From: an uncultured Planctomycetaceae bacterium
GTDB taxonomy: Bacteria; Planctomycetota; Planctomycetia; Pirellulales; Thermoguttaceae
Reading direction: 5' to 3'
Length of the DNA stretch: 45,707 nt
Assembly: GCA_947307005.1 (NCBI GenBank)
Contig: CAMZHY010000001.1
Coordinates: 1 to 45,707 of the forward strand
Below the pieces are notes generated by a model that saw only the letters and a program-made list of their open reading frames with translations, was not told where the DNA came from and searched no databases. Position numbers and translations under genes: made by a program. Below are positions 1 to 45,707 of the stretch, one piece after another (positions within the stretch are counted from its first letter, which is position 1; each line of letters opens with the position of its first letter).

Positions 1-1097
1 ACAAGGGACTCGGAATCAAGACGCCAGAACCAGAAAGACGCGACGCCGCAACCGAGCATGTAAACGAAACACGCCTTCGCGCCGCGCCCGTTAAACACCT
101 TGTCCATCAAGACGCCGCTCAAAACGACGCCGCACGCGCCGAAAATCTCATAACACGCCGTCGCCCAACCCGCCGCGCTAAGATCGAGCCCTTTCGACTG
201 CGAAAGGAACGTCGGAGCCCAGTCGAGAATGGAGAAACGAACGATATAGACAAAGAAGTTCGCAAAGCAGAGAACCCAAACCGCCCAGTTCGAAAAAACG
301 TTTTTGCAAAGATCTTGGAACAGCGACGTCTTCTCTTCCTCGACAACCGGCGTTTCGGACGCTTCAGCGGGCTTTTCGGCGGTCTCGCCCTTCTTGACGC
401 CGCGCGTGCGCGCATAGTACGTCTCAACAGGTTCGAATCCTTCCTTCTCGGGAGAATCGCGAAGAGCCCAGAAAAGGAAGATCGCGCCCAAAAGGCTTAG
501 CGCCGCGGGAACGAGGAAGCAGTACTTCCATCCCAGCGCGACGACGAACGCGTTTAGAATGAAGAGGCAGCCCGCGCCAAAGTTGTGCGAAATGTTCCAC
601 GTCGCAAATTTGATCCCGTGTTCATGCGGCGCGAACCAGTGCATTAGACTCTTGGCGCAAGGAGGGAACCCCATGCCTTGCACCCATCCGTTAATGATCC
701 AGAACGACCCAATAATCCATGCGATAAGCGTCGCTCTCTCAGCTTCGGGCGCCGTCGGCATGAAGGCCGTCGCAAGGTCGCTCGCGTAACCGCAGAACAC
801 GTTCGTCAGCGCCGCGAGGAACAGACCGATCGACATAAAGTAACGAGGGTTGACGCGGTCGCTCCAGACGCCGTTGATGAATCGGGAAACGCCGTAGAGA
901 ACGCCGTGAATCGTCAGAAAGATTCCAAGCGTCGTCTTCGTCACGCCGACGGATTCAAGCCCGGGCATCGCCATCGTGATGCTTTTGCGGACGAAGTAAA
1001 AGAAGATGTATCCGATCATCGTGCCGATGAGGATACGCCATCGCCAATATTCGTAACTCGAATCAGAATGGTTGCGAATCGAGACTTTGTTCGACAT
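1..1097 (-). CDS. MFS organophosphate:Pi antiporter (GlpT/UhpC family), C-terminus cut by the window edge
   Basis: Absent from the ORF track because it runs off the edge. Reverse translation from ATG 1097-1095 reads MSNKVSIRNHSDSSYEYWRWRILIGTMIGYIFFYFVRKS..GVWSDRVNPRYFM..WVQGMGFPPCAKSLMHWF..ILDWAPTFL..MDKVFNGRGAK. This is colinear with GlpT-type transporters, and the frame stays open to base 3. Confidence 0.8.
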   Translation of the reverse strand, partial: MSNKVSIRNHSDSSYEYWRWRILIGTMIGYIFFYFVRKSITMAMPGLESVGVTKTTLGIFLTIHGVLYGVSRFINGVWSDRVNPRYFMSIGLFLAALTNVFCGYASDLATAFMPTAPEAERATLIAWIIGSFWIINGWVQGMGFPPCAKSLMHWFAPHEHGIKFATWNISHNFGAGCLFILNAFVVALGWKYCFLVPAALSLLGAIFLFWALRDSPEKEGFEPVETYYARTRGVKKGETAEKPAEASETPVVEEEKTSLFQDLCKNVFSNWAVWVLCFANFFVYIVRFSILDWAPTFLSQSKGLDLSAAGWATACYEIFGACGVVLSGVLMDKVFNGRGAKACFVYMLGCGVASFWFWRLDSESL

Positions 1098-1150
1098 AAT
1101 CAAATTTCCTCAGGACGCTGTTGTCAAAGTTGAACCGCAGGATTCCCGTC

Positions 1151-2026
1151 TCATTTGCCCGTCTTCGCTTTGACCAGAAGATCGGCGAGAACAGAGATAT
1201 TGTCGAGAACGAGTTCCGGCGTCATTCCGCTTTCTTTGAGCGATTCAAGCGTCGCCTCGCCCGTAAGCACCAGAACGCCGGGAATCTCGGCGCGGCGCGC
1301 CATCTCCATATCCGTGTAGATTCGGTCGCCGACCATCATAATCTCGTCTTTCTGGAGATTATACTTGTCCATAATGCCGCCGATCATATCCTTGTCGGGC
1401 TTGCCGGGAACCGCTTCCGGCCGACGTCCCGTCACGTTCTCAATGAGCGCCTGAACCGCGCCGCAGTCGACGAGAATCGTCGGGAGGTCGGTCGGGCAAA
1501 CCGTGTCCGGATGGGACGCGATATACGGCTTGTTTTGACCGACCCAATACGTCCCTTTGCAGAGTCGCTCGTAGGTCAGCGTCGTGTCGAAGGCGACGAC
1601 GACAAGCTCCGGCTCTTCCGTTTCGTTAAACTCGAAGATCATCGTATAGCCGTGATCGGTAAACTCTTCGCGCAGACTCGCCGTGCCGAGAACGTAAATC
1701 TTCTTGACGTCCGGATAATGCTGCTTTAGATAAAAAAACGTCGCGGACGCCGACGTCGTGATGTTGTCCGGAGTCGCTTTAAGACCGAGACTCAGAATCT
1801 TCTTGAGATAGTCTTTCGCGCTCTTTGACGAGTTGTTAGTCAGAAACGTATACTCAATCCCGATCTTTTCGAGCGTGTCGAACACGTCGCGCGTGAAGGG
1901 AAAGAGAGTTCCGCCCTTGTAGATTGTCCCGTCCATATCGAACGCGACGCGTTTGATCTTGGAAAGATCGACTCGGGGGTTGAGGTAATGAACCGGATGC
2001 GTGCCGAATGAATATTGATCGCCCAT
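1151..2026 (-). CDS. HAD-superfamily subfamily IIA hydrolase (NagD-like sugar-phosphate phosphatase)
   Basis: Carries the HAD motifs FDMDGTIY, LTNNSSKS, GKP and MVGDRIYTDM. It lies next to the sugar-phosphate transporter. Confidence 0.85.
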   Translation of the reverse strand: MGDQYSFGTHPVHYLNPRVDLSKIKRVAFDMDGTIYKGGTLFPFTRDVFDTLEKIGIEYTFLTNNSSKSAKDYLKKILSLGLKATPDNITTSASATFFYLKQHYPDVKKIYVLGTASLREEFTDHGYTMIFEFNETEEPELVVVAFDTTLTYERLCKGTYWVGQNKPYIASHPDTVCPTDLPTILVDCGAVQALIENVTGRRPEAVPGKPDKDMIGGIMDKYNLQKDEIMMVGDRIYTDMEMARRAEIPGVLVLTGEATLESLKESGMTPELVLDNISVLADLLVKAKTGK

Positions 2027-2161
2027 GCAAATAATCCTCGTAAAACCGAAGGCGCGACGCCTGGCGTTCTCGTTTTCAGTCGCCGCTTTCTTAACCGCGG
2101 CGTTTCATTCGTTCATTATACATAATGGCCGTCGACGTTTTCAAGTCGAAACGGAACGCGA

Positions 2162-2288
2162 CGTCGTTCTTTTCGTAAAAAACGGCGTTTCCTACGAGTT
2201 TGGGCGACGCGGAGAAGGCTAAATTCCCCTTAACACGGCGCGTTTTTCTGATATATTGAGGACGGTGCAAGCGTCGGAAAGAACGACG
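2162..2288 (+). promoter_or_regulatory. Structured 5' leader of ribBA; possible divergent FMN (RFN) riboswitch
   Basis: A 14-bp closing helix pairs 2162-2175 with 2275-2288 (one G-U). Internal boxes ggctaaattcccc and gacggtgcaagcgtcggaaagaa resemble RFN conserved segments. Several canonical boxes were not found. Confidence 0.3.
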
Positions 2289-2350
2289 CAAATCGCCGCC
2301 TATAAAGAATCCGTCGCGGCGTATCATTAGGAACGTTGGAAAGAAAACGT

Positions 2351-3565
2351 ATGGAAAACCAGTTCAACACGATCGAAGAAGCGATCGACGCGTTCAAAAA
2401 GGGCGAAATCATTATCGTCGTCGACGACGAAGATCGCGAAAACGAGGGCGACTTTATCTGCGCCGCCGAAAAAGTCACGCCGGAACACGTTAATTTCATG
2501 CTCGTGCACGGTCGCGGGCAAACCTGCGTTCCGCTTTTGCCCGAAACATGCCGACGTCTCGAGCTTCCCCAGATGGTTCAGCATAACACGGCGCGACTCG
2601 GAACCGCCTTCACGGTTCCCGTCGACCATGTTCAGGCGAAAACCGGCATCACGGCGCAGGAAAAGGCGATGGCAATCCGCGCGCTCGCCGATCCCGATTC
2701 CAAACCGACCGATTTTGCTCGTCCCGGTCATATTTTCCCTCTTGAAGCGAAAGAAGGAGGCGTCCTTCGCCGCGCGGGTCATACGGAAACGGCGGTCGAT
2801 CTCTGTCGTCTTGCCGGGCTCTTTCCCGCCGGTCTACTGACCGAAATTCTTGACGACACGGGCGACCGCGCTAAACGCGACGCGCTGATTAAAATGGCGC
2901 GCGATTTTAATTTGAAAATCATTACGGTCGAGGAGCTGATTAAATATCGCCGTCAACGCGAGAAGATCGTCGAGCGCGTCGCCGAGGCAAATCTTCCCAC
3001 AAAATACGGTCTTGGACGTATTTACGCGTACAAAATCAAGTACGAAACGGGCGAGCCGATCGCCATCGTTTACGGCGATCTTTCGACGAAAGAGTCGCCC
3101 CTTGTTCGACTCCATTCCTCGTGTTTCACGGGCGACCTCGTCGCGTCGCTACGCTGCGATTGCGGCGATCAGTTGCGTCTTGCGCTCGAAAAAATTCAAG
3201 AAGAGGGCGTCGGCGTTCTCGTTTATCTTCCTCAAGAAGGACGAGGCATCGGACTCGTTGAAAAAATCAAAGCGTACGCGCTTCAGGATAAAGGAATGGA
3301 CACGTGCGACGCGAATCTCGCGCTCGGTTTCCCCGTCGATCTCCGCGATTACGGGATCGGAATTCAGATTCTCAAAGACCTCGGTCTTCATAAGATTCGT
3401 TTGATGACCAACAACTCCAAAAAAGTCGACGCTTTCATCTACAGCGGTTTCGATCTCTCCGTTACGGAACAGGTTCCGATCCAAGCGCCGGTCAACGAAT
3501 ACAATCGGTTCTACCTCGAAACCAAACGCGATCGCATGGGACACGCGCTCGGAGACGACGTTTGA
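2351..3565 (+). CDS. ribBA: Bifunctional 3,4-dihydroxy-2-butanone-4-phosphate synthase / GTP cyclohydrolase II
   Basis: The N-terminal half has the RibB pattern (VVDDEDRENEGD, HTE). The C-terminal half has the RibA Cys cluster (CFTGD..CDCG) and the EGRGIGL motif. The first ATG is at 2351; the track ORF starts at TTG 2336. Confidence 0.95.
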   Translation: MENQFNTIEEAIDAFKKGEIIIVVDDEDRENEGDFICAAEKVTPEHVNFMLVHGRGQTCVPLLPETCRRLELPQMVQHNTARLGTAFTVPVDHVQAKTGITAQEKAMAIRALADPDSKPTDFARPGHIFPLEAKEGGVLRRAGHTETAVDLCRLAGLFPAGLLTEILDDTGDRAKRDALIKMARDFNLKIITVEELIKYRRQREKIVERVAEANLPTKYGLGRIYAYKIKYETGEPIAIVYGDLSTKESPLVRLHSSCFTGDLVASLRCDCGDQLRLALEKIQEEGVGVLVYLPQEGRGIGLVEKIKAYALQDKGMDTCDANLALGFPVDLRDYGIGIQILKDLGLHKIRLMTNNSKKVDAFIYSGFDLSVTEQVPIQAPVNEYNRFYLETKRDRMGHALGDDV

Positions 3566-3601
3566 CGTTGAAACGGCCGTCGGTCGCCTAAAAAGAGAAA
3601 A

Positions 3602-3640
3602 CCGCGTTCCTCGTCGATGGAAGGAACGCGGCTTTTTTTT
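3602..3640. terminator. Bidirectional rho-independent terminator between ribBA and rny
   Basis: A 10-bp stem ccgcgttcct/aggaacgcgg is followed by T8 on the + strand and by ttttctcttttt on the - strand. Confidence 0.8.
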
Positions 3641-3656
3641 CGGCGCGACGCGGTTT

Positions 3657-5327
3657 TCACTTCGCGACTTCAGTCGCGCGCGTTTCGCGAATAACCGTAA
3701 CCTTGATTTCGCCTGAGAAATTCAGCCGTTCGCGTAACGCCGCGACGATATCGCGACATATTTTAGCGGCGCTTTCGTCGGTCGTTTTGTTCGGATTAAC
3801 CATGACGCGCATCTCGCGCCCCGCCTGAACGGCAAACGCGCTCTCGACGCAGGAAAAGCTCTTGGCGATTTTCTCAAACTCTTCCATGCGACGAACGTAG
3901 TTCTCGAGCGTTTCCCGGCGCGCGCCAGGTCGAGACGCGCTGCACGCGTCGGCCGCCGCGACAATCGTCGTATAAGGACTCGCAATTCGAGGATCCTCGT
4001 GATGATTGAGCGCCGCGTCGACGACTTCCGGCGGCTCGTTGTAGCGTCGCAACAACTCGGCGCCAATTCTCGGGTGACCGCCTTCGACTTCATGATCGAT
4101 CGACTTGCCGACGTCGTGTAGAAGTCCGCAACGGCGCGCAAGTTCCTCGTCGAGTCCCATTTCGGCTGCGATCATACCGGAAATAAACGCGACTTCCACT
4201 GAATGTCGCAATACGTTTTGACTATAGCTCGTCCGGAAGCAGAGTCGACCAAGGTAGTGAACCAACTTGCTATGCAGATATCGAACGTTCGTTTCTTCGC
4301 ACGCTTCAAAACCTTGTCTTTCAATGAACTCCTGAACGTCTTTGTGAGTCTGGGCGTGGACTTCCTCGATGCGCGCGGGGTGAATGCGTCCGTCTGCGAT
4401 AAGCCTCGACAGAGTAAGTCGCGCCTCCTCGCGCCGCACCATGTCGAACGCGCTTACAATCACGACGCCCGGCGTGTCGTCGATGACAAGATCGACTCCC
4501 GTCACTCGCTCGAAAGCGCGAATATTGCGTCCCTCGCGACCGATAATGCGTCCTTTCATATCGTCGTTGGGAATATCGACCGTGCTGGTCGTCGCTTCGG
4601 ACGTGTGCGCCGCGGCGTAACGCTGGATTGCCGTGAGAATAATATGGCGCGCCGCGGCTTGGCTCTTTTCCGTCGCCGCTCTTTCATGTTTAAGGATAAC
4701 CGCGCCCTCCTCTTCCGTAAGCTCCTTGTCTAGCCGCTCCAGGATTTCCTTCTTCGCCTCTTCTTTCGTCAGGTTGGCAACCTCGTATAATTTGCGTTCC
4801 TGTTCGACGAGCGACGCGGAAAGCTTCTCGTTGATTTCGAGCTGTTCCTTGATCTTCTTGTCGAGATCGTCGCGCGTCTTGGCAAGCGTCTTTTCCTGAA
4901 TGCGCAGTTCTGTCGATTGTCGTTCAAGGTCCGCTTGACTGCGCGCTAAAATCCGTTCCTTTTCAGAAAGCTCGCGGAGCGCCTCGCGCTTTTCCGTTTC
5001 GAACTCCTCCTTCTGACGCATCTCCTTTTCTTTCATCGCGATCTCGGCTTCACGGCGGAAATTATCCGCGTCAATCTGAGCGCGAGAACGAGTCGCGTCG
5101 GCGTCCTTGGTCGCAAGCGAGCGCAATTCGTCGGCGTCTTTCTGAGTTCGTTCTGAAATACGGCGCGCCTCTTCTTTGGCGTTTTCAACGATCGTCTGCG
5201 CTTCCGAGAGAGCGTCGGTCTTTCTTATCTTGTCAAAGTAACGAACGACCCAATAGACGCCCCCGCCTGAAATGATGGCGGCGCAAACAAGCGCCAAGAG
5301 AATGATAAAAATGGTTGCGGGTTCCAT
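3657..5327 (-). CDS. rny: Ribonuclease Y
   Basis: N-terminal TM helix, long E/K/R coiled coil, KH domain (GRIIGREGRNIRAFE) and HD domain (LLHDVGK). Confidence 0.95.
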   Translation of the reverse strand: MEPATIFIILLALVCAAIISGGGVYWVVRYFDKIRKTDALSEAQTIVENAKEEARRISERTQKDADELRSLATKDADATRSRAQIDADNFRREAEIAMKEKEMRQKEEFETEKREALRELSEKERILARSQADLERQSTELRIQEKTLAKTRDDLDKKIKEQLEINEKLSASLVEQERKLYEVANLTKEEAKKEILERLDKELTEEEGAVILKHERAATEKSQAAARHIILTAIQRYAAAHTSEATTSTVDIPNDDMKGRIIGREGRNIRAFERVTGVDLVIDDTPGVVIVSAFDMVRREEARLTLSRLIADGRIHPARIEEVHAQTHKDVQEFIERQGFEACEETNVRYLHSKLVHYLGRLCFRTSYSQNVLRHSVEVAFISGMIAAEMGLDEELARRCGLLHDVGKSIDHEVEGGHPRIGAELLRRYNEPPEVVDAALNHHEDPRIASPYTTIVAAADACSASRPGARRETLENYVRRMEEFEKIAKSFSCVESAFAVQAGREMRVMVNPNKTTDESAAKICRDIVAALRERLNFSGEIKVTVIRETRATEVAK

Positions 5328-5933
5328 ATCGAAAATATTCCCAGCGTCGCCTCTTGGAACGCGCTGCGAAGCGATTAAAAGATATTTCGAAAAGAGAATT
5401 ACACGCGTTGCGCGCCAGCGCCTTGCCCCCGTCGTTCGCGTCTACAAAACAACGCGTCGCGGTCGCGTCCTTTCGCCGGACGTTCGTCGACTTACCTAAT
5501 CGGCGAAAACGAGACGCTAAAACCAAACGACGGAACCCCCGCGGACGTCGACGAAGCATCGGCGTCGAATAGTCCGCGGCGCAACGTAGTATCGCGTCGA
5601 GTTTGACAAGCTTAAGACGGTAAAAAACGCGTGAACAGCCGGAAAAGCGAATTCTCCGACGAATATATAAAACTCGTCCCTTGAGGAACGAAAAATACGC
5701 GCGACGCTCGTTGTGATTTAGCGTCTATCTCAACCGCATAAGATTTGTCTACCCGATTATTCTAATATCTTCGAATCAACTCGCGCGAGTTTGCTCGCGA
5801 AGTCTAACGCTTTAAAGTTAAAAAGCCAAGCGCCGTAGTCGTTGCGCCCCAAGACGACCAACGATTGACGCTCTCAGCGTCATTGTACTTCAATTCGAAG
5901 TCGCGCGCAAGCGGAAAAGATGAAAACCTCCGA

Positions 5934-5978
5934 CGGAAAGAAACCCGCGCCCAAAAAGAAACAACATTCGGCGCGGGC
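5934..5978 (-). terminator. Putative rho-independent terminator downstream of frr
   Basis: An 8-bp GC stem pairs cccgcgcc (5944-5951) with ggcgcggg (5970-5977). It is followed on the minus strand by tttctttcc. Confidence 0.5.
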
Positions 5979-6010
5979 GGAGATTTAACGACTGTTCAAA
6001 ACTAGAACCG

Positions 6011-6571
6011 TCATTCGTCCATGACGTCTTTTTCACGATTCTTGGCGAGTTCGGTCGCCATATCCTCATATTTCTTCGTCAGATCCTGAATCGATTCTTT
6101 TGCGGAATCTCGCTCGTCTTCCGAGATAGTTTTCGCCTTTTCTTCCGCGTCGATCTGCTTATTGCCGTCGCGGCGGACGTTGCGAATCGCAATTTTGCAC
6201 TCTTCGCAAAAATCTCGTATCATTGTCGCCATCTTGCGGCGAACTTCCGTTGAAAGAGGCGGAATATTGAGACGGATCACTTTGCCGTCGTTATTCGGCG
6301 CATATCCGACGTTCGAGGCAAGAATCCCTTTTTCAATATCCTTAAGCGTGCCGACGTCAAAAGGACGGATCAATATCTGCTGCGGTTCCGGACACGCAAT
6401 CGTCGCCAGTTGCTTAAGAGGAGTCTCGCAACCATACGCCGTCACGCGAACGCCCTCGACGAGCCCCGGAGTCGCGCGTCCCGTACGCACCGTCGCCAAC
6501 CCTTTGCGAAGGTGAGCGACCGCTTTTTCCATTTTTTCTTCAACCTCAAACAATATTTCATCTGTCGACAT
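6011..6571 (-). CDS. frr: Ribosome recycling factor
   Basis: 186 aa with a typical RRF sequence (RTGRATPGLVEGVRV, IRNVRRD). Confidence 0.95.
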   Translation of the reverse strand: MSTDEILFEVEEKMEKAVAHLRKGLATVRTGRATPGLVEGVRVTAYGCETPLKQLATIACPEPQQILIRPFDVGTLKDIEKGILASNVGYAPNNDGKVIRLNIPPLSTEVRRKMATMIRDFCEECKIAIRNVRRDGNKQIDAEEKAKTISEDERDSAKESIQDLTKKYEDMATELAKNREKDVMDE

Positions 6572-6830
6572 CTGCGTTCCCTCGTTTCCGCGCGATTTAA
6601 AAGGGCGGCGTCTCCGCCAATCGCGCGTGAAAGTTCTAGAGAAAGCGTCTCAGCGCGCGATCAAACCGAGTTCAATATAAGATAAAAAACCGTCGCGCGC
6701 AAGAGTCTAGCGAAAAATTTCAGAGCGATTACGCCAAAACGCTCCCGAGCGTCAAACGTTCGAGAGCGTTTCGTCTTCAACTAATCATGCGCGCGTTCCT
6801 AAGAACTAAACGCTACCGATTGGAATCGTC

Positions 6831-9638
6831 TCATTCATCCTTGGAATCAGACTTTTTATCTTCTTCCTCGTTAGCTCCATCGCCATAGCCTGAACCATAA
6901 CCGGAGCCGTAACCCGCGCCATAGCCGCCGCCATAACCGTTGCCATAGCCCGCGCCATAGCCCGCGCCGTAACCCGCGCCGTAGCCGGATCCATAACCGC
7001 CGCCATAACCCGAACCATAACCAGCTCCATAACCGGCTCCATAACCGCCGCCGTAGCCGTAGCCGTAGCCGCGCCCATAACCGCCGCCATAGCCGCCGCC
7101 GTAACCTCCGCCATAGCCGCCGCCGTAGCCATAACCGTAGCCGCCGCCATAATCAGTCGAGGATTCTTCTTCAAGCGCCAGTTCGTTGTAGAAGTGGTGT
7201 TTCGCGTAAAGGTTGACTATGCACCCCAGAAGGTTTGCGCCGACTTCCGCAAGACTCCTGACGCCAGTAATAACGTCGGGACGTCCGCGGCGACGAATTC
7301 GGAAGATGTAGAAGACTCCGTCGACGCGCGGCGCGATCGACTGCGCGTCGTTTACATACAGAATCGGAGGCGCGTCGATGAGCACCACGTCGTACTTCTC
7401 GCGAAGTTCCGCAAGAAGTTGATCAAAGTTCTGACTCGCAAGAAGCTCGGCGGAGTTCTTGCGTTTCGTGCCTGACGTTACGACGTACAGGTTCTTAATA
7501 GGAGTCTCGTGCGTGGTCGAATCAATATCGGCGCTTCCTGAAAGAACGTTGGAAAGCCCCTCGTCGTTCACAAGCCCGAACCATTTATGAACGTCCGGCT
7601 TTCTCATGTCGCCGTCGATCAAAAGCACTTTCTTGCCCGCTTCCGCAACTTTAACGGCAAGGTTGGAAATACACATCGTTTTACCGTCGCCAGGGTGAGG
7701 ACTCGTGCCCATGACGATCACGCAACCGCTGCCCTTACGCTGACTAAAGAGTTTGGTGCGCACCTGACGGAAGAGTTCGCTCATTTGGTCGTTCGAATGA
7801 TAGTACGCAAAGAGCGCGGGATCGGGCAAATGAGCCTCGAGATTCTCTCGTCGCTTCTTTGGCGTAATGTCCTTGAAACGCGCCATAAAGGACGGAATCT
7901 GAACGAGTATCGGAATACGGCACGACCGAACGACTTCTGTCGGAGAGTGGAACGTCGCGTCTGTGATATCGACGAGGTACGCGATCACCACGCCAAGAAC
8001 CACGCCAAGAATGAAACCGACTGCAATGAACCGGAATAGGTTCGGATAAACCGGATTCCCGTTCGCCGTCGCCTGCGACAACACTTCAACCTGATACGTG
8101 TTCACGTCGCTCATGAGCGCAAGTTGCTTCAAACTCTGGTCCAAGCGTTCCTGCATCGATTTAAGAGATTCGATCGACAGTTTCTTCGTCTCGATCGTCT
8201 CGCGATATTCGGTAATCGCTCGAACTTCGTCGTCTTTGGCCTCGACATACGTATTGATCTTTGTCTTTTCCTCGCGCAACTCGGCCATACGCTGCTGAAG
8301 AGCGTTAATGTAAGTCTGAAGCAATTGGGGATACTTAATCAGACCGATTCGACCCGTCTCGCCTGCGGTCGATTCTCGAGACGCCTCAACTTCTTCTTCA
8401 AGGTGTTGAATCTGATCGCGAAGCGAAACAATCGTCGGGTGGTCTTCCGCTAACTGCTTCTGAGCTTCCACAAGCTTCATTTGGAGTTCGAGGAGCTTCT
8501 GCTGCATCGATCCTTCGGTTCGCGATATAATGTTCGATATCGCGATCTGCTCCGCGTCGCCGCTACCGTGAGCGGTCGATATGAGCGTGCCAAGAATACC
8601 GACGTCCTCGCCGCCGCTGATCAGCGCCATGATTTCCGTCTCGGGAATATCCTCAAAATCACGGCCAGCGATCGCCGATTCAAGCGCTTCGACTCGGTTT
8701 TCAAGCTTAAGGAGCTGGAAATCGATGTCGACCATATTTTCGCTCATCTTGACGAGCGACGTCAAAAGCGGGTTGTTCTCCTCGCTTCCAATGAAGGTGA
8801 CTTGAGACGTCTGGATAAATTCGAAAAGATCCTTCTTCTTTTCCTCGATATCCGCCTCAAGTTCCAGCTTAGAATCTTCAATCGCGGCCTTCACGTCGTT
8901 ATTCGTACGGTTGTACTTTTCCGTAAAATAAATCTGATACTGTTCGACGACCGTGTTCACAATCATCGCCGCTTCCTTCGGTTCGAGCGACTGACACGAA
9001 ATCATCAACGTGTTGGCGTCTTTAAAATCTCGCTGATCGCCGCCAATCCTGACGGAAATCATATCTTTGAGCGCGTTAATCGCTATATCATCGTTCTGCT
9101 GAATAGCTTCCGAGTTCGGATTGACCGTGCGCAACATTTTGCGCTTTTCTGGATCATTAATAATATTTCGCCACGTGTTCGCAAGAATCTGATATGACTT
9201 GACAATAATTGCGTGGGTTTCAATCTTCTCGCCGCGAAGGTTGCTTGACGTAATGCCGGCACCTCGTTCAACGCCGCTCAAAACCGACGCGGAGTTGGTC
9301 ACGGGAATGAACAAACTCGCGCTCGCCGCGTATCGCTTCGGCTGGTTGACGAAAAGGTAACCGGCGACAGCCGTCGCGGCAACCGCCATGAGAATGACGA
9401 TCCACGCTTGGCGTTCTAGAATATTGACGAAGTCGAAGAGGTTCAACTCGCGACCCACTCGCGGCGACGGCTGCAACGCGGCCGTAACCGAGCGCTGCAT
9501 CGTTTCGGAACCGCGGCGACCGCCGCGCGATTTCGATCGGGATCGCGAAGACGAAGACGCGCCTCGTTGCGCTTGCTGAGCAGAGTCTCCGACGTTTTCC
9601 GGCTTGTTGGACGTTTGATTTTCGGGATTATTAGCCAT
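6831..9638 (-). CDS. Polysaccharide co-polymerase / bacterial tyrosine autokinase (Wzc/GumC-like BY-kinase) with hyper-expanded C-terminal Tyr cluster
   Basis: Wzz-like N-terminal region with a TM helix, long coiled coil and a second TM helix. The kinase domain has Walker A GDGKT, Walker A' LLIDGDMRKP and Walker B VVLIDAPP. The tail is (G-x-G-Y)n. Confidence 0.9.
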   Translation of the reverse strand: MANNPENQTSNKPENVGDSAQQAQRGASSSSRSRSKSRGGRRGSETMQRSVTAALQPSPRVGRELNLFDFVNILERQAWIVILMAVAATAVAGYLFVNQPKRYAASASLFIPVTNSASVLSGVERGAGITSSNLRGEKIETHAIIVKSYQILANTWRNIINDPEKRKMLRTVNPNSEAIQQNDDIAINALKDMISVRIGGDQRDFKDANTLMISCQSLEPKEAAMIVNTVVEQYQIYFTEKYNRTNNDVKAAIEDSKLELEADIEEKKKDLFEFIQTSQVTFIGSEENNPLLTSLVKMSENMVDIDFQLLKLENRVEALESAIAGRDFEDIPETEIMALISGGEDVGILGTLISTAHGSGDAEQIAISNIISRTEGSMQQKLLELQMKLVEAQKQLAEDHPTIVSLRDQIQHLEEEVEASRESTAGETGRIGLIKYPQLLQTYINALQQRMAELREEKTKINTYVEAKDDEVRAITEYRETIETKKLSIESLKSMQERLDQSLKQLALMSDVNTYQVEVLSQATANGNPVYPNLFRFIAVGFILGVVLGVVIAYLVDITDATFHSPTEVVRSCRIPILVQIPSFMARFKDITPKKRRENLEAHLPDPALFAYYHSNDQMSELFRQVRTKLFSQRKGSGCVIVMGTSPHPGDGKTMCISNLAVKVAEAGKKVLLIDGDMRKPDVHKWFGLVNDEGLSNVLSGSADIDSTTHETPIKNLYVVTSGTKRKNSAELLASQNFDQLLAELREKYDVVLIDAPPILYVNDAQSIAPRVDGVFYIFRIRRRGRPDVITGVRSLAEVGANLLGCIVNLYAKHHFYNELALEEESSTDYGGGYGYGYGGGYGGGYGGGYGGGYGRGYGYGYGGGYGAGYGAGYGSGYGGGYGSGYGAGYGAGYGAGYGNGYGGGYGAGYGSGYGSGYGDGANEEEDKKSDSKDE
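6885..7151 (-). repeat. Coding tandem repeat (GGC/GGN-TAT units) encoding an 89-aa GYG tract
   Basis: ccataaccgcc/ccatagccgcc-type units are visible on the + strand. Translation gives 25 Tyr by my count, all flanked by Gly, Ala or Ser. Confidence 0.9.
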
Positions 9639-11123
9639 GTGCCTTACCTGACTTTACTTAAACTGACGAGCGATCGGCGAAGACGACGTAAAACGCCGCC
9701 CTTAGCGCTATCTGACGTTTTCAAACTTTTATCGTTTCAGGAAGATTAAAAGCTTCCCAAAAAAATCTCTAACGCCATAGCTTTTCGGGACGACTGTCAA
9801 ACTTTGTCCGGTCTCTATCAACTCAATTCTCGGGAAAAATCCATCTTTCCCCAAAGGCGAAACAACCGTCAAGAGTATAATCAAAGGTCCGTTTTAAGAA
9901 AAGAGCGGTTTTAATCGGATTTAACTATTGATATGTTAAAATTTTATAGTTAGCGAAAAAAGGTTGTTTATATATTTTACAACAACATAAATACAATAGT
10001 AATAATAGGCGCTTATTATTGGCATGATTCTTGTAGAAGAATTTTAAACAAGCGAGTTTAAAGAAAAAATAACACCAAAATAAATATATTATTAAAAAAT
10101 TTCTAATAAAATACTTTACATAATATATTAAATATAAATAAACAATAGTGGATTTGTAAAAAAATATCGTCGCACAGAAATTTTTATTTTTTCTGAAAAA
10201 ATATCGTCCATCGCGTAAGAGAACCCACAATCTCCTCCTTCGTGTTCGGAGAACTACATTTTCCACTCCGATAAAACGAGGCTTCATCGATCTGATAAAA
10301 CTCTCCTATCTTACTGGACGGCATTCAGTTTGAACAGTTCAATCCAGCTGTAAATCTTCGCGCGTATTAACGCTCGGCTAATTTGAGCGCTTTCAATCAG
10401 ATCGGTTGCTTCTGTTAAGATCAGACGATGTTAAAAAGGCTGACAAAACAACTTAAACATCTATCGGAATTACTAACTATTTATCAAAATTCAAATCTTG
10501 AATTCGAGCGCGTTAAGAACAATTCTACTAATAGAAGTATAGTAATTTTCGTATGTTAAGTTATTATAACGACAATCCGAACGTTTTAAACAAAGCGTCT
10601 TCCAAATGTCTATATAGATTATAACTTCCGATCCATTCGCACATTACTATGTTTTGGATTCAAAACGCCGCCCAGCGTCTCCATCGCTGACTATCGCGAC
10701 AAGATCAATTCTAAAACGCCGCGAGGAATTATTCAATTTCGATAATCAATATTATTACTCGGGCCGTTACGAACGACCGCGCTCATCATTGTCATTCCGA
10801 CGAGCATCGCTCGCGCGACGTCGTGAAAGCTTCTAGAGAAAACAACCTTACATGGGCATTACTATGAGGAGCAACAATTCAAAAGCGCCGCGTCTCAACG
10901 TCGACATGCGATTTCCCTGCGTTATTCGCCGCAAAGACAGAATAGGTCGCCCTAAATTAAGAAATAACGTCGCAAAAACAGGAAAGAGGCCGTCAATTCG
11001 CGCAAAACAAACAAAGACAGAGCAGACGGCTATGAAGTCAGCTAAACGTAGACCGCTTAACTTAAAACCACTTGAAACTCAAGACGTCGATCAGAGAAAG
11101 GGAATTCTTCGTCTTGACGTCGC

Positions 11124-11155
11124 AATAAAAAACGCGAATGAGCCGACCCGCTCAT
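11124..11155 (-). terminator. Putative terminator downstream of the GY-rich protein gene
   Basis: On the minus strand, stem atgagc/gctcat with a 6-nt loop is followed by tcgcgttttttatt. Confidence 0.4.
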
Positions 11156-11269
11156 ACAAAAGGAAAGAACGAAGAGAGGAACATCGCTTGCGAATATTCC
11201 TCTCAACGTCCATTTTCCTGTTGGCTCGAGTCTGAGCTCAGTCCCGTTCGGCTGAGGAGCGAAGGAGAC

Positions 11270-11881
11270 TCATTCGGCATGCTTACTGGCGGTAGCCAGC
11301 GGAATCGCGATAGCGCATGCGATAGCGGCGCCGATCAAAGCGAAACTTCCAATGGACATGCCGCCCAAAGCGCCGCCGCCAAATCCGCCGCCGTATCCGC
11401 CGCCATAACCCGCGGCGTCGTAGGACGGAATCGAACCGGGAACGTCAGCCGGATAAGTCGGCGTTCCATAGTTCTGAGTGGGAACGCCACGAGCGGGGGC
11501 AACGTTCTGGGCGTTCGGATTGTAGACCTGAAGTCCATCGCGGTCGAGGACGAGGTCGACGGAACCGTTATTATTTCCATCGGCGTCTTGCGCGAAAACT
11601 TCAGTCGTGATAGAGCCAAAATAACCGGTCGAGGGCTGCTCGGCCGAAACGAAATAAGTTCCAGGCTCGAGTTCGCTAATCGTCACGCCTTCGCCTTCAG
11701 CGGCGCTGACCGTATCTTCGGCAACCTTATTGCCGTTAAGATCCATGACGGTATAGTGAATATCCTGAGACGGAGCGACGCCGTCCGAGGTACGAGAGAG
11801 GAAACGAACCTGATTCGCCTGAGCGACGGCGATGAACGCCAGAACTGCAACGCAGACGATCGCGCCAATAATCTTTTTCAT
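11270..11881 (-). CDS. Exported protein with carboxypeptidase-regulatory-like beta domain, GYGGGYGGGFGGG tract and C-terminal hydrophobic anchor
   Basis: Signal peptide MKKIIGAIVCVAVLAFIAVAQA, an LEPGTYFVSAE motif, and a C-terminal G/Y tract followed by the helix SIGSFALIGAAIACAIAIPLA. The overlapping + strand 283-aa ORF is R/S-rich and judged a shadow. Confidence 0.75.
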   Translation of the reverse strand: MKKIIGAIVCVAVLAFIAVAQANQVRFLSRTSDGVAPSQDIHYTVMDLNGNKVAEDTVSAAEGEGVTISELEPGTYFVSAEQPSTGYFGSITTEVFAQDADGNNNGSVDLVLDRDGLQVYNPNAQNVAPARGVPTQNYGTPTYPADVPGSIPSYDAAGYGGGYGGGFGGGALGGMSIGSFALIGAAIACAIAIPLATASKHAE

Positions 11882-12275
11882 GGTTTCACCAATCCTTCAA
11901 AATTCCTATGCGTTATACGCTATTTAGCCGAACAAGTACGCAGGAAAGTACTCCCACCCACTTTTCGACCTATTTTAACTAGGGACTAATAAAAATCAAC
12001 ACGGTAAACGACTTTTTTTCTTAATTTCTCTAAAAAATCGGTATGTTTGGTTTTACTAATCAATAAACGCTATATATTGTGTAAATTAACAAAATAAATT
12101 AACTCAAAAGTCAAAACAACCTTTCGAATTCTAGCCGAGTAGTTAAATCATACCGTAACGATCTTTGATTCACCTCCCCCTTAAAGGATCAAGATCACTA
12201 TGTAAGAATTTATTTTCCATAAACTTATAAAACAAAACAATCGATAGCCTTCAAATTGACAAAATAAAGCCGCCG

Positions 12276-12884
12276 CTACCTATCGTCGCTCTTTCTTAAC
12301 GCTCTCTTCAACCTTTCAACGACATAAGACAACTCGTTCGCAACAGGCGATTCCCTTCGCTTTAAGACGTCTAAAACGGAATCGTAAAACCACGCCTGCG
12401 AATCGGGACCCGCTTTAAATTTTGATAGAATATCGTCTTCGTTAAAAAGCGTGAAACTCCTAAGGAGCGACGTCGCGTTGTCAAGCTTGTCGCACGCGCT
12501 CACAAGAAGCGCGCCTGGATCGCAACGTTCCATTCTCGCAAGGTACTTCTCTTTACGTTCGCGCCACGGAGCCTTACGGGTCGCGTCGGACGCGGTCGAA
12601 TCGGAAACGTCTAAAACAATGGCGGCGACCGCGTCGCCAAATTCTTCGCGAACGCGTTCTAACGCGGCCATCCCCCCGCAATCCTCGACAACGTCGTGAA
12701 GAAGCGCCGCAATCGCCACGTTCTCCGAGGCTCCGTAATCGAGCGTCAATCCCGAAACGCGCAAAAGATGCGAGAGATACGGAACGTCGCCGTTTTTTCT
12801 TTTTTGTTCGCGATGCGCGTCCGACGCAAATTTTAACGCCGCGTCGTAACGATCGGTCAAAGTCCCGGCTCCAAATCGTTCCAT
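12276..12884 (-). CDS. HD-domain (p)ppGpp-hydrolase-like protein (RelA/SpoT hydrolase-domain-only, small alarmone hydrolase type)
   Basis: FASDAHREQKRKNGDVPYLSHLLRV...AALLHDVVEDCG is the RelA/SpoT HD signature. There is no synthetase domain. Confidence 0.85.
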   Translation of the reverse strand: MERFGAGTLTDRYDAALKFASDAHREQKRKNGDVPYLSHLLRVSGLTLDYGASENVAIAALLHDVVEDCGGMAALERVREEFGDAVAAIVLDVSDSTASDATRKAPWRERKEKYLARMERCDPGALLVSACDKLDNATSLLRSFTLFNEDDILSKFKAGPDSQAWFYDSVLDVLKRRESPVANELSYVVERLKRALRKSDDR

Positions 12885-12916
12885 CCCCTCGTCTCCCCTA
12901 ACGCTTCAACTGTAAT

Positions 12917-14662
12917 TCAACGGTTGCGCGACGACTTTTCAAATTTATCTCGAACCTCAAGTCCGTCGAATTCAACCGCGCCTATTCCGTCAAGCAATCC
13001 GATCGTCAACGTCGCCTCTCTAGCGCGAGCCGGAACGGAAACGTCGGTCGAGAATTCTTCCCACGCGCATGGTTCCAACGCGGATTCAACGACGGACGTC
13101 GCGCCGAGGGATTTGCGCCCCCGATCAAAAAACTCGATTCTTACAAGTTCCGCGGTTGTTTTTTCTACTCGAGACCTCAACGACGCGACTCGATACGCGC
13201 CGGAAACGACAAGCTTTCTCACCGCCGATCCGTCGACGGCAAAGCTCTGGCTCATTTGGCTGCGAAGCTCGCGTTCCCGTTGGTTGCGTTTAACCGCTTC
13301 GCTCGCCTCCGTGATCTCCACGCGCTCTTCTGGAAGCGTCGCCGCTCGAATTCGTTCTTCGTTTCGATCTTTTTTTTCATGATTGAGCGCAATCGTTTCA
13401 TTTACAAAACGGCATGCTTTCGACCCTTCATAGGAATCGCCGCTATCCGCAACATTGAAATTCCAAGCGTCATACCATCCGATTGGAGTCGCGGAAAACG
13501 CGTTGTTTTCCTTCTTTTCCGTCGCGTCTTCTTGCCCTGTTTCGTCGAAATTATCGCGCGACGGCTCGGGATCAAGTTCTTCAAAACCGCCGCCGACAAG
13601 CGTCGGCGCCGTTAAATCGCGATCTGAAAAATCCTCCGTTAGTGGTCCGACTCGCGTCGGAAGAAGAACGCTTTCCTCGAGCGTTCCATTCTTCTTCTTT
13701 CCGAGAACCCAGAGCTGACGAAAACGATCCCCGACTGGCGCGACGATAAGTCCTCCCTCGGCAAGCTGATCGACCAACGACGAAGGAATCGATTCTACTG
13801 CGCGCGTTACGAGGATTTTATTAAAAGGCGCCGAGTCTGATCGCCCCTCAAGGGGATCGCCCGTCTGAAAATCAACATTGGCGTAGCGCAATTTTTTACA
13901 CGCGTCAGACGCGTGTTTTACGGCGTCTCGATTCGCGCCGACCGCGTAAACTTCGGCTGCGAGTCCGCTTAAAATCGCAGCCGAATAACCGCCGCCCGCT
14001 TCGACGACTAAAACGCGATCGGATTCTTGAGGATTAAGCGCCTCGATCGAAAAGGCGACGTCAAAAGGACGGGGTTCTTGTCCCTCTCCGTCAAGCGAAA
14101 CTTCTACGTCGACATACGCTAGATCGCGTTGTTTTTTAGGAATGAACTCAACCCGTGGAATCCGCGTAAAAACGCGCAAAACGCGAATGTTAGAGAGTTT
14201 CTTTGTCGGAATTAACGATTCGACGGTCAGTAAGGTCGCTCCTTGAACCTTAGAATAGCGTTTTTCCCATTCTTCCGGAGTTAACGGCGCGAAAGACGCG
14301 TTTTTTCGAACGCCATTGTCCTTCGAAGATTTTTTACCGGGCGTTTTAACGTCCTGCTTCTCTTCAGACGACGCGACGTTCTCCTTTGATTTTTGAGAAG
14401 ACGGAGTTTTACGGACGTCGCGTCCATTCTTAGACGTTTTACTCTCTAACGTTCCGTTAGAATTCGAGTTTTGCGCCTTCATTGCGGAGTCTTCTTCCGA
14501 AGATAGGGAAGACTTCGGAAGAAGAGCCTGCGAATCGTCTTGGGGTTCCTGCCGCGCGGCTGGAGAGCGTAATTTAACCTCAACGGCGCCAGAAGAATCA
14601 ACGAAGAAGCCCCAAAAGAAAAGCGCGAAAAAAGTCGCGACGGCGACAATCGTTCGTTTCAC
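12917..14662 (-). CDS. Exported multidomain protein with a protein-L-isoaspartate O-methyltransferase (PCMT)-like domain
   Basis: Signal peptide, an S/K-rich linker, then a PCMT-like core (VLVVEAGGGYSAAILS, GGLIVAPVG). The ~240-aa C-terminal domain ends in a jelly-roll-like pattern. Confidence 0.8.
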   Translation of the reverse strand: MKRTIVAVATFFALFFWGFFVDSSGAVEVKLRSPAARQEPQDDSQALLPKSSLSSEEDSAMKAQNSNSNGTLESKTSKNGRDVRKTPSSQKSKENVASSEEKQDVKTPGKKSSKDNGVRKNASFAPLTPEEWEKRYSKVQGATLLTVESLIPTKKLSNIRVLRVFTRIPRVEFIPKKQRDLAYVDVEVSLDGEGQEPRPFDVAFSIEALNPQESDRVLVVEAGGGYSAAILSGLAAEVYAVGANRDAVKHASDACKKLRYANVDFQTGDPLEGRSDSAPFNKILVTRAVESIPSSLVDQLAEGGLIVAPVGDRFRQLWVLGKKKNGTLEESVLLPTRVGPLTEDFSDRDLTAPTLVGGGFEELDPEPSRDNFDETGQEDATEKKENNAFSATPIGWYDAWNFNVADSGDSYEGSKACRFVNETIALNHEKKDRNEERIRAATLPEERVEITEASEAVKRNQRERELRSQMSQSFAVDGSAVRKLVVSGAYRVASLRSRVEKTTAELVRIEFFDRGRKSLGATSVVESALEPCAWEEFSTDVSVPARAREATLTIGLLDGIGAVEFDGLEVRDKFEKSSRNR

Positions 14663-14688
14663 GATTCCTCCGAACTGAAAAAGGCGCG

Positions 14689-15648
14689 TTACGCGGTGAC
14701 GCCTCGCGTTAGCGTCATAAACGCAGTTTCAAGGTTTATCTCTTCCTCGCGGAAAGACTTTACGCGAAATCTTCGTTCGATAAGTCGCGTTAAAAGCGCG
14801 GAATAGTCGTCTAATCCCAGTCCCTTCTTGATAAAAACGCGAATCGCGCCCGATCGATCAAGTTCTACGTTGTCGACGACGACGTCGTCGGAGAGGAATT
14901 TCATACATTCCTCGGTCTTCTTCTTATTCGTCTCGGGATCAGACTCGGCAAGCTCGACAAGAACGGCGATTTGATCGCGCACGCGACGCATAACGTCTTC
15001 AACTTTTGCGTCCACGAGCAACTCGCCGCGCTCAATAATGCCAACTTTATTGCAGACGTCGGCCAGTTCGGGGAGAATATGGCTGGAAACCATAATGGTT
15101 TTCCCCTTGCCTCCGAGTCGCTTTAAAAGTTCTCGAATCTCGATTCGCGCGCGAGGATCGAGTCCGCTTGCCGGCTCGTCTAGGAGAAGCACCTGCGGGT
15201 CGTGAAGGAGAACCCTCGCAAGTCCGAGACGTTGCGTCATGCCGCGACTAAGACTGGTGACGAGAGCTTCCCGTTTGTATCCAAGGTCGACTAGTTCGAG
15301 GACCTCGTTGCACACGCGTCGGCGCGCTTCGCCGCGAACGCGATACGCGGCGGCAAAAAATTCAAGGTACTCGATAACTTTCATATCGTCGTAAACGCCA
15401 AAGAAATCCGGCATAAAACCAATGATCCGGCGAATTTCTTTCGGGTGGGTATAGATAGACATGCCGCAAACGTACGCTTCGCCCCAAGTCGGCTGCAATA
15501 ACGTCGCCAGCATCTTCATGGTCGTCGTTTTACCGGAACCGTTAGGACCGATAAACCCAAAAAGATCGCCTTCATTAAGTTCAAGCGTAAGATTCTTCAG
15601 CGCGAAGAGCTTGCCGTATTGTTTGGTTAATTCTTCTGTTTTAATCAT
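14689..15648 (-). CDS. ABC transporter ATP-binding protein (ABC-2/GldA-like)
   Basis: Walker A GPNGSGKTT, signature LSRGMTQRL, Walker B LLLDEP, H-loop SSHIL. Confidence 0.92.
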   Translation of the reverse strand: MIKTEELTKQYGKLFALKNLTLELNEGDLFGFIGPNGSGKTTTMKMLATLLQPTWGEAYVCGMSIYTHPKEIRRIIGFMPDFFGVYDDMKVIEYLEFFAAAYRVRGEARRRVCNEVLELVDLGYKREALVTSLSRGMTQRLGLARVLLHDPQVLLLDEPASGLDPRARIEIRELLKRLGGKGKTIMVSSHILPELADVCNKVGIIERGELLVDAKVEDVMRRVRDQIAVLVELAESDPETNKKKTEECMKFLSDDVVVDNVELDRSGAIRVFIKKGLGLDDYSALLTRLIERRFRVKSFREEEINLETAFMTLTRGVTA

Positions 15649-15714
15649 CGGATTATCCGGTTGATCGTATCGATTTTAAACAGACGTAAAGCGTTGCAGA
15701 ACGTCGGATTATTA

Positions 15715-18219
15715 TTATTCGTCGGCGGCGCGCGTTCCTAGCCGTATAGGAAAAATAAGCCTCGTTACGACGGTGCGTTTTGCGGCGACGCGTTCAGACG
15801 AGCCGTCGGAATGGGAGCGCGACAAAGTCGCTTCCGAAGCCGTAAAATCGGGACTTGTACCGTAAAGGCCGTATTTCTCGAGCGTTTCCGCCTTAACGTC
15901 TCGATATTCCTCGCCATTTTGCGCCGCCAGTTTCTTATTCAGTCGCTCAAGCTCGATCGCGTCGAAAGAAAGTCGCGACAAATCCTCAGTGGGGCGGTAT
16001 TTTTCACAATCGGGATCGACGACGACTCCAAAAACGACGGCGCGACCGCAACGTAATAATTCGCTCAAGTCGACTTCTCGTTGCAATCTCTTCTCGATTC
16101 CAAAGTTATCCACGCCGCCGGCAAAATCGTAGAACGTCGCGGAACGTAAAATATAAGGCAGGCGTTCCGAAGCGGAATTATACGTTGTGGAGTCCCACGT
16201 CGCCGCTCGTTCAGAAGGAATTGAACTTCGATGTTCGTTTATAACGCGCATTGGCTCGACGCGAGCCGCGCCGCGATCGATCTTTGTTTCTCCAGGAGGA
16301 AGAACGCCGAGCGCGCACGCGCCGCCCTTGTAGACGATATACGCGGAGTAAATCGGCGCGTCGAAAGGATTGACGATCGTTCCGCGAAGACTCAGCCCGT
16401 CGTCGCTCAGCTCAAGCGGCGCGGGAAGATTAGTCGCCGAGCCAATCCAACTCGCGACAAAACTCTTACTCGAACGGGTCGCCATTGGAACGTCGCGAAT
16501 CGAGTCTCCTTCGAGTCGGTAAGGTTTGTTCCATTGCCTTGGAATAAACGTTTTTTGTTCCGAGCCTCCAAGTCCGGAACCTGATAAAGCGAGAGGAGCC
16601 GCGATCCCCGACGCTCCGTCCGCAAGTTCAAGCCCGGCGATTCTCGGTTTGAATTTTACGTCGTAACGCTCTCCCATCGGAGAATAAACGCCAAACCAAG
16701 AAATATCGCGAACAATCCCGGACGCCATGTCCACGTCGAGTAAATCCAATTGATTAAACGTTTCCTCTTTTGGAGTCCTCGTTTTAAAAATCGCGACGGC
16801 TATTACGCTGAAAAGAACGACGAAAATCGGAAACGTCGTCCAGGTGATCATCGGTCGCTTAAAAACCTTCTTCGCGAGAAACCAATCGACGGGCGCAATA
16901 ACGACGACGTACGCAAGAAGAAGAACGCCGACAAGCGCGAAGGGAACGGGACGAACGGAGTCAAATCGATCAAGCGCGCTGCGAATCTGCCCCGAATAAT
17001 CGACATAGCCGCGCCGAACGGAGTTAGAAGCTCCGGTTTTTAACACGGGCGCGTCAGGATCAATCCCCAAAATTTTGAGCATAAGGCGACCGCGTCCGGA
17101 CCAGTTGGCGATTGGCGCTTCGGCGAGATCCGCGGCAAAGAAAACGACGGAACCTAATCCGACTGCGCGCGTTACGAGAATCGGCGTTTCCGCTTCCCGC
17201 ATTTCAACGATCGCGTCGCTTTTTAACTCCGAAAGAACCGGCGTTTGGAGAAACGGGTTTGACCGAGATCCGGTCATCGCGAGATTCTTAACGTTTTGCA
17301 ACTCGCTAGACAACGCGTTGACAACGCGAAATTCATGCGTCTTCGGTTCGACGGTCGCGCCGGGACTCAACTCCGAAAACGCGCCGTCGCGTAGAAGGTC
17401 TATCGAGTTTTTACCGGCAAAAAGAACAACCCGTCCGCCGTTTTCCACCCATCGATAAATGGCGGCGAATTGACTCGAACGAGCGTCGTATCCATCGTAA
17501 AGAGAAACGTCGGTCGTTGTAAGGAAGATGCGATCGATCGCTTCAAGAGAACGAAAATCAGTCGGAAATTGTTCAATCGTCTTGATAGAAACAATTTCCG
17601 GGCGCCTCTCGTCTTTAAGACGCAACTCCGCAAAGGCCTCGGAAAATCCAGCTTTTACGTCGCCGACGACTAAATAAATCGGTTTAGAGGGATTGGCGGG
17701 AGAGCCAAAAACAACGTTTTCGCCGTCGTTGCGTCGCGCGCCCGGTTCAAAAACTTGTTCGTCGACAATCTCTTCTCCAACGATAAGACGAACCGTTAGT
17801 TTCTCCGACGCTTTGGGAAGGATAAATCCGACTTCAGCGCGACCTGCCGCCGTCTCTTCCGGCGTAGTCTTACGACGCGACGAAAAAGGAACGCCGTCGC
17901 TGTCTCGCGTTTCCAACTCAATCGTGGGAGACGTCTCCGCCGCGTTGAAAAAAACAACGATCCGCGTCTGAAATCCATTCTTATATATTCCGCCGATTCC
18001 AACGTTTAGGCCGGAAATTCTCCCCTTCTCTCCAAAATCGCGCCCAGTCGGCGCGTCTACAGCGACGTCTAGATCGCGCGGTTCGACAATGTCCGCAAAA
18101 CTTAGCGCGCCAAGTAAGACGACGTTAATCGTAAGAAGAAGCGTTAAAAATAACGCTCGCAGCATTAATCGTCGTTTATTTCGACTTAGAATCATATTCC
18201 TAACTTCCCGATCGTACAA
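15715..18219 (-). CDS. Large membrane protein of unknown function (N-terminal anchor, two central TM helices)
   Basis: 834-aa ORF with the likely ATG start at 18195 (MILSRNKRR). It has a hydrophobic N-terminus and central helices LVGVLLLAYVVVIAPV and TTFPIFVVLFSVIAVAIF. No domain was recognised with confidence. Confidence 0.8.
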   Translation of the reverse strand: MYDREVRNMILSRNKRRLMLRALFLTLLLTINVVLLGALSFADIVEPRDLDVAVDAPTGRDFGEKGRISGLNVGIGGIYKNGFQTRIVVFFNAAETSPTIELETRDSDGVPFSSRRKTTPEETAAGRAEVGFILPKASEKLTVRLIVGEEIVDEQVFEPGARRNDGENVVFGSPANPSKPIYLVVGDVKAGFSEAFAELRLKDERRPEIVSIKTIEQFPTDFRSLEAIDRIFLTTTDVSLYDGYDARSSQFAAIYRWVENGGRVVLFAGKNSIDLLRDGAFSELSPGATVEPKTHEFRVVNALSSELQNVKNLAMTGSRSNPFLQTPVLSELKSDAIVEMREAETPILVTRAVGLGSVVFFAADLAEAPIANWSGRGRLMLKILGIDPDAPVLKTGASNSVRRGYVDYSGQIRSALDRFDSVRPVPFALVGVLLLAYVVVIAPVDWFLAKKVFKRPMITWTTFPIFVVLFSVIAVAIFKTRTPKEETFNQLDLLDVDMASGIVRDISWFGVYSPMGERYDVKFKPRIAGLELADGASGIAAPLALSGSGLGGSEQKTFIPRQWNKPYRLEGDSIRDVPMATRSSKSFVASWIGSATNLPAPLELSDDGLSLRGTIVNPFDAPIYSAYIVYKGGACALGVLPPGETKIDRGAARVEPMRVINEHRSSIPSERAATWDSTTYNSASERLPYILRSATFYDFAGGVDNFGIEKRLQREVDLSELLRCGRAVVFGVVVDPDCEKYRPTEDLSRLSFDAIELERLNKKLAAQNGEEYRDVKAETLEKYGLYGTSPDFTASEATLSRSHSDGSSERVAAKRTVVTRLIFPIRLGTRAADE

Positions 18220-18261
18220 TCTTCCAACGACGCCATGAGTTAAGTCAGCCGCCGCGCAATG

Positions 18262-18630
18262 TCAGGGTTTTTCGGAATCTGGACATTCGCAAACAAGTTT
18301 TCCGCATCCAGGACAGCCGGCGCCGTATTTGTCGATTAACGCTTTGTTAAGATCGACTCCCACCACGTTGGCAATCGTCGTAAGCCATGCGATAACGTCG
18401 GCAAATTCCCCTTCTTGTTCCTCTTTTGTTCCGCTGCGAAGCGCCGTCGAGAGTTCGCCCACTTCCTCGATCAGCCACATAAAGGTGCCGGCGACTCCGC
18501 GTTCAGCGTCCTTTTCGGAGTACATTTCACGAATAAGCGCCTGAAAATCAGGAATGGAAAGCTCTGGATTATTCTGTTCGTTATCCATGTCGAACCTCTG
18601 GATTGCGTCTTTGACCAAGGACGTTCGCAA
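18262..18630 (-). CDS. MazG-like nucleoside triphosphate pyrophosphohydrolase (small, single domain)
   Basis: The EEVGELSTAL...EFADVIAWL pattern is typical of MazG-type all-alpha NTP-PPases. There is a C-terminal CPGCG..CEC tail. Confidence 0.85.
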   Translation of the reverse strand: MRTSLVKDAIQRFDMDNEQNNPELSIPDFQALIREMYSEKDAERGVAGTFMWLIEEVGELSTALRSGTKEEQEGEFADVIAWLTTIANVVGVDLNKALIDKYGAGCPGCGKLVCECPDSEKP

Positions 18631-18738
18631 AGCGCCTTTCGAAACGAGGAAAAAAAATCGTTTCGCGGCGCGGTTTGATTATAGCCTCGAAGCCCCATTA
18701 ATGCCAGTCCTAAAGTATCCGCAGATTTTACGTCGACG

Positions 18739-19845
18739 TCAACGCCCTTCGCCGACGACAGGATCGAGCGAGGGATCGCTCTGAAAAAAAGGAGTCGCGT
18801 AGCAATCGACGTCTTTTTCGTCGTAAGGGGGTTCCGCGTCGCTTTTAACCGTAAATAGAACATAGTCGAACGGCGTAAGTTCTTTACCGTCGCCAATTCC
18901 CTCTCGACGTATCTTTTCAAAAACTAAAGGAGCTTCTTCAACGCCAAGCACGCACAGCGCGCTTGCAAGCGCGTCGGCGGTCGTCGCCGTCGGCGCGACG
19001 ACCGTCGCGACGCAACGTCGAGTTAACGGTTCGCACGAACGAGGATCTATGATATGCGAATAACGGACGCCGGATATTTCAACGTAACGATTCGCATCCC
19101 CTGAAGAAGCCACGCCGACGTTCGAAAGTTCGCGATAACACGTTGGAGCGTCGCCTAGAGACGCGATTCCGACAATCCATCCCTTTTTACCCGGCGGAGG
19201 ATCGCCTATTCTCAAATCGCCGCTTGCGTTAATTAGCGCGGAAGTTATCCCATTTTCCCGCAGGACCTCCAGCGCCTCGTCCATAACGATTCCCTTTGCA
19301 ATCCCGCCGAGGTCGAAACGAACGTTTTTTTCCACGCGAACGCCGCGCTCGTTAAGTTCCCACACGCGGGGTCCGACTCTTTTTTTCGCCGGCGCCAGCG
19401 CGCTTTCCGGAGGAAGTTCGTGAAAATAGCGACTTCGGCGCCAAAGTTTGACAATCGGTCCTACCGTCGCGTCAAACGCGCCTTCCGTCAACTGGCAGTA
19501 TTTTCGAGACTCTTCAAGAGCGTTTCTTAGTTCGTCGCTGATTGAAACAAAGTCGTTCGTCTCCTCAGAGCGTCGACACGCTTGAATCATCTCGCTTTCC
19601 GAATCCCAATCGGAAAGAATCGCGTTAAGTTCGTCAAACTTTCGCCACGCCGCGGACGCCGCTTCATTAGCCTTTTCTTCACTGGGAGCGTAGAGTATGA
19701 GACTCGCGGGAACGCCCATTTTCTGTTCATGGAATTCATACCGTTCTAAATCAACGGCTCGCGCCTTTGGCGCGCTCGCCAAGAACGCGCCAAAGAAACA
19801 CGTTAGAACAAATAATCCGAACACTCTTAGACTAGAACGCGTCAT
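18739..19845 (-). CDS. apbE: FAD:protein FMN transferase (ApbE family), exported
   Basis: Signal peptide plus ApbE motifs DATVGPIVKLW, DLGGIAKG, ASSGD and YSHIIDPRS. Confidence 0.9.
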   Translation of the reverse strand: MTRSSLRVFGLFVLTCFFGAFLASAPKARAVDLERYEFHEQKMGVPASLILYAPSEEKANEAASAAWRKFDELNAILSDWDSESEMIQACRRSEETNDFVSISDELRNALEESRKYCQLTEGAFDATVGPIVKLWRRSRYFHELPPESALAPAKKRVGPRVWELNERGVRVEKNVRFDLGGIAKGIVMDEALEVLRENGITSALINASGDLRIGDPPPGKKGWIVGIASLGDAPTCYRELSNVGVASSGDANRYVEISGVRYSHIIDPRSCEPLTRRCVATVVAPTATTADALASALCVLGVEEAPLVFEKIRREGIGDGKELTPFDYVLFTVKSDAEPPYDEKDVDCYATPFFQSDPSLDPVVGEGR

Positions 19846-19952
19846 AGTTTGCCACTACGTTTTTACGAAATTAACGACGACAAAAAACGAATCGTTCTCC
19901 GGCAAAGGCGAACGATTCGTTTAACGACGGTTGCTCTTTTTTTGACGTCCCG

Positions 19953-21083
19953 CTAAAACTGGAGTTGCATCACGACGTAACGATATCCGTCGTTCGTCTC
20001 AAAAAGCGAACGGTAATCCTGATTTTGCGAAATGTAAAACTGAACAGTCTCTTCCGGCGGAACTTCGCGGAAAAACTCATTAAGGAATTTTGAATCAAAT
20101 CGCAACATTTTCGGTTCGTCGTCATAGGAAATCGGCAGCTCGACGCTCGATTCGCCGGTCTCTTCGCCAGCCGCCGTTACGCTAACCTTGCCAGACTCAA
20201 AACTGAGCGACACTCCAGGTTTATTCTCAGTCGCGACAATATCGGCCTGACGAACTGCGCGCGCAAGTTCATCTGCGATAAAACTAACGTTCTTACTCTT
20301 GGATTTATCAAGAAGAATCATATTCCAATCAGGAAAACGCCCCGTCATTAAATTGGTTGCGACAACGACGTTTCCAAGTTGAATCATCGCGCGATCGCCC
20401 TTCACGGAAATATTGGCGTCCGACGCGAAAGAAGCGGAACGTTTGAGAAGAGTGAGCGTTCTAAGCGGGAACATCGCTCTTTTCTCCTCAAACTCGCCTT
20501 CCTGATCGCCGGATATATATTCGGACGCGTACTGCTGACACGCAAGTCTTTTTCCATCCGTCGCAATCGCGGTCGCGCGTTCCCGTTCAAACAAAAACAT
20601 AACGCAGCTGAGCTCATAATGAGCGTTGTTCGTCTCCGTCGCAAACTGAGTTCGGCTAATCATCCGGTTCAGCGACTCGACAGGAAGCTTGAAGTAATCC
20701 GTTTCTTGGAATGGATTGACGGTTGGGAAACTGTCGACGTCGTCAATCGTGTCGAGTTGGTATCGGAAACGCGCCCCTTTAACGGTCAAACGTCTTCCTT
20801 CGAGTTCCAAAAGAATATCGGAATCAGTCGTTTCTGAAAAGATTCGTCCTAAAAGTTTTGCAGGGAGAATCGCTTCGCCCGCACGATCAATAACAAAAGA
20901 TTCGTCGACGACAATTTCTCCACGCGCGCCGACGGAACCGTCCGTCGCCATAAGAATCACGCTCGACTCGTTCGCGATAATTTTCACGTTTTGCAGAGCT
21001 GGACGTAAGTCTCTTGTAGAAGCAAAGTTTGATATTAGCGAAAAAAGCGGCACGAACTTGTCGCGTTGAATGTGGATTTTCAT
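19953..21083 (-). CDS. dnaN: DNA polymerase III beta sliding clamp
   Basis: 376 aa with the typical N-terminus (MKIHIQRDKF..LQNVKIIANESSVILMATDG) and three-domain length. Confidence 0.95.
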   Translation of the reverse strand: MKIHIQRDKFVPLFSLISNFASTRDLRPALQNVKIIANESSVILMATDGSVGARGEIVVDESFVIDRAGEAILPAKLLGRIFSETTDSDILLELEGRRLTVKGARFRYQLDTIDDVDSFPTVNPFQETDYFKLPVESLNRMISRTQFATETNNAHYELSCVMFLFERERATAIATDGKRLACQQYASEYISGDQEGEFEEKRAMFPLRTLTLLKRSASFASDANISVKGDRAMIQLGNVVVATNLMTGRFPDWNMILLDKSKSKNVSFIADELARAVRQADIVATENKPGVSLSFESGKVSVTAAGEETGESSVELPISYDDEPKMLRFDSKFLNEFFREVPPEETVQFYISQNQDYRSLFETNDGYRYVVMQLQF

Positions 21084-22021
21084 AACGTTGCTCTGCTATG
21101 TTCAAATATTTCTAGACTTGCCAAAGATTCTACGCATACCCGCGTCGTTACAACGGGCCTTGCTATGATTATAGCCTGCAACCCCTATAAGTCTATATCC
21201 CTCGATGTAAACTACGAATATTATCTAAACTACCTATTCATATTCCTATTTACATTTTTCTTTTCGACTCCAAGAAAAGAATTTGATCTTTTCTCTTCTA
21301 CTCCTGCGCCTATGGCAATTAGCCAAGATAACAACGCCATTCCAAGAACCGTGTATATTTAACAGGATATATAATTCTCTTGATAATATATAAAAATCAA
21401 AAACCAAAATATCACTAATATTTTAAATATAAATATATTATTAATAATAGTGTCCCGAATCATTTTGTAAATAAATCCTCCTTCATTATCCGCAATAGCA
21501 AAAACCGAAATGGTTTAAAATATTCTAAAGAGATATTAAAAACCTGTATTTTTTATATCGTTTATATGTATTTTATTGTAATTAAAATGTTTTAAAATAA
21601 ATATTAAAATAAAATATAATTTCTATTTTTATTTTATAAACATTTTAGAAACACAAATAATACATCTTTTAAATATCCTCTTGAAAGATTCGGCGACTTT
21701 GTTCAGAAGAAGAGTCGAGAGATAAGAGAATTGGAGATTGCCGTATAGGCTTGGATTCATGGCGGATAGCGGAAATTGAGACGACCTCTTTTCATAAATG
21801 AAACAATATCGCGCTTTAGTATTTCGATTCGAGCGCGCGTTAAGGCTTCGACGCTGTGAAATTGATTTAGGTTCAGGACTTTAGAGACGTGGATAACAAT
21901 TCAAGCGCCGCTCTTTTTTAAAGACATATCAGCAGGAATAGGTTAGATAATATCCCCCTCCCTAGGATAAAACAGCGACTTTTGCGGCGCTTGTTTGTGT
22001 GATACTTTGAGAATTTTGATT

Positions 22022-23035
22022 TTATGACCAGTCTTTAGACGTAGGATTTTTGGAATGTAATGCGTTTTTAACTTCATTGAGAGAAAAGATATAATAGAAG
22101 ACTCCGACTAGAGCTACTCCAATTGTCGCCAGTCTGTAAGCGACGCCGATCGCCATTCCGTATCCGTGTTGAAACGATTCGCCGTTGACGACGGGGAAAA
22201 GAGGATAGAGTTCGTCGAGAAAGTATTCCAGCGGTCCTGCGGATAGCGGTATTATTGAGCCGACGTTTCCTGAACAGTAAAGGATGATGTGATCAACGAG
22301 CGAGGGACTCTTATGGAAGAGACCTCGAGCAATAAGAAAAAGCGAAACGGCAAAACATAGATGAACGATGAACGTCGCCGCAAATGAATAAACGAGAGCT
22401 TTCTTGCGTTTTTGATACGACATTGTCGCATTTGCGAGTTTATGCATGAATCCGCCAATCAACGGGAGGCCTTGCGCAAACTTGATTCTCCAGCTCTGAG
22501 AGCTCGAGGGAGTCAGAACGAGTGCGAGAAAGACGGTTGCGGCTAGAGCGAGCGCGATTAGTCCATTGGTGGCGAATCGCGCGAGAGGTTCCGAGCGATG
22601 ATGGAAATCGGTGAAAAGGACGGCGATCAGTCCTAGAATGAACATAACGTATAAACCGACGACTCGGTCCATAATCACGCTTGCCGTCGCCTTATCGAAG
22701 GGCGTCTTTGTTTTTTGAGTCAAAAGGAAAACTTTTACAGCGTCGCCTCCCGCAATTCCAACGGGCGACAAATTAAACATAAAACCTATAAAGCCGATTC
22801 TCAGCGCGTCGGAAAGCGAGAACGGAGCGTCAAGAGCTTGAACGAGCGCGCGCCATCGGACAATCGTGACGGACGTTGCGATAAGATTGAAAATAAACCC
22901 GGCAAAAATGAGTTTAAACGAAATATCATGGAGCTTAAGTTCCTTGAAAACGGAACCGTTTGACGCGCGAACGATAAGGTAGGCGAAGAGCGCGACGACT
23001 AGAAGCGTCTTGAGAAGGAACGAGAGGAGTTTCAT
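22022..23035 (-). CDS. Flippase-like / lysylphosphatidylglycerol-synthase TM-region family (UPF0104) membrane protein
   Basis: Polytopic membrane protein with RWRALV..FIGFMFNLSPVGIAGGDAVKVFLL. The ATG at 23035 is preferred over the TTG at 23068. Confidence 0.8.
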   Translation of the reverse strand: MKLLSFLLKTLLVVALFAYLIVRASNGSVFKELKLHDISFKLIFAGFIFNLIATSVTIVRWRALVQALDAPFSLSDALRIGFIGFMFNLSPVGIAGGDAVKVFLLTQKTKTPFDKATASVIMDRVVGLYVMFILGLIAVLFTDFHHRSEPLARFATNGLIALALAATVFLALVLTPSSSQSWRIKFAQGLPLIGGFMHKLANATMSYQKRKKALVYSFAATFIVHLCFAVSLFLIARGLFHKSPSLVDHIILYCSGNVGSIIPLSAGPLEYFLDELYPLFPVVNGESFQHGYGMAIGVAYRLATIGVALVGVFYYIFSLNEVKNALHSKNPTSKDWS

Positions 23036-23240
23036 GTGGACAAGGAAATACAATGCGTACGTCGTCAAACTGGCCTACGGACGGCCGCGTCGATTTTAGA
23101 CGCGACACGTCTCCGATTTTAAAACATACGGAGCGAAACGACAAGACGGCGGCAAGCGCTAGCGATTTTTAACGAGGTATTAAAATCGTTATAAAGTAAT
23201 TGATTGGACCGTTAAAAGGATGAATTTTTTCAGAACGCAC

Positions 23241-23338
23241 TTCAATATGGGAGAAACGAGGGTATAATTGCGAATCGGTGAAGAATACGCGGTTTCGATA
23301 AAACGCGGACCTAACGTAAAGTCGGTTTTGCGAATCGG
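23241..23338 (+). promoter_or_regulatory. Candidate BMC-operon promoter (-35 TTCAAT, 16 nt, -10 TATAAT 23263-23268) with two 11-bp direct repeats TTGCGAATCGG
   Basis: Perfect -10 hexamer. Identical 11-mers sit at 23268-23278 and 23328-23338, exactly 60 bp apart, between the -10 and the pduL start. Confidence 0.4.
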
Positions 23339-23398
23339 CGCGCGTAAATCGTCTTGAGGGCGTCTTTTAAAGGTGGCACAGCTTAGGACTGAAGAATT

Positions 23399-24139
23399 AT
23401 GACCTCTCGGAATATCAGTCGGAATACGGTTGAAGCAATAGTTCGCCAGCTTCTGCGAGAAACGAACGGTTCTAAAGAAGGAGTCGTCGACGCGATTGTC
23501 GCCGCTTTTTCAGAGGGGGGCGCGGTTTCCGCTCCTAAGCCTGTCGAGGCGGTTAAGCCTCGCAAATCTGAGCTTGTCGTCAGTATCTCCGCGCGACATA
23601 TCCATTTAACCGACGCCGACGTTGAAACGCTTTTTGGAAAAGGCGCGAAACTCACCAAAATGAAGGATCTGTATCAAGACGGTTTCTTTGCGGCGAACGA
23701 GACGGTTATGTTAATTGGACCGCGTCGCAGAATGCTTCCTTCCGTTCGTATTCTTGGACCGACGCGTAAGGAGTCGCAGGTCGAGCTTTCTTTTACCGAC
23801 GCGATTTCTCTAGGGTTGGATCCTCCCGTTCGCGAGAGCGGCAAACTTGAAGACACCCCTGGGTGCGTTCTTGTCGGACCCGCCGGCGTCGTCGAGTTGA
23901 AGCGCGGCGTCATTCGCGCGGCGCGACACGTTCATATGGGGCCGGAAGACGCCGCTTATTACGGCGTTAAAGACAAGGAAATGATGAAGTTGCGCGTCGA
24001 GTCGGGCGTTTGCAGCGTAGTTCTTGAAGACGTCCTTGTTCGGATCGGCAAGAATATTAAGCTTGAAGTTCATCTTGACACAGACGAGGGAAACGCTGTT
24101 GACCTTGAACACGCGACGAAGATTGAACTGATTAAATAA
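23399..24139 (+). CDS. pduL: PduL-type phosphotransacylase with N-terminal encapsulation-peptide-like helices
   Basis: Two PduL repeats (SARHIHL.., AARHVHM..). The ~55-aa N-terminal extension holds amphipathic segments [11 protein letters not shown] and VVDAIVAAF. Confidence 0.92.
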
Positions 24140-24290
24140 AGACGCAATGGATTGCGCGCGTGAGTTTCACGGACGTAATCAATCGATATAAAACTAACCA
24201 AAAACAAAGGAAGAGTCGCGCGCGACGCGTTAAACGCTAGAGTTTTCCACGTTGCCGCGACGTAGCCCGCCAGTATTGGGAGATTTGATA

Positions 24291-24584
24291 ATGCAAGCGC
24301 TGGGTATTCTGGAAGGAAAAGGGTTCGTTACCCTGTTCGAAGCTGTCGACGCTATGATGAAGGCGGCGAACGTTCAGTTCCTCGGCTGGGACAAGCCGGG
24401 TAGCGGAATCGTGACCGTTTACGTTACGGGCGACGTCGCGGCTGTTAAGGCCGCCACCGACGCCGGGGTTGCGGCGGCTTCTCGTATTGGCGAAATCAGC
24501 GGCGTTCAGGTTATTCCGCGTCCGAATAACGACGTTGAGAAGGTTCTGCCGCAGATCAAGAAAGCGGCGGCTGCGAGCAAGTGA
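24291..24584 (+). CDS. BMC-H shell protein (Pfam00936 single domain)
   Basis: [28 protein letters not shown]...[20 protein letters not shown] lies 8 nt before ATG 24291; the track ORF begins at an upstream TTG. Confidence 0.93.
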
Positions 24585-24687
24585 GATTCTGAAAACGAAT
24601 CTCGATGTTCGTTAAGGAACGGCGACGCGTTGGTCGACCGTTGAGCGAATAAAGAAATAACGAAAGCGCTATATTGAGGATATAAAG

Positions 24688-24957
24688 ATGAACGACGCTA
24701 TTGGATTGATTGAAACGAAAGGCGTTCTTGCTCTGGTTAGCGCGTCCGACGCAATGGCTAAGGCTGCGGACGTGGAGATTGTTAAACGTATTCAGATCGG
24801 CGGCGGTTTTATGACGACGATCGTTCGCGGCGACGTTGGCAGCGTTCGCGCTGCGGTCGACGCTGGCGCCGCAGCCGCCGAGGCGTGCGGCGAGCTCAAA
24901 GCGGCGCACGTGATTCCTCGTCCGTCCGCCGGTTTGATCGAAGCGTTTACCGCTTGA
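24688..24957 (+). CDS. BMC-H shell protein (PduA/EutM-like)
   Basis: IGLIETKGVLALVSASDAMAKAADVEIV...VRGDVGSVRAAVDAG. Confidence 0.95.
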   Translation: MNDAIGLIETKGVLALVSASDAMAKAADVEIVKRIQIGGGFMTTIVRGDVGSVRAAVDAGAAAAEACGELKAAHVIPRPSAGLIEAFTA

Positions 24958-25066
24958 AATTCCGACAGAAGGTTCGCTTAAGAGCGTTTTTTCTTCGATA
25001 TTTCAAACACGCGTTGACGTCGTCGACAGCGACGGCGTCGGCGCTGTTGGCGGAGCGCCGAGTAAA

Positions 25067-26254
25067 ATGAAAATTCTGGTTGCAAATTTAGGTTCGACGA
25101 GCTTTAAGTATAGTCTTTACGACATGGACGACGAACGTCTCATGGCGAAAGGACGAGTCGAACGTATTGGCGAAGAGTCGAGTCCGTGTCAAATCGTTAT
25201 CGGCGATTATAAGAAGGAAGAGAACGTTTCCGCGCCCGATCATGGCGTCGCCGTGCGAGAATGTCTCCGTCAGTTGACCGACTCGGAGAACGGCTGTCTC
25301 AAGGACGCCTCCGAAATTGCCGGCATTGGCTTTAAAGCCGTGTTCGCAAACGGATATTCGGGGGTTCAACCTGTAACGGACGAGCTTCTCGCGGCGATGG
25401 AAGAATTTAACGCCGTTTTGCCGGCGCATAATCCTCCCTATGTTCGCGCGATGCGAATGCTTCGCAAGGCTCTCCCTGAGATTCCGCTTGTCGCCGCCTT
25501 TGAGACGGGATTTCACGAAAACATTCCCAATCGCAACCGTTACTACGGCGTTCCCTTCGAATGGGCGGAAAAGTACGGCGTTCGACGGTACGGGTTTCAC
25601 GGAGCGAGCCATCGCTATATTGCGACGCGTTGTCGTGAACTTTTCGGCGTCGATCGACGTATTGTGAGCTGTCACCTCGGCGGTTCGAGTTCCGTTTGCG
25701 CGATCGCCGACGGCATGAGCCGCGCGTCGAGCATGGGCGGCAGTCCTCAGACGGGCCTAATGAACAACAATCGTTGCGGCGATTTTGACCCGTTCTGGTG
25801 CAACTATCTTATCAAGAAGCTCAATATTTCGTTTGACGAGCTTCTCTCGATTCTTGCGACCAAGAGCGGTTTGCTCGGCGTTAGCGGCGTCAGCGGCGAC
25901 GTTCGAGATATTGCCGAGGCGCGCGACGCGGGTAATGAACGCGCTAAACTAGCGCTTGAGGTTCTTGTCGGCGACGTTCGACGCTATATCGGCGCGTCGC
26001 TTATGGAACTTGGCGGCGCGGATATGATTTCCTTCACCGGCGGAATCGGCGAATTTCGCGACGACGTTCGAGAGAAGGTTCTCGAAGGACTCGACGAACT
26101 CGGGATTACGTTGGATAAGGAAGCAAACTCAAAAACGTTTGGCGTGGAAGCGAAAATTAGCGCTCCCAGCAGTCGCATAGAAGTTTGGGTCGTGCCAACG
26201 AACGAGGAAATCATCGTCGGTCGTCAGACGAAAGCGTTGCTGGAAAAACGTTAA
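25067..26254 (+). CDS. ackA: Acetate/propionate-family kinase
   Basis: MKILVANLGSTSFKY, GFHGASH and the TNEE motif; 395 aa. Confidence 0.95.
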   Translation: MKILVANLGSTSFKYSLYDMDDERLMAKGRVERIGEESSPCQIVIGDYKKEENVSAPDHGVAVRECLRQLTDSENGCLKDASEIAGIGFKAVFANGYSGVQPVTDELLAAMEEFNAVLPAHNPPYVRAMRMLRKALPEIPLVAAFETGFHENIPNRNRYYGVPFEWAEKYGVRRYGFHGASHRYIATRCRELFGVDRRIVSCHLGGSSSVCAIADGMSRASSMGGSPQTGLMNNNRCGDFDPFWCNYLIKKLNISFDELLSILATKSGLLGVSGVSGDVRDIAEARDAGNERAKLALEVLVGDVRRYIGASLMELGGADMISFTGGIGEFRDDVREKVLEGLDELGITLDKEANSKTFGVEAKISAPSSRIEVWVVPTNEEIIVGRQTKALLEKR

Positions 26255-26302
26255 AGCACGTTCTTCTTCGCGCGGCGTCAGACTCTTCTAGAAGGCTAAA
26301 GA

Positions 26303-26608
26303 ATGTTTATCGCGAAAATCGTCGGGTCGTTGGTTTCGACGCAGAAGACGGGTTCGATGGTTGGATCGAAGCTCATGATGATCGAGCCTTACGTCGTCGA
26401 TCCTCAAACGCGCGATCGTTTTAAGACGACGAGCCGTTCCTTAGTCGCGGTCGATATAGTCGGCGCCGGCGAGGGCGATTTTGTGCTCGTTGTTCAGGGT
26501 TCTAGCGCGCGTATGACGCCGGAAACAAAGTCTCTTCCAGTGGACTGCACGATTATTGGCGTCATCGACACGGTGACGCTTGATCGGCGGAACGTTCCTC
26601 TTGAATAG
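26303..26608 (+). CDS. BMC-P pentameric vertex protein (EutN/CcmL family), copy 1
   Basis: MFIAKIVGSLVSTQK...VDIVGAGEGDFVLVVQGSSAR; 101 aa. Confidence 0.9.
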   Translation: MFIAKIVGSLVSTQKTGSMVGSKLMMIEPYVVDPQTRDRFKTTSRSLVAVDIVGAGEGDFVLVVQGSSARMTPETKSLPVDCTIIGVIDTVTLDRRNVPLE

Positions 26609-26760
26609 ACGAGCGGTTTGCGTCTGGCGGACGATCTTTATAAAGAATACTAGCGGAAGAAATGGCGTCTCGGCGTTCAAATAGGTTGCGACGGCGGTTG
26701 GTCGTTGACAAAGACGAGCTTCGAGGATCGCGTTCCTTCTTTCACAGGAGTGAGAATAAA

Positions 26761-28218
26761 ATGGCGGAAGTTAGCGAAGCGCTAGTACGAAGCGTGCTTC
26801 AGGAAGTTATGTCTCGACTTGGCGGATCCGCGTCTGCGACAAGCGCGCTTGGCGGCGGGGTCGCGCCCAAGAGCTATGCCGGTCGATATGGGGTTTTTGA
26901 CGATCCGAACGAAGCAATCGAGGCCGCGAACGAGGCGTACGATCAACTTTCTCGCTGCAAAATCGCCGACCGAAAGAAGATGATCGACGTCATCCGACGC
27001 ATTTGTATTGAACAGAGCGTCGAGCTTGGAACGAAAGAACTGGAAGAAACGAAGATCGGTCGTCTTGAGCATAAGATCGACAAGCTTTTAAACGTCGGTT
27101 ACAACGCGCAAGGCGTCGAGGCGTTGAGTTCGGAAGTTTTTAGCGGCGACTATGGACTGACGGTTATCGAGCACGCGCCCTTTGGCGTGATTGGCGCGAT
27201 TACGCCGAGCACCCACTCTCTTCCGACGATCGCAAACAACTCGATCAACATGATCGCGGCCGGCAACACGGTTGTTTTCAATCCTCACCCGCACGCCTGT
27301 AAAATCGCCGCCGAGGGCGTCAAGCGTTTTAACCAAGCGATTTACGCGGAGTTTGGAATTGACAACTTGATGTGCGTCATTCCTCAGCCGACTCTCGAAA
27401 GCGCGGACGTTATCTTTAAGCATCCCAAGATCAATCTCTTGGTGGTGACCGGCGGCGAAGGCGTCGTTAAAGCCGCGATGGCGCAGTCGAAACGCGCGAT
27501 CGTCGCGGGACCGGGCAACCCGCCGGTCGTCGTCGACGAGTCCGCCGATTTGGACCGCGCGGCGAAGTCGATTATTCTCGGCGGCGCGTATGACAACAAC
27601 CTGCTCTGCCTTGCCGAAAAAGAAGTGTTTGTCGTCGAATCCGTCTTTGACAAGATGATGGACGCGATGGAACGCGCGGGCGCGATTCGTTTGAACGCCG
27701 CGGAGACCGCCGCGATGACTCAGCGCGGGATCGTTCAGGTGGGCGAAGGCGACAAACGCCATGCGGCGCCGAGTCGCGAATTCCTCGGAAAAGACGCCGC
27801 CGTCCTCGCGGCGGGAATTGGCAAGAGCGTTCCGAAAGACGTCGAGATGCTTTACGGCGAGACGGACTACGAAAACCCGTTCGTGCCCGTCGAGCAGATG
27901 ATGCCGTTCCTTCCGTTTGTTCGTTGCCGCAACGTCGACGAAGCGATTCAACGCGCTTACGAGATGGAACACGGCTTCCATCATACGGCGATTATTCACT
28001 CAAATAACGTCGTTAATATGACCAAGATGGGCAAGTTGCTCAATACGACGATATTTGTGAAGAACGGTCCGAGCACGGCTGGAAACGGCGGCGGCGGTGA
28101 AGGGTACGGATCTTATTCGATTGCGGGTCCGACTGGAGAAGGCATAACGCGCCCGTTGACCTTTACGCGCAGTCGTCGTTGCGCGATGGTCGACAGTCTC
28201 CATATTCTTGGTCGATAA
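26761..28218 (+). CDS. CoA-acylating aldehyde dehydrogenase (PduP/EutE-like) with N-terminal encapsulation peptide
   Basis: Catalytic-Cys context NNLLCLAEKE and N-terminal amphipathic EALVRSVLQEVMSRL. AGGAG precedes ATG 26761. The upstream extension in the track ORF is R-rich. Confidence 0.93.
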   Translation: MAEVSEALVRSVLQEVMSRLGGSASATSALGGGVAPKSYAGRYGVFDDPNEAIEAANEAYDQLSRCKIADRKKMIDVIRRICIEQSVELGTKELEETKIGRLEHKIDKLLNVGYNAQGVEALSSEVFSGDYGLTVIEHAPFGVIGAITPSTHSLPTIANNSINMIAAGNTVVFNPHPHACKIAAEGVKRFNQAIYAEFGIDNLMCVIPQPTLESADVIFKHPKINLLVVTGGEGVVKAAMAQSKRAIVAGPGNPPVVVDESADLDRAAKSIILGGAYDNNLLCLAEKEVFVVESVFDKMMDAMERAGAIRLNAAETAAMTQRGIVQVGEGDKRHAAPSREFLGKDAAVLAAGIGKSVPKDVEMLYGETDYENPFVPVEQMMPFLPFVRCRNVDEAIQRAYEMEHGFHHTAIIHSNNVVNMTKMGKLLNTTIFVKNGPSTAGNGGGGEGYGSYSIAGPTGEGITRPLTFTRSRRCAMVDSLHILGR

Positions 28219-28256
28219 AACTGTTGAAATTGCGTTTGTAGCGACGCGATGAAATA

Positions 28257-28293
28257 TCCGGCGCGCGATTTTGCGTCTCGCGCCGGACGTTTT
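28257..28293 (+). terminator. GC-rich hairpin plus short T-run after the aldehyde dehydrogenase gene (internal attenuator/terminator candidate)
   Basis: ccggcgcg (28258-28265) pairs with cgcgccgg (28279-28286). The stem extends to ~12 bp with one mismatch and is followed by acgtttt. Confidence 0.5.
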
Positions 28294-28343
28294 GAAGTTG
28301 GGAACAGTTTCTTTGTGGTTTTGACAACAACACAATCAAGACG

Positions 28344-28883
28344 ATGAACATCGGCAATTTTGAATGGGAAGTGTTCCGCCACTCGATTCACACCTTTAAC
28401 TGGTGGGAAGCGGGGATGGCGAGCTTCTTTATCATTGCCGGACTTGTTTCCATTAAATGGACGAAAAAGACGGGGTCGGTTGACGGGAAGAGCGTTAACG
28501 CTCTTTTTTGCCTTCTTCTTGGCTCGATAATGGGGTTGGCGTTTAAGCTTTTCGCGTACCTCGACGTGACGGTTCTTTTGCACGCGGCCCTTGTCGTCGT
28601 CTTTTTCCTCGATTTTAAGAAAACTAGAGATATTCGAAATCGACTCCTTAAAGCGGAAGACGCGCTCAACATAAAAAAGCGGCGCGATTCTCTTATAGGA
28701 GGCGTTAAGTCGACCGGTCGCGCTGACGCTTCAAGAGAGCATAGAGAGCATTCTCATTCGCATTCTCATCATTCGCATCATCATCATGAACGCGGACGCT
28801 CTCATTCGTCCGATCATGATTCGGACGCGTCGGCGAAGGAGCCAAAGAATCCTATCCACGACGATCCTTTGACGGACGAATAA
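28344..28883 (+). CDS. Small 3-TM membrane protein with His-rich C-terminal tail, function unknown
   Basis: Hydrophobic segments ASFFIIAGLVSI, ALFCLLLGSIMGLAFKLFAYL and VLLHAALVVVFFL. The tail reads HREHSHSHSHHSHHHHERGRSHSSDHD. Codon usage resembles neighbouring genes. Confidence 0.65.
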   Translation: MNIGNFEWEVFRHSIHTFNWWEAGMASFFIIAGLVSIKWTKKTGSVDGKSVNALFCLLLGSIMGLAFKLFAYLDVTVLLHAALVVVFFLDFKKTRDIRNRLLKAEDALNIKKRRDSLIGGVKSTGRADASREHREHSHSHSHHSHHHHERGRSHSSDHDSDASAKEPKNPIHDDPLTDE

Positions 28884-28900
28884 AAGACGAAAAGACGGCG

Positions 28901-29185
28901 ATGAATCGCGCCCGTATTATTGGTTACGCGACCTCCGTGGTTAAACACGAGTCGCTTGTTGGACAGAAGATGTTAATCGCTCAGCCCGTAACGACCGACG
29001 GCAAGCCTGAAGGCGATCCTTCGATCGTTTACGATAAACTTGGCGCGGGCGTCGGCGATCTCGTCCTGATAACGAGCGACGGTTCCTTTACGCGAACTGA
29101 GATTATTGGGACGAAACTAACGCCCGCGCGTTGGGCGATTGTGGGAATTATCGATTCGGTTAAGAAATCGGACGCGGAAGAATGA
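28901..29185 (+). CDS. BMC-P vertex protein (EutN/CcmL family), copy 2
   Basis: MNRARIIGYATSVVKHESLVGQKMLIAQP...GAGVGDLVLITSDGS; 94 aa. Its stop overlaps the next start (ATGA). Confidence 0.9.
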   Translation: MNRARIIGYATSVVKHESLVGQKMLIAQPVTTDGKPEGDPSIVYDKLGAGVGDLVLITSDGSFTRTEIIGTKLTPARWAIVGIIDSVKKSDAEE

Positions 29186-30009
29186 ACGGATTGGATTGGG
29201 ACCTGGACGCTTTGGTCGGCGCGATCATGTCCGATCTCCGGGGACGTTCTCCCGTCGCGTCCGCCGAAAACGTTAGCGAGACGCTGTCTCGCGATTTTGC
29301 GGACGCTCGACGGTCGTTGAGCCAGCCGACGAAAGAACCGACCGTTTTTGACGTCGACGAGCGCGTCGTTGTTCGTGAGACCGTCGTCAAACTCGCGTCG
29401 ACGACTAAGTTGAAGGTTTGGCGTCTTCGCGGCGACGTTGTGGCGACCCCCGCCGCTTACGACGAGCTCGCCAGTCGAGGAATCAGCGTTATTCGCGCAG
29501 GTCGCAGCGACGTGAAATCGCCGACGCCCTCCCCTTCCCCGGCGCGCGCGACCCTTTCCGCGTCAAACGCCGCGGATCGGGAATCCGCGAAAGCGTTTAA
29601 GACGGACCAAGAGACTTCGAAATCCGCCTCGCGAGCGCAGGTCCTTTTGGCGACTTGTTTGCCGGAAAATGAACGCGCCCCTCAGGGAATTGTCGAATAC
29701 TTAAAACGCAACGCGGAATTCGTCGAAGAGCGCCTTGACTGCATGAAGAAGACGACGGAATTGGTCGCCGACTCTCTTGCGGCGAACGACGCGCTGAAAG
29801 TCGTTATTGCGACGCGCGACGGAGCGGTCGGGTGCGTTTGGGCAAATCGCAAAAAAGGCGTTCGCGCCGTCGTCGCCGTGACGGTCGAACAGGCGAAGCG
29901 CGACCTTGCGGCGACGAACGCCAATACGCTGATTTTGGATCCTCGCGACGTTGGACCTTATCAGGCGCGTCAGATTGTCGACTTCTTCACGCGAATGGGA
30001 CGAAGGTGA
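29182..30009 (+). CDS. BMC-associated protein: N-terminal amphipathic helix, S/P-rich linker, C-terminal degenerate RpiB/LacAB-like domain
   Basis: The C-terminus KVVIATRDGAVGCVWANRKKGVRAVVAVTVEQAKRDLAATNANTLILDPRDVGPYQARQIVDFF is colinear with the RpiB segment ILICGTGVGISIAANK..GIRA..HND.NVL..G.RV.G...A..IV. The alignment is from memory. Confidence 0.75.
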   Translation: MNGLDWDLDALVGAIMSDLRGRSPVASAENVSETLSRDFADARRSLSQPTKEPTVFDVDERVVVRETVVKLASTTKLKVWRLRGDVVATPAAYDELASRGISVIRAGRSDVKSPTPSPSPARATLSASNAADRESAKAFKTDQETSKSASRAQVLLATCLPENERAPQGIVEYLKRNAEFVEERLDCMKKTTELVADSLAANDALKVVIATRDGAVGCVWANRKKGVRAVVAVTVEQAKRDLAATNANTLILDPRDVGPYQARQIVDFFTRMGRR

Positions 30010-30013
30010 GACA

Positions 30014-30445
30014 ATGCGCATAGGTCAAGTCATCGGCAAGGTTGTGCTTAACCGCGTTCATCCGTCCATGATTGGAGCGCAGTTTAAGATAGTCGCACCG
30101 CTGACGTTTAACGATCTGGCGGAGCCCGATCCGCTTGAGTCCGCCCGGAGCGTCGGCGACGACGAGAACGAGCGCGGACTTGATCACGCCGCGCAGGTGG
30201 CGGCGGCGACGAATCGTCTCGCGAATCAGACGATTCCTCGACAGCGTGGAAACGAAATCGTCGTTTACGACGATTGTTCGGCCGCGATTGGAGAATGGCT
30301 CGCGTTTAGCGAAGGCGCCGAGGCGGCCGCCGCGTTTGGCGTGGAAAATCCTCATCCGGTCGACGCGTTTGGCGGCGCGATCATCGACAACGTCGAGATT
30401 GACGCCCAAGTCGTCGCGGAACTTGCGGCGATGAAGAATAAGTAA
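30014..30445 (+). CDS. BMC-P vertex protein (EutN/CcmL family), copy 3, with ~50-aa internal insertion
   Basis: MRIGQVIGKVVLNRVHPSMIGAQFKIVAPL then an insert, then EIVVYDDCSAAIGEWLAFSEG. GAAGGTGAG lies upstream of ATG 30014. Confidence 0.8.
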   Translation: MRIGQVIGKVVLNRVHPSMIGAQFKIVAPLTFNDLAEPDPLESARSVGDDENERGLDHAAQVAAATNRLANQTIPRQRGNEIVVYDDCSAAIGEWLAFSEGAEAAAAFGVENPHPVDAFGGAIIDNVEIDAQVVAELAAMKNK

Positions 30446-30455
30446 GATAGCGCCG

Positions 30456-30483
30456 TCTTTTTCGTTCCTGAGAACGAAAAAGA
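30456..30483 (+). other. Perfect 12-bp stem / 4-nt loop hairpin in the BMV3-aldolase spacer
   Basis: tctttttcgttc ctga gaacgaaaaaga. No downstream U-tract on either strand. Confidence 0.7.
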
Positions 30484-30627
30484 AAAGACTATAGAAAACG
30501 GACGTTTTGGACGTGTTCATAGTAGAGCGGCGTTTCCAAGATAAATAGAGCGTTTTGATAATCAACGAGACGCGGCTGCGGCGACGCGGCGAACGTCGTG
30601 AAGTTATAAAAGCAAAAGGAACGGCAT

Positions 30628-31515
30628 ATGCTCAATTTGCACCAAGTTAAGGACGAAATCTGCGACATTGGTCGTAGATTGTACAATCGGGGGTTTGCGG
30701 CGGCGAACGACGGCAATATCAGCTATCGTATCGACGAAAATCGCGTCGTCTGCACCCCGACGCAAATCTGCAAGGGATTTATGAAGCCCGAGGATCTTTG
30801 CATCGTCGACATGGAGGGAAATCAGATCGCCGGCACGCGTAAGCGCACGAGCGAAATCTTCCTCCACCTGACGATCATGAAGGAACGCCCCGAAGTTCGT
30901 TCCGTCCTCCATTGCCATCCGCCTTATCCTACCGCCTTCGGGATTGCGAAGGAAGCGATTCCTCAGTGCGTCCTTCCCGAAGTCGATATCTATATGGGCG
31001 ACGTTCCGATTGCGAAGTACGCGATTCCGGGCGGTCAGGAGTTTGCCGACACCGTTTTGCCGTATATTCATAAGTCCGACATCATCGTCCTTGCCAATCA
31101 CGGCACCGTCAGCTTGGGTCCGACCGTCGAAAAAGCGTACTGGCTGACCGAAATTCTCGACGCGTATTGCCGTATCCTTATGATCTCTCACGATCTTGGC
31201 AAAACAAGCTACTTCACGAAAGACGAAGCGGAAGCGCTCCTTCAGCTCAAGACGAAGTGGGGTATCAAGGATCCGCGCCTTCAGGCGGAAAATTGCGAGC
31301 TTTGCGCGAACGATATGTTCCGCGACAGCTGGAAGGAAACGGGCGTCGGTCACCGCGCGTTCAATCCCCCGACGTTCCGTCGCGGCGACGAGCCTTGCGG
31401 TTGCGCCTCTAATCCGATCCTGAACAACAACGTCGAAGTCGGCAAGGACCCCGAAACGGAAGCGCTTGTCAAAGCGATCGCCGATCGCGTTATTGAGATG
31501 ATCAATAAGAAGTGA
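30628..31515 (+). CDS. Class II (Zn-dependent) aldolase, fuculose/rhamnulose-1-phosphate aldolase-like, with ~80-aa C-terminal extension ending in an encapsulation peptide
   Basis: NDGNISYR, HLTIM, LHCHPP and ANHG motifs. The extension has CELC and CGC pairs and a terminal ETEALVKAIADRVIEMINKK. Confidence 0.93.
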   Translation: MLNLHQVKDEICDIGRRLYNRGFAAANDGNISYRIDENRVVCTPTQICKGFMKPEDLCIVDMEGNQIAGTRKRTSEIFLHLTIMKERPEVRSVLHCHPPYPTAFGIAKEAIPQCVLPEVDIYMGDVPIAKYAIPGGQEFADTVLPYIHKSDIIVLANHGTVSLGPTVEKAYWLTEILDAYCRILMISHDLGKTSYFTKDEAEALLQLKTKWGIKDPRLQAENCELCANDMFRDSWKETGVGHRAFNPPTFRRGDEPCGCASNPILNNNVEVGKDPETEALVKAIADRVIEMINKK

Positions 31516-31565
31516 GGCGCTTTCCTCGCGGTTTTTGCCGCATAAGGTAAGAATTTAGTCGTATG

Positions 31566-31608
31566 CGGAAGACGCGAGACAACTTCGCGTCTTCCGTTTT
31601 TCTTTTTT
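31566..31608 (+). terminator. Rho-independent terminator ending the BMC operon
   Basis: 12-bp perfect stem cggaagacgcga/tcgcgtcttccg with a 7-nt loop, followed by tttttctttttt. Confidence 0.88.
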
Positions 31609-31669
31609 ACGGAAATATTGCGCGCTTCCGCATCGCGGCGCGTAGGTATTAAGTCAAAAGGTCGATTGA

Positions 31670-32791
31670 ATGGGCGAAAGAGAACAAGCGCGTCGCGAAC
31701 GGTTGATTAGCGTGATGAACGAGACGGGATTGGACGGTTACCTGATAGGGGATCCTGTGAACGTTTCCTATCTGACAGGGTTTCGCGGAGACGATTCCTT
31801 GCTTTGGATCGGCGACGCGGGCGTCTGTCTATTGAGCGACACGCGATTTGAGGAGCAAATCAAAGAGGAATGCCCCGATATCGGAGCGTTGATCCGTCAG
31901 AGCGGTCAAACGACAAGCGGTTTGCTGAAAGTCGCCATTTTCGACGACAGATATTCCTCTTCTTATCCGAAACGTATCGGAATCGAAGCGGCGACGACGA
32001 CCGTTTCTTCCTTAGACGGACTTCGCGCGTCTCTTTCCGACGTTGAATTCGTCCCGCGTTATCTAGACGTCGAACGTCTCCGTGCCGTCAAAGACGAAGA
32101 TGAAATCCGCGCGATTCAGAGCGCGATCGACGTCTCAATCGACGCGTATCGCGATATTCGCGCGCAGGTTGGCGCGGACGCTAGCGAGGCTGATCTGCGC
32201 GACGAGTTGGAGTATCGAATGCGAAAACGCGGCGGCGACGACGTTTCTTTTCCGTCGATTATCGCGTTTGACGAACGCGCCGCCCTACCCCATGCGATTC
32301 CGACGCGAAACGGACGGTACGGCGACGCGAGGATGGTTCTGATCGACTGGGGCGCGAAAAAGGACGGTTATGTCGGCGATCTAACGCGCAGTTTTTTGAC
32401 GGAACGAGGTCTTTCAGAGTCTCAGACTGAGTATCGTGAGAAGTTCGAAGAAATCTTCAAGATCGTTCTTGAGGCTCACGACAAAGCGATCGAGGCGATT
32501 AAGCCGGGCGCGATTTGTCGCGACGTCGATAAAATCGCTCGCGATACGATACGAGACGCGGGATACGGCGACTATTTTGGACATGGGCTTGGTCACGGAA
32601 TCGGTCGCGTCGTCCATGATTTTGGCGGATTATCGCCAAACGCGACCGCGCTGTTAGAGGAGAATATGATTATGACCGTCGAACCGGGAATCTATCTTCC
32701 CGGTTGGGGAGGAATCCGTATCGAAGACGACGTCCTTGTTACGAAAACAGGATGCGAGATTCTATCGAAAAGACTTCCAGATAACGAGTGA
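31670..32791 (+). CDS. M24-family Xaa-Pro aminopeptidase/dipeptidase
   Basis: Creatinase-like N-domain plus M24 metal ligand motifs (DWGAKKDGYVGDLTR, HGLGHGIG, TVEPGIY, IRIEDD). Confidence 0.92.
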   Translation: MGEREQARRERLISVMNETGLDGYLIGDPVNVSYLTGFRGDDSLLWIGDAGVCLLSDTRFEEQIKEECPDIGALIRQSGQTTSGLLKVAIFDDRYSSSYPKRIGIEAATTTVSSLDGLRASLSDVEFVPRYLDVERLRAVKDEDEIRAIQSAIDVSIDAYRDIRAQVGADASEADLRDELEYRMRKRGGDDVSFPSIIAFDERAALPHAIPTRNGRYGDARMVLIDWGAKKDGYVGDLTRSFLTERGLSESQTEYREKFEEIFKIVLEAHDKAIEAIKPGAICRDVDKIARDTIRDAGYGDYFGHGLGHGIGRVVHDFGGLSPNATALLEENMIMTVEPGIYLPGWGGIRIEDDVLVTKTGCEILSKRLPDNE

Positions 32792-33060
32792 ATATGTCGC
32801 GGACAAAGTTGAAGGTGTGATTTTGAGGATTGTACCTTCTAGATAAGGAGTCTTAGGAAGAGCGCGCGTTTTTGGACTTGATTTATAGAAGTCTTAGGGA
32901 TTTTTGGGACGATATATAAACTGTTCAGAAAGACGTTGTTTATCTGAATTACCTATTTTAGTTAAATTAACGTCTTATTGTTCTCCCCTCCCCTGCCTAG
33001 CGGGTTTTTAGGAGACCGCGTCGCCGGTCTTCCAAAAGCGCGCCTTTGACGAGCGTTCCC

Positions 33061-33342
33061 ATGAATTCAAGTTCCAACGCGCGTACAATGGACGAACTCA
33101 AAGAGTATGTTTACGCGGCTCTTTGTAAAGACAACGATCTTCTCGCCGGCGCTTTCCCATCGACGACGACTCCCGTTCGCAGAAACGGCGAGCTTTGCGG
33201 GGTGATCTTCTGCGTTCATGGTCCGCGCCGAGTAGATTTTAGCGCAATTTGGGAAAAGAAAACGAACCGCGTGCTTTTTTATCGACCGACCGGCGAGCGA
33301 TATCGTTTGGCGACGCTCGACGGTTCTTTGCAAATCGAGTAA
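33061..33342 (+). CDS. Small hypothetical protein upstream of csrA
   Basis: 93-aa ORF from ATG 33061 (the track starts at TTG 33046). No recognisable domain. Coding status rests only on ORF length and codon look. Confidence 0.45.
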   Translation: MNSSSNARTMDELKEYVYAALCKDNDLLAGAFPSTTTPVRRNGELCGVIFCVHGPRRVDFSAIWEKKTNRVLFYRPTGERYRLATLDGSLQIE

Positions 33343-33412
33343 CGCGCGGAGGTCTTTATAGATAGAGGACTCGGTCGAAAGGATTCGACTTAAATACGCG
33401 AAAGGAGACGAT

Positions 33413-33601
33413 ATGCTTGTAGTGTCCCGAAAACCCGGCGAAAGCGTTTGGGTCGGAGACGGTATTAATATCACCGTCGTTGAGATTAAAGGCTCAAAAA
33501 TCCGACTTGGCGTGACTGCCGACAAGGAAACGACGATTCTTCGCGGCGAGATTTGCCCGGTTAAGGATTCTGAAAAAGGATCTGTGAAGAAAGTCGCCTG
33601 A
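33413..33601 (+). CDS. csrA: Carbon storage regulator CsrA
   Basis: MLVVSRKPGESVWVGDGINITVVEIKGSKIRLGVTADKETTILRGEI. Confidence 0.93.
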   Translation: MLVVSRKPGESVWVGDGINITVVEIKGSKIRLGVTADKETTILRGEICPVKDSEKGSVKKVA

Positions 33602-33620
33602 ATTTTTGAGTCAGGAAATG

Positions 33621-33660
33621 AAAACGCTCCGAATCCTCAGTGGTTTCGGAGCGTTTTTAT
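33621..33660. terminator. Bidirectional rho-independent terminator (csrA / convergent secreted-protein gene)
   Basis: Stem cgctccgaa/ttcggagcg is flanked by AAAA on the 5' side and TTTTT on the 3' side. Confidence 0.8.
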
Positions 33661-33699
33661 TAAACGGAGTCGCGGACGAGTAAGAGCGCGAATCCTACG

Positions 33700-35463
33700 T
33701 TATTCGGCGTCGTTTTTTGGGGCTTCGCTTGGAACGTCTTCTGCGGCGGCGTCAGCCCTTTCTTGCAGTTGTTTCTGCATCGTCTGCATTTGCGCTTGGT
33801 AAGATTCAAGCTGCTGAGCGTAGGCGTTGACCTCTTCGTTGTCGGCGACTTTACAGAAGTTGAGCACGTCTTCAAACGTCGTGTCGAAAAGATCCTCTTT
33901 GTGGTTCTTCTGACCAATCTCGACGATGCTGGAACGCGCGAAGAGGAGACCTCCGACGCAACTTGGGCATGTGAGAATATCCTGCTTGAACTGTTTTAGC
34001 GCGGCGTTGAAATCGTCGAGACTGCCGTTGTTGTCAAGACTCTTTTTTAACAAACCGACAAAACGCGCGACGTAAATTGTAGAGACGGCTTCTTCGTTCG
34101 CCTTGTCTTTGCTAAGTTCGGCGACGTAATCGGCGTGCTTGCTGAAACTTGCCGGCTCTTTTGTGATTAGGTCGGTGACGACGGAAAGCTTCACTTGGTC
34201 GAGCTTAGGCTTGAGGTCTTCGTCGGGATTCTTCGCAAGTTCGCCTTCGATGAACGCCAAGAGACCGTCGCGATCTTCCTGTAAATTGAAAGACTGAATT
34301 TTCAGACCAATCGCCTGCCCCAACAGCTCTTCTTTTTCTTTTGACTCTTTGTAAACTTTTTCAGCGTATTCAGTTAACGCTGCGACGGCGTTTTTGTCTG
34401 TTCGCGCGGCTTTGAGAAGAAGCTCGCCTTTAACGGCGACGCCGAGCGCGTAGAGTTCCTTGTCTTCCTCCTTTTCGAGCTGCGCGATAAGCGTCTCGAG
34501 CTTTTCGGTAGCTTTTTCGTCGGTCGTATTAGGATCGAGGAGGGTTTGAACGCGGAGCTGACAGACCATTTTTCGAAGATCGAGCGAATATTTTCCGGGC
34601 GTCAACAGATCTTGGAAGAGTTTTTCCGCTTCTTCGCCGTACGATTTATCCTGCTCGGCGTCTTCCTTTTCTTTTTCGAGTTCGCTGGCGATAACATAGG
34701 CGACCAATTTAAGTTCAAGCGCTTTTTCTCTGACGGCCTGATCGCGTTTTTCATCGTTGATAACGGTCTCGAGGAACGACAAAAGTTCTTTGTCGACTTC
34801 ACCGGTTTTTTGGACCTTCATAAGAAAATTCTGAGCCTTGACTTCGAGCGCGAAGACTTGGAGCTCGCTTTTGTCGAGCGCAAACATTTCGTCGGCGAGC
34901 TTTGCGATTTCGACGCTAGGATCTTCGATAGAAGACGTAAGGACTTGAAGTTTCAACTGATACGCTTTGACGAGCGCCTCGTCGGATTTTGCGTTCTTAA
35001 TGTTTTCGTCAACGAACGCGTTAAGCTGATCGGCGGCCTCTTCGTCGATATTGGCGCGCGTTGTGAGCGCGACGACCTTAAGTTGAACGGCGCGTTCACG
35101 CTGTTCTTCTGTAAGATCCATCGCTAGCATTTTGTCGGCGGCGGTTAAGCATGTTTTGGAGAATGCGTCGATAACGGTAAAGCGTTCCTGTTGATTCTTC
35201 GGAACTGGCAGTTTGGTTTGAAGACCGTTAATGAACTCGAATAGTTCGTCAAACGTTGCGTTTTCCGGGAGCGCGAGGATGGACTCGTCGATCTTAAGCG
35301 GTTCCGGAGCCTTGGGGGGATCGACCATTAGCGAATCAAGCGAGAGAGACGCGGGGACGTCCGTTTTCGGCGTAGTCGGCTTATCCTGAGCTAGCGCAAC
35401 GGAGGAACTAAGCGCGCAGGAAAGAACGAGAGCCAACGAACATAGGGAAGAGCGTTTAAACAT
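33700..35463 (-). CDS. Secreted all-helical repeat protein, function unknown
   Basis: Signal peptide ending VALAQD. The 587-aa sequence is rich in E/K/L/A with helical repeats. Confidence 0.8.
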   Translation of the reverse strand: MFKRSSLCSLALVLSCALSSSVALAQDKPTTPKTDVPASLSLDSLMVDPPKAPEPLKIDESILALPENATFDELFEFINGLQTKLPVPKNQQERFTVIDAFSKTCLTAADKMLAMDLTEEQRERAVQLKVVALTTRANIDEEAADQLNAFVDENIKNAKSDEALVKAYQLKLQVLTSSIEDPSVEIAKLADEMFALDKSELQVFALEVKAQNFLMKVQKTGEVDKELLSFLETVINDEKRDQAVREKALELKLVAYVIASELEKEKEDAEQDKSYGEEAEKLFQDLLTPGKYSLDLRKMVCQLRVQTLLDPNTTDEKATEKLETLIAQLEKEEDKELYALGVAVKGELLLKAARTDKNAVAALTEYAEKVYKESKEKEELLGQAIGLKIQSFNLQEDRDGLLAFIEGELAKNPDEDLKPKLDQVKLSVVTDLITKEPASFSKHADYVAELSKDKANEEAVSTIYVARFVGLLKKSLDNNGSLDDFNAALKQFKQDILTCPSCVGGLLFARSSIVEIGQKNHKEDLFDTTFEDVLNFCKVADNEEVNAYAQQLESYQAQMQTMQKQLQERADAAAEDVPSEAPKNDAE

Positions 35464-35732
35464 GGATACTCTTTCTATTGCTTTGTAGTTTAATCGGTTA
35501 AGGAATACAGTGGAACGTTCAAGCCGACGCTGTTTTACGTGAAACTGAAAGGAAACGTCGTCGCGCCGTTTTGACGGGGCGCAGCCCGAATAGAGTTCCG
35601 CTCTATAAATATCCGATTCATTCTACCCTTTTTCAAATATCGTTCCAATATAAAAAGCCGGTCTTTTTATTGTTTTTCTAGATTTTTCCTAAAATATAAA
35701 CTGTCAGTTTATTTCAAGTCGCTACGAAAAAA

Positions 35733-36365
35733 CTATTTAAATAGGACGACGCGTTCAGGCGTCGCAACGGCATGGACGCGAAAATCACGGTCGTCCGTCG
35801 GCGTTTTGAGAACGATTTGTTCATCGTAACAAACGCCGATAACCGTCGCGTTAGGACGCGTTTTGGGAAGAAAACGGTCGTAGTACCCCGCGCCGCGCCC
35901 AAGACGACCGCCATGGAGATCGAAGGCTAGCCCCGGAGTTAGTATAACGTCGATATCCTCCGGATTAACAATGTTTTCAGAAACATCGCGAAGTTCAGGG
36001 CGCGGTTCGAGTATTCCATATTTTGCAGGGATAAGATCGGGAAAAGAAGGCTCGCCGGTTTCGGGGTCGACGATAGGGCGACTGAGTTTGTAGAAGCGCA
36101 TTTCAACGCCTAAACAGAACGGAATCCCAATCGTTCTGCTAAAGCCATGTCCGTCGAAGAGTCTAGGAATGAAACGACGCGTGCGAACTTCCTCTCCGAA
36201 ATCGATGAAAACGGCGACGGTCGTCGCGTTTCTGACTTGCGAGAGCGACATAAGATTGCGATAAAGCTTTTCCGCGGCGTCGTTTCGGTCGAACGCCAAC
36301 GTTTGAAGTCGATTTTTCATCGAAGAACGGAGACTCTTTTTTGCCGACGCTAAATCTTGTTCCAT
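35733..36365 (-). CDS. 5-formyltetrahydrofolate cyclo-ligase
   Basis: The C-terminal GLAFDLHGGRLGRGAGYYDRFL motif is typical of the 5-FCL family. Confidence 0.9.
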   Translation of the reverse strand: MEQDLASAKKSLRSSMKNRLQTLAFDRNDAAEKLYRNLMSLSQVRNATTVAVFIDFGEEVRTRRFIPRLFDGHGFSRTIGIPFCLGVEMRFYKLSRPIVDPETGEPSFPDLIPAKYGILEPRPELRDVSENIVNPEDIDVILTPGLAFDLHGGRLGRGAGYYDRFLPKTRPNATVIGVCYDEQIVLKTPTDDRDFRVHAVATPERVVLFK

Positions 36366-36607
36366 GACGTTATATCCTCGGAAGAACGAAGTCGAAGAGC
36401 CAAGTTAAACGCGTCCCATTATCGTCGCGTTTGACAAAAGAGCAAGCGATCAAGGAGAAGGGAGGGGGAACCGTTGTCGAAATGGGAGTAAACGCGTATA
36501 ATCGTTTTGGACGCGTTGGCGTCATATTTGCCTTGAAAACGGACGCGGGTCCCGAGACTCGAAATAAGGTTTTAATTGGATCAAAACGACTAGAAGAGGG
36601 AATATTA

Positions 36608-37168
36608 ATGAGCGAAGACAATCGAATTGATCATTGCGACTGCAACTGCGACGAAGAAAATCAGAATACGGAAGGGTGTTGTTGCGGTCGAAATCACGAA
36701 CATGGCGAGGGATGTTGCGGAGACGGTCACGAACATAGCGAAGGCGGATGTTGCGGAGGCGGCCACGCGCATGGCGAAGGCGGATGTTGCGGAGGCGATC
36801 ACGCGCATGGCGAGGGCGGATGTTGCGGGCGGCGTCACGACGCCCCGTCCGAAGACGAGTTCGATTATTCTGAGCTTGACGTCGATCTTCCGAAGCCGAC
36901 GCTGATCATGATCGTTACGACGCTCGCGCAGCAGGCGATGGTTTCGATGGGGATTCTCCCGCATCCTGGGACAGGCAAGTCCGTTTTTCTTATGAAGCAG
37001 GCGTCTTATCTCATTGACTCGATCGACGTTCTTTATGAGAAAACGAACGGGAATCGCACCGAGGACGAAACGAGAACGATTTCAAGCGTGATGAGCGAGT
37101 TGCGGATGCTTTACGTTAAGGCTTCCGAAGAGAAGAGCCGCCGCGACGCCGCGAAGAAGTCGAAATAG
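36608..37168 (+). CDS. DUF1844-domain protein with N-terminal Cys/His-rich repeat region
   Basis: The C-terminal TLAQQAMVSMGILPHPGTGK...LIDSIDVLYEKTNGN...LRMLYV fits DUF1844. The N-terminus has four HxHGEGGCCGG units. ATG 36608 is preferred over the upstream TTG. Confidence 0.8.
   Translation: MSEDNRIDHCDCNCDEENQNTEGCCCGRNHEHGEGCCGDGHEHSEGGCCGGGHAHGEGGCCGGDHAHGEGGCCGRRHDAPSEDEFDYSELDVDLPKPTLIMIVTTLAQQAMVSMGILPHPGTGKSVFLMKQASYLIDSIDVLYEKTNGNRTEDETRTISSVMSELRMLYVKASEEKSRRDAAKKSK
36695..36835 (+). repeat. Four tandem 33-36-nt coding repeats (H-x-H-G/S-E-G-G-C-C-G-G-x)
   Basis: Units start at 36695, 36728, 36764 and 36800 and are near-identical at the nucleotide level. Confidence 0.85.
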
Positions 37169-37195
37169 TAACGTCGATAACGTTGGGCAAATAGA

Positions 37196-37231
37196 AAACG
37201 CCGTCGATTCAAAACCGAGCGGCGTTTTTTA
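37196..37231 (+). terminator. Rho-independent terminator after the DUF1844 gene
   Basis: aaaacgccgtcg...cgagcggcgtttt stem (one bulge) followed by T6. Confidence 0.7.
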
Positions 37232-37435
37232 TTCGGTCGAGAAGGGCAAGGGAACCCAAAAGTCCTAACAGCGCGCAGCGCGGCGCCTATCGATAAAAAA
37301 CAGCAAGAGCCGTCCTGACAGCCAACAGGCGTCGCCGCGTCCTTCCCCAGGCGCCGCGGTCAGGTCGACTCTTCTGATTAAACGCTCGCTACGACAACGG
37401 CGAAATATCGCGCGTTGAGACGTTTCAAAAACGAA

Positions 37436-37798
37436 TCAAGTTCCGTTGTACGCTGAAGCCGGATAGCCGGCGGCGGCTGTGCCGACGCGTCCGCCGCTAG
37501 GAGAGCACGGATCGCAAGGATTGCACTGCGTCTGAAGCGGCGCGCAAGGTTCGCATTGAGAATAAGCGCTCGCGGCGTTCATCATCATGACTTCATTGGT
37601 CGGATACGCGTTAACGACGGGCGTTCCCGTAGAGGCGACCACCGGCGCGCTATAGTCGCTCGTCGAAGACGAGCCAAGAATCGGAACGCGCGAGCCGTTG
37701 CGCGCGAAGCAACTGGTTCCGCCCTTGCAACCGACAAACAATGGGGAAGCGAGAAGTACGATTAACGAGAACGTAAGGACTTTTTTCATTTGGAACAA
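37436..37798 (-). CDS. Small putative lipoprotein, Cys/Pro-rich C-terminal half
   Basis: Lipobox-like LFVGC after a hydrophobic signal, and a CEPCAPLQTQCNPCDPC segment. Confidence 0.6.
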   Translation of the reverse strand: MFQMKKVLTFSLIVLLASPLFVGCKGGTSCFARNGSRVPILGSSSTSDYSAPVVASTGTPVVNAYPTNEVMMMNAASAYSQCEPCAPLQTQCNPCDPCSPSGGRVGTAAAGYPASAYNGT

Positions 37799-38267
37799 TC
37801 CGTTGACTTAGTCAAAAGTAACAGGGAATCGCGCCGTCACGACGACGCAATTCAGGCGTCAGGGCGCTTATCTATGATAACGACAAATCGCGAAAACGAG
37901 GCAAGCTTTTTTTCGCTGTTTTAACTCTTTCCACAGATTTTAGACTTCAAGAATCCGTCAATTCCGTATAAGCGGATTTTCCGACGTTAAACGTTGTTAG
38001 AATGATTGAAATGAAAGTTTAGAATATTTAAAAATATCGATATAATTGTTATATGTTTTGTCTGTTTTATACATTTTCTATATCTTGTATGTTTTTTAAT
38101 ACGCCGCCGCTTTCTGAATCGCCGTTATTGGAAATTGTAGTATTGTTTCCCAAATAACCTATCTTGCGTATTATTTATATGCGCGGATCGACGATTGAAG
38201 AAACAAGTCTGAATAAACAACTGGAAGGGGACGAACGTCCCTTGTTTATTGCGACGTAGGCGAAACC

Positions 38268-40913
38268 ATGATCCACATTAGAAAACTTTTATTCTACCTG
38301 TTCCTGTTAGTCGCCTTATCGGCGGCGTCAGTCGTGTCAGTGTTAAAGCTGTCCGACAACGGGATCCCGACAGGGAACGATTACAGACCGGGCGTTAAGA
38401 AGATAGCCGACTCCGTCGCCGAAACGACGGTCGATCCTCTTATCGATCCCAACGTTAGAATTAGCGTCGAGCCGTCTTCTACGACTGTTGAAGGCGCAAT
38501 CGATTCCGAGAGCGACGCGATCGGTATGGAAGCCTTCGGCGATCAGATTCTTGCCGCCGAAAAATTTGCCGACGAGAATACGGCGGATGAAGTCGCGCCG
38601 GTCGATCTTGAGGACGAAACGAATTCCGACTTTGATTTCATCGCCGTTTCCGCCGTACGGACAGCGGAAGACGAAGAGAACGAAGAGATTGTCTTTGAGG
38701 ACAATGAAGTCGCCGACGAAACAGTCTTCGAAGACGTCGTCGACGATGTTGCGAGCGACGCTGTCGAATCGTCTCAAGACGTTTCCTATTCCGAGGGCTT
38801 CGACGGCGACGACGACTGGGTTGTTTTCGACGAGAACGACGAGACAGACGAGGACTTCGAAGATTCTATTGACTTTGTTTTCGACGAAGTTTCCGACGAA
38901 GTTTCTGACGAAGTTTCCGACGAAGTTTCCGACGAAGTTTCCGACGAAGTTTCCGACGAAGTTTCCGACGACGAAACGGAATTGGATACGGATTCGAATG
39001 CGGACTCCGATACGGAAGACGTCGTCAATATGAACGAAACGTTTGTCGTCGATATGAACGCGGACGACGAGATCGTTTTCGATTCCAACGACTTCCCATT
39101 GGAAGATAAGGACGAACTTGAGGACGCTTCGTCCGACGAGATCTCTTTTGACGACGACGATCTGGTCGAAGAGGAAGCCGATTCGACGATCGCTTCTTCC
39201 GCCGACGTTTCTTTTGACGACGTCTTTGAAAGCGACGAGACGAGCGCCGACGTCGCCGAGACTGACGTCGAGACAACCGACGTTTTAGACGAAGACGTTG
39301 TCGCCGAGGAAACGAACGACTCCATTGACGATTTCCTCAGCGCGCTTGAATCGAACGACGTTGAAGACGAGATCGTCTTTGACGACAACGACGTCGATAA
39401 CGAAGAGATTGTTGACGACGTCGAGAACGCGCCGCTTGACGAGGAGATTACCGAGGTCGAATCGGACTCCGTTGGAGAGAATAGCGAAGCGAACGCTCAA
39501 ACGACCGCGCCTGTTGACGACGAGTCGGAGAATGGCGATTCAGAATCGAACGCCGGCAAGGTGTTCTTTAAGACGAAGTCTGCAAAAGACGCGGCGATCG
39601 TCCTTCCAAATATTGACGCTCTCGAGCAAGAGGCGGAATTCTTCAAGGGAACGCTCCAAGCGAAAGACGACGAAGAAGAAAACGCGTCGGGCAGACTTTT
39701 GGAGACCGGCAAGACGGACGACGCTTATACGAGCGAGATCGTTTATGATTCAAACGACGCCTCCGAATCGGACGACGAGACTCCGGACGCCTCGGACGAT
39801 TCGACGACTTGCGCTCCCGCAGATGAAGCCGACGACGCTTCTGACGGCGACGAACAAGAGAAGTCCAACGAACCGGCGGATCCTTGCGGGCCGGTCGTTC
39901 TTTGCCTTGTGAGCGACGACGAGGAGACCGAAGAGGCGGACGCCGTCGCCGAAAAAGTCGAATCTCAATCTTTAGAACAGAATAACAAATACCATCAAGC
40001 CCCGACGACGGTGCGCGTCAGTTCCCAGTCGGTCGCCGACAAGGTTCCCGCAACTCCGACGAATCATCTTCAGGATGAAATCTGGATCATATCGCAAGGG
40101 GGAACGTATTGGCTTTTTGAAAACGGGTCATGGAACCAGAAGGAACCCAAAAGTTTTTTTTCGGGAGACGATCCTAGACGCGTTTCCATTATTTGGGCGC
40201 ACGGGTATCAAACGGACATGAGTTCCGCGTCGCGAAGCGGTTTCAATTTGAAAGCCGTCGTCGACGCCGCCCGCGCGGCGACTGGGGTCGATAGAAAGTA
40301 TCGTCTTGTGATTTGGAAATGGGAGTCGGAGCGCAATAACACGCGATTGAGACTCGACGCGCGCGAGAAAAAAGATTTGGCGTACTATAGCGGGACCAAA
40401 CTTGGCAATTTTGTCGGTCGTTTGAACCCGAAAGACGACGTCGTCTTCATTGGGTTTAGTTTTGGCGCTCTTGTGACGGGCTCCGCGTTACAAACGCTTG
40501 CGACGACGTCGAATCGCTATATGAGCGGTCGCAATAAGACCGCGTTCGCGACGTCCGGCGTTGAATCGGAAACGACGCCCGAAGTTGCGTCGGGCAGAAT
40601 CTCGATCTTGCTGGTGAGCGCCGCGTGCGACCTTGGTTCTTTTAACCAAGGGGGAATCTTTCAAACGGGCGCGACGTTGCCGACTCGAGCGCTGAACGTT
40701 TATAATCCGACCGACTACGCGTTGAAGTTTTATCCGCTTATTTCGGGAACTTCTCAGGCGATTGGAATCGCGCCCCTCATGGGGAACGAATTTGTCAACG
40801 CCGTCGGCGAGACGTTTAACGTCAACGCGAACAGTTATTTGGGCAAGGAACATTCTTTCGACGAGGCGATCGAGTGCGTTCCGTCGACGACGCTGAGCGA
40901 CATGATCTTCTGA
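38268..40913 (+). CDS. Membrane-anchored giant acidic (D/E-rich) protein with C-terminal DUF900-like alpha/beta-hydrolase domain
   Basis: N-terminal TM helix and ~560 aa of D/E/V/S low complexity including (VSDE)7. The C-terminal globular domain has IIWAHGY and a GFSFG nucleophile-elbow pattern. Confidence 0.85.
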   Translation: MIHIRKLLFYLFLLVALSAASVVSVLKLSDNGIPTGNDYRPGVKKIADSVAETTVDPLIDPNVRISVEPSSTTVEGAIDSESDAIGMEAFGDQILAAEKFADENTADEVAPVDLEDETNSDFDFIAVSAVRTAEDEENEEIVFEDNEVADETVFEDVVDDVASDAVESSQDVSYSEGFDGDDDWVVFDENDETDEDFEDSIDFVFDEVSDEVSDEVSDEVSDEVSDEVSDEVSDDETELDTDSNADSDTEDVVNMNETFVVDMNADDEIVFDSNDFPLEDKDELEDASSDEISFDDDDLVEEEADSTIASSADVSFDDVFESDETSADVAETDVETTDVLDEDVVAEETNDSIDDFLSALESNDVEDEIVFDDNDVDNEEIVDDVENAPLDEEITEVESDSVGENSEANAQTTAPVDDESENGDSESNAGKVFFKTKSAKDAAIVLPNIDALEQEAEFFKGTLQAKDDEEENASGRLLETGKTDDAYTSEIVYDSNDASESDDETPDASDDSTTCAPADEADDASDGDEQEKSNEPADPCGPVVLCLVSDDEETEEADAVAEKVESQSLEQNNKYHQAPTTVRVSSQSVADKVPATPTNHLQDEIWIISQGGTYWLFENGSWNQKEPKSFFSGDDPRRVSIIWAHGYQTDMSSASRSGFNLKAVVDAARAATGVDRKYRLVIWKWESERNNTRLRLDAREKKDLAYYSGTKLGNFVGRLNPKDDVVFIGFSFGALVTGSALQTLATTSNRYMSGRNKTAFATSGVESETTPEVASGRISILLVSAACDLGSFNQGGIFQTGATLPTRALNVYNPTDYALKFYPLISGTSQAIGIAPLMGNEFVNAVGETFNVNANSYLGKEHSFDEAIECVPSTTLSDMIF
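38883..38966 (+). repeat. Seven tandem copies of the 12-nt unit gacgaagtttcc (one c->t variant)
   Basis: Read directly from the sequence; it encodes DEVS x7 in frame. Confidence 0.97.
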
Positions 40914-40963
40914 CGTTAAGTAGGATATCGCTCGCCCCGGTTCCAGTTTCGGGGTCGCAATAG

Positions 40964-41011
40964 CGACAGGGCTTTCGGAGACTCTTCGGTCTTCGGAAGC
41001 CCTGTCGTTTT
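40964..41011 (+). terminator. Rho-independent terminator after the acidic-protein gene
   Basis: 11-bp stem cgacagggctt/aagccctgtcg followed by tttt. Confidence 0.7.
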
Positions 41012-41053
41012 AGTAGGACGCGCCGGGTCGTTTCACGTGAAACGCCCCCGTCT

Positions 41054-42130
41054 TTACGCCGTCTCTTTGAGGACGAGCGTCATGAGCGTAATGAAACTGA
41101 TAAAGTTGAGCGTCATGTGCATTCCTAAGACCGTCGCGAATTCTTTGGAGCGATAGTAGACGATTCCTAGGTACAAAGCGAATACAAAAATGGGGATCGG
41201 GGCGACAATGGCGTCGGGAAAGAACCGTTCGGAGATGATGTTGATTGCCTGTATCACGGGGTAGCCGAGAAGAAGAAAAAAAACGCCGCGGAGCCAGCTT
41301 TTCAGAAATCGTCCCGTTTCTTGAAGGGTCGCCGCGCTGGGTAGTCCAAGATCGGCGGGTTTTATTCCGGCGTAACCGACAAGAAGCGCCAGCCCGACAA
41401 CAAAGGTCGTCAGATTTGAAAGACCGTCGGAGACGAGCGAACGGAATAGTTCGGCAAGAGGCGTTGGATTCTCTGGATCGTCTGGAACGCCTGCGTGAAG
41501 AAGCGCAAATAGGAGCGCGGGAAATAGAATCGCCAGAGCAACCCTGACGAGACGATCGCGCTTTGCGATTCTAGCTACGGCGTGAAACTGTTTTGTTTCG
41601 TCTGGCGACAGTTCCGAAGAAGAAATCGGAACGTCGGGGGCGCCGGGGTTGGGAATCGGTTTATCAACGTCAAAAATTTGCCGCGTTGTTCCTTGAAGAA
41701 CCGCCCGAAAGACAAACTCCTCCGCAAGGGGCGCGAGGCACGCGACCGTCAGAAAAAACAGAGCGGCGACTATTCCAAAATAGGGGGTCGCGCGAGACCT
41801 AATTAGGAGTCGCGCCAAAGGATGTTGCTTCGCAACCTGATCGGGGGCGAAAATGGAGTCGTCATCCGGCGACGTCTCTGGCGAATCGTCGCAGTCCTTC
41901 TCGGCGAGAGTCTCTAAAACGACGTCGGGGGCGGAGGTTGCTTGATTTTCATCTTGATCGACGACGACTGTTTCTTCTTCAAACTTGGGAAAACTGTCCG
42001 CGAGAAAGTAGACGACGCCGCCCGCGATAAAAGGAGAGACGATGAGAAAAAGCGTTAGGATGACGAATCCAAGTCCGAGAGACAGAGAAGGGGTCCGTTC
42101 TTGTAGAGGATAGTAGTTATTGAGAACCAT
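41054..42130 (-). CDS. CPBP-family intramembrane glutamic endopeptidase (CAAX protease-like)
   Basis: EEFVFRAVLQG and FALLH motifs in a polytopic membrane protein. Confidence 0.88.
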   Translation of the reverse strand: MVLNNYYPLQERTPSLSLGLGFVILTLFLIVSPFIAGGVVYFLADSFPKFEEETVVVDQDENQATSAPDVVLETLAEKDCDDSPETSPDDDSIFAPDQVAKQHPLARLLIRSRATPYFGIVAALFFLTVACLAPLAEEFVFRAVLQGTTRQIFDVDKPIPNPGAPDVPISSSELSPDETKQFHAVARIAKRDRLVRVALAILFPALLFALLHAGVPDDPENPTPLAELFRSLVSDGLSNLTTFVVGLALLVGYAGIKPADLGLPSAATLQETGRFLKSWLRGVFFLLLGYPVIQAINIISERFFPDAIVAPIPIFVFALYLGIVYYRSKEFATVLGMHMTLNFISFITLMTLVLKETA

Positions 42131-42210
42131 GGGACGAAGGGATCGAAAAGCCCGGAATGCGGATAGGAACGAATCCGGGCTCTCCTGGGAAACGATCGTA
42201 GGACGGAGTT

Positions 42211-42903
42211 TCAGCTTTTCGCGTCGTCGGCGGCGACGTCAGGCGCGCTTGCTTTAGCTTTTTTGTTCATATTGAGAGCGGCGCGAATGTAAATCCACCC
42301 CGAATAGAGCGTCAAGAAGACAACGACGTAGAAGCAGAGCAAGAACGCAATTTTAAGCGCCATCGGAGCGGCGACTTCTTCTCTAACGTAATATAGAATC
42401 AAAAAGGCGAGCGGAATGTCGACGCACTGAATTCCAGTCTTCCATTTGCCGACCCATTTGGCCGAGAAATCGCCGCCGCTTGATTCGACCATCGATCGCA
42501 GCATCGTGACGAAGAGTTCGCGTAGAATGATCATGACGACCATCCATGTCGCGAGTCCGAGAGGTATTTTGGCCAGCGGACAGCCGCAGGTCGTTGTCGC
42601 GTGGTTGAAGAGATCATGGAGTTCGGGTCTCGAAACGAGACAGACGAACGTTCCGCAAACAAGCGCCTTATCTGCGAACGGATCCATGATACGACCAAAC
42701 TGAGTCTTCTGATTGTATTTTCGCGCCCACCATCCGTCGACGAAGTCGGAGGCGGCGGCGATGATAAAAAGGATAAGACAGGTAATATATAGTTTAAACG
42801 GAAAGATAAAGAAAACAATAAAAGCAAAGACGATCCTCAGCATCGTCAGAATATTGGGGACGTTCCAAAGTTTCGGTTCTGAAACGCGCGCTTGATCGGT
42901 CAT
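42211..42903 (-). CDS. pgsA: CDP-alcohol phosphatidyltransferase (phosphatidylglycerophosphate synthase-like)
   Basis: DFVDGWWARKYNQKTQFGRIMDPFADK matches D-x2-DG-x2-AR-x8-G-x3-D-x3-D. AGGAGG precedes ATG 42903; the track ORF starts at TTG 42930. Confidence 0.9.
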   Translation of the reverse strand: MTDQARVSEPKLWNVPNILTMLRIVFAFIVFFIFPFKLYITCLILFIIAAASDFVDGWWARKYNQKTQFGRIMDPFADKALVCGTFVCLVSRPELHDLFNHATTTCGCPLAKIPLGLATWMVVMIILRELFVTMLRSMVESSGGDFSAKWVGKWKTGIQCVDIPLAFLILYYVREEVAAPMALKIAFLLCFYVVVFLTLYSGWIYIRAALNMNKKAKASAPDVAADDAKS

Positions 42904-42956
42904 GGCTTTGTCTCCTCCTAGAGAACGCAAAATGAAATCGCGGCGAGTGTGAAGCG

Positions 42957-43856
42957 CTAATCGTGAAACGTGTCGAGATCGGAAAGACGAGCGAGCGCTT
43001 GAACGAGCGCCTGAACGCCTTTTCGACTTCCGCCTTGCGCTACAAGCGCGACGTAGAGCTGACGAACGAGCGCAAGGCCGGGAAGGGCGATCTGGAGTTT
43101 TTCCGCATCTTCGAGCGCGAGCCCCATGTCTTTAACAAAATGTTCGACGTAGAAGCCGGGCTGGTAATCTCCTTTGATAATTCGCGGTCCGTAATTGGAA
43201 AGCGACCAACTTCCCGCCGCGCCCGTCGCGACGGACGCGATTGTTTTCTCAAGATCGAGTCCCGCTCTATAAGCGTAAAGAAGCGCTTCGCACACCCCGA
43301 TCATCGTTCCTGCGATGAGAATCTGGTTGGCGAGTTTGGTTCGTTGTCCGGCGCCCGGTTCGCCAACGCGGCGGATATTGGTTCCCAACCGCTCAAACAG
43401 CGGCGTTAGACGCTTCGCCGCTTCTTCGGAGCCGCCAATCATAATGGAAAGCGTTCCATTCCTTGCGCCGACGTCGCCGCCGGAAACGGGCGCGTCGAGC
43501 GCTTCGAAACCGCTGGTCTTCGCGGCGTCGGCAATCTCGACGGCGAGCTCGGGAGAGCTGGTGGACATATCGACGTAAACTTTGCCGTCGGCGTTTCCCT
43601 CCTTCCAAGCGGCGAGGACTCCGCGCGCGCCAAAGAAAACGTCGCGAACGTCTCGAGGGTATCCGACGCACGAAAAGACGACGTCAGTTTGCGCGGCGAC
43701 GTCGGCGGCGGAGTCGCCCCATTTGGCGCCGGCGTCGAGCAACGGTTTTGCCTTTTGAGGCGAACGCGTCGTGACGACGAGGGGATATCCGGCTTCTAAT
43801 AGACGTTTGGCGCATGATCCGCCGATCACGCCCGTTCCAATCCAACCGATGCGCAT
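42957..43856 (-). CDS. NAD(P)-dependent beta-hydroxyacid dehydrogenase (3-hydroxyisobutyrate / tartronate semialdehyde reductase family)
   Basis: N-terminal GWIGTGVIGG Rossmann motif, DAPVSGG and a conserved C-terminal helical domain. Confidence 0.9.
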   Translation of the reverse strand: MRIGWIGTGVIGGSCAKRLLEAGYPLVVTTRSPQKAKPLLDAGAKWGDSAADVAAQTDVVFSCVGYPRDVRDVFFGARGVLAAWKEGNADGKVYVDMSTSSPELAVEIADAAKTSGFEALDAPVSGGDVGARNGTLSIMIGGSEEAAKRLTPLFERLGTNIRRVGEPGAGQRTKLANQILIAGTMIGVCEALLYAYRAGLDLEKTIASVATGAAGSWSLSNYGPRIIKGDYQPGFYVEHFVKDMGLALEDAEKLQIALPGLALVRQLYVALVAQGGSRKGVQALVQALARLSDLDTFHD

Positions 43857-44022
43857 AGCGACAGTATGATTCCTGTTTTAAGGTTGAGCGTCTTGGCGTT
43901 TTCGCGCCAGTCAAAATCGAACTTCATTGTTCAAAAAAAACGGGCGGCGTCAAGTCGGACGCGGCCGCCGCTATCGTTTTATTGAATCGCGGAAATTTTG
44001 TGGGAATTTTTCATTTCGCCCC

Positions 44023-44050
44023 TTGTCAAAGGGACGGCGAAAGATATACT
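44023..44050 (+). promoter_or_regulatory. Sigma-70-like promoter for tRNA-Leu (-35 TTGTCA, 16 nt, -10 TATACT)
   Basis: The hexamers are at 44023-44028 and 44045-44050, and the tRNA starts 13 nt downstream. Confidence 0.5.
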
Positions 44051-44062
44051 ACTGGCACGCTT

Positions 44063-44147
44063 GCGGGCGTGGCGGAATTGGCAGACGCGTCAGGTTGAGG
44101 GCCTGATGGGAGTTAATCCCGTGGAGGTTCGAGTCCTCTCGCCCGCA
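44063..44147 (+). tRNA. tRNA-Leu (anticodon GAG), type II with long variable arm
   Basis: Acceptor stem GCGGGCG/CGCCCGC, anticodon stem TCAGG/CCTGA with loop TTGAGGG, variable-arm stem GGGA/TCCC and T-loop GGTTCGAGTCC. No CCA is encoded. Confidence 0.93.
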
Positions 44148-44154
44148 CTCGTAC

Positions 44155-44190
44155 AGGATCAGGTTGCGACGAGCGCCTGATCCTTTTTTA
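44155..44190 (+). terminator. Rho-independent terminator after tRNA-Leu
   Basis: 9-bp stem aggatcagg/cctgatcct followed by ttttttattt. Confidence 0.75.
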
Positions 44191-44359
44191 TTTCTTGACC
44201 TTTCTAGGCGCGCGCTACGTTTCACGGGAAACGTCCAAGTCGTCGGTTTTCTGCTCTGCGGCGCTTGCTTTTTGGGCGCGTTTCCGGGTATGATAAAAAA
44301 GCGACGACGAGAGTCGCCTATATGTTATCAAATAAAAGTTAGTAAAAAAATAAGAGTAT

Positions 44360-45460
44360 ATGAAAAAGATCTTTTTTAGCGCGACTCTGTTTATATTTTC
44401 ATGCGCGATTTGCCTCGCCGCCGACTCCAATTCGACGTCGGCGAACTCGCCCGTAATAACGCGCGAATTTATTTTTGACGACGCGCCTTTTGCGTCGTGT
44501 CACGCGTCGACCGTTGTGGAGACGAACGACGGAACGCTCGTCGCGGCGTGGTTTGGCGGAACGAAAGAGGGCGCTAACGACGTCGCGATATGGTCGTCGT
44601 TTAAGGAAAAGGACTCGGAGAGTTGGAGCGAGCCCAAATTGGTCGGGAACGCGGACGACGAGACTGTTCCCTGCTGGAATCCCGTTCTGTTCCAGCCGAG
44701 CGACGGTCCGACGATGCTTTTCTTCAAACAGGGGCGTGAAATTGCGAAATGGCAAGGCGTTTTGCTTCTGTCTCGCGACGGCGGTCGTACTTGGGGCGAG
44801 CGCCGCGTTTTGCCGGAGTTCTTCATTGGACCTGTTAAAAACAAGCCCGTCGAACTCGCCGACGGGACGATTCTCTGCCCGTCGAGTACGGAACACGACG
44901 GCTGGCGCGTTCATTTTGAGTCGATCCCTGCGCTCGATAAGACATGGTCGCGAACCCAGGCGATTAATACGAAAGAGGAGGGGGGCGCGATCCAGCCGAG
45001 CGTCCTCTTTCATAAAGACGGGCGGCTGCAGGCGATATGTCGCAATCGTAATGGTTTGGGGACTCTTTGGCAAACATGGTCTGACGACGGCGGTCGGACG
45101 TGGAGCAAGCTAACGCCGACGTCTCTTCCGAATCCCTGCAGCGGGACCGACGCCGTCACGCTCCGCGACGGGAGACAGCTTCTCGTCTACAATCATACGA
45201 CGACGCTCACGGGCGGACGCAACATTTTGAACGTCGCGGTGAGCGACGACGGAGTTGTTTGGCGCGCGGTCGGCGTTCTAGAAAACGATAAAGGCGAGTT
45301 TTCGTACCCGGCGGTCGTTCAAAGCAGGGACGGGACGGTTCATATCGCGTATACTTGGAGACGTAAGAAGATCATGCACGTCGCGCTCGATCCGGAGCGA
45401 ATCGTCGGGGGAGAGATTGTCGACGCGAAAACGCTCTTTGTTTCGCCTGTTCTGCGCTAA
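44360..45460 (+). CDS. Exported BNR/Asp-box repeat protein, sialidase (GH33)-like beta-propeller
   Basis: Signal peptide and Asp-box repeats SRDGGRTW, SDDGGRTW, SDDGVVW and SRDGTVH. Confidence 0.85.
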   Translation: MKKIFFSATLFIFSCAICLAADSNSTSANSPVITREFIFDDAPFASCHASTVVETNDGTLVAAWFGGTKEGANDVAIWSSFKEKDSESWSEPKLVGNADDETVPCWNPVLFQPSDGPTMLFFKQGREIAKWQGVLLLSRDGGRTWGERRVLPEFFIGPVKNKPVELADGTILCPSSTEHDGWRVHFESIPALDKTWSRTQAINTKEEGGAIQPSVLFHKDGRLQAICRNRNGLGTLWQTWSDDGGRTWSKLTPTSLPNPCSGTDAVTLRDGRQLLVYNHTTTLTGGRNILNVAVSDDGVVWRAVGVLENDKGEFSYPAVVQSRDGTVHIAYTWRRKKIMHVALDPERIVGGEIVDAKTLFVSPVLR

Positions 45461-45610
45461 AGCGCCGCGGCTTCTTGAAAAAAACGCGTTGAGATGGTAA
45501 AATAACGCCGCTTTTCCATTCTTCGCCGAAACGTTAAGCGTTTGAATAGGGAGCGCTTTTACGATTGATTTTCATTGGATTTGCCACATTACGGAAAAAG
45601 AACGACGAAG

Positions 45611-45707
45611 ATGCGTTGTGAAGAACAGTTTTACAAAATTTACGGGCGCGACCCGGAGTCTCGGTCGTTTTGTCCTTATCGGGTCTGTCCCATCGGGGCG
45701 CACGTCG
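45611..45707 (+). CDS. GHMP-family sugar kinase (galactokinase-like), N-terminal fragment running off the window
   Basis: MRCEEQFYKIYGRDPESRSFCPYRVCPIGAHV resembles the galactokinase signature (F..FG......APGRVNLIGEH). Only 32 codons are visible. Confidence 0.5.
   Translation, partial: MRCEEQFYKIYGRDPESRSFCPYRVCPIGAHV

Follow-up and report, generated by a model that had tools for sequence, protein, structure and literature searches.

E. coli Wzc (K30, K-12) consists of a cytoplasmic N-terminus, a first transmembrane helix, a helical periplasmic domain, a second transmembrane helix, a P-loop kinase domain and a tyrosine tail, and the BY-kinase described here, from a gut or rumen planctomycete, has the same layout. 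The two enzymes also share the Walker A, A' and B motifs, the ExxRxxR motif and most positions of the tyrosine pocket. According to the Wzc model, the subunits assemble into a ring and the tail of each is phosphorylated in trans by its neighbour (PMC9800525, PMC11986026); in the frame that we used for comparison, phosphorylation proceeds from the C- to the N-terminal side as a YxY ratchet. Wzc dissociates at about 4 phosphotyrosines. Its tail contains 5-7 tyrosines in about 15-20 residues, mostly spaced as YxY, whereas the tail described here contains 25 over 89 residues, mostly spaced as YxxxY. While Wzc is encoded together with Wza and Wzb in a capsule locus, the present gene adjoins frr and rny without those partners. 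Models of BY-kinase action (a threshold of roughly 4 phosphotyrosines, a C-to-N YxY ratchet, a chain-length timer) rest on enzymes with 4-7 tail tyrosines.

The gene lies at 6831..9638 on the minus strand (stop codon at 6831-6833) of the window, i.e. the whole 45.7-kb stretch of DNA that was analysed; the ORF list and its translation give a full-length product of 935 aa, of the PCP-2a (Wzc-type) class. Pfam searches with the whole protein matched Wzz (aa 64-158, 1.9e-6, above cut-off), GNVR (aa 499-554, 2.9e-4, below cut-off) and AAA_31. An earlier note on this DNA had called the product a Wzc-like autokinase. This was borne out by the NCBIfam model TIGR01007 (1.4e-42, 145.6 bits against a cut-off of 108), by a PDB sequence match to Wzc (1.6e-35 over aa 436-813, with further matches to BceF, CapB, VpsO and Etk) and by Foldseek searches with the AF2 model, in which full-length Wzc was retrieved (E about 1e-26 to 6e-28) and the kinase domain matched CapAB 4jlv with a TM of 0.95 and an rmsd of 1.7 A.

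The protein, whose features are all encoded on the minus strand, begins with a cytoplasmic segment (aa 1-62, 9453..9638) that contains 12 serines and 8 arginines, has a net charge of +6 and is predicted to be disordered (AF2, pLDDT about 33). Transmembrane helix 1 (aa 79-96, 9351..9404; hydrophobic stretch WIVILMAVAATAVAGYLF, AF2 helix 78-97) leads into the periplasmic polysaccharide co-polymerase domain (aa 98-535, 8034..9347), which was delimited from the Wzz/GNVR matches, AF2 and Foldseek. Its long helices in the AF2 model (220-277, 288-323, 362-395 and 436-511) belong to a domain that superposes on Wzc structures in Foldseek. Transmembrane helix 2 (aa 535-556, 7971..8036; FRFIAVGFILGVVLGVVIAYLV, AF2 helix 534-558) returns the chain to the cytoplasm, and an RK-rich juxtamembrane segment is also present. 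This topology places the C-terminal tail in the cytoplasm.

The cytoplasmic kinase domain (aa 600-812, 7203..7841) was recognized by its motifs and modelled with a pLDDT of about 90. It contains the ExxRxxR oligomerisation motif or O-motif of helix alpha-2 (ELFRQVR, aa 621-627, 7758-7778) and, as the earlier note had read, Walker A (GTSPHPGDGKT, aa 644-654, 7677-7709), Walker A' (VLLIDGDMRKP, aa 671-681, 7596-7628) and Walker B (VVLIDAPP, aa 751-758, 7365-7388). Distant homologues all have the same residues at E621, K653, D675, D677 and D755, and at least 90% of them keep R627 and P757/P758. The equivalents of the Wzc tyrosine pocket (P647-H648-P649, P758-I759-L760, D788 and G792) are invariant in the clade, I759 excepted. 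As judged from sequence and the structural model, the protein is thus a Wzc-type membrane BY-kinase with its predicted fold and all catalytic motifs intact. The domain is joined to the tail by the linker LYAKHHFYNELALEEESST (aa 810-828, 7155..7211), which consists of a KHxFYNE motif followed by an acidic stretch. The motif is conserved in every orthologue tail, K813, Y817 and N818 being invariant in alignment A2.

The first tract tyrosine follows 20 residues past the last kinase-domain strand. The Gly/Tyr tract, an expanded Y-cluster (aa 829-921, 6876..7154), comprises 93 residues (25 Y, 54 G, 6 A, 4 S, 2 D, 1 R and 1 N), i.e. 58% glycine, 27% tyrosine and no glutamine, and includes 24 [G/S]Y[G/S] triplets. 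The 25 tyrosines in 89 residues counted in the earlier note were recovered exactly, as Tyr830-Tyr918 correspond to positions 6885-7151. With tyrosine making up 2.5% of the rest of the protein, the binomial tail for 25 in 93 residues is 7e-19. Neighbouring tyrosines are spaced by 4 residues in 20 of the 24 gaps and by 2 in the other four, the latter forming YxY islands at aa 834-838 and 858-862, while the remainder of the tract consists of GxGY units. The tract is predicted to be disordered, its AF2 model having a pLDDT of about 30 and no secondary structure. The acidic tail reported to follow it was also found: the charged C-terminal end ANEEEDKKSDSKDE (aa 922-935, 6834..6875) has a net charge of -4, and in every complete orthologue tail an acidic patch comes right after the last tyrosine. 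On balance we favour the reading that this tract is a Y-cluster in which the duplication of units has raised the number of tyrosines to 25, within a glycine-rich tail that is flexible and nearly free of charge, a judgement made jointly with the functional reading that, by analogy with Wzc, seems to us the most likely one, namely that the cluster would serve as an extended multisite autophosphorylation substrate which lengthens or tunes a Wzc-type assembly cycle.

Orthologues were sought by scanning genomes with an alignment of 9 close sequences. Syntenic orthologues occur in about 15 species-level MAGs of gut/rumen Thermoguttaceae, little-studied polysaccharide degraders of which new isolates are reported in PMC11929135, and carry 14-32 tyrosines per tail. 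A YGYGY island near the kinase domain is found in each orthologue tail; elsewhere the tyrosine spacing varies among 2, 3 and 4, the spacing of 3 also being used by orthologues. The N-terminal segment is S/R-rich with a net charge of +5 or +6 in orthologues of at least 60% identity. A co-evolution of this segment with tail length was considered and rejected: rho was 0.24-0.44 overall and vanished below 50% identity, and the long-tailed P0038 group, in which the segment has a net charge of -7, is a counter-example.

The nucleotide repeat had been expected to vary in length, and near-identical strains do indeed differ by whole YG or GxGY units. Within one cluster of at least 90% identity the proteins are 908, 924 and 948 aa long, and within another 931, 935, 937 and 939 aa; these differences are whole-unit insertions or deletions in the tail, accompanied by few single substitutions. 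The 924 and 948 aa forms are separated by a 72-nt insertion, and in the latter adjacent 72-nt blocks agree at 67/72 positions, which is consistent with tandem duplication. Since several MAG contigs break or shift frame in the repeat, unit counts taken from short-read assemblies are uncertain. Four contigs end inside the tract (L002, L009, L010, L014), L008 has an N-run there and two database proteins are frameshifted within it, all of which could be taken to mean that the tract was created by errors in assembling or sequencing a repetitive stretch. We regard this as barely credible. No frame break occurs where the ORF of the window crosses the tract, and its product closes with the acidic tail typical of the clade; exact direct repeats in the DNA are at most 20 nt long, and the same architecture recurs in independent assemblies from many hosts, including the syntenic orthologues mentioned above.

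The variability could also mean that the expansion is neutral, i.e. that only the proximal YGYGY island works and that the distal GxGY units are tolerated products of slippage or duplication. Unit number drifts between species as well as strains, the spacing of the tyrosines is unconserved, and other BY-kinase lineages have independently acquired (YG)n or (KYGYG)n expansions in place of the (GxGY)n found here. In orthologue L021, moreover, an in-frame stop occurs after about 10 tyrosines and, if real, indicates that distal units are dispensable. However, all other complete orthologues keep long tracts across 51-84% protein identity, about 280 nt of repeat are traversed without loss of frame, and charged residues are almost missing inside the tract, yet always present after it. 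On the DNA level, Tandem Repeats Finder detected periods of 12, 24 and 36 nt with matches of 72-75% only, and the codons are mixed (GGC 34, GGT 14, GGA 5, GGG 1; TAT 16, TAC 9). From this and the short exact repeats, it follows that the repeat is conserved in protein and degenerate in DNA, which, together with the retention of long tracts at such identities, argues for selection on protein composition. Neutral expansion is therefore unlikely in our view, though by no means negligible.

If the tail is instead a multisite substrate, as we favour, its action could be envisaged along the lines of Wzc. The kinase would form a ring, and each tail would be phosphorylated in trans by the neighbouring subunit. 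Phosphorylation would probably begin distally, beside the built-in acidic patch, and advance towards the kinase domain, with negative charge accumulating until the ring opens. The distal GxGY units would then add steps and, like a lengthened fuse or a rheostat, delay the arrival of phosphorylation at the proximal YGYGY island, where the ring is broken. The number of units would set the lifetime of the assembled state, and strain-to-strain changes in this number would tune it. As 20 of the 24 gaps are of the YxxxY type and orthologues also use a spacing of 3, it is doubtful that the entire tail is worked through by an ordered ratchet, and its tyrosines may be phosphorylated distributively.

How exceptional the tail is depends on the set of kinases against which it is held. 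In the best 150 of roughly 48,000 BY-kinase representatives (nearest, 50%-identity), the median was 8 tyrosines in a contiguous tract, and up to 22 were present outside the clade, other long-tailed representatives (P0047, P0079, P0121 and others) having 19-22. To these a metagenome scan added at least 38 BY-kinases whose tails are (YG)n repeats with 13-23 tyrosines. The view that such clusters normally hold a handful of tyrosines thus applies to the model enzymes only. The earlier note had also allowed for tails of this kind being common and already characterised; tyrosine-dense tails are common, but no paper characterising them in BY-kinases was found in the literature searched, nor was any description of the repeated large expansions of the Y-cluster. 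A protein search with the tail alone returned only small GY-rich hypothetical proteins without domains, and no information on BY-kinases. Tracts of about 90 aa with at least 25 tyrosines were restricted to this clade among the matches listed. What sets the clade apart is the length of the tract (about 90 aa), the glycine spacing, the near-absence of charge and the genomic context.

As for the latter, the kinase gene adjoins frr and rny in all complete orthologous loci. No Wza, Wzb/LMW-PTP, CpsB, glycosyltransferase or polymerase domain was detected in ORFs of at least 150 aa in the 45.7-kb window, and a six-frame search of the window for the LMW-PTP motif and tblastn of the window with planctomycete Wza, CpsB, Wzy and GT4 were negative as well. 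The 283-aa ORF at 11138-11989 (plus strand) was considered as a divergent partner gene and rejected, because in orthologous loci the gene is called on the same strand as the kinase, and because the product of the antisense ORF of 203 aa carries a signal peptide. Scans for promoters and terminators gave weak consensus matches only, so that the kinase gene may or may not be co-transcribed with frr, and an Rfam search of the window yielded one tRNA and nothing else, including in the long AT-rich upstream gap. The orphan status assigned to the kinase holds, and more strongly than had been claimed: in none of the 21 orthologous loci were Wza, Wzy, GT4 or CpsB present within 10 kb, so that a Wza-Wzb-Wzc module with co-located Wza, phosphatase and Wzy/glycosyltransferase was observed neither in the window nor at these loci. 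In distant Planctomycetota BY-kinase loci, Wza is directly upstream in 14 of 20.

This contrast fits a reading in which the kinase has left polysaccharide control and its tail acts as a substrate buffer or docking scaffold, competing with or recruiting substrates or phosphotyrosine-binding partners. BY-kinases do phosphorylate other proteins (PMC4007543). On the other hand, none of the genes in the conserved neighbourhood stands out as encoding a candidate substrate or reader. The kinase has also kept its complete periplasmic co-polymerase domain and its two transmembrane helices, all of them well modelled, and this speaks for a role still tied to an envelope machine. We consider a buffer or scaffold highly unlikely. 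That Wza, Wzy and a phosphatase partner are not visible at the locus also speaks against a timer; in the multisite reading that we prefer, the kinase might control a polysaccharide machine whose genes lie outside this locus, or act on other substrates.

A further explanation starts from the composition of the tail, which the earlier note had likened to eukaryotic [G/S]Y[G/S] domains. The likeness stands as regards the 24 triplets and the predicted disorder, and fails for the remainder of the composition, which with 58% glycine and no glutamine is not FUS-like. Unphosphorylated tails might stick together through Tyr-Tyr and perhaps, with the N-terminus, Arg-Tyr contacts into a membrane-proximal gel or ring cluster that phosphorylation dissolves, the tail then being mainly an assembly or exclusion device and not a counter. 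In favour of this, the tract is almost uncharged, the close clade shares a cytoplasmic N-terminus that is basic and rich in serine and arginine, and a tail of 90 residues could reach non-adjacent subunits or other rings. The idea of a condensate is not new, since a 2022 review (PMC9800525, section 4) already speculates for ordinary Y-clusters that a gel-like, phase-separated unphosphorylated state excludes the phosphatase, and deems this worth testing; for BY-kinases, this speculation is all that the literature searched holds. Given also that the N-terminus is acidic in the P0038 group and that its charge is uncorrelated with tyrosine number beyond the close clade, we judge self-association quite unlikely. 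Somewhat less likely still is a more far-reaching version, in which the kinase has been uncoupled from the polysaccharide cassette and its Y-cluster has become a multivalent Gly/Tyr polymer of about 90 residues. This polymer would combine with the Arg/Ser-rich N-terminus, the active site and the tyrosine pocket into a protein network that is attached to the membrane, driven by ATP and dissolved by phosphorylation, the unit number evolving quickly to set a material threshold. Were this so, bacteria would have their own equivalent of the condensates that are based on Tyr/Arg stickers, one that includes its writer enzyme.

The 25-tyrosine tail is real, conserved and strain-variable, and represents an unusual variant of a known enzyme. 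Compared with the model enzymes, the clade adds tails of 14-32 tyrosines, naturally occurring alleles distinguished by unit number alone and the lack of adjacent polysaccharide genes. Together these provide a graded set, already available in nature, with which to ask if the time spent in the assembled state is determined by the number of tyrosines. Two further questions could be addressed with it, namely if the ratchet depends on YxY spacing and if tails associate with one another when unphosphorylated, as has been speculated in the field.

Besides Wzc, three groups of known proteins invite comparison. The kinases of the Planctomycetota Wza-BYK-(CpsB)-Wzy-GT4 cassettes (L022-L041) come from the same phylum and share the domain order and a YG-rich tail with a polar or charged end. 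However, they are only 22-37% identical to the present kinase, have 2-12 tyrosines in tails of 27-84 aa, and many of their loci also contain Wzy, GT4 and a PHP-type CpsB phosphatase, which are missing here. The metagenomic (YG)n BY-kinases (L042-L118), Bacteroidota-like by sequence style, have likewise undergone large, independent expansions; these are pure YG repeats (YxY) in 25-45 aa that are followed by an acidic and then a basic end, and the kinase domains are 28-39% identical to that described here. Finally, the FUS-family [G/S]Y[G/S] domains and Gly/Tyr-rich structural proteins share with the present tail the triplets in a disordered segment. In FUS-type proteins, the stickers are tyrosines together with arginines located in other parts of the chain, and assembly becomes weaker on phosphorylation. 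There is no homology to these proteins, and the tract, which besides its many glycines has 4 serines, 1 asparagine and no glutamine, does not count as Q/S/N/G-rich; unlike FUS, it is tethered to the membrane and joined to its own tyrosine kinase.

The BY-kinase gene (6831-9638, minus strand, from the ORF listing) encodes a product of 935 aa, in which Pfam detected Wzz (aa 64-158), GNVR (aa 499-554) and AAA_31 (aa 650-762) domains. The product scored 145.6 bits against NCBIfam TIGR01007 ('polysaccharide biosynthesis tyrosine autokinase', cut-off 108). Its nearest solved structures by sequence were those of E. coli Wzc (1.6e-35 over aa 436-813), and also BceF, CapA/B, VpsO and Etk. The kinase domain was predicted by AlphaFold2 with pLDDT of ~90, and Foldseek matched the model to full-length Wzc (E = 6e-28) and to CapAB (TM 0.95, rmsd 1.7 A). 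With Walker A, A' and B, the ExxRxxR oligomerisation motif and the KKRR juxtamembrane patch all found as well, the Wzc-like identity assigned in the earlier note was upheld. When the tyrosine-pocket positions of Wzc were transferred via an ungapped HMMER alignment, A534-P536, P645-L647, E675 and S679 corresponded to P647-H648-P649, P758-I759-L760, D788 and G792, all of them invariant among close orthologues with the exception of I759. From an inner N-terminus, the protein passes through TM1 (aa 79-96), a periplasmic helical domain and TM2 (aa 535-556) to the cytoplasmic kinase domain and tail. Both the tail (aa 813-935) and the N-terminus (aa 1-65) were modelled without secondary structure (pLDDT ~30). 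The disordered N-terminal extension (aa 1-62, window 9453-9638, minus strand) is basic (net +6) and rich in Ser and Arg (12 S, 8 R), a character kept in the close clade; in more distant BY-kinases the extension is absent or acidic.

In translation of the window ORF, the C-terminal 107 residues of the kinase read DYGGGYGYGYGGGYGGGY...GSGYGSGYGDG-ANEEEDKKSDSKDE. By translation and motif positions, the Gly/Tyr tract covers aa 829-921 (window 6876-7154, minus strand), and the span of 6885-7151 marked previously matches Tyr830-Tyr918 exactly, i.e. 89 residues. The tract is made of 25 Y, 54 G, 6 A, 4 S, 2 D, 1 R and 1 N; consecutive tyrosines are 4 residues apart in 20 gaps and 2 residues apart in four, with YxY islands at aa 834-838 and 858-862. 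Because the remaining protein contains only 2.5% Tyr, the binomial tail probability of such Tyr content is 7e-19. At the DNA level the repeat is inexact, with periods of 12, 24 and 36 nt matching at 72-75%, mixed Gly and Tyr codons and a longest exact direct repeat of 20 nt. Conservation sits in the protein pattern of the tract, not in its DNA.

The window protein itself had no entry in the protein collection searched, where its relatives were named Thermoguttaceae or Planctomycetia. A scan of species-representative genomes yielded 18 orthologous loci (51-84% identity), originating from MAGs of rumen, omasum, and human or animal gut. The tract was indeed conserved in these relatives: all complete tails shared a KHxFYNE-acidic linker, a YGYGY island soon after and then a long Gly/Tyr tract, with an acidic patch directly behind the last Tyr. 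Counted from the end of the kinase domain (27 Tyr in the window protein by that count), complete tails held 14-32 Tyr in 88-144 aa. The sole exception was the orthologous locus L021, on a 3.2-Mb contig of a Thermoguttaceae MAG, where an in-frame stop inside the tract (12400-12800) leaves a tail of 41 aa with 10 Tyr. Beyond this stop, the same frame continues through the other GY repeats into the acidic end, and the sister sequence P0226 lacks the stop; the truncation may be genuine, or the stop may be a sequencing error. The repeat evidently troubles assemblers, as four contigs ended within it, one N-run fell there and two database proteins were frameshifted there. In the window, the frame runs unbroken through the tract and the protein ends as others of the clade do; an assembly artefact is very unlikely. 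Neutral repeat expansion could explain the drift of Tyr number and spacing as well as the possible natural truncation in L021, but it agrees poorly with conservation of the protein over a degenerate DNA repeat and with charge being kept out of the tract, and we regard it as unlikely.

Variation in tail length, predicted in the earlier note, was found in the form of strain differences by whole YG or GxGY units (metagenome assemblies throughout). A first cluster (>=90% identity) comprised full-length forms of 908, 924 and 948 aa with nearly identical bodies, differing by 16- or 24-aa blocks, i.e. 4 or 6 GxGY units; a second comprised forms of 931, 935, 937 and 939 aa, differing by YG or GxGY units. 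A 72-nt insertion separates the 924 and 948 aa forms. Neighbouring 72-nt blocks of the longer form are identical at 67/72 positions (longest exact repeat 42 nt), which points to near-tandem duplication.

Among the nearest 150 of 48,112 50%-identity representatives (E <= 1e-10), the longest contiguous Tyr tract had a median of 8 Tyr. Fifteen of these had at least 15 Tyr and six at least 20, while 25 was reached by one only, the representative of the window protein's own clade. The statement that a handful of tyrosines is normal thus holds for model enzymes (2-7 tail tyrosines according to a published review) but not for these wider relatives. A metagenome scan with (YGxG)6Y recovered at least 80 loci, at least 38 of which were BY-kinase C-termini whose tails are pure (YG)12-22 repeats (among the matches listed, 25-45 aa with 13-23 Tyr). 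These kinases (e.g. metagenome loci L052, L064 and L093, within L042-L118) carry an acidic and then a basic end, and their kinase domains share 28-39% identity with that of the window protein; their tails appear to represent a Y-cluster expansion of separate origin that seems to be common. A third, lysine-containing kind of unit was seen in P0171 (328 aa), a BY-kinase consisting of the kinase domain only, without a transmembrane activator, whose (KYGYG)7 tail holds 21-24 Tyr. The GGGY-type repeat is not kinase-specific, since (GGGY)n tracts were also seen in small secreted proteins that contain PPPPPPCC repeats and at the N-terminus of a protein judged by eye to resemble a DEAD-box helicase (L091, L096, L066). 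Judging from the sequences compared, Tyr-dense tails are widespread in uncultured BY-kinases, with several origins and differing units; a tract of ~90 aa, Gly spacing and near-absence of charge appear peculiar to the window protein's clade.

The functions encoded around the kinase gene are housekeeping and metabolic. One flank carries HAD hydrolase, RibBA, RNase Y and ribosome recycling factor; the other, the 203-aa secreted protein, HD_4 protein, PCMT-domain protein, ABC ATPase, ApbE and DnaN. A set of genes at 23399-31515 (PTAC (phosphate propanoyltransferase), acetate kinase, aldehyde dehydrogenase, RpiB-like protein and class II aldolase) is typical of planctomycete bacterial microcompartment loci, and it is followed by genes for a prolidase-type M24 peptidase, 5-formyl-THF cyclo-ligase, CDP-alcohol phosphatidyltransferase and a protein with BNR repeats. 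Among the window's ORFs of 150 aa or more, domain searches turned up nothing for polysaccharide export or polymerisation, no glycosyltransferase and no tyrosine phosphatase, and no LMW-PTP signature was seen in the six frames of the window. The gene order ABC - PCMT - ... - kinase - frr - rny was kept in orthologous loci. When two planctomycete cassettes recognised by Pfam supplied Wza, CpsB, Wzy and GT4 as tblastn probes, 0/21 orthologous loci contained any of them within 10 kb and the window was likewise negative, so the reported lack of polysaccharide genes nearby extends to the whole clade sampled. Wza lay directly upstream in 14/20 distant Planctomycetota BY-kinase loci, usually with Wzy, GT4 or PHP-type CpsB phosphatase downstream. 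Given this difference, the orphan state is a conserved departure specific to the clade and not just loose planctomycete operon structure. A substrate buffer or docking role adopted after loss of polysaccharide control would agree with such genomic context, but the periplasmic co-polymerase domain has been retained, making this role highly improbable.

Upstream of the kinase gene lies a 1.6-kb gap (9639-11269) with an AT-rich core (9650-10850; GC 25-40% vs 52% for the window) and no Rfam match. The 570 bp beside the start codon were 69% identical to the same region of the orthologous loci L003 and L004, where the core was not conserved. The adjacent 203-aa protein (11270-11881, minus strand) carries a signal peptide and, in its C-terminal part, a GYGGGYGGGFGGG stretch with a hydrophobic anchor behind it; its sole match was a sub-threshold T9SS type A sorting domain. 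An overlapping 283-aa ORF (11138-11989, plus strand) is probably spurious. ORFs of 834 aa (15715-18219, minus strand, adjoining the ABC ATPase), 587 aa (33700-35463, minus strand) and 881 aa (38268-40913, plus strand) had no Pfam or NCBIfam match; at the position of the first, orthologous loci L001 and L003 carry a gene of comparable length (829 and 811 aa) without annotation. A tRNA gene (44063-44147, plus strand) was the only Rfam match within the window.

With catalytic and pocket residues in place, the tail is most probably an autophosphorylation substrate of the kinase. Dephosphorylated Wzc subunits form an octamer with each tail inserted into the neighbour's active site; disassembly is governed by the overall phosphorylation level (~4 pY), and the relative lifetimes of assembled and dissociated states act as a polymer-length timer (PMC9800525). 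In the Wzc model, phosphorylation proceeds from C to N with the i-2 tyrosine in a pocket that rejects phosphotyrosine, and where i-2 is not Tyr, the tail is disordered and its phosphorylation reduced (PMC9800525, PMC11986026). In the window protein's clade, the acidic patch after the last Tyr could stand in for an 'already phosphorylated' C-terminal neighbour, so that phosphorylation would begin at the distal end. There, the GxGY units would add many steps and place charge far from the ring interface, while the conserved proximal YGYGY island would be the site of ratchet-type, ring-breaking phosphorylation. Unit number might thereby set the delay before ring disassembly, and strain-level gain or loss of units would tune it. 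Alternatively, the tail might form condensates or gels, a notion already put forward for ordinary Y-clusters by Hajredini and co-authors (PMC9800525): the tract contains 24 [G/S]Y[G/S] triplets and almost no charge, and the basic S/R-rich N-terminus is on the same cytoplasmic face. However, the link between N-terminus and tail breaks down outside the close clade, and we consider condensate formation quite unlikely.

The BY-kinase family and its general mechanism are already known, and the main review acknowledges Y-cluster variability in one sentence. In the literature searched, we found no description of tails of such size, of their repeated origin, of strain-level unit polymorphism or of a tie to Wza-cassette loss. 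The clade provides a natural experiment, of moderate interest, on the timer and ratchet models as well as on the speculated condensates. It should be noted that 'orphan' in the BY-kinase literature denotes a kinase domain without a transmembrane activator (PMC4007543), and in that sense the window kinase is not an orphan. E. coli Wzc has the same kinase fold and motifs, according to sequence and Foldseek matches. The YxxxY spacing of the window tail (also YxxY in orthologues) is at odds with the i-2 pocket of Wzc, and distal tail phosphorylation may therefore be slow and without order. Model BY-kinases lie at the low end of the tail Tyr range, and distant Planctomycetota BY-kinases, with 2-12 Tyr, are mostly Wza-linked, whereas the window clade combines 14-32 Tyr with the absence of Wza within 10 kb.

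Follow-up and report, generated by a model that had tools for sequence, protein, structure and literature searches.

The eleven co-oriented genes at positions 23399-31515 (+ strand) of the window, i.e. the whole 45.7 kb stretch of DNA analysed, very probably form the entire core operon for a metabolosome of PVM type (Planctomycetes/Verrucomicrobia), on the whole a known system with modest variation; its host is a Thermoguttaceae planctomycete from gut or rumen. The genes are ordered PduL, BMC-H, BMC-H, AckA, BMC-P, AldDH, ORF7, BMC-P, ORF9, BMC-P and class II aldolase, with a strong terminator at their end (Table 1); all were found in place on the + strand with family assignments passing curated cut-offs, as in a preliminary description of the region, which counted ten genes where its own list holds eleven. 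By analogy with the characterised system we would expect, with high confidence, a standard planctomycete PVM operon for fucose or rhamnose breakdown, in which one small lineage-specific membrane protein is unusual, as is the fact that the usual regulator and NAD-recycling genes do not adjoin. There are three real differences: ORF7, the lack of a DeoR- or LDH-like gene among the ORFs scanned across the 45.7 kb window with the operon lying beside dnaN and the likely oriC, and an insertion in the third pentamer.

Table 1. Features of the PVM-type operon, with positions in the window
Feature	Product or description	Position	Strand	Basis
pvmB	PduL-type phosphotransacylase, predicted lactyl-CoA to lactyl-phosphate	23399..24139	+	PF06130, NF011652
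pvmD	BMC-H hexamer shell protein	24252..24584, probable start ATG 24291	+	PF00936
pvmE	Second BMC-H hexamer shell protein	24688..24957	+	PF00936 E 1e-24
pvmG	Acetate/propionate-family kinase, predicted lactyl-phosphate + ADP to lactate + ATP	25067..26254	+	PF00871, TIGR00016
pvmH	BMC-P pentamer (vertex) protein, standard type	26303..26608	+	PF03319 E 3e-26; PvmH position in catalog naming
pvmJ	CoA-acylating aldehyde dehydrogenase	26761..28218	+	NF011927; relatives' start calls
ORF7	Small membrane protein, lineage-specific	28344..28883	+	Predicted helices, orthologs, rarity, dN/dS
pvmK	Second BMC-P of triplet	28901..29185	+	PF03319 E 6e-23
pvmL ortholog	ORF9	29182..30009	+	PF02502, AF2 model, Foldseek, microsynteny
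pvmM	Third BMC-P of triplet	30014..30445, ORF opens 29951	+	PF03319 E 3e-15
pvmN	Class II (metal-dependent) aldolase, signature enzyme	30628..31515	+	PF00596
Terminator	Intrinsic terminator closing the operon	31565..31607	+	14-bp stem with 8 GC pairs, 5-nt loop, T-rich tail

The PVM metabolosome of Planctopirus limnophila (pvmA-O) was reportedly described by Erbilgin et al. 2014, and Axen 2014 is said to treat PVM as a BMC locus type. The synteny comparison with P. limnophila pvm suggested earlier runs here through catalog tables and other PVM loci, and by that route the gene order agrees, matching the catalog's B-D-E-G-H-J-K-L-M-N. Both systems have the same enzymes (class II aldolase, CoA-acylating AldDH, PduL and AckA-family kinase), the same shell (2 BMC-H and a BMC-P triplet, no BMC-T), a PvmL-type gene between the second and third pentamer genes, an aromatic residue at PduL Gln77 and terminal encapsulation-type helices on PduL, AldDH, PvmL and aldolase, and both belong to the phylum Planctomycetota. 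The catalog, in which the PVM type comprises 285 loci (Sutter 2021 catalog, PMC8217296), names PvmB/D/E/G/H/J/K/L/M/N in an order matching the window, and the order PduL-H-H-AckA-P-AldDH-P-PvmL-P-aldolase is identical in four distant metagenomic loci (L037, L039, L040 and L041) whose products share 28-71% identity with the proteins encoded here; one of them, L041, has DeoR on its upstream side and LDH/MDH downstream, the flanks described for PVM. The earlier assignment to PVM is therefore upheld by enzyme set, shell set, gene order and the PduL aromatic residue alike. In contrast to P. limnophila, the ORFs scanned across the 45.7 kb window include no DeoR (pvmA) or LDH/MDH-type dehydrogenase (pvmO) gene, pvmJ and pvmK are separated by an additional membrane-protein gene (ORF7), PvmM has an insertion of ~37 residues, and the host belongs to an anaerobic animal gut lineage, whereas the P. 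limnophila system was described for aerobic degradation.

With regard to the enzymes, PduL matches PF06130 (E 1e-73) and NF011652 (250.8 bits, cut-off 209) and aligns to rPduL 5CUO (E 4.5e-45), and the motifs RHIH, QVELS, RHVHM and EVHLD keep the metal-ligand residues, as read from the 5CUO alignment and residue list. The position of rPduL Gln77 is occupied by Phe96, a PVM-specific aromatic residue (F in 24/26 related loci, Y in 2/26). AckA matches PF00871 over residues 2-384 of 395 (E 5e-100) and TIGR00016 (332.8 bits, cut-off 293.4), while AldDH scores 600 bits with NF011927 (EutE/PduP type, cut-off 403) and shares 61% identity with its counterpart in the DeoR/LDH-flanked L041. The AldDH ORF opens at 26662, with Met34 at 26761 the probable start of a 485 aa protein (relatives are called at 484-485 aa), and it is one of three ORFs with a probable start downstream of the longest-ORF start, together with the first BMC-H (24291) and the third BMC-P (30014). 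The aldolase matches PF00596 over residues 10-184 (E 8e-46) and is 59% identical to those of L041 and L037, and as it falls below every NCBIfam equivalog cut-off (FucA-type models score 70-119 bits), its substrate may be fuculose-1-P, rhamnulose-1-P or another ketose-1-P.

Judging from their sequences, PduL, AldDH, PvmL and the aldolase are likely to be cargo, as each carries at one terminus an amphipathic helix like those of encapsulation peptides, while AckA has none. The N-terminal helix of PduL is typical of an encapsulation peptide, that of AldDH is of encapsulation type (EALVRSVLQEVMSRL), and the aldolase has a C-terminal extension of ~110 residues ending in an encapsulation-type helix (EALVKAIADRVIEMINKK), its C-terminal 14-mer having the highest hydrophobic moment in the protein; C-terminal EPs are documented on BMC aldolases (PMC4594438). 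The hydrophobic-moment scan gave no outstanding amphipathic terminus for AckA, which also has no terminal extension.

The shell composition was correctly seen in the preliminary description, but what it took for a minimal variant shell without BMC-T is canonical, since by the catalog's definition the PVM shell has exactly two BMC-H plus three different BMC-P, with no BMC-T (PMC8217296, Supplementary Data 2). In the first BMC-H, the PF00936 domain (E 2.5e-25) begins at residue 16 of the long ORF, and relatives are called at 94-100 aa. PvmM has a single PF03319 match stretch in which 125 residues cover the 83-position profile, and alignment with the PvmM proteins of L041, L037 and L032 places the insertion of ~37 residues at residues ~44-81, in the Thermoguttaceae clade only.

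From homology to the characterised P. limnophila system we infer the mechanism, with its substrate, packaging and assembly. L-fuculose-1-P or L-rhamnulose-1-P would be supplied through unlinked isomerase and kinase genes and cleaved by PvmN to DHAP and L-lactaldehyde, inside a shell for which the two BMC-H would provide the hexamers and the three BMC-P the pentamers. Lactaldehyde would be converted to lactyl-CoA by PvmJ with reduction of NAD+, PduL (PvmB) would then form lactyl-phosphate and recycle CoA, and PvmG, the AckA-family kinase, would yield lactate and ATP, with PvmL (ORF9) as a conserved lumen protein that has the RpiB fold but lacks the catalytic residues of RpiB.

ORF7 is a membrane accessory that is restricted to one clade and dispensable. 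Three hydrophobic helices are predicted in it, along with a basic helix and a disordered His/Ser/Arg tail, the motif KEPx[FY]xD[PD]L stands at the C-terminus, and its structure model (pLDDT 54) has helices at 20-43, 48-72 and 75-118. There was no Pfam or NCBIfam match and no likeness to known BMC components, and ORF7 is not a catalogued PVM component, in line with its earlier listing as an ORF without assigned role. Its description as His-rich fits the window's copy, which has 13 His among its last 59 residues, but not the family, where tails hold 1-13 His. The gene is confined to gut Thermoguttaceae, where orthologs lie between pvmJ and pvmK in most relatives, and it is considered dispensable because it is absent from the canonical PVM loci (L037, L039-L041, L032) and was lost twice within the gut Thermoguttaceae (L006, and the L007/L010/L022 branch).

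It is possible, although we would put it forward only tentatively, that ORF7 is an unrelated small membrane protein riding in the operon, a neutral insertion with no compartment role; this is consistent with the at least two losses in which the rest of the operon was kept, with the lack of similarity to BMC components and with its absence from the wider PVM type, but sits poorly with a position and purifying selection (dN/dS 0.14 in the membrane part, 0.17 in the tail) kept across a clade in which ORF9 identity drops to about 36%, and with ORF7 never having been seen outside its slot among the loci fetched. That same position in the operon and purifying selection, together with a family found essentially only in the PVM-operon context (27 clusters among 1.84 billion representatives) and a short linear motif conserved at the tail end, would suit a functional organelle part, which we regard as rather unlikely. 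ORF7 would then be a membrane anchor with the tail and KEPx[FY]xD[PD]L motif binding shell or cargo, so tethering or positioning the compartment, or Zn2+ would pass from its His-rich tail to the aldolase and to PduL, a di-zinc enzyme; the charge distribution, with +2 in the loop and +6 in the segment after TM3, puts both on the cytoplasmic side and predicts that the tail faces the compartment. The absences and losses, the variable His content of the tail and the low-confidence model all speak against such a part.

In contrast to ORF7, ORF9 is an already annotated component, so that the reading of the locus as a variant with two extra parts is mostly unsupported. By both position and sequence ORF9 is orthologous to PvmL, a protein of unknown function that is named in the catalog (BMC catalog, PMC8217296) and is present in every PVM locus fetched, always between the second and third BMC-P. 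The pvmK stop overlaps the ORF9 start by 4 nt, identical to the overlap with the PvmL gene in L032, and ORF9 resembles its PvmL homologs in position, in three-part architecture and in the RpiB-like C-domain, with ~28% identity to canonical PvmL. Its amphipathic helix at the N-terminus is followed by a small alpha/beta domain at 55-105, then by a disordered linker (108-148) and, at 150-275, by a domain of RpiB fold. The N-terminal helix has drifted from the very sharp core of the catalog's PvmL encapsulation-peptide HMM (-15 bits, against 24-38 bits for PvmL homologs outside the clade), although its hydrophobic spacing is kept.

The RpiB-like half of ORF9 could suggest an active RpiB/LacAB sugar-phosphate isomerase which supplies or converts the phosphosugar in the compartment, making the locus a PVM/SPU hybrid. 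ORF9 does have a weak PF02502 (RpiB) match (residues 191-270, E 4e-8, above the gathering score), the AF2 model is confident (pLDDT 77 overall, >90 in the RpiB domain), all of the top 45 Foldseek PDB matches are RpiB/LacAB-fold family entries (best E 3e-8), the NRxxG(V/I)RA and ANxL motifs are shared with the RpiB/LacAB isomerases, and the catalog has PF02502 as SPU signature enzyme (BMC catalog, PMC8217296). The match covers only the second half of the profile, however (positions 43-122 of 138), and the window's copy has no Asp-His motif after the first strand. All four catalytic positions checked are replaced: Cys66, Thr68, His99 and Asn100 of E. coli RpiB, whose sequence is consistent with the HMMER alignment to RpiB of T. 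maritima (1O1X), correspond to Thr211, Asp213, Ala244 and Thr245, and the replacements are kept in the PvmL family (Thr in 26/28 sequences, Ala in 23/28). ORF9 also differs from the isomerases in adding the N-terminal encapsulation helix and a small PduM/eut_hyp-like domain, there is no SPU partner enzyme (PF01791 DeoC), and a PvmL-type protein occurs in all PVM loci examined and hence is not a hybrid feature. We thus consider an isomerase improbable, and a structural, assembly or ligand-binding role for PvmL most likely. The middle domain of the PvmL homologs compares with PduM and TIGR02536 'eut_hyp' through the motif V-I-T-P-S-A-R-D-x-L-x-x-x-G-I, and gave weak, repeated matches to their C-terminal ~50 residues (E 3e-4 to 0.07, below all cut-offs); no such match was seen for the window's own ORF9 in the same search. 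Both PduM and eut_hyp are BMC-associated proteins with a structural or unknown role. The catalog puts PvmL in the same HMM group (PF02441-related) as eut_hyp (BMC catalog, PMC8217296), and flavoprotein (PF02441) similarity was not found by sequence or fold search.

That the locus belongs to another aldolase-containing type is scarcely credible: the enzyme set of MUF2 is the same and its AldDH is the closest to PVM, and the PF00596 aldolase also occurs in PVM-like and GRM5 loci (BMC catalog, PMC8217296), but MUF2 loci have BMC-T, fused BMC-H proteins and a cysteine-rich protein (BMC catalog, PMC8217296), whereas the window has 2 BMC-H and 3 BMC-P without BMC-T, is collinear with DeoR/LDH-flanked PVM loci, and has a planctomycete host and the aromatic PduL signature.

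Finally, the Pfam scan covered 30 non-nested ORFs of the 45.7 kb window, each 150 aa or longer (the longest ORFs outside the scan being 678-1133 and 1121-1729, of 151 and 202 aa, + strand), and brought up neither a regulator nor an LDH/MDH, an Fe-ADH, a sugar kinase or an isomerase, which extends to the ORFs scanned across the window the earlier remark that a regulator, lactaldehyde reductase, sugar kinase and isomerase are missing from the operon. With no DeoR or LDH/MDH beside the operon, other parts of the genome must provide for regulation and NAD+ regeneration. The operon adjoins dnaN and the likely oriC, and the whole neighbourhood is common to about 30 Thermoguttaceae loci. The strong terminator noted earlier was borne out as the top-scoring match of the terminator scan, its stem at 31565-31597 being followed by TTTTTCTTTTT.

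The + strand between 23399 and 31515 contains eleven consecutive ORFs, and both the gene set of the preliminary description and the strong terminator after the aldolase gene are confirmed; its count of ten genes is corrected to eleven, which is also the number in its own list. The locus is a bona fide operon of the PVM (Planctomycetes/Verrucomicrobia metabolosome) type, as had been proposed there, with aldolase, AldDH plus PduL and kinase, shell set and gene order all fitting. PF00596, the identifying Pfam of PVM (Axen 2014), is represented by an aldolase 59% identical to that of PVM loci flanked by DeoR and LDH genes, and the core enzymes AldDH, PduL and the acetate-kinase family member all score above curated cut-offs (NF011927, NF011652 and TIGR00016, respectively). 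The BMC catalog (Sutter 2021; PMC8217296) lists 285 PVM loci and names the components PvmB (PTAC), PvmD and PvmE (BMC-H), PvmG (kinase), PvmH, PvmK and PvmM (BMC-P), PvmJ (AldDH), PvmL (under a PF02441-type HMM), PvmN (aldolase) and PvmO (LDH/MDH), and the catalog order of the Pvm genes is the order found in this operon. Its shell genes encode two PF00936 single-domain and three PF03319 proteins, with no further BMC-domain ORF among the 30 non-nested ORFs of at least 150 aa scanned in the window. The suggestion that such a minimal shell without BMC-T is a variant does not hold, because two BMC-H and a BMC-P triplet without BMC-T are exactly the set which defines the PVM shell in Supplementary Data 2 of the catalog (PMC8217296), and hence this shell is not a departure from the type.

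Features of the operon and of the rest of the window, with best family matches and identity to distant PVM loci
Feature	Position (nt)	Strand	Match or remark	Identity (%)
PduL (pvmB)		+	PF06130, E 1e-73; NF011652, 250.8 bits (cut-off 209)	57
Two single-domain BMC-H (pvmD, pvmE)		+	PF00936, E 2.5e-25 and 1e-24	67-71
Acetate/propionate-family kinase, AckA (pvmG)		+	PF00871, E 5e-100; TIGR00016, 332.8 bits (above cut-off)	47-49
Three EutN/CcmL pentamers, BMC-P	third: 30014-30445	+	PF03319, E 3e-26, 6e-23 and 3e-15	first 58-60; second 50; third 28-33
CoA-acylating AldDH, EutE/PduP kind (pvmJ)		+	NF011927, 600 bits (cut-off 403)	61
ORF7	28344-28883	+	no family match	
ORF9 (pvmL slot)	29182-30009	+	PF02502, E 4e-8, last 80 residues only	28
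Class II aldolase (pvmN)		+	PF00596, E 8e-46	59
TATAAT	23263-23268		130 nt 5' of PduL start	
Terminator-like stem	31565-31597		14 bp, followed by T-run	
Antisense ORFs (examples)	27088-27999; 30604-31353		within operon	
dnaN	19953-21083	-		
AT-rich gap	21084-22021		GC 0.33	
98-aa ORF	33046-33342		no Pfam or NCBIfam match	
CsrA	33413-33601			
587-aa ORF	33700-35463		no Pfam match	
Wzz/tyrosine-kinase-like gene	6831-9638			
Second low-GC stretch	10001-11000		GC 0.37	
ORF	11138-11989		no family match	
834-aa ORF	15715-18219	-	no Pfam match	
881-aa ORF	38268-40913	+	no Pfam or NCBIfam match	
Beta-hydroxyacid dehydrogenase	42957-43856	-	below every equivalog cut-off	
tRNA-Leu(GAG)	44063-44148			
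BNR_2 (sialidase-like) protein	44360-45460			

For the PVM comparison, four distant canonical loci (L037 and L039-L041) were retrieved by a metagenome scan, and these share the identical order PduL-H-H-AckA-P-AldDH-P-PvmL-P-aldolase. A profile scan of genome contigs with the alignment of ORF9 returned only Thermoguttaceae-type MAGs, the patterns being clade-specific, and a second profile search with the ORF9 family gave matches almost confined to the same clade. Of the 27 syntenic genome loci, nearly all bear the title of a Thermoguttaceae, Planctomycetaceae, Planctomycetales or planctomycete MAG, with rumen or gut as the usual source (one, L010, is deposited as Paratractidigestivibacter sp.), which fits the Planctomycetota or Verrucomicrobiota hosts of the PVM type, and most of the ORF9 homologs and their loci are from samples of rumen, colon, rectum and human gut. 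The gut is anoxic and rich in fucose from mucin and plant glycans. We found no literature on microcompartments in gut Thermoguttaceae, and it is of modest importance that the PVM organelle for fucose and rhamnose is extended here to uncultured Thermoguttaceae from the guts of animals and humans.

By homology with the characterised PVM system, fuculose-1-phosphate or rhamnulose-1-phosphate would be cleaved inside the shell to DHAP and lactaldehyde, and the latter would be oxidised to lactyl-CoA and passed on as lactyl-phosphate, with production of ATP. The PduLs of pvm loci have Tyr or Phe instead of Gln77 of rPduL, a proposed signature of lactyl-CoA preference (Erbilgin 2016), and in the alignment to 5CUO, the numbering of which was checked via the zinc ligands His48, His50 and Glu109, this position corresponds to Phe96 (Phe in 24 and Tyr in 2 of 26 related loci). 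The sequence does not fix which sugar is used, since the aldolase reaches no equivalog cut-off. PduL, AldDH, PvmL and the aldolase are predicted cargo, marked by terminal amphipathic helices, which in the aldolase is located at the C-terminus, as documented for BMC aldolases (PMC4594438), while the kinase has no terminal amphipathic helix.

The shell and one of the two ORFs previously described as extra are thus already standard for PVM, and the true variations are a dispensable, clade-specific membrane protein (ORF7), the lack of a regulator and a dehydrogenase next to the operon, and an insertion within one of the pentamers. In L041 a DeoR gene lies directly upstream and an LDH/MDH gene directly downstream, the flanking arrangement given for PVM by Axen et al. 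(Axen 2014), whereas the window operon has neither. The absence of a local regulator, sugar kinase and isomerase, as first described, holds for the 30 ORFs scanned, where no DeoR, LDH/MDH, Fe-ADH or fucose/rhamnose isomerase or kinase was detected in the 45.7 kb, and in none of the Thermoguttaceae relatives does such a gene adjoin the operon. Functions for regulation, substrate supply and regeneration of NAD+ are not encoded locally. As DeoR and LDH/MDH are ancillary in the catalog, and some PVM organisations have satellite loci (PMC8217296), their absence represents variation rather than exclusion from the PVM type. Without an LDH-type enzyme next to the operon, the lineage lends itself naturally to the study of NAD+ recycling in a PVM compartment. 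A beta-hydroxyacid dehydrogenase resembling tartronate-semialdehyde, 3-hydroxyisobutyrate and sulfolactaldehyde reductases is encoded elsewhere in the window; it could conceivably act as an unlinked aldehyde reductase for NAD+ recycling, with nothing tying this gene to the operon. With regard to the shell, the third pentamer contains an insertion of approximately 37 residues (residues ~44-81) with a conserved NRLxN motif, which is found throughout the gut Thermoguttaceae clade and is absent in the alignment from PvmM of L032 (a locus outside this clade), L037 and L041.

Judged by the gene calls in relatives, the probable starts of AldDH (26761), the first BMC-H (24291) and the third pentamer (30014) lie further inward than the openings of these ORFs. 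No terminator-like site of the region is stronger than the one 50 nt past the aldolase stop. The perfect TATAAT upstream of PduL is within a 330-nt divergent intergenic region; it is not preceded by a good -35 sequence and was not listed by the promoter-site scan. The Rfam scan of the window gave one tRNA only, and no riboswitch or leader 5' of the operon. The long antisense ORFs in the operon were taken as by-products of the coding strand.

Of the two ORFs first described as extra and unassigned, ORF7 is the only one truly without assignment, and ORF9, as judged by slot and homology, is a diverged ortholog of the catalogued component PvmL. ORF9 is located between the second and third pentamer genes, with a 4-nt overlap with the second, and the same arrangement holds for P0087 in L032 (flanked by two EutN genes) and for the PvmL genes of L037-L041. 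The ORF9-family profile matches P0086-P0088, which are PvmL homologs from outside the gut clade, at E 1e-8 to 2e-5, and the L037-L041 PvmL proteins, which also have PF02502, match ORF9 at E 1e-12. All have in common an N-terminal amphipathic helix, a low-complexity linker, a small domain with the motif V-I-T-P-S-A-x-D-x-L, and a C-terminal domain with the motifs NRxxGVRA and ANxLxxDP. The catalog contains an HMM for the PvmL encapsulation peptide, named HMM02441_01.PVM (PMC8217296). Scored over HMM core positions 8-24, with the HMM stretch taken as HMM02441_01.PVM from its place in the file, the N-termini form a declining series: P0087 (38 bits, shuffles at most 15), L041 PvmL (36 bits), L037 PvmL (34 bits), P0088 (27 bits), P0086 (24 bits), P0051 from within the gut clade (13.7 bits, in the same register) and ORF9 itself, which fails on this core (-15 bits). 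What the ORF9 N-terminus retains is the same i, i+3, i+4, i+7, i+8, i+11 hydrophobic spacing (L8, L11, V12, I15, M16, L19).

In its AlphaFold model (mean pLDDT 77, and above 90 for residues 150-275), ORF9 has the RpiB alpha/beta fold: the top 45 PDB matches in Foldseek all belong to the RpiB/LacAB-fold family (best E 3e-8), with 41 RpiB/LacAB chains at E 3e-8 to 1e-3 and TM-scores of 0.6-0.8 normalised to the target. Catalysis in RpiB/LacAB enzymes depends on the base Cys66, or Glu75 in the M. tuberculosis type, together with Thr68, His99 and Asn100. Cys66, Thr68, His99 and Asn100 of E. coli RpiB correspond to Thr211, Asp213, Ala244 and Thr245 of ORF9, and the Glu75 equivalent is, by reading of the alignment, a Gly; the E. 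coli sequence used agrees with the HMMER alignment to 1O1X. These replacements are conserved across 28 ORF9-family members, and ORF9 is unlikely to be a working RpiB/LacAB isomerase. The reading as a PF02441 flavoprotein, to which the HMM name in the catalog points, was rejected in favour of the RpiB fold, as PvmL/ORF9 gave no PF02441 match at E up to 10, and no flavoprotein was present among the significant fold matches of ORF9 (E <= 0.01). PvmL is filed under a flavoprotein-type HMM in the catalog, yet is modelled as an RpiB domain without the RpiB catalytic residues. Weakly but repeatedly, the middle domain of other PvmL proteins matches PduM and TIGR02536 eut_hyp at their C-terminal ends (E 3e-4 to 0.07), which probably explains the catalog grouping. 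For a component conserved across the PVM loci examined, an RpiB fold without catalytic residues suggests a non-catalytic role, and we infer that PvmL is an encapsulated RpiB-fold protein which is no longer an isomerase and has a part in assembly or in the binding of a ligand. A literature search gave nothing on PvmL function.

Small membrane proteins encoded within a shell and cargo operon, as ORF7 is, are rare. Orthologs are located between the AldDH and second pentamer genes in most Thermoguttaceae loci, with a diverged copy in L028, while there is no room for the gene in L006, L007, L010 and L022, and it is absent from L032 and L037-L041. In a neighbour-joining tree of AldDH the loci without ORF7 form two branches nested in the ORF7-bearing clade, and therefore a single gain was followed by at least two losses. 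Only 27 clusters were obtained when 1.84 billion representative proteins were searched exhaustively with HMMER; nearly all have 150-220 residues (three are shorter), and most match over nearly the whole length. The dN/dS values relative to the L005 copy (0.14 for the membrane part, 0.17 for the tail) indicate a real gene under constraint. Common to the family are an N-terminal segment MTIxxFxWxxFW...SWxE and three hydrophobic helices (20-43, 48-72 and 75-~93), the turn being marked by a KLFxxLDV motif. Further shared features are a strongly basic helix of net charge +6 and a disordered tail rich in His, Ser and Arg, in which the number of His varies from 1 to 13, and most members also have the motif KEPx[FY]xD[PD]L at the C-terminus. 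The structure model (pLDDT 54) is too uncertain for a fold search. Judging from its charge distribution, the protein would have its N-terminus outside and its tail in the cytoplasm. ORF7 is a possible membrane tether or metal-handling accessory, or it may be a neutral passenger. The more specific joint reading, in which ORF7 is a new accessory, a membrane tether or metal-delivery factor that docks the PVM organelle or its cargo at the cytoplasmic membrane via the tail and KEPx[FY]xD[PD]L motif, and PvmL is a PduM-like RpiB-fold pseudoenzyme assembly factor, is in our opinion unlikely.

The operon is common to about thirty loci, and its neighbourhood to every locus long enough to show the flanks: upstream ApbE, dnaN, an AT-rich gap and an LPG-synthase-TM-like gene, and downstream an M24 peptidase, a 98-aa ORF and CsrA. 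The cumulative GC skew minimum falls exactly in the AT-rich gap between dnaN and the LPG_synthase_TM-like gene, and this coincidence indicates a likely replication origin directly upstream of the operon. DnaA boxes with one mismatch number six in the window versus 3.7 expected, which is not significant window-wide; three of these are at 21486, 21888 and 23035. A second low-GC stretch lies between the Wzz/tyrosine-kinase-like gene and an ORF without family match. Downstream of the operon, the 98-aa ORF and CsrA are found again in almost every relative with a contig reaching that far, and the 587-aa ORF that follows is matched by a counterpart of 582 aa in the four loci where genes are called in this part. 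Finally, the tRNA-Leu(GAG) gene lies just upstream of the BNR_2 gene, the product of which is consistent with glycan foraging.

Follow-up and report, generated by a model that had tools for sequence, protein, structure and literature searches.

PvmL of a Thermoguttaceae fucose/rhamnose metabolosome locus, a degenerate RpiB-fold protein with a probable role in cargo and shell organisation

The open reading frame (ORF) of 275 residues that lies between two BMC-P genes in the window, i.e. the whole stretch of 45,707 nucleotides analysed here, is orthologous to PvmL, which is conserved in the fucose/rhamnose metabolosome of Planctomycetes and Verrucomicrobia (PVM), and represents the Thermoguttaceae lineage of this protein. 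This kind of gene is already known rather than new: it is the pvmL of PVM loci, which the original prediction overlooked. Judging from the residues that have been replaced or lost, its C-terminal domain is almost certainly a degenerate RpiB fold without isomerase function. We consider it fairly probable that PvmL, with its four modules, acts as a non-catalytic organiser of cargo and shell and does not isomerise sugar phosphates.

The genes around the ORF follow a PVM-type metabolosome order, namely PTAC, two BMC-H, acetate kinase, BMC-P, aldehyde dehydrogenase, BMC-P, the ORF, BMC-P and class II aldolase; all features given with coordinates in this text are on the forward strand. Positions 28901-30445 comprise a BMC-P (EutN-type) gene, the ORF and a further BMC-P gene. 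The first of these (28901..29185) encodes BMC-P paralog 2, a PvmK-type pentamer protein of 94 residues (PF03319 EutN_CcmL, E 5.7e-23), and occupies the same slot as the BMC-P gene upstream of pvmL in loci L001-L035. In the catalog of Sutter et al. (2021, PMC8217296), PvmK is called 'special pentamer 1 / greys' and PvmM 'special pentamer 2'. The PvmL ortholog is encoded at 29182..30009 and is followed by BMC-P paralog 3 (30014..30445), a PvmM-type protein of 143 residues whose PF03319 match (E 1.6e-15) is spread over residues 1-125. Alignment with the proteins of 97-99 residues found in the PvmM slot of L032-L035 reveals a clade-specific insertion of ~38 residues in this protein. Paralog 1, a PvmH-type standard pentamer (26303..26608; PF03319, E 2.9e-26), completes the BMC-P triplet, and the PvmN-type signature enzyme, a class II aldolase, is encoded at 30628..31515 (PF00596, E 7.6e-46). 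The locus of this clade lacks an adjacent DeoR regulator and an adjacent Ldh-type (PvmO) dehydrogenase, and harbours a conserved membrane/His-rich ORF and an M24 peptidase gene instead. No PF01791 enzyme (DERA family) was found among the locus genes scanned.

A scan of contigs with degenerate patterns yielded 31 loci, all from the Thermoguttaceae clade, and the same gene order is present in 31 species-level genomes of that clade. Canonical PVM loci (L032-L035) were reached through contigs encoding distant homologues; they have the DeoR regulator, and L033 additionally has an Ldh-type dehydrogenase. The pvmL gene is present in 35 of the 35 PVM loci examined, and the order PvmK-PvmL-PvmM is kept in every complete locus. 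As for the junctions, both are as originally described: an ATGA at 29182-29185 joins the stop of the 94-residue gene to the start of the ORF, and the TGA of the ORF (30007-30009) is followed after 4 nt by the next ATG (30014). The proposal that PvmL is translationally coupled to, and made together with, two BMC-P proteins is upheld on the upstream side, where 28 of the 29 loci have the PvmL start between -8 and +10 nt from the PvmK stop. Downstream, however, the spacing between PvmL and PvmM is loose (4-84 nt), and coupling is not conserved among the loci compared.

Orthology to PvmL is deduced from the slot between two BMC-P genes in canonical loci and from the N terminus of the family, which resembles the encapsulation peptide (EP) consensus of the catalog. 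The ORF has 52 close homologues; with a profile search at E <= 1e-3, representatives of 859 clusters were found. Four distant homologues (P0256, P0202, P0225 and P0253, 21-28% identity) fill the pvmL slot of L032-L035, and the assignment is based on slot and homology in these loci. The PVM locus is credited to Erbilgin et al. (2014). The pvm gene order has been given as pvmABDEGHIJKLMNO (PMC11958385, also the source for Planctopirus limnophila being amenable to genetics), and the Sutter et al. catalog contains 285 PVM loci (PMC8217296). We found no function assigned to PvmL in the literature that could be searched, full-text matches being to 'PVMlike' and to unrelated terms only. Public records label some members as RpiB/LacA/LacB family sugar-phosphate isomerases. 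The catalog entry for PvmL is under PF02441 'Flavoprotein' (PMC8217296), which hints at another reading. Among the genes of the locus, pvmL evolves fastest, with 34-66% identity across the clade; the corresponding values are 89-100% for the aldolase, 83-96% for the aldehyde dehydrogenase and 55-94% for the two flanking BMC-P proteins.

The C-terminal domain had been likened to RpiB/LacAB isomerases over ~110 residues. The fold and the Pfam match are real, but the structure gives the domain an extent of ~125 residues (150-275; 29629..30006). The AlphaFold2 model, with pLDDT >90 across residues 150-275, has the three-layer alpha/beta fold of RpiB. In a Foldseek search of the PDB, the matches at E <= 0.001 (ranks 1-40) are RpiB/LacAB-family structures only, with a best E of 1.3e-08, target TM-scores of up to 0.80 and rmsd of 2.1-3.4 A. 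The Pfam profile PF02502 (LacAB_rpiB) is matched at E 3.9e-08, its 33.8 bits exceeding the gathering score (24.7), and 24 of 47 diverse family members match it as well. Like RpiB/LacAB proteins, PvmL has N-[KR]..G[IV]RA and A-N-x-L, two retained motifs of the framework. Unlike them, it aligns only at profile positions 43-122 of 138 (residues 191-270), the N-terminal third of the domain being too diverged for alignment by sequence methods, and it scores far under the NCBIfam cutoffs for RpiB (18-30 bits overall, with cutoffs of 88-240; TIGR00689 29.5/88.3, NF004051 30.4/135, TIGR01120 18.3/138.65).

The active site of RpiB enzymes comprises a base, which is either Cys66 (E. coli numbering) or of the M. 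tuberculosis Glu75 type, together with Thr68, His99, Asn100 and the Asp9-His10 dyad that follows strand beta-1. Their C-terminal helix contributes Arg133, His134 and Arg137 to the neighbouring subunit for phosphate binding. In the profile alignment to the C. thermocellum RpiB (3he8), Cys65 corresponds to T211, Thr67 to D213, His98 to A244 and Asn99 to T245, and the replacements of the catalytic Cys (T211) and His (A244), which had been listed in the original prediction, are correct in this alignment. At the Cys66 position, 212 of 253 family members have Thr, 36 Ser and one Cys; T211 is invariant in the clade, and the CG[TS]G motif occurs in none of the 253. The equivalent of Glu75 is G217, with Gly or Ala across the family. 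The Thr68 position is occupied by Tyr, His or Asp in the broad family, the His99 position by Ser, Ala, Leu or Gln (never by His among the 47 diverse members), and the Asn100 position by Val, Leu, Ala, Thr or Ile, mostly hydrophobic residues (V/L/I/M/A in 42/47, Thr in 5/47). Strand beta-1 of the model ends at residue 159 (C159-L160-P161), in a region left unaligned by sequence methods. Close to the RpiB Asp9-His10 site, in a register that is approximate and set without structural superposition, 31 of the 47 members have a His at position 159; in the same approximate register, Asp is missing from the seven most frequent residues listed for positions 158-159 of these members. The phosphate-binding C-terminal helix is absent, as the protein ends a few residues past the last aligned helix: the alignment with RpiB stops at residues ~270-272 of 275, which corresponds to about residue 127-147 of the RpiB chains.

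PvmL thus differs from RpiB/LacAB enzymes in having neither a Cys66- nor a Glu75-type base, nor Thr68, His99, Asn100 and the Arg133/Arg137 helix. The idea of a pseudo-isomerase, an RpiB fold in which no canonical catalytic residue survives, was sound. By contrast, the suggestions that it might be retained as a sugar-phosphate binder or hand phosphosugar to the aldolase find no support, with the phosphate-clamp helix gone and the Asn100 position hydrophobic across the family. In the alignment of the 47 members, whose mean column identity is 22%, the polar residues C187, T/S211, N222, R223, R228 and N248, in or near the former active site, are nearly invariant.

The family has a fixed architecture, in which a predicted EP helix, a small alpha/beta domain with an invariant TP...D signature and a disordered linker precede the degenerate RpiB domain. 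The N-terminal amphipathic helix noticed in the original prediction is helical at residues 8-21 of the AlphaFold2 model; the predicted EP covers residues ~5-21 (DWDLDALVGAIMSDLRG; 29194..29244), and its V12 is invariant in 47/47 diverse members. When compared by eye over nodes 1-25, the N terminus of the broad family closely resembles the consensus of the catalog EP model HMM02441_01.PVM, ..lIerIVrEVLrRL.., and that of the Thermoguttaceae clade (LDALVGAIMSDL), also by eye, has the same hydrophobic pattern with an Ile at the near-invariant Val19. A second helix (residues 28-46; 29263..29319), defined from the AlphaFold2 model and the clade alignment, contains the clade-invariant residues L35, D38 and F39. 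It is followed by a beta-alpha-beta-alpha-beta domain (residues 52-108; 29335..29505), whose pLDDT is >90 in the full-length model and 87.9 in a model of the domain by itself. All 47 diverse members have T89 and P90, and nearly all have D94. This is an extra conserved domain without a known family, which the original prediction had missed. Its separate high-confidence model retrieved from the PDB with Foldseek, at a best E of 0.08, generic beta-alpha-beta units in RPB5, chaperonins and eIF5B. Its profile gave only non-significant matches to ribosomal protein S5 among PDB sequences (E 0.18). When 41 sequences of the domain were scanned against Pfam at E <= 10, only scattered single matches turned up, including one to PF15953 'PDU_like' (E 0.057). 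A suspected likeness to PF12557, the N-terminal motif of PduO-type adenosyltransferases, was backed by none of the scans. The linker (residues 109-148; 29506..29625) is rich in Ser, Pro and Ala, and its disorder in the AlphaFold2 model (pLDDT <50) fits the S/P-rich linker described earlier. It contains an S-A-S-N motif at residues 126-129 (29557-29568), in which S126, A127, S128 and N129 each reach 90% conservation or more within the clade; S[AS]SN is found in 61/264 family members.

PvmL is more likely to be a packaging subunit than an enzyme, as it has an RpiB fold minus the catalytic residues. The EP would target it to the inner face of the shell or to the cargo core. RpiBs are dimers or tetramers, and on this ground the RpiB-like domain would oligomerise as well; if so, several EPs and TP...D domains would be displayed together. 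The displayed modules might then fasten cargo enzymes (possibly the class II aldolase), the specialised BMC-P paralogs or both to the shell as assembly proceeds. The class II aldolase is a candidate partner of PvmL by likeness to the RPI-DERA pair of SPU (sugar-phosphate utilisation) microcompartments (PMC11585597). We can also imagine, although we regard it as unlikely, that PvmL is the physical link behind the BMC-P triplet and that its dead RpiB domain goes back to a BMC-associated ancestor shared with the RPI of SPU loci. The TP...D domain and/or the dead RpiB domain would then bind both the grey (PvmK) and the orange (PvmM) pentamers and link these with the cargo core. Should this be true, a module of one RPI and two pentamers would represent an ancient unit common to sugar-phosphate and deoxy-sugar metabolosomes.

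Other roles can be envisaged. The original prediction favoured an adaptor at the shell vertices, with PvmL binding the PvmK 'grey' and/or PvmM 'orange' pentamers and decorating, gating or positioning them. The PvmK-PvmL-PvmM order of all complete loci argues for it, as does the overlap or near-overlap of PvmK and PvmL in 28/29 loci, which is expected if the two are synthesised in fixed proportions, and published work concedes that the function of the additional BMC-P paralogs is open (PMC8217296; PMC11585597). Nevertheless, the idea is based on gene order, and the loose spacing between PvmL and PvmM does not fit it. In SPU types with a grey/orange pair, moreover, the pentamer genes are described as adjacent, with no mention of a PvmL-like gene between them, and encapsulation peptides are generally said to link cargo with the shell lumen rather than with pentamers (PMC8217296). 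We therefore find a vertex adaptor rather doubtful.

A new ligand-binding or catalytic role of the pocket residues, which would go against a mere organiser, is possible in principle, since several polar residues of the active-site region are near-invariant. Such a neo-functionalised enzyme or ligand sensor would have rebuilt its pocket on Thr/Ser211, Cys187, Asn222-Arg223 and, in most members, His159, with lactaldehyde, a deoxy-ketose phosphate or DHAP as candidate ligands. The persistence of this polar set in so divergent a family speaks in its favour, and so do the score above the Pfam gathering threshold and the isomerase annotation of some public records. Yet the known catalytic and phosphate-binding residues of RpiB are all replaced or missing, and the N-R...R-A and A-N motifs belong to the most conserved framework of ordinary RpiBs, so that their retention may reflect the fold. 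In addition, PvmL evolves faster than any other gene of the locus, and the better-preserved SPU RPI, which has kept His99, is already inactive (PMC11585597). On balance this makes a rebuilt pocket quite improbable. An active isomerase with an alternative base was also judged unlikely, given the replaced or missing catalytic and phosphate-binding residues. The last alternative, a redox or flavin protein that would help to recycle NAD+ within the compartment, stems from the PF02441 assignment in the HMM table of the catalog (PMC8217296). Flavin-associated Pfams are common in BMC loci (PMC4207490; PMC11626177), C187 is nearly invariant, and NAD+ recycling has no assigned enzyme in the clade locus, as no Ldh-type PvmO dehydrogenase gene is adjacent. 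However, PF02441 matches none of the 47 diverse members at E <= 0.1, versus 24/47 for PF02502. Searches of all PDB sequences with two family profiles (E <= 10) returned RpiB/LacB chains and non-significant matches (E >= 0.036), with no PF02441 (HFCD)-type chain in either, and no HFCD-type flavoprotein is present among the best 50 Foldseek matches. A PF02441 flavoprotein identity was ruled out on sequence and fold, and a redox function appears extremely improbable.

It is through PVM microcompartments that planctomycetes and verrucomicrobia break down the fucose and rhamnose of algal and plant polysaccharides. The 'Flavoprotein' label of the catalog was not reproduced for their PvmL component, whose domain is an RpiB fold without catalytic residues. 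As for annotation, the name 'RpiB/LacA/LacB family sugar-phosphate isomerase' on a member of this family should not be taken to mean an enzyme of the pentose-phosphate pathway. Together with the parallel to SPU RPI, the RpiB reading provides a testable hypothesis on cargo organisation, and possibly on the three pentamer paralogs.

The ORF shares with the PvmL proteins of other PVM loci its slot between PvmK-type and PvmM-type BMC-P genes, the content of its locus and its four-module architecture. Nevertheless, the Thermoguttaceae clade is a divergent branch, with 21-28% identity to typical members and without the C-terminal 'CP' tail found in 162/264 family members, and the ORF has a Cys at position 159 where His is common. 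The closest characterised analogue of PvmL is the inactive, EP-bearing SPU RPI, a published precedent that had also been overlooked (PMC11585597). SPU RPI consists of an EP, a linker of ~75 residues and an RPI domain in which Asp replaces Cys66; it is a tetramer with negligible isomerase activity, and it binds the signature aldolase, DERA, in a ~1:1 complex. Dwyer et al. (2024, PMC11585597) proposed that this RPI has lost catalysis and takes part in the packaging of cargo. In PvmL, too, there are a predicted N-terminal EP, a long disordered linker and a domain with the RpiB fold; neither protein has kept the catalytic cysteine, and both genes adjoin those of BMC-P and of the signature aldolase. 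Unlike SPU RPI, which has kept His99 and has Asp at Cys66, PvmL has Thr or Ser at the latter position and lacks His99, Asn100 and the C-terminal Arg helix. It also has the extra TP...D domain, and its would-be partner is a class II aldolase (PF00596) rather than DERA (PF01791). Other non-catalytic organisers derived from enzymes are the gamma-carbonic-anhydrase domain of CcmM and the catalytically dead aldehyde dehydrogenase of GRM1 loci (PMC11585597, PMC4207490). Their folds are unrelated to that of PvmL, which is known here from sequence and model, but in these cases too an enzyme fold has been kept in the microcompartment after the loss of catalysis, and a structural role has been proposed.

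The C-terminal domain of PvmL, the 275-aa product of the ORF between two BMC-P genes (29182-30009, +), has an RpiB fold and lacks every catalytic feature of that family that could be tested. Pfam LacAB_rpiB matches the ORF (E 3.9e-08; 33.8 bits against a gathering threshold of 24.7), with residues 191-270 covering profile positions 43-122 of 138. All 40 Foldseek matches in the PDB at E <= 0.001 are RpiB/LacAB-family structures (best E 1.3e-08), and only RpiB/LacB chains gave meaningful scores when PvmL family profiles were compared with all PDB sequences. NCBIfam RpiB models reach 18-30 bits, against cutoffs of 88-240. Catalytic positions were mapped on an alignment to RpiB of C. thermocellum, in which the numbering agrees with the published Cys65/His98; family residues come from an alignment of 47 diverse members, save for the first position, counted over 253. 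There, Cys65 (E. coli Cys66) corresponds to T211 in the window, and the family has Thr in 212, Ser in 36 and Cys in 1. Thr67 (E. coli Thr68) corresponds to D213 (Tyr, His or Asp in the family), His98 (E. coli His99) to A244 (never His), Asn99 (E. coli Asn100) to T245 (mostly Val, Leu, Ala or Ile, with Thr in 5/47) and the M. tuberculosis Glu75 position to G217 (Gly or Ala). The CG[TS]G motif is found in no PvmL family member. The N-terminal third of the domain is not alignable by sequence; where strand beta-1 ends (position 159, near the Asp9-His10 dyad region), most members have His and the window has Cys. As PvmL ends about five residues past the last aligned helix, the phosphate-binding arginine helix is absent. 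The original prediction of a pseudo-isomerase is thus well supported by the fold and by T211, D213, A244 and T245 at catalytic positions; the sugar-phosphate binding or hand-off that it also proposed is not, given the missing arginine helix.

The AlphaFold2 model of the whole protein (26 homologues as input, mean pLDDT 77.7) comprises two helices (residues 8-21 and 28-46), followed by a compact beta-alpha-beta-alpha-beta domain (residues 55-105; pLDDT above 90), a disordered linker (residues 109-148; pLDDT below 50) and the five-stranded alpha/beta RpiB-like domain (residues 150-275; pLDDT above 90). In the 47 diverse members, whose mean column identity is 22%, V12, T89, P90 and N248 are invariant, and D94, C187, N222, R223, R228, A229, A247, L250 and F269 nearly so. 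The hydrophobic residues of helix 1 (L8, L11, V12, I15, M16, L19) have the i, i+3, i+4, i+7 spacing of an encapsulation peptide. The middle domain (window 29335-29505), modelled by itself with a pLDDT of 87.9, has no significant fold match in the PDB (best E 0.08), and searches of PDB sequences and Pfam returned nothing significant; PF15953 'PDU_like' (putative propanediol utilisation) was weakly matched by one of 41 middle-domain sequences (E 0.057). The VVT..(10-20)..VVTPxxRDEL pattern of the middle domain may resemble an N-terminal motif known from certain PduO-type adenosyltransferases (PF12557), a resemblance confirmed by no scan. In the otherwise disordered, fast-evolving linker, an S-A-S-N motif (residues 126-129, window 29557-29568), at least 90% conserved within the clade, looks like a putative short linear binding motif. 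S[AS]SN occurs in 61/264 family members, mostly those without a C-terminal 'CP' tail, and seven carry both. That Cys-Pro motif ends 162/264 members (e.g. the proteins P0084, P0141 and P0198) and is missing in the window clade. C187 (nt 29740-29742) is present in 46/47 members. Each RpiB subunit extends its C-terminal helix into the active site of a neighbour; C187 and the C-terminal Cys could therefore meet across a dimer interface, where it is tempting to speculate that they form a disulfide or a metal site.

PvmL is flanked by a PvmK-type BMC-P gene upstream (28901-29185, +; 94 aa; Pfam EutN_CcmL, E 5.7e-23) and a PvmM-type gene downstream (30014-30445, +; 143 aa from the ATG at 30014; E 1.6e-15). 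The ORF list and the raw sequence place all three in one direction and confirm the trio and junctions as initially described, with an ATGA overlap at 29182-29185 and four bases between the TGA (30007-30009) and the next ATG. In 28 of 29 loci, -8 to +10 nt lie between the PvmK-type stop and the start of PvmL, and 12 have the exact 4-nt ATGA-type overlap; coupling to PvmK is thus conserved. The gap to the downstream gene spans 4-84 nt in these loci; the 4-nt gap of the window is not general. The PvmM-type protein reaches 143 aa because of a ~38-residue insertion (about residues 45-83), which is kept across the Thermoguttaceae clade and missing from the 97-99-aa PvmM-slot proteins of L032-L035, the canonical loci with a DeoR regulator.

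The locus (23.4-31.5 kb) encodes, in order, a PduL-type phosphotransacylase (PTAC), a BMC-H, a second, short BMC-H (known only from an additional tblastn match in the related loci), acetate kinase, a BMC-P, aldehyde dehydrogenase, a 179-aa membrane/His-rich ORF, the BMC-P/PvmL/BMC-P trio, a class II aldolase and an M24 peptidase. The enzymes and shell proteins are those of the PVM microcompartment, which breaks down L-fucose and L-rhamnose via lactaldehyde (PMC4207490; PMC8217296). The Planctopirus limnophila cluster reads pvmABDEGHIJKLMNO (PMC11958385); the BMC catalog of Sutter et al. 2021 (PMC8217296) lists PvmH as standard pentamer, PvmK as 'special pentamer 1 / greys', PvmM as 'special pentamer 2', PvmJ as aldehyde dehydrogenase and PvmO as Ldh-type dehydrogenase. 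The DeoR regulator (pvmA) and pvmO of canonical loci are not adjacent in the window, and a divergently oriented LPG_synthase_TM gene (22022-23068, -) lies upstream in place of DeoR. The M24 (Xaa-Pro) peptidase (31670-32791, +) comes after the aldolase in all related Thermoguttaceae loci reaching that far, at 62-80% identity. The 179-aa ORF (28344-28883, +), between the aldehyde dehydrogenase and PvmK-type genes, combines membrane-like hydrophobic segments with a tail rich in His (HREHSHSHSHHSHHHHERGRSH...) and matched no Pfam or NCBIfam family. About 19 of the related Thermoguttaceae loci have it in this place, at 26-60% identity, and L032-L035 lack it; its product may be a membrane or metal-binding protein.

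All 52 close homologues of the PvmL ORF have a precomputed PF02502 match; a few carry the name 'RpiB/LacA/LacB family sugar-phosphate isomerase', the others being unnamed or hypothetical. A scan of species-representative genomes yielded 31 loci, nearly all from gut or rumen Thermoguttaceae MAGs, with identical gene order in every sufficiently long one. One contig with the full planctomycete PVM gene order (CAVGEG010000011.1) bears the actinobacterial title 'Paratractidigestivibacter sp.'; its genes share 80-95% identity with Thermoguttaceae loci, and the contig is probably mis-binned or mislabelled. A profile search of 1.84 billion cluster representatives gave 859 proteins at E <= 1e-3, of which 226 also pass E <= 1e-10; most are 220-340 aa long and aligned over two stretches. 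Four distant members (21-28% identity) were placed on long contigs, each flanked by two BMC-P genes in the order DeoR, PTAC, BMC-H, BMC-H, acetate kinase, BMC-P, aldehyde dehydrogenase, BMC-P, PvmL homologue, BMC-P, class II aldolase, with an Ldh-type gene in one locus; their slot between the BMC-P genes is pvmL. The catalog's encapsulation-peptide model 'HMM02441_01.PVM' (PMC8217296) has the consensus ..l-I-e-r-I-V-r-E-V-L-r-R-L.., which, compared by eye, corresponds to the N terminus of the broad PvmL family, e.g. 'LEIERIVREVLASM' and 'IDIERLVREVMAEL'. From this slot and this consensus we conclude, via distant homologues at the canonical slot, that the window ORF is a PvmL ortholog.

Our own proposal for the role of PvmL has three rivals. 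The least likely is that it is a flavoprotein, as its filing under PF02441 in the catalog (PMC8217296) would have it: none of the 47 diverse members matches this family at E <= 0.1, whereas 24/47 match PF02502, and no HFCD-type flavoprotein appeared in sequence or fold searches with PvmL. We re-assign it from 'Flavoprotein' to a degenerate RpiB fold. Ranking next is a neo-functionalised binder or enzyme. Within the clade, PvmL is the least conserved locus gene (34-66% identity), the clade-specific 179-aa ORF excepted; the aldolase is 89-100% identical, aldehyde dehydrogenase 83-96%, and the upstream and downstream BMC-P 70-94% and 55-87%. PvmL is thus the fastest-evolving gene of the conserved locus core, which is more in keeping with a structural role than with an enzymatic one. 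The likeliest of the three rivals is a vertex adaptor, in line with the vertex gating that the original prediction allowed for. What we propose instead is a non-catalytic organiser: PvmL would oligomerise through its RpiB-like domain, and its encapsulation peptide would tie cargo and shell to each other during assembly, a task in which the middle TP...D domain and the S-A-S-N motif might share. The conserved coupling suggests PvmK as a partner; the class II aldolase might be another, by analogy only.

The window ORF is no new kind of gene: as a PvmL ortholog, it represents a locus component that is already known and widely conserved. Nor is a microcompartment protein with a dead RpiB a new concept, having been established by the RPI of sugar-phosphate utilisation (SPU) microcompartments (PMC11585597). 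What our analysis adds is the degenerate RpiB fold of PvmL, a four-module architecture with invariant residues, and the conserved PvmK-PvmL coupling. In the SPU RPI, the closest characterised case, a disordered linker of ~75 residues joins an N-terminal encapsulation peptide to an RPI domain; every SPU RPI carries Asp in place of Cys66, and isomerase activity is negligible (PMC11585597). The protein is a tetramer and binds the signature aldolase DERA in a ratio of roughly 1:1, and in SPU1 loci two BMC-P genes adjoin the RPI and DERA genes; its authors suggest that catalysis was lost and the protein kept as a packaging component (PMC11585597). PvmL goes a step beyond this: it has lost more of the catalytic residues and has an additional domain.
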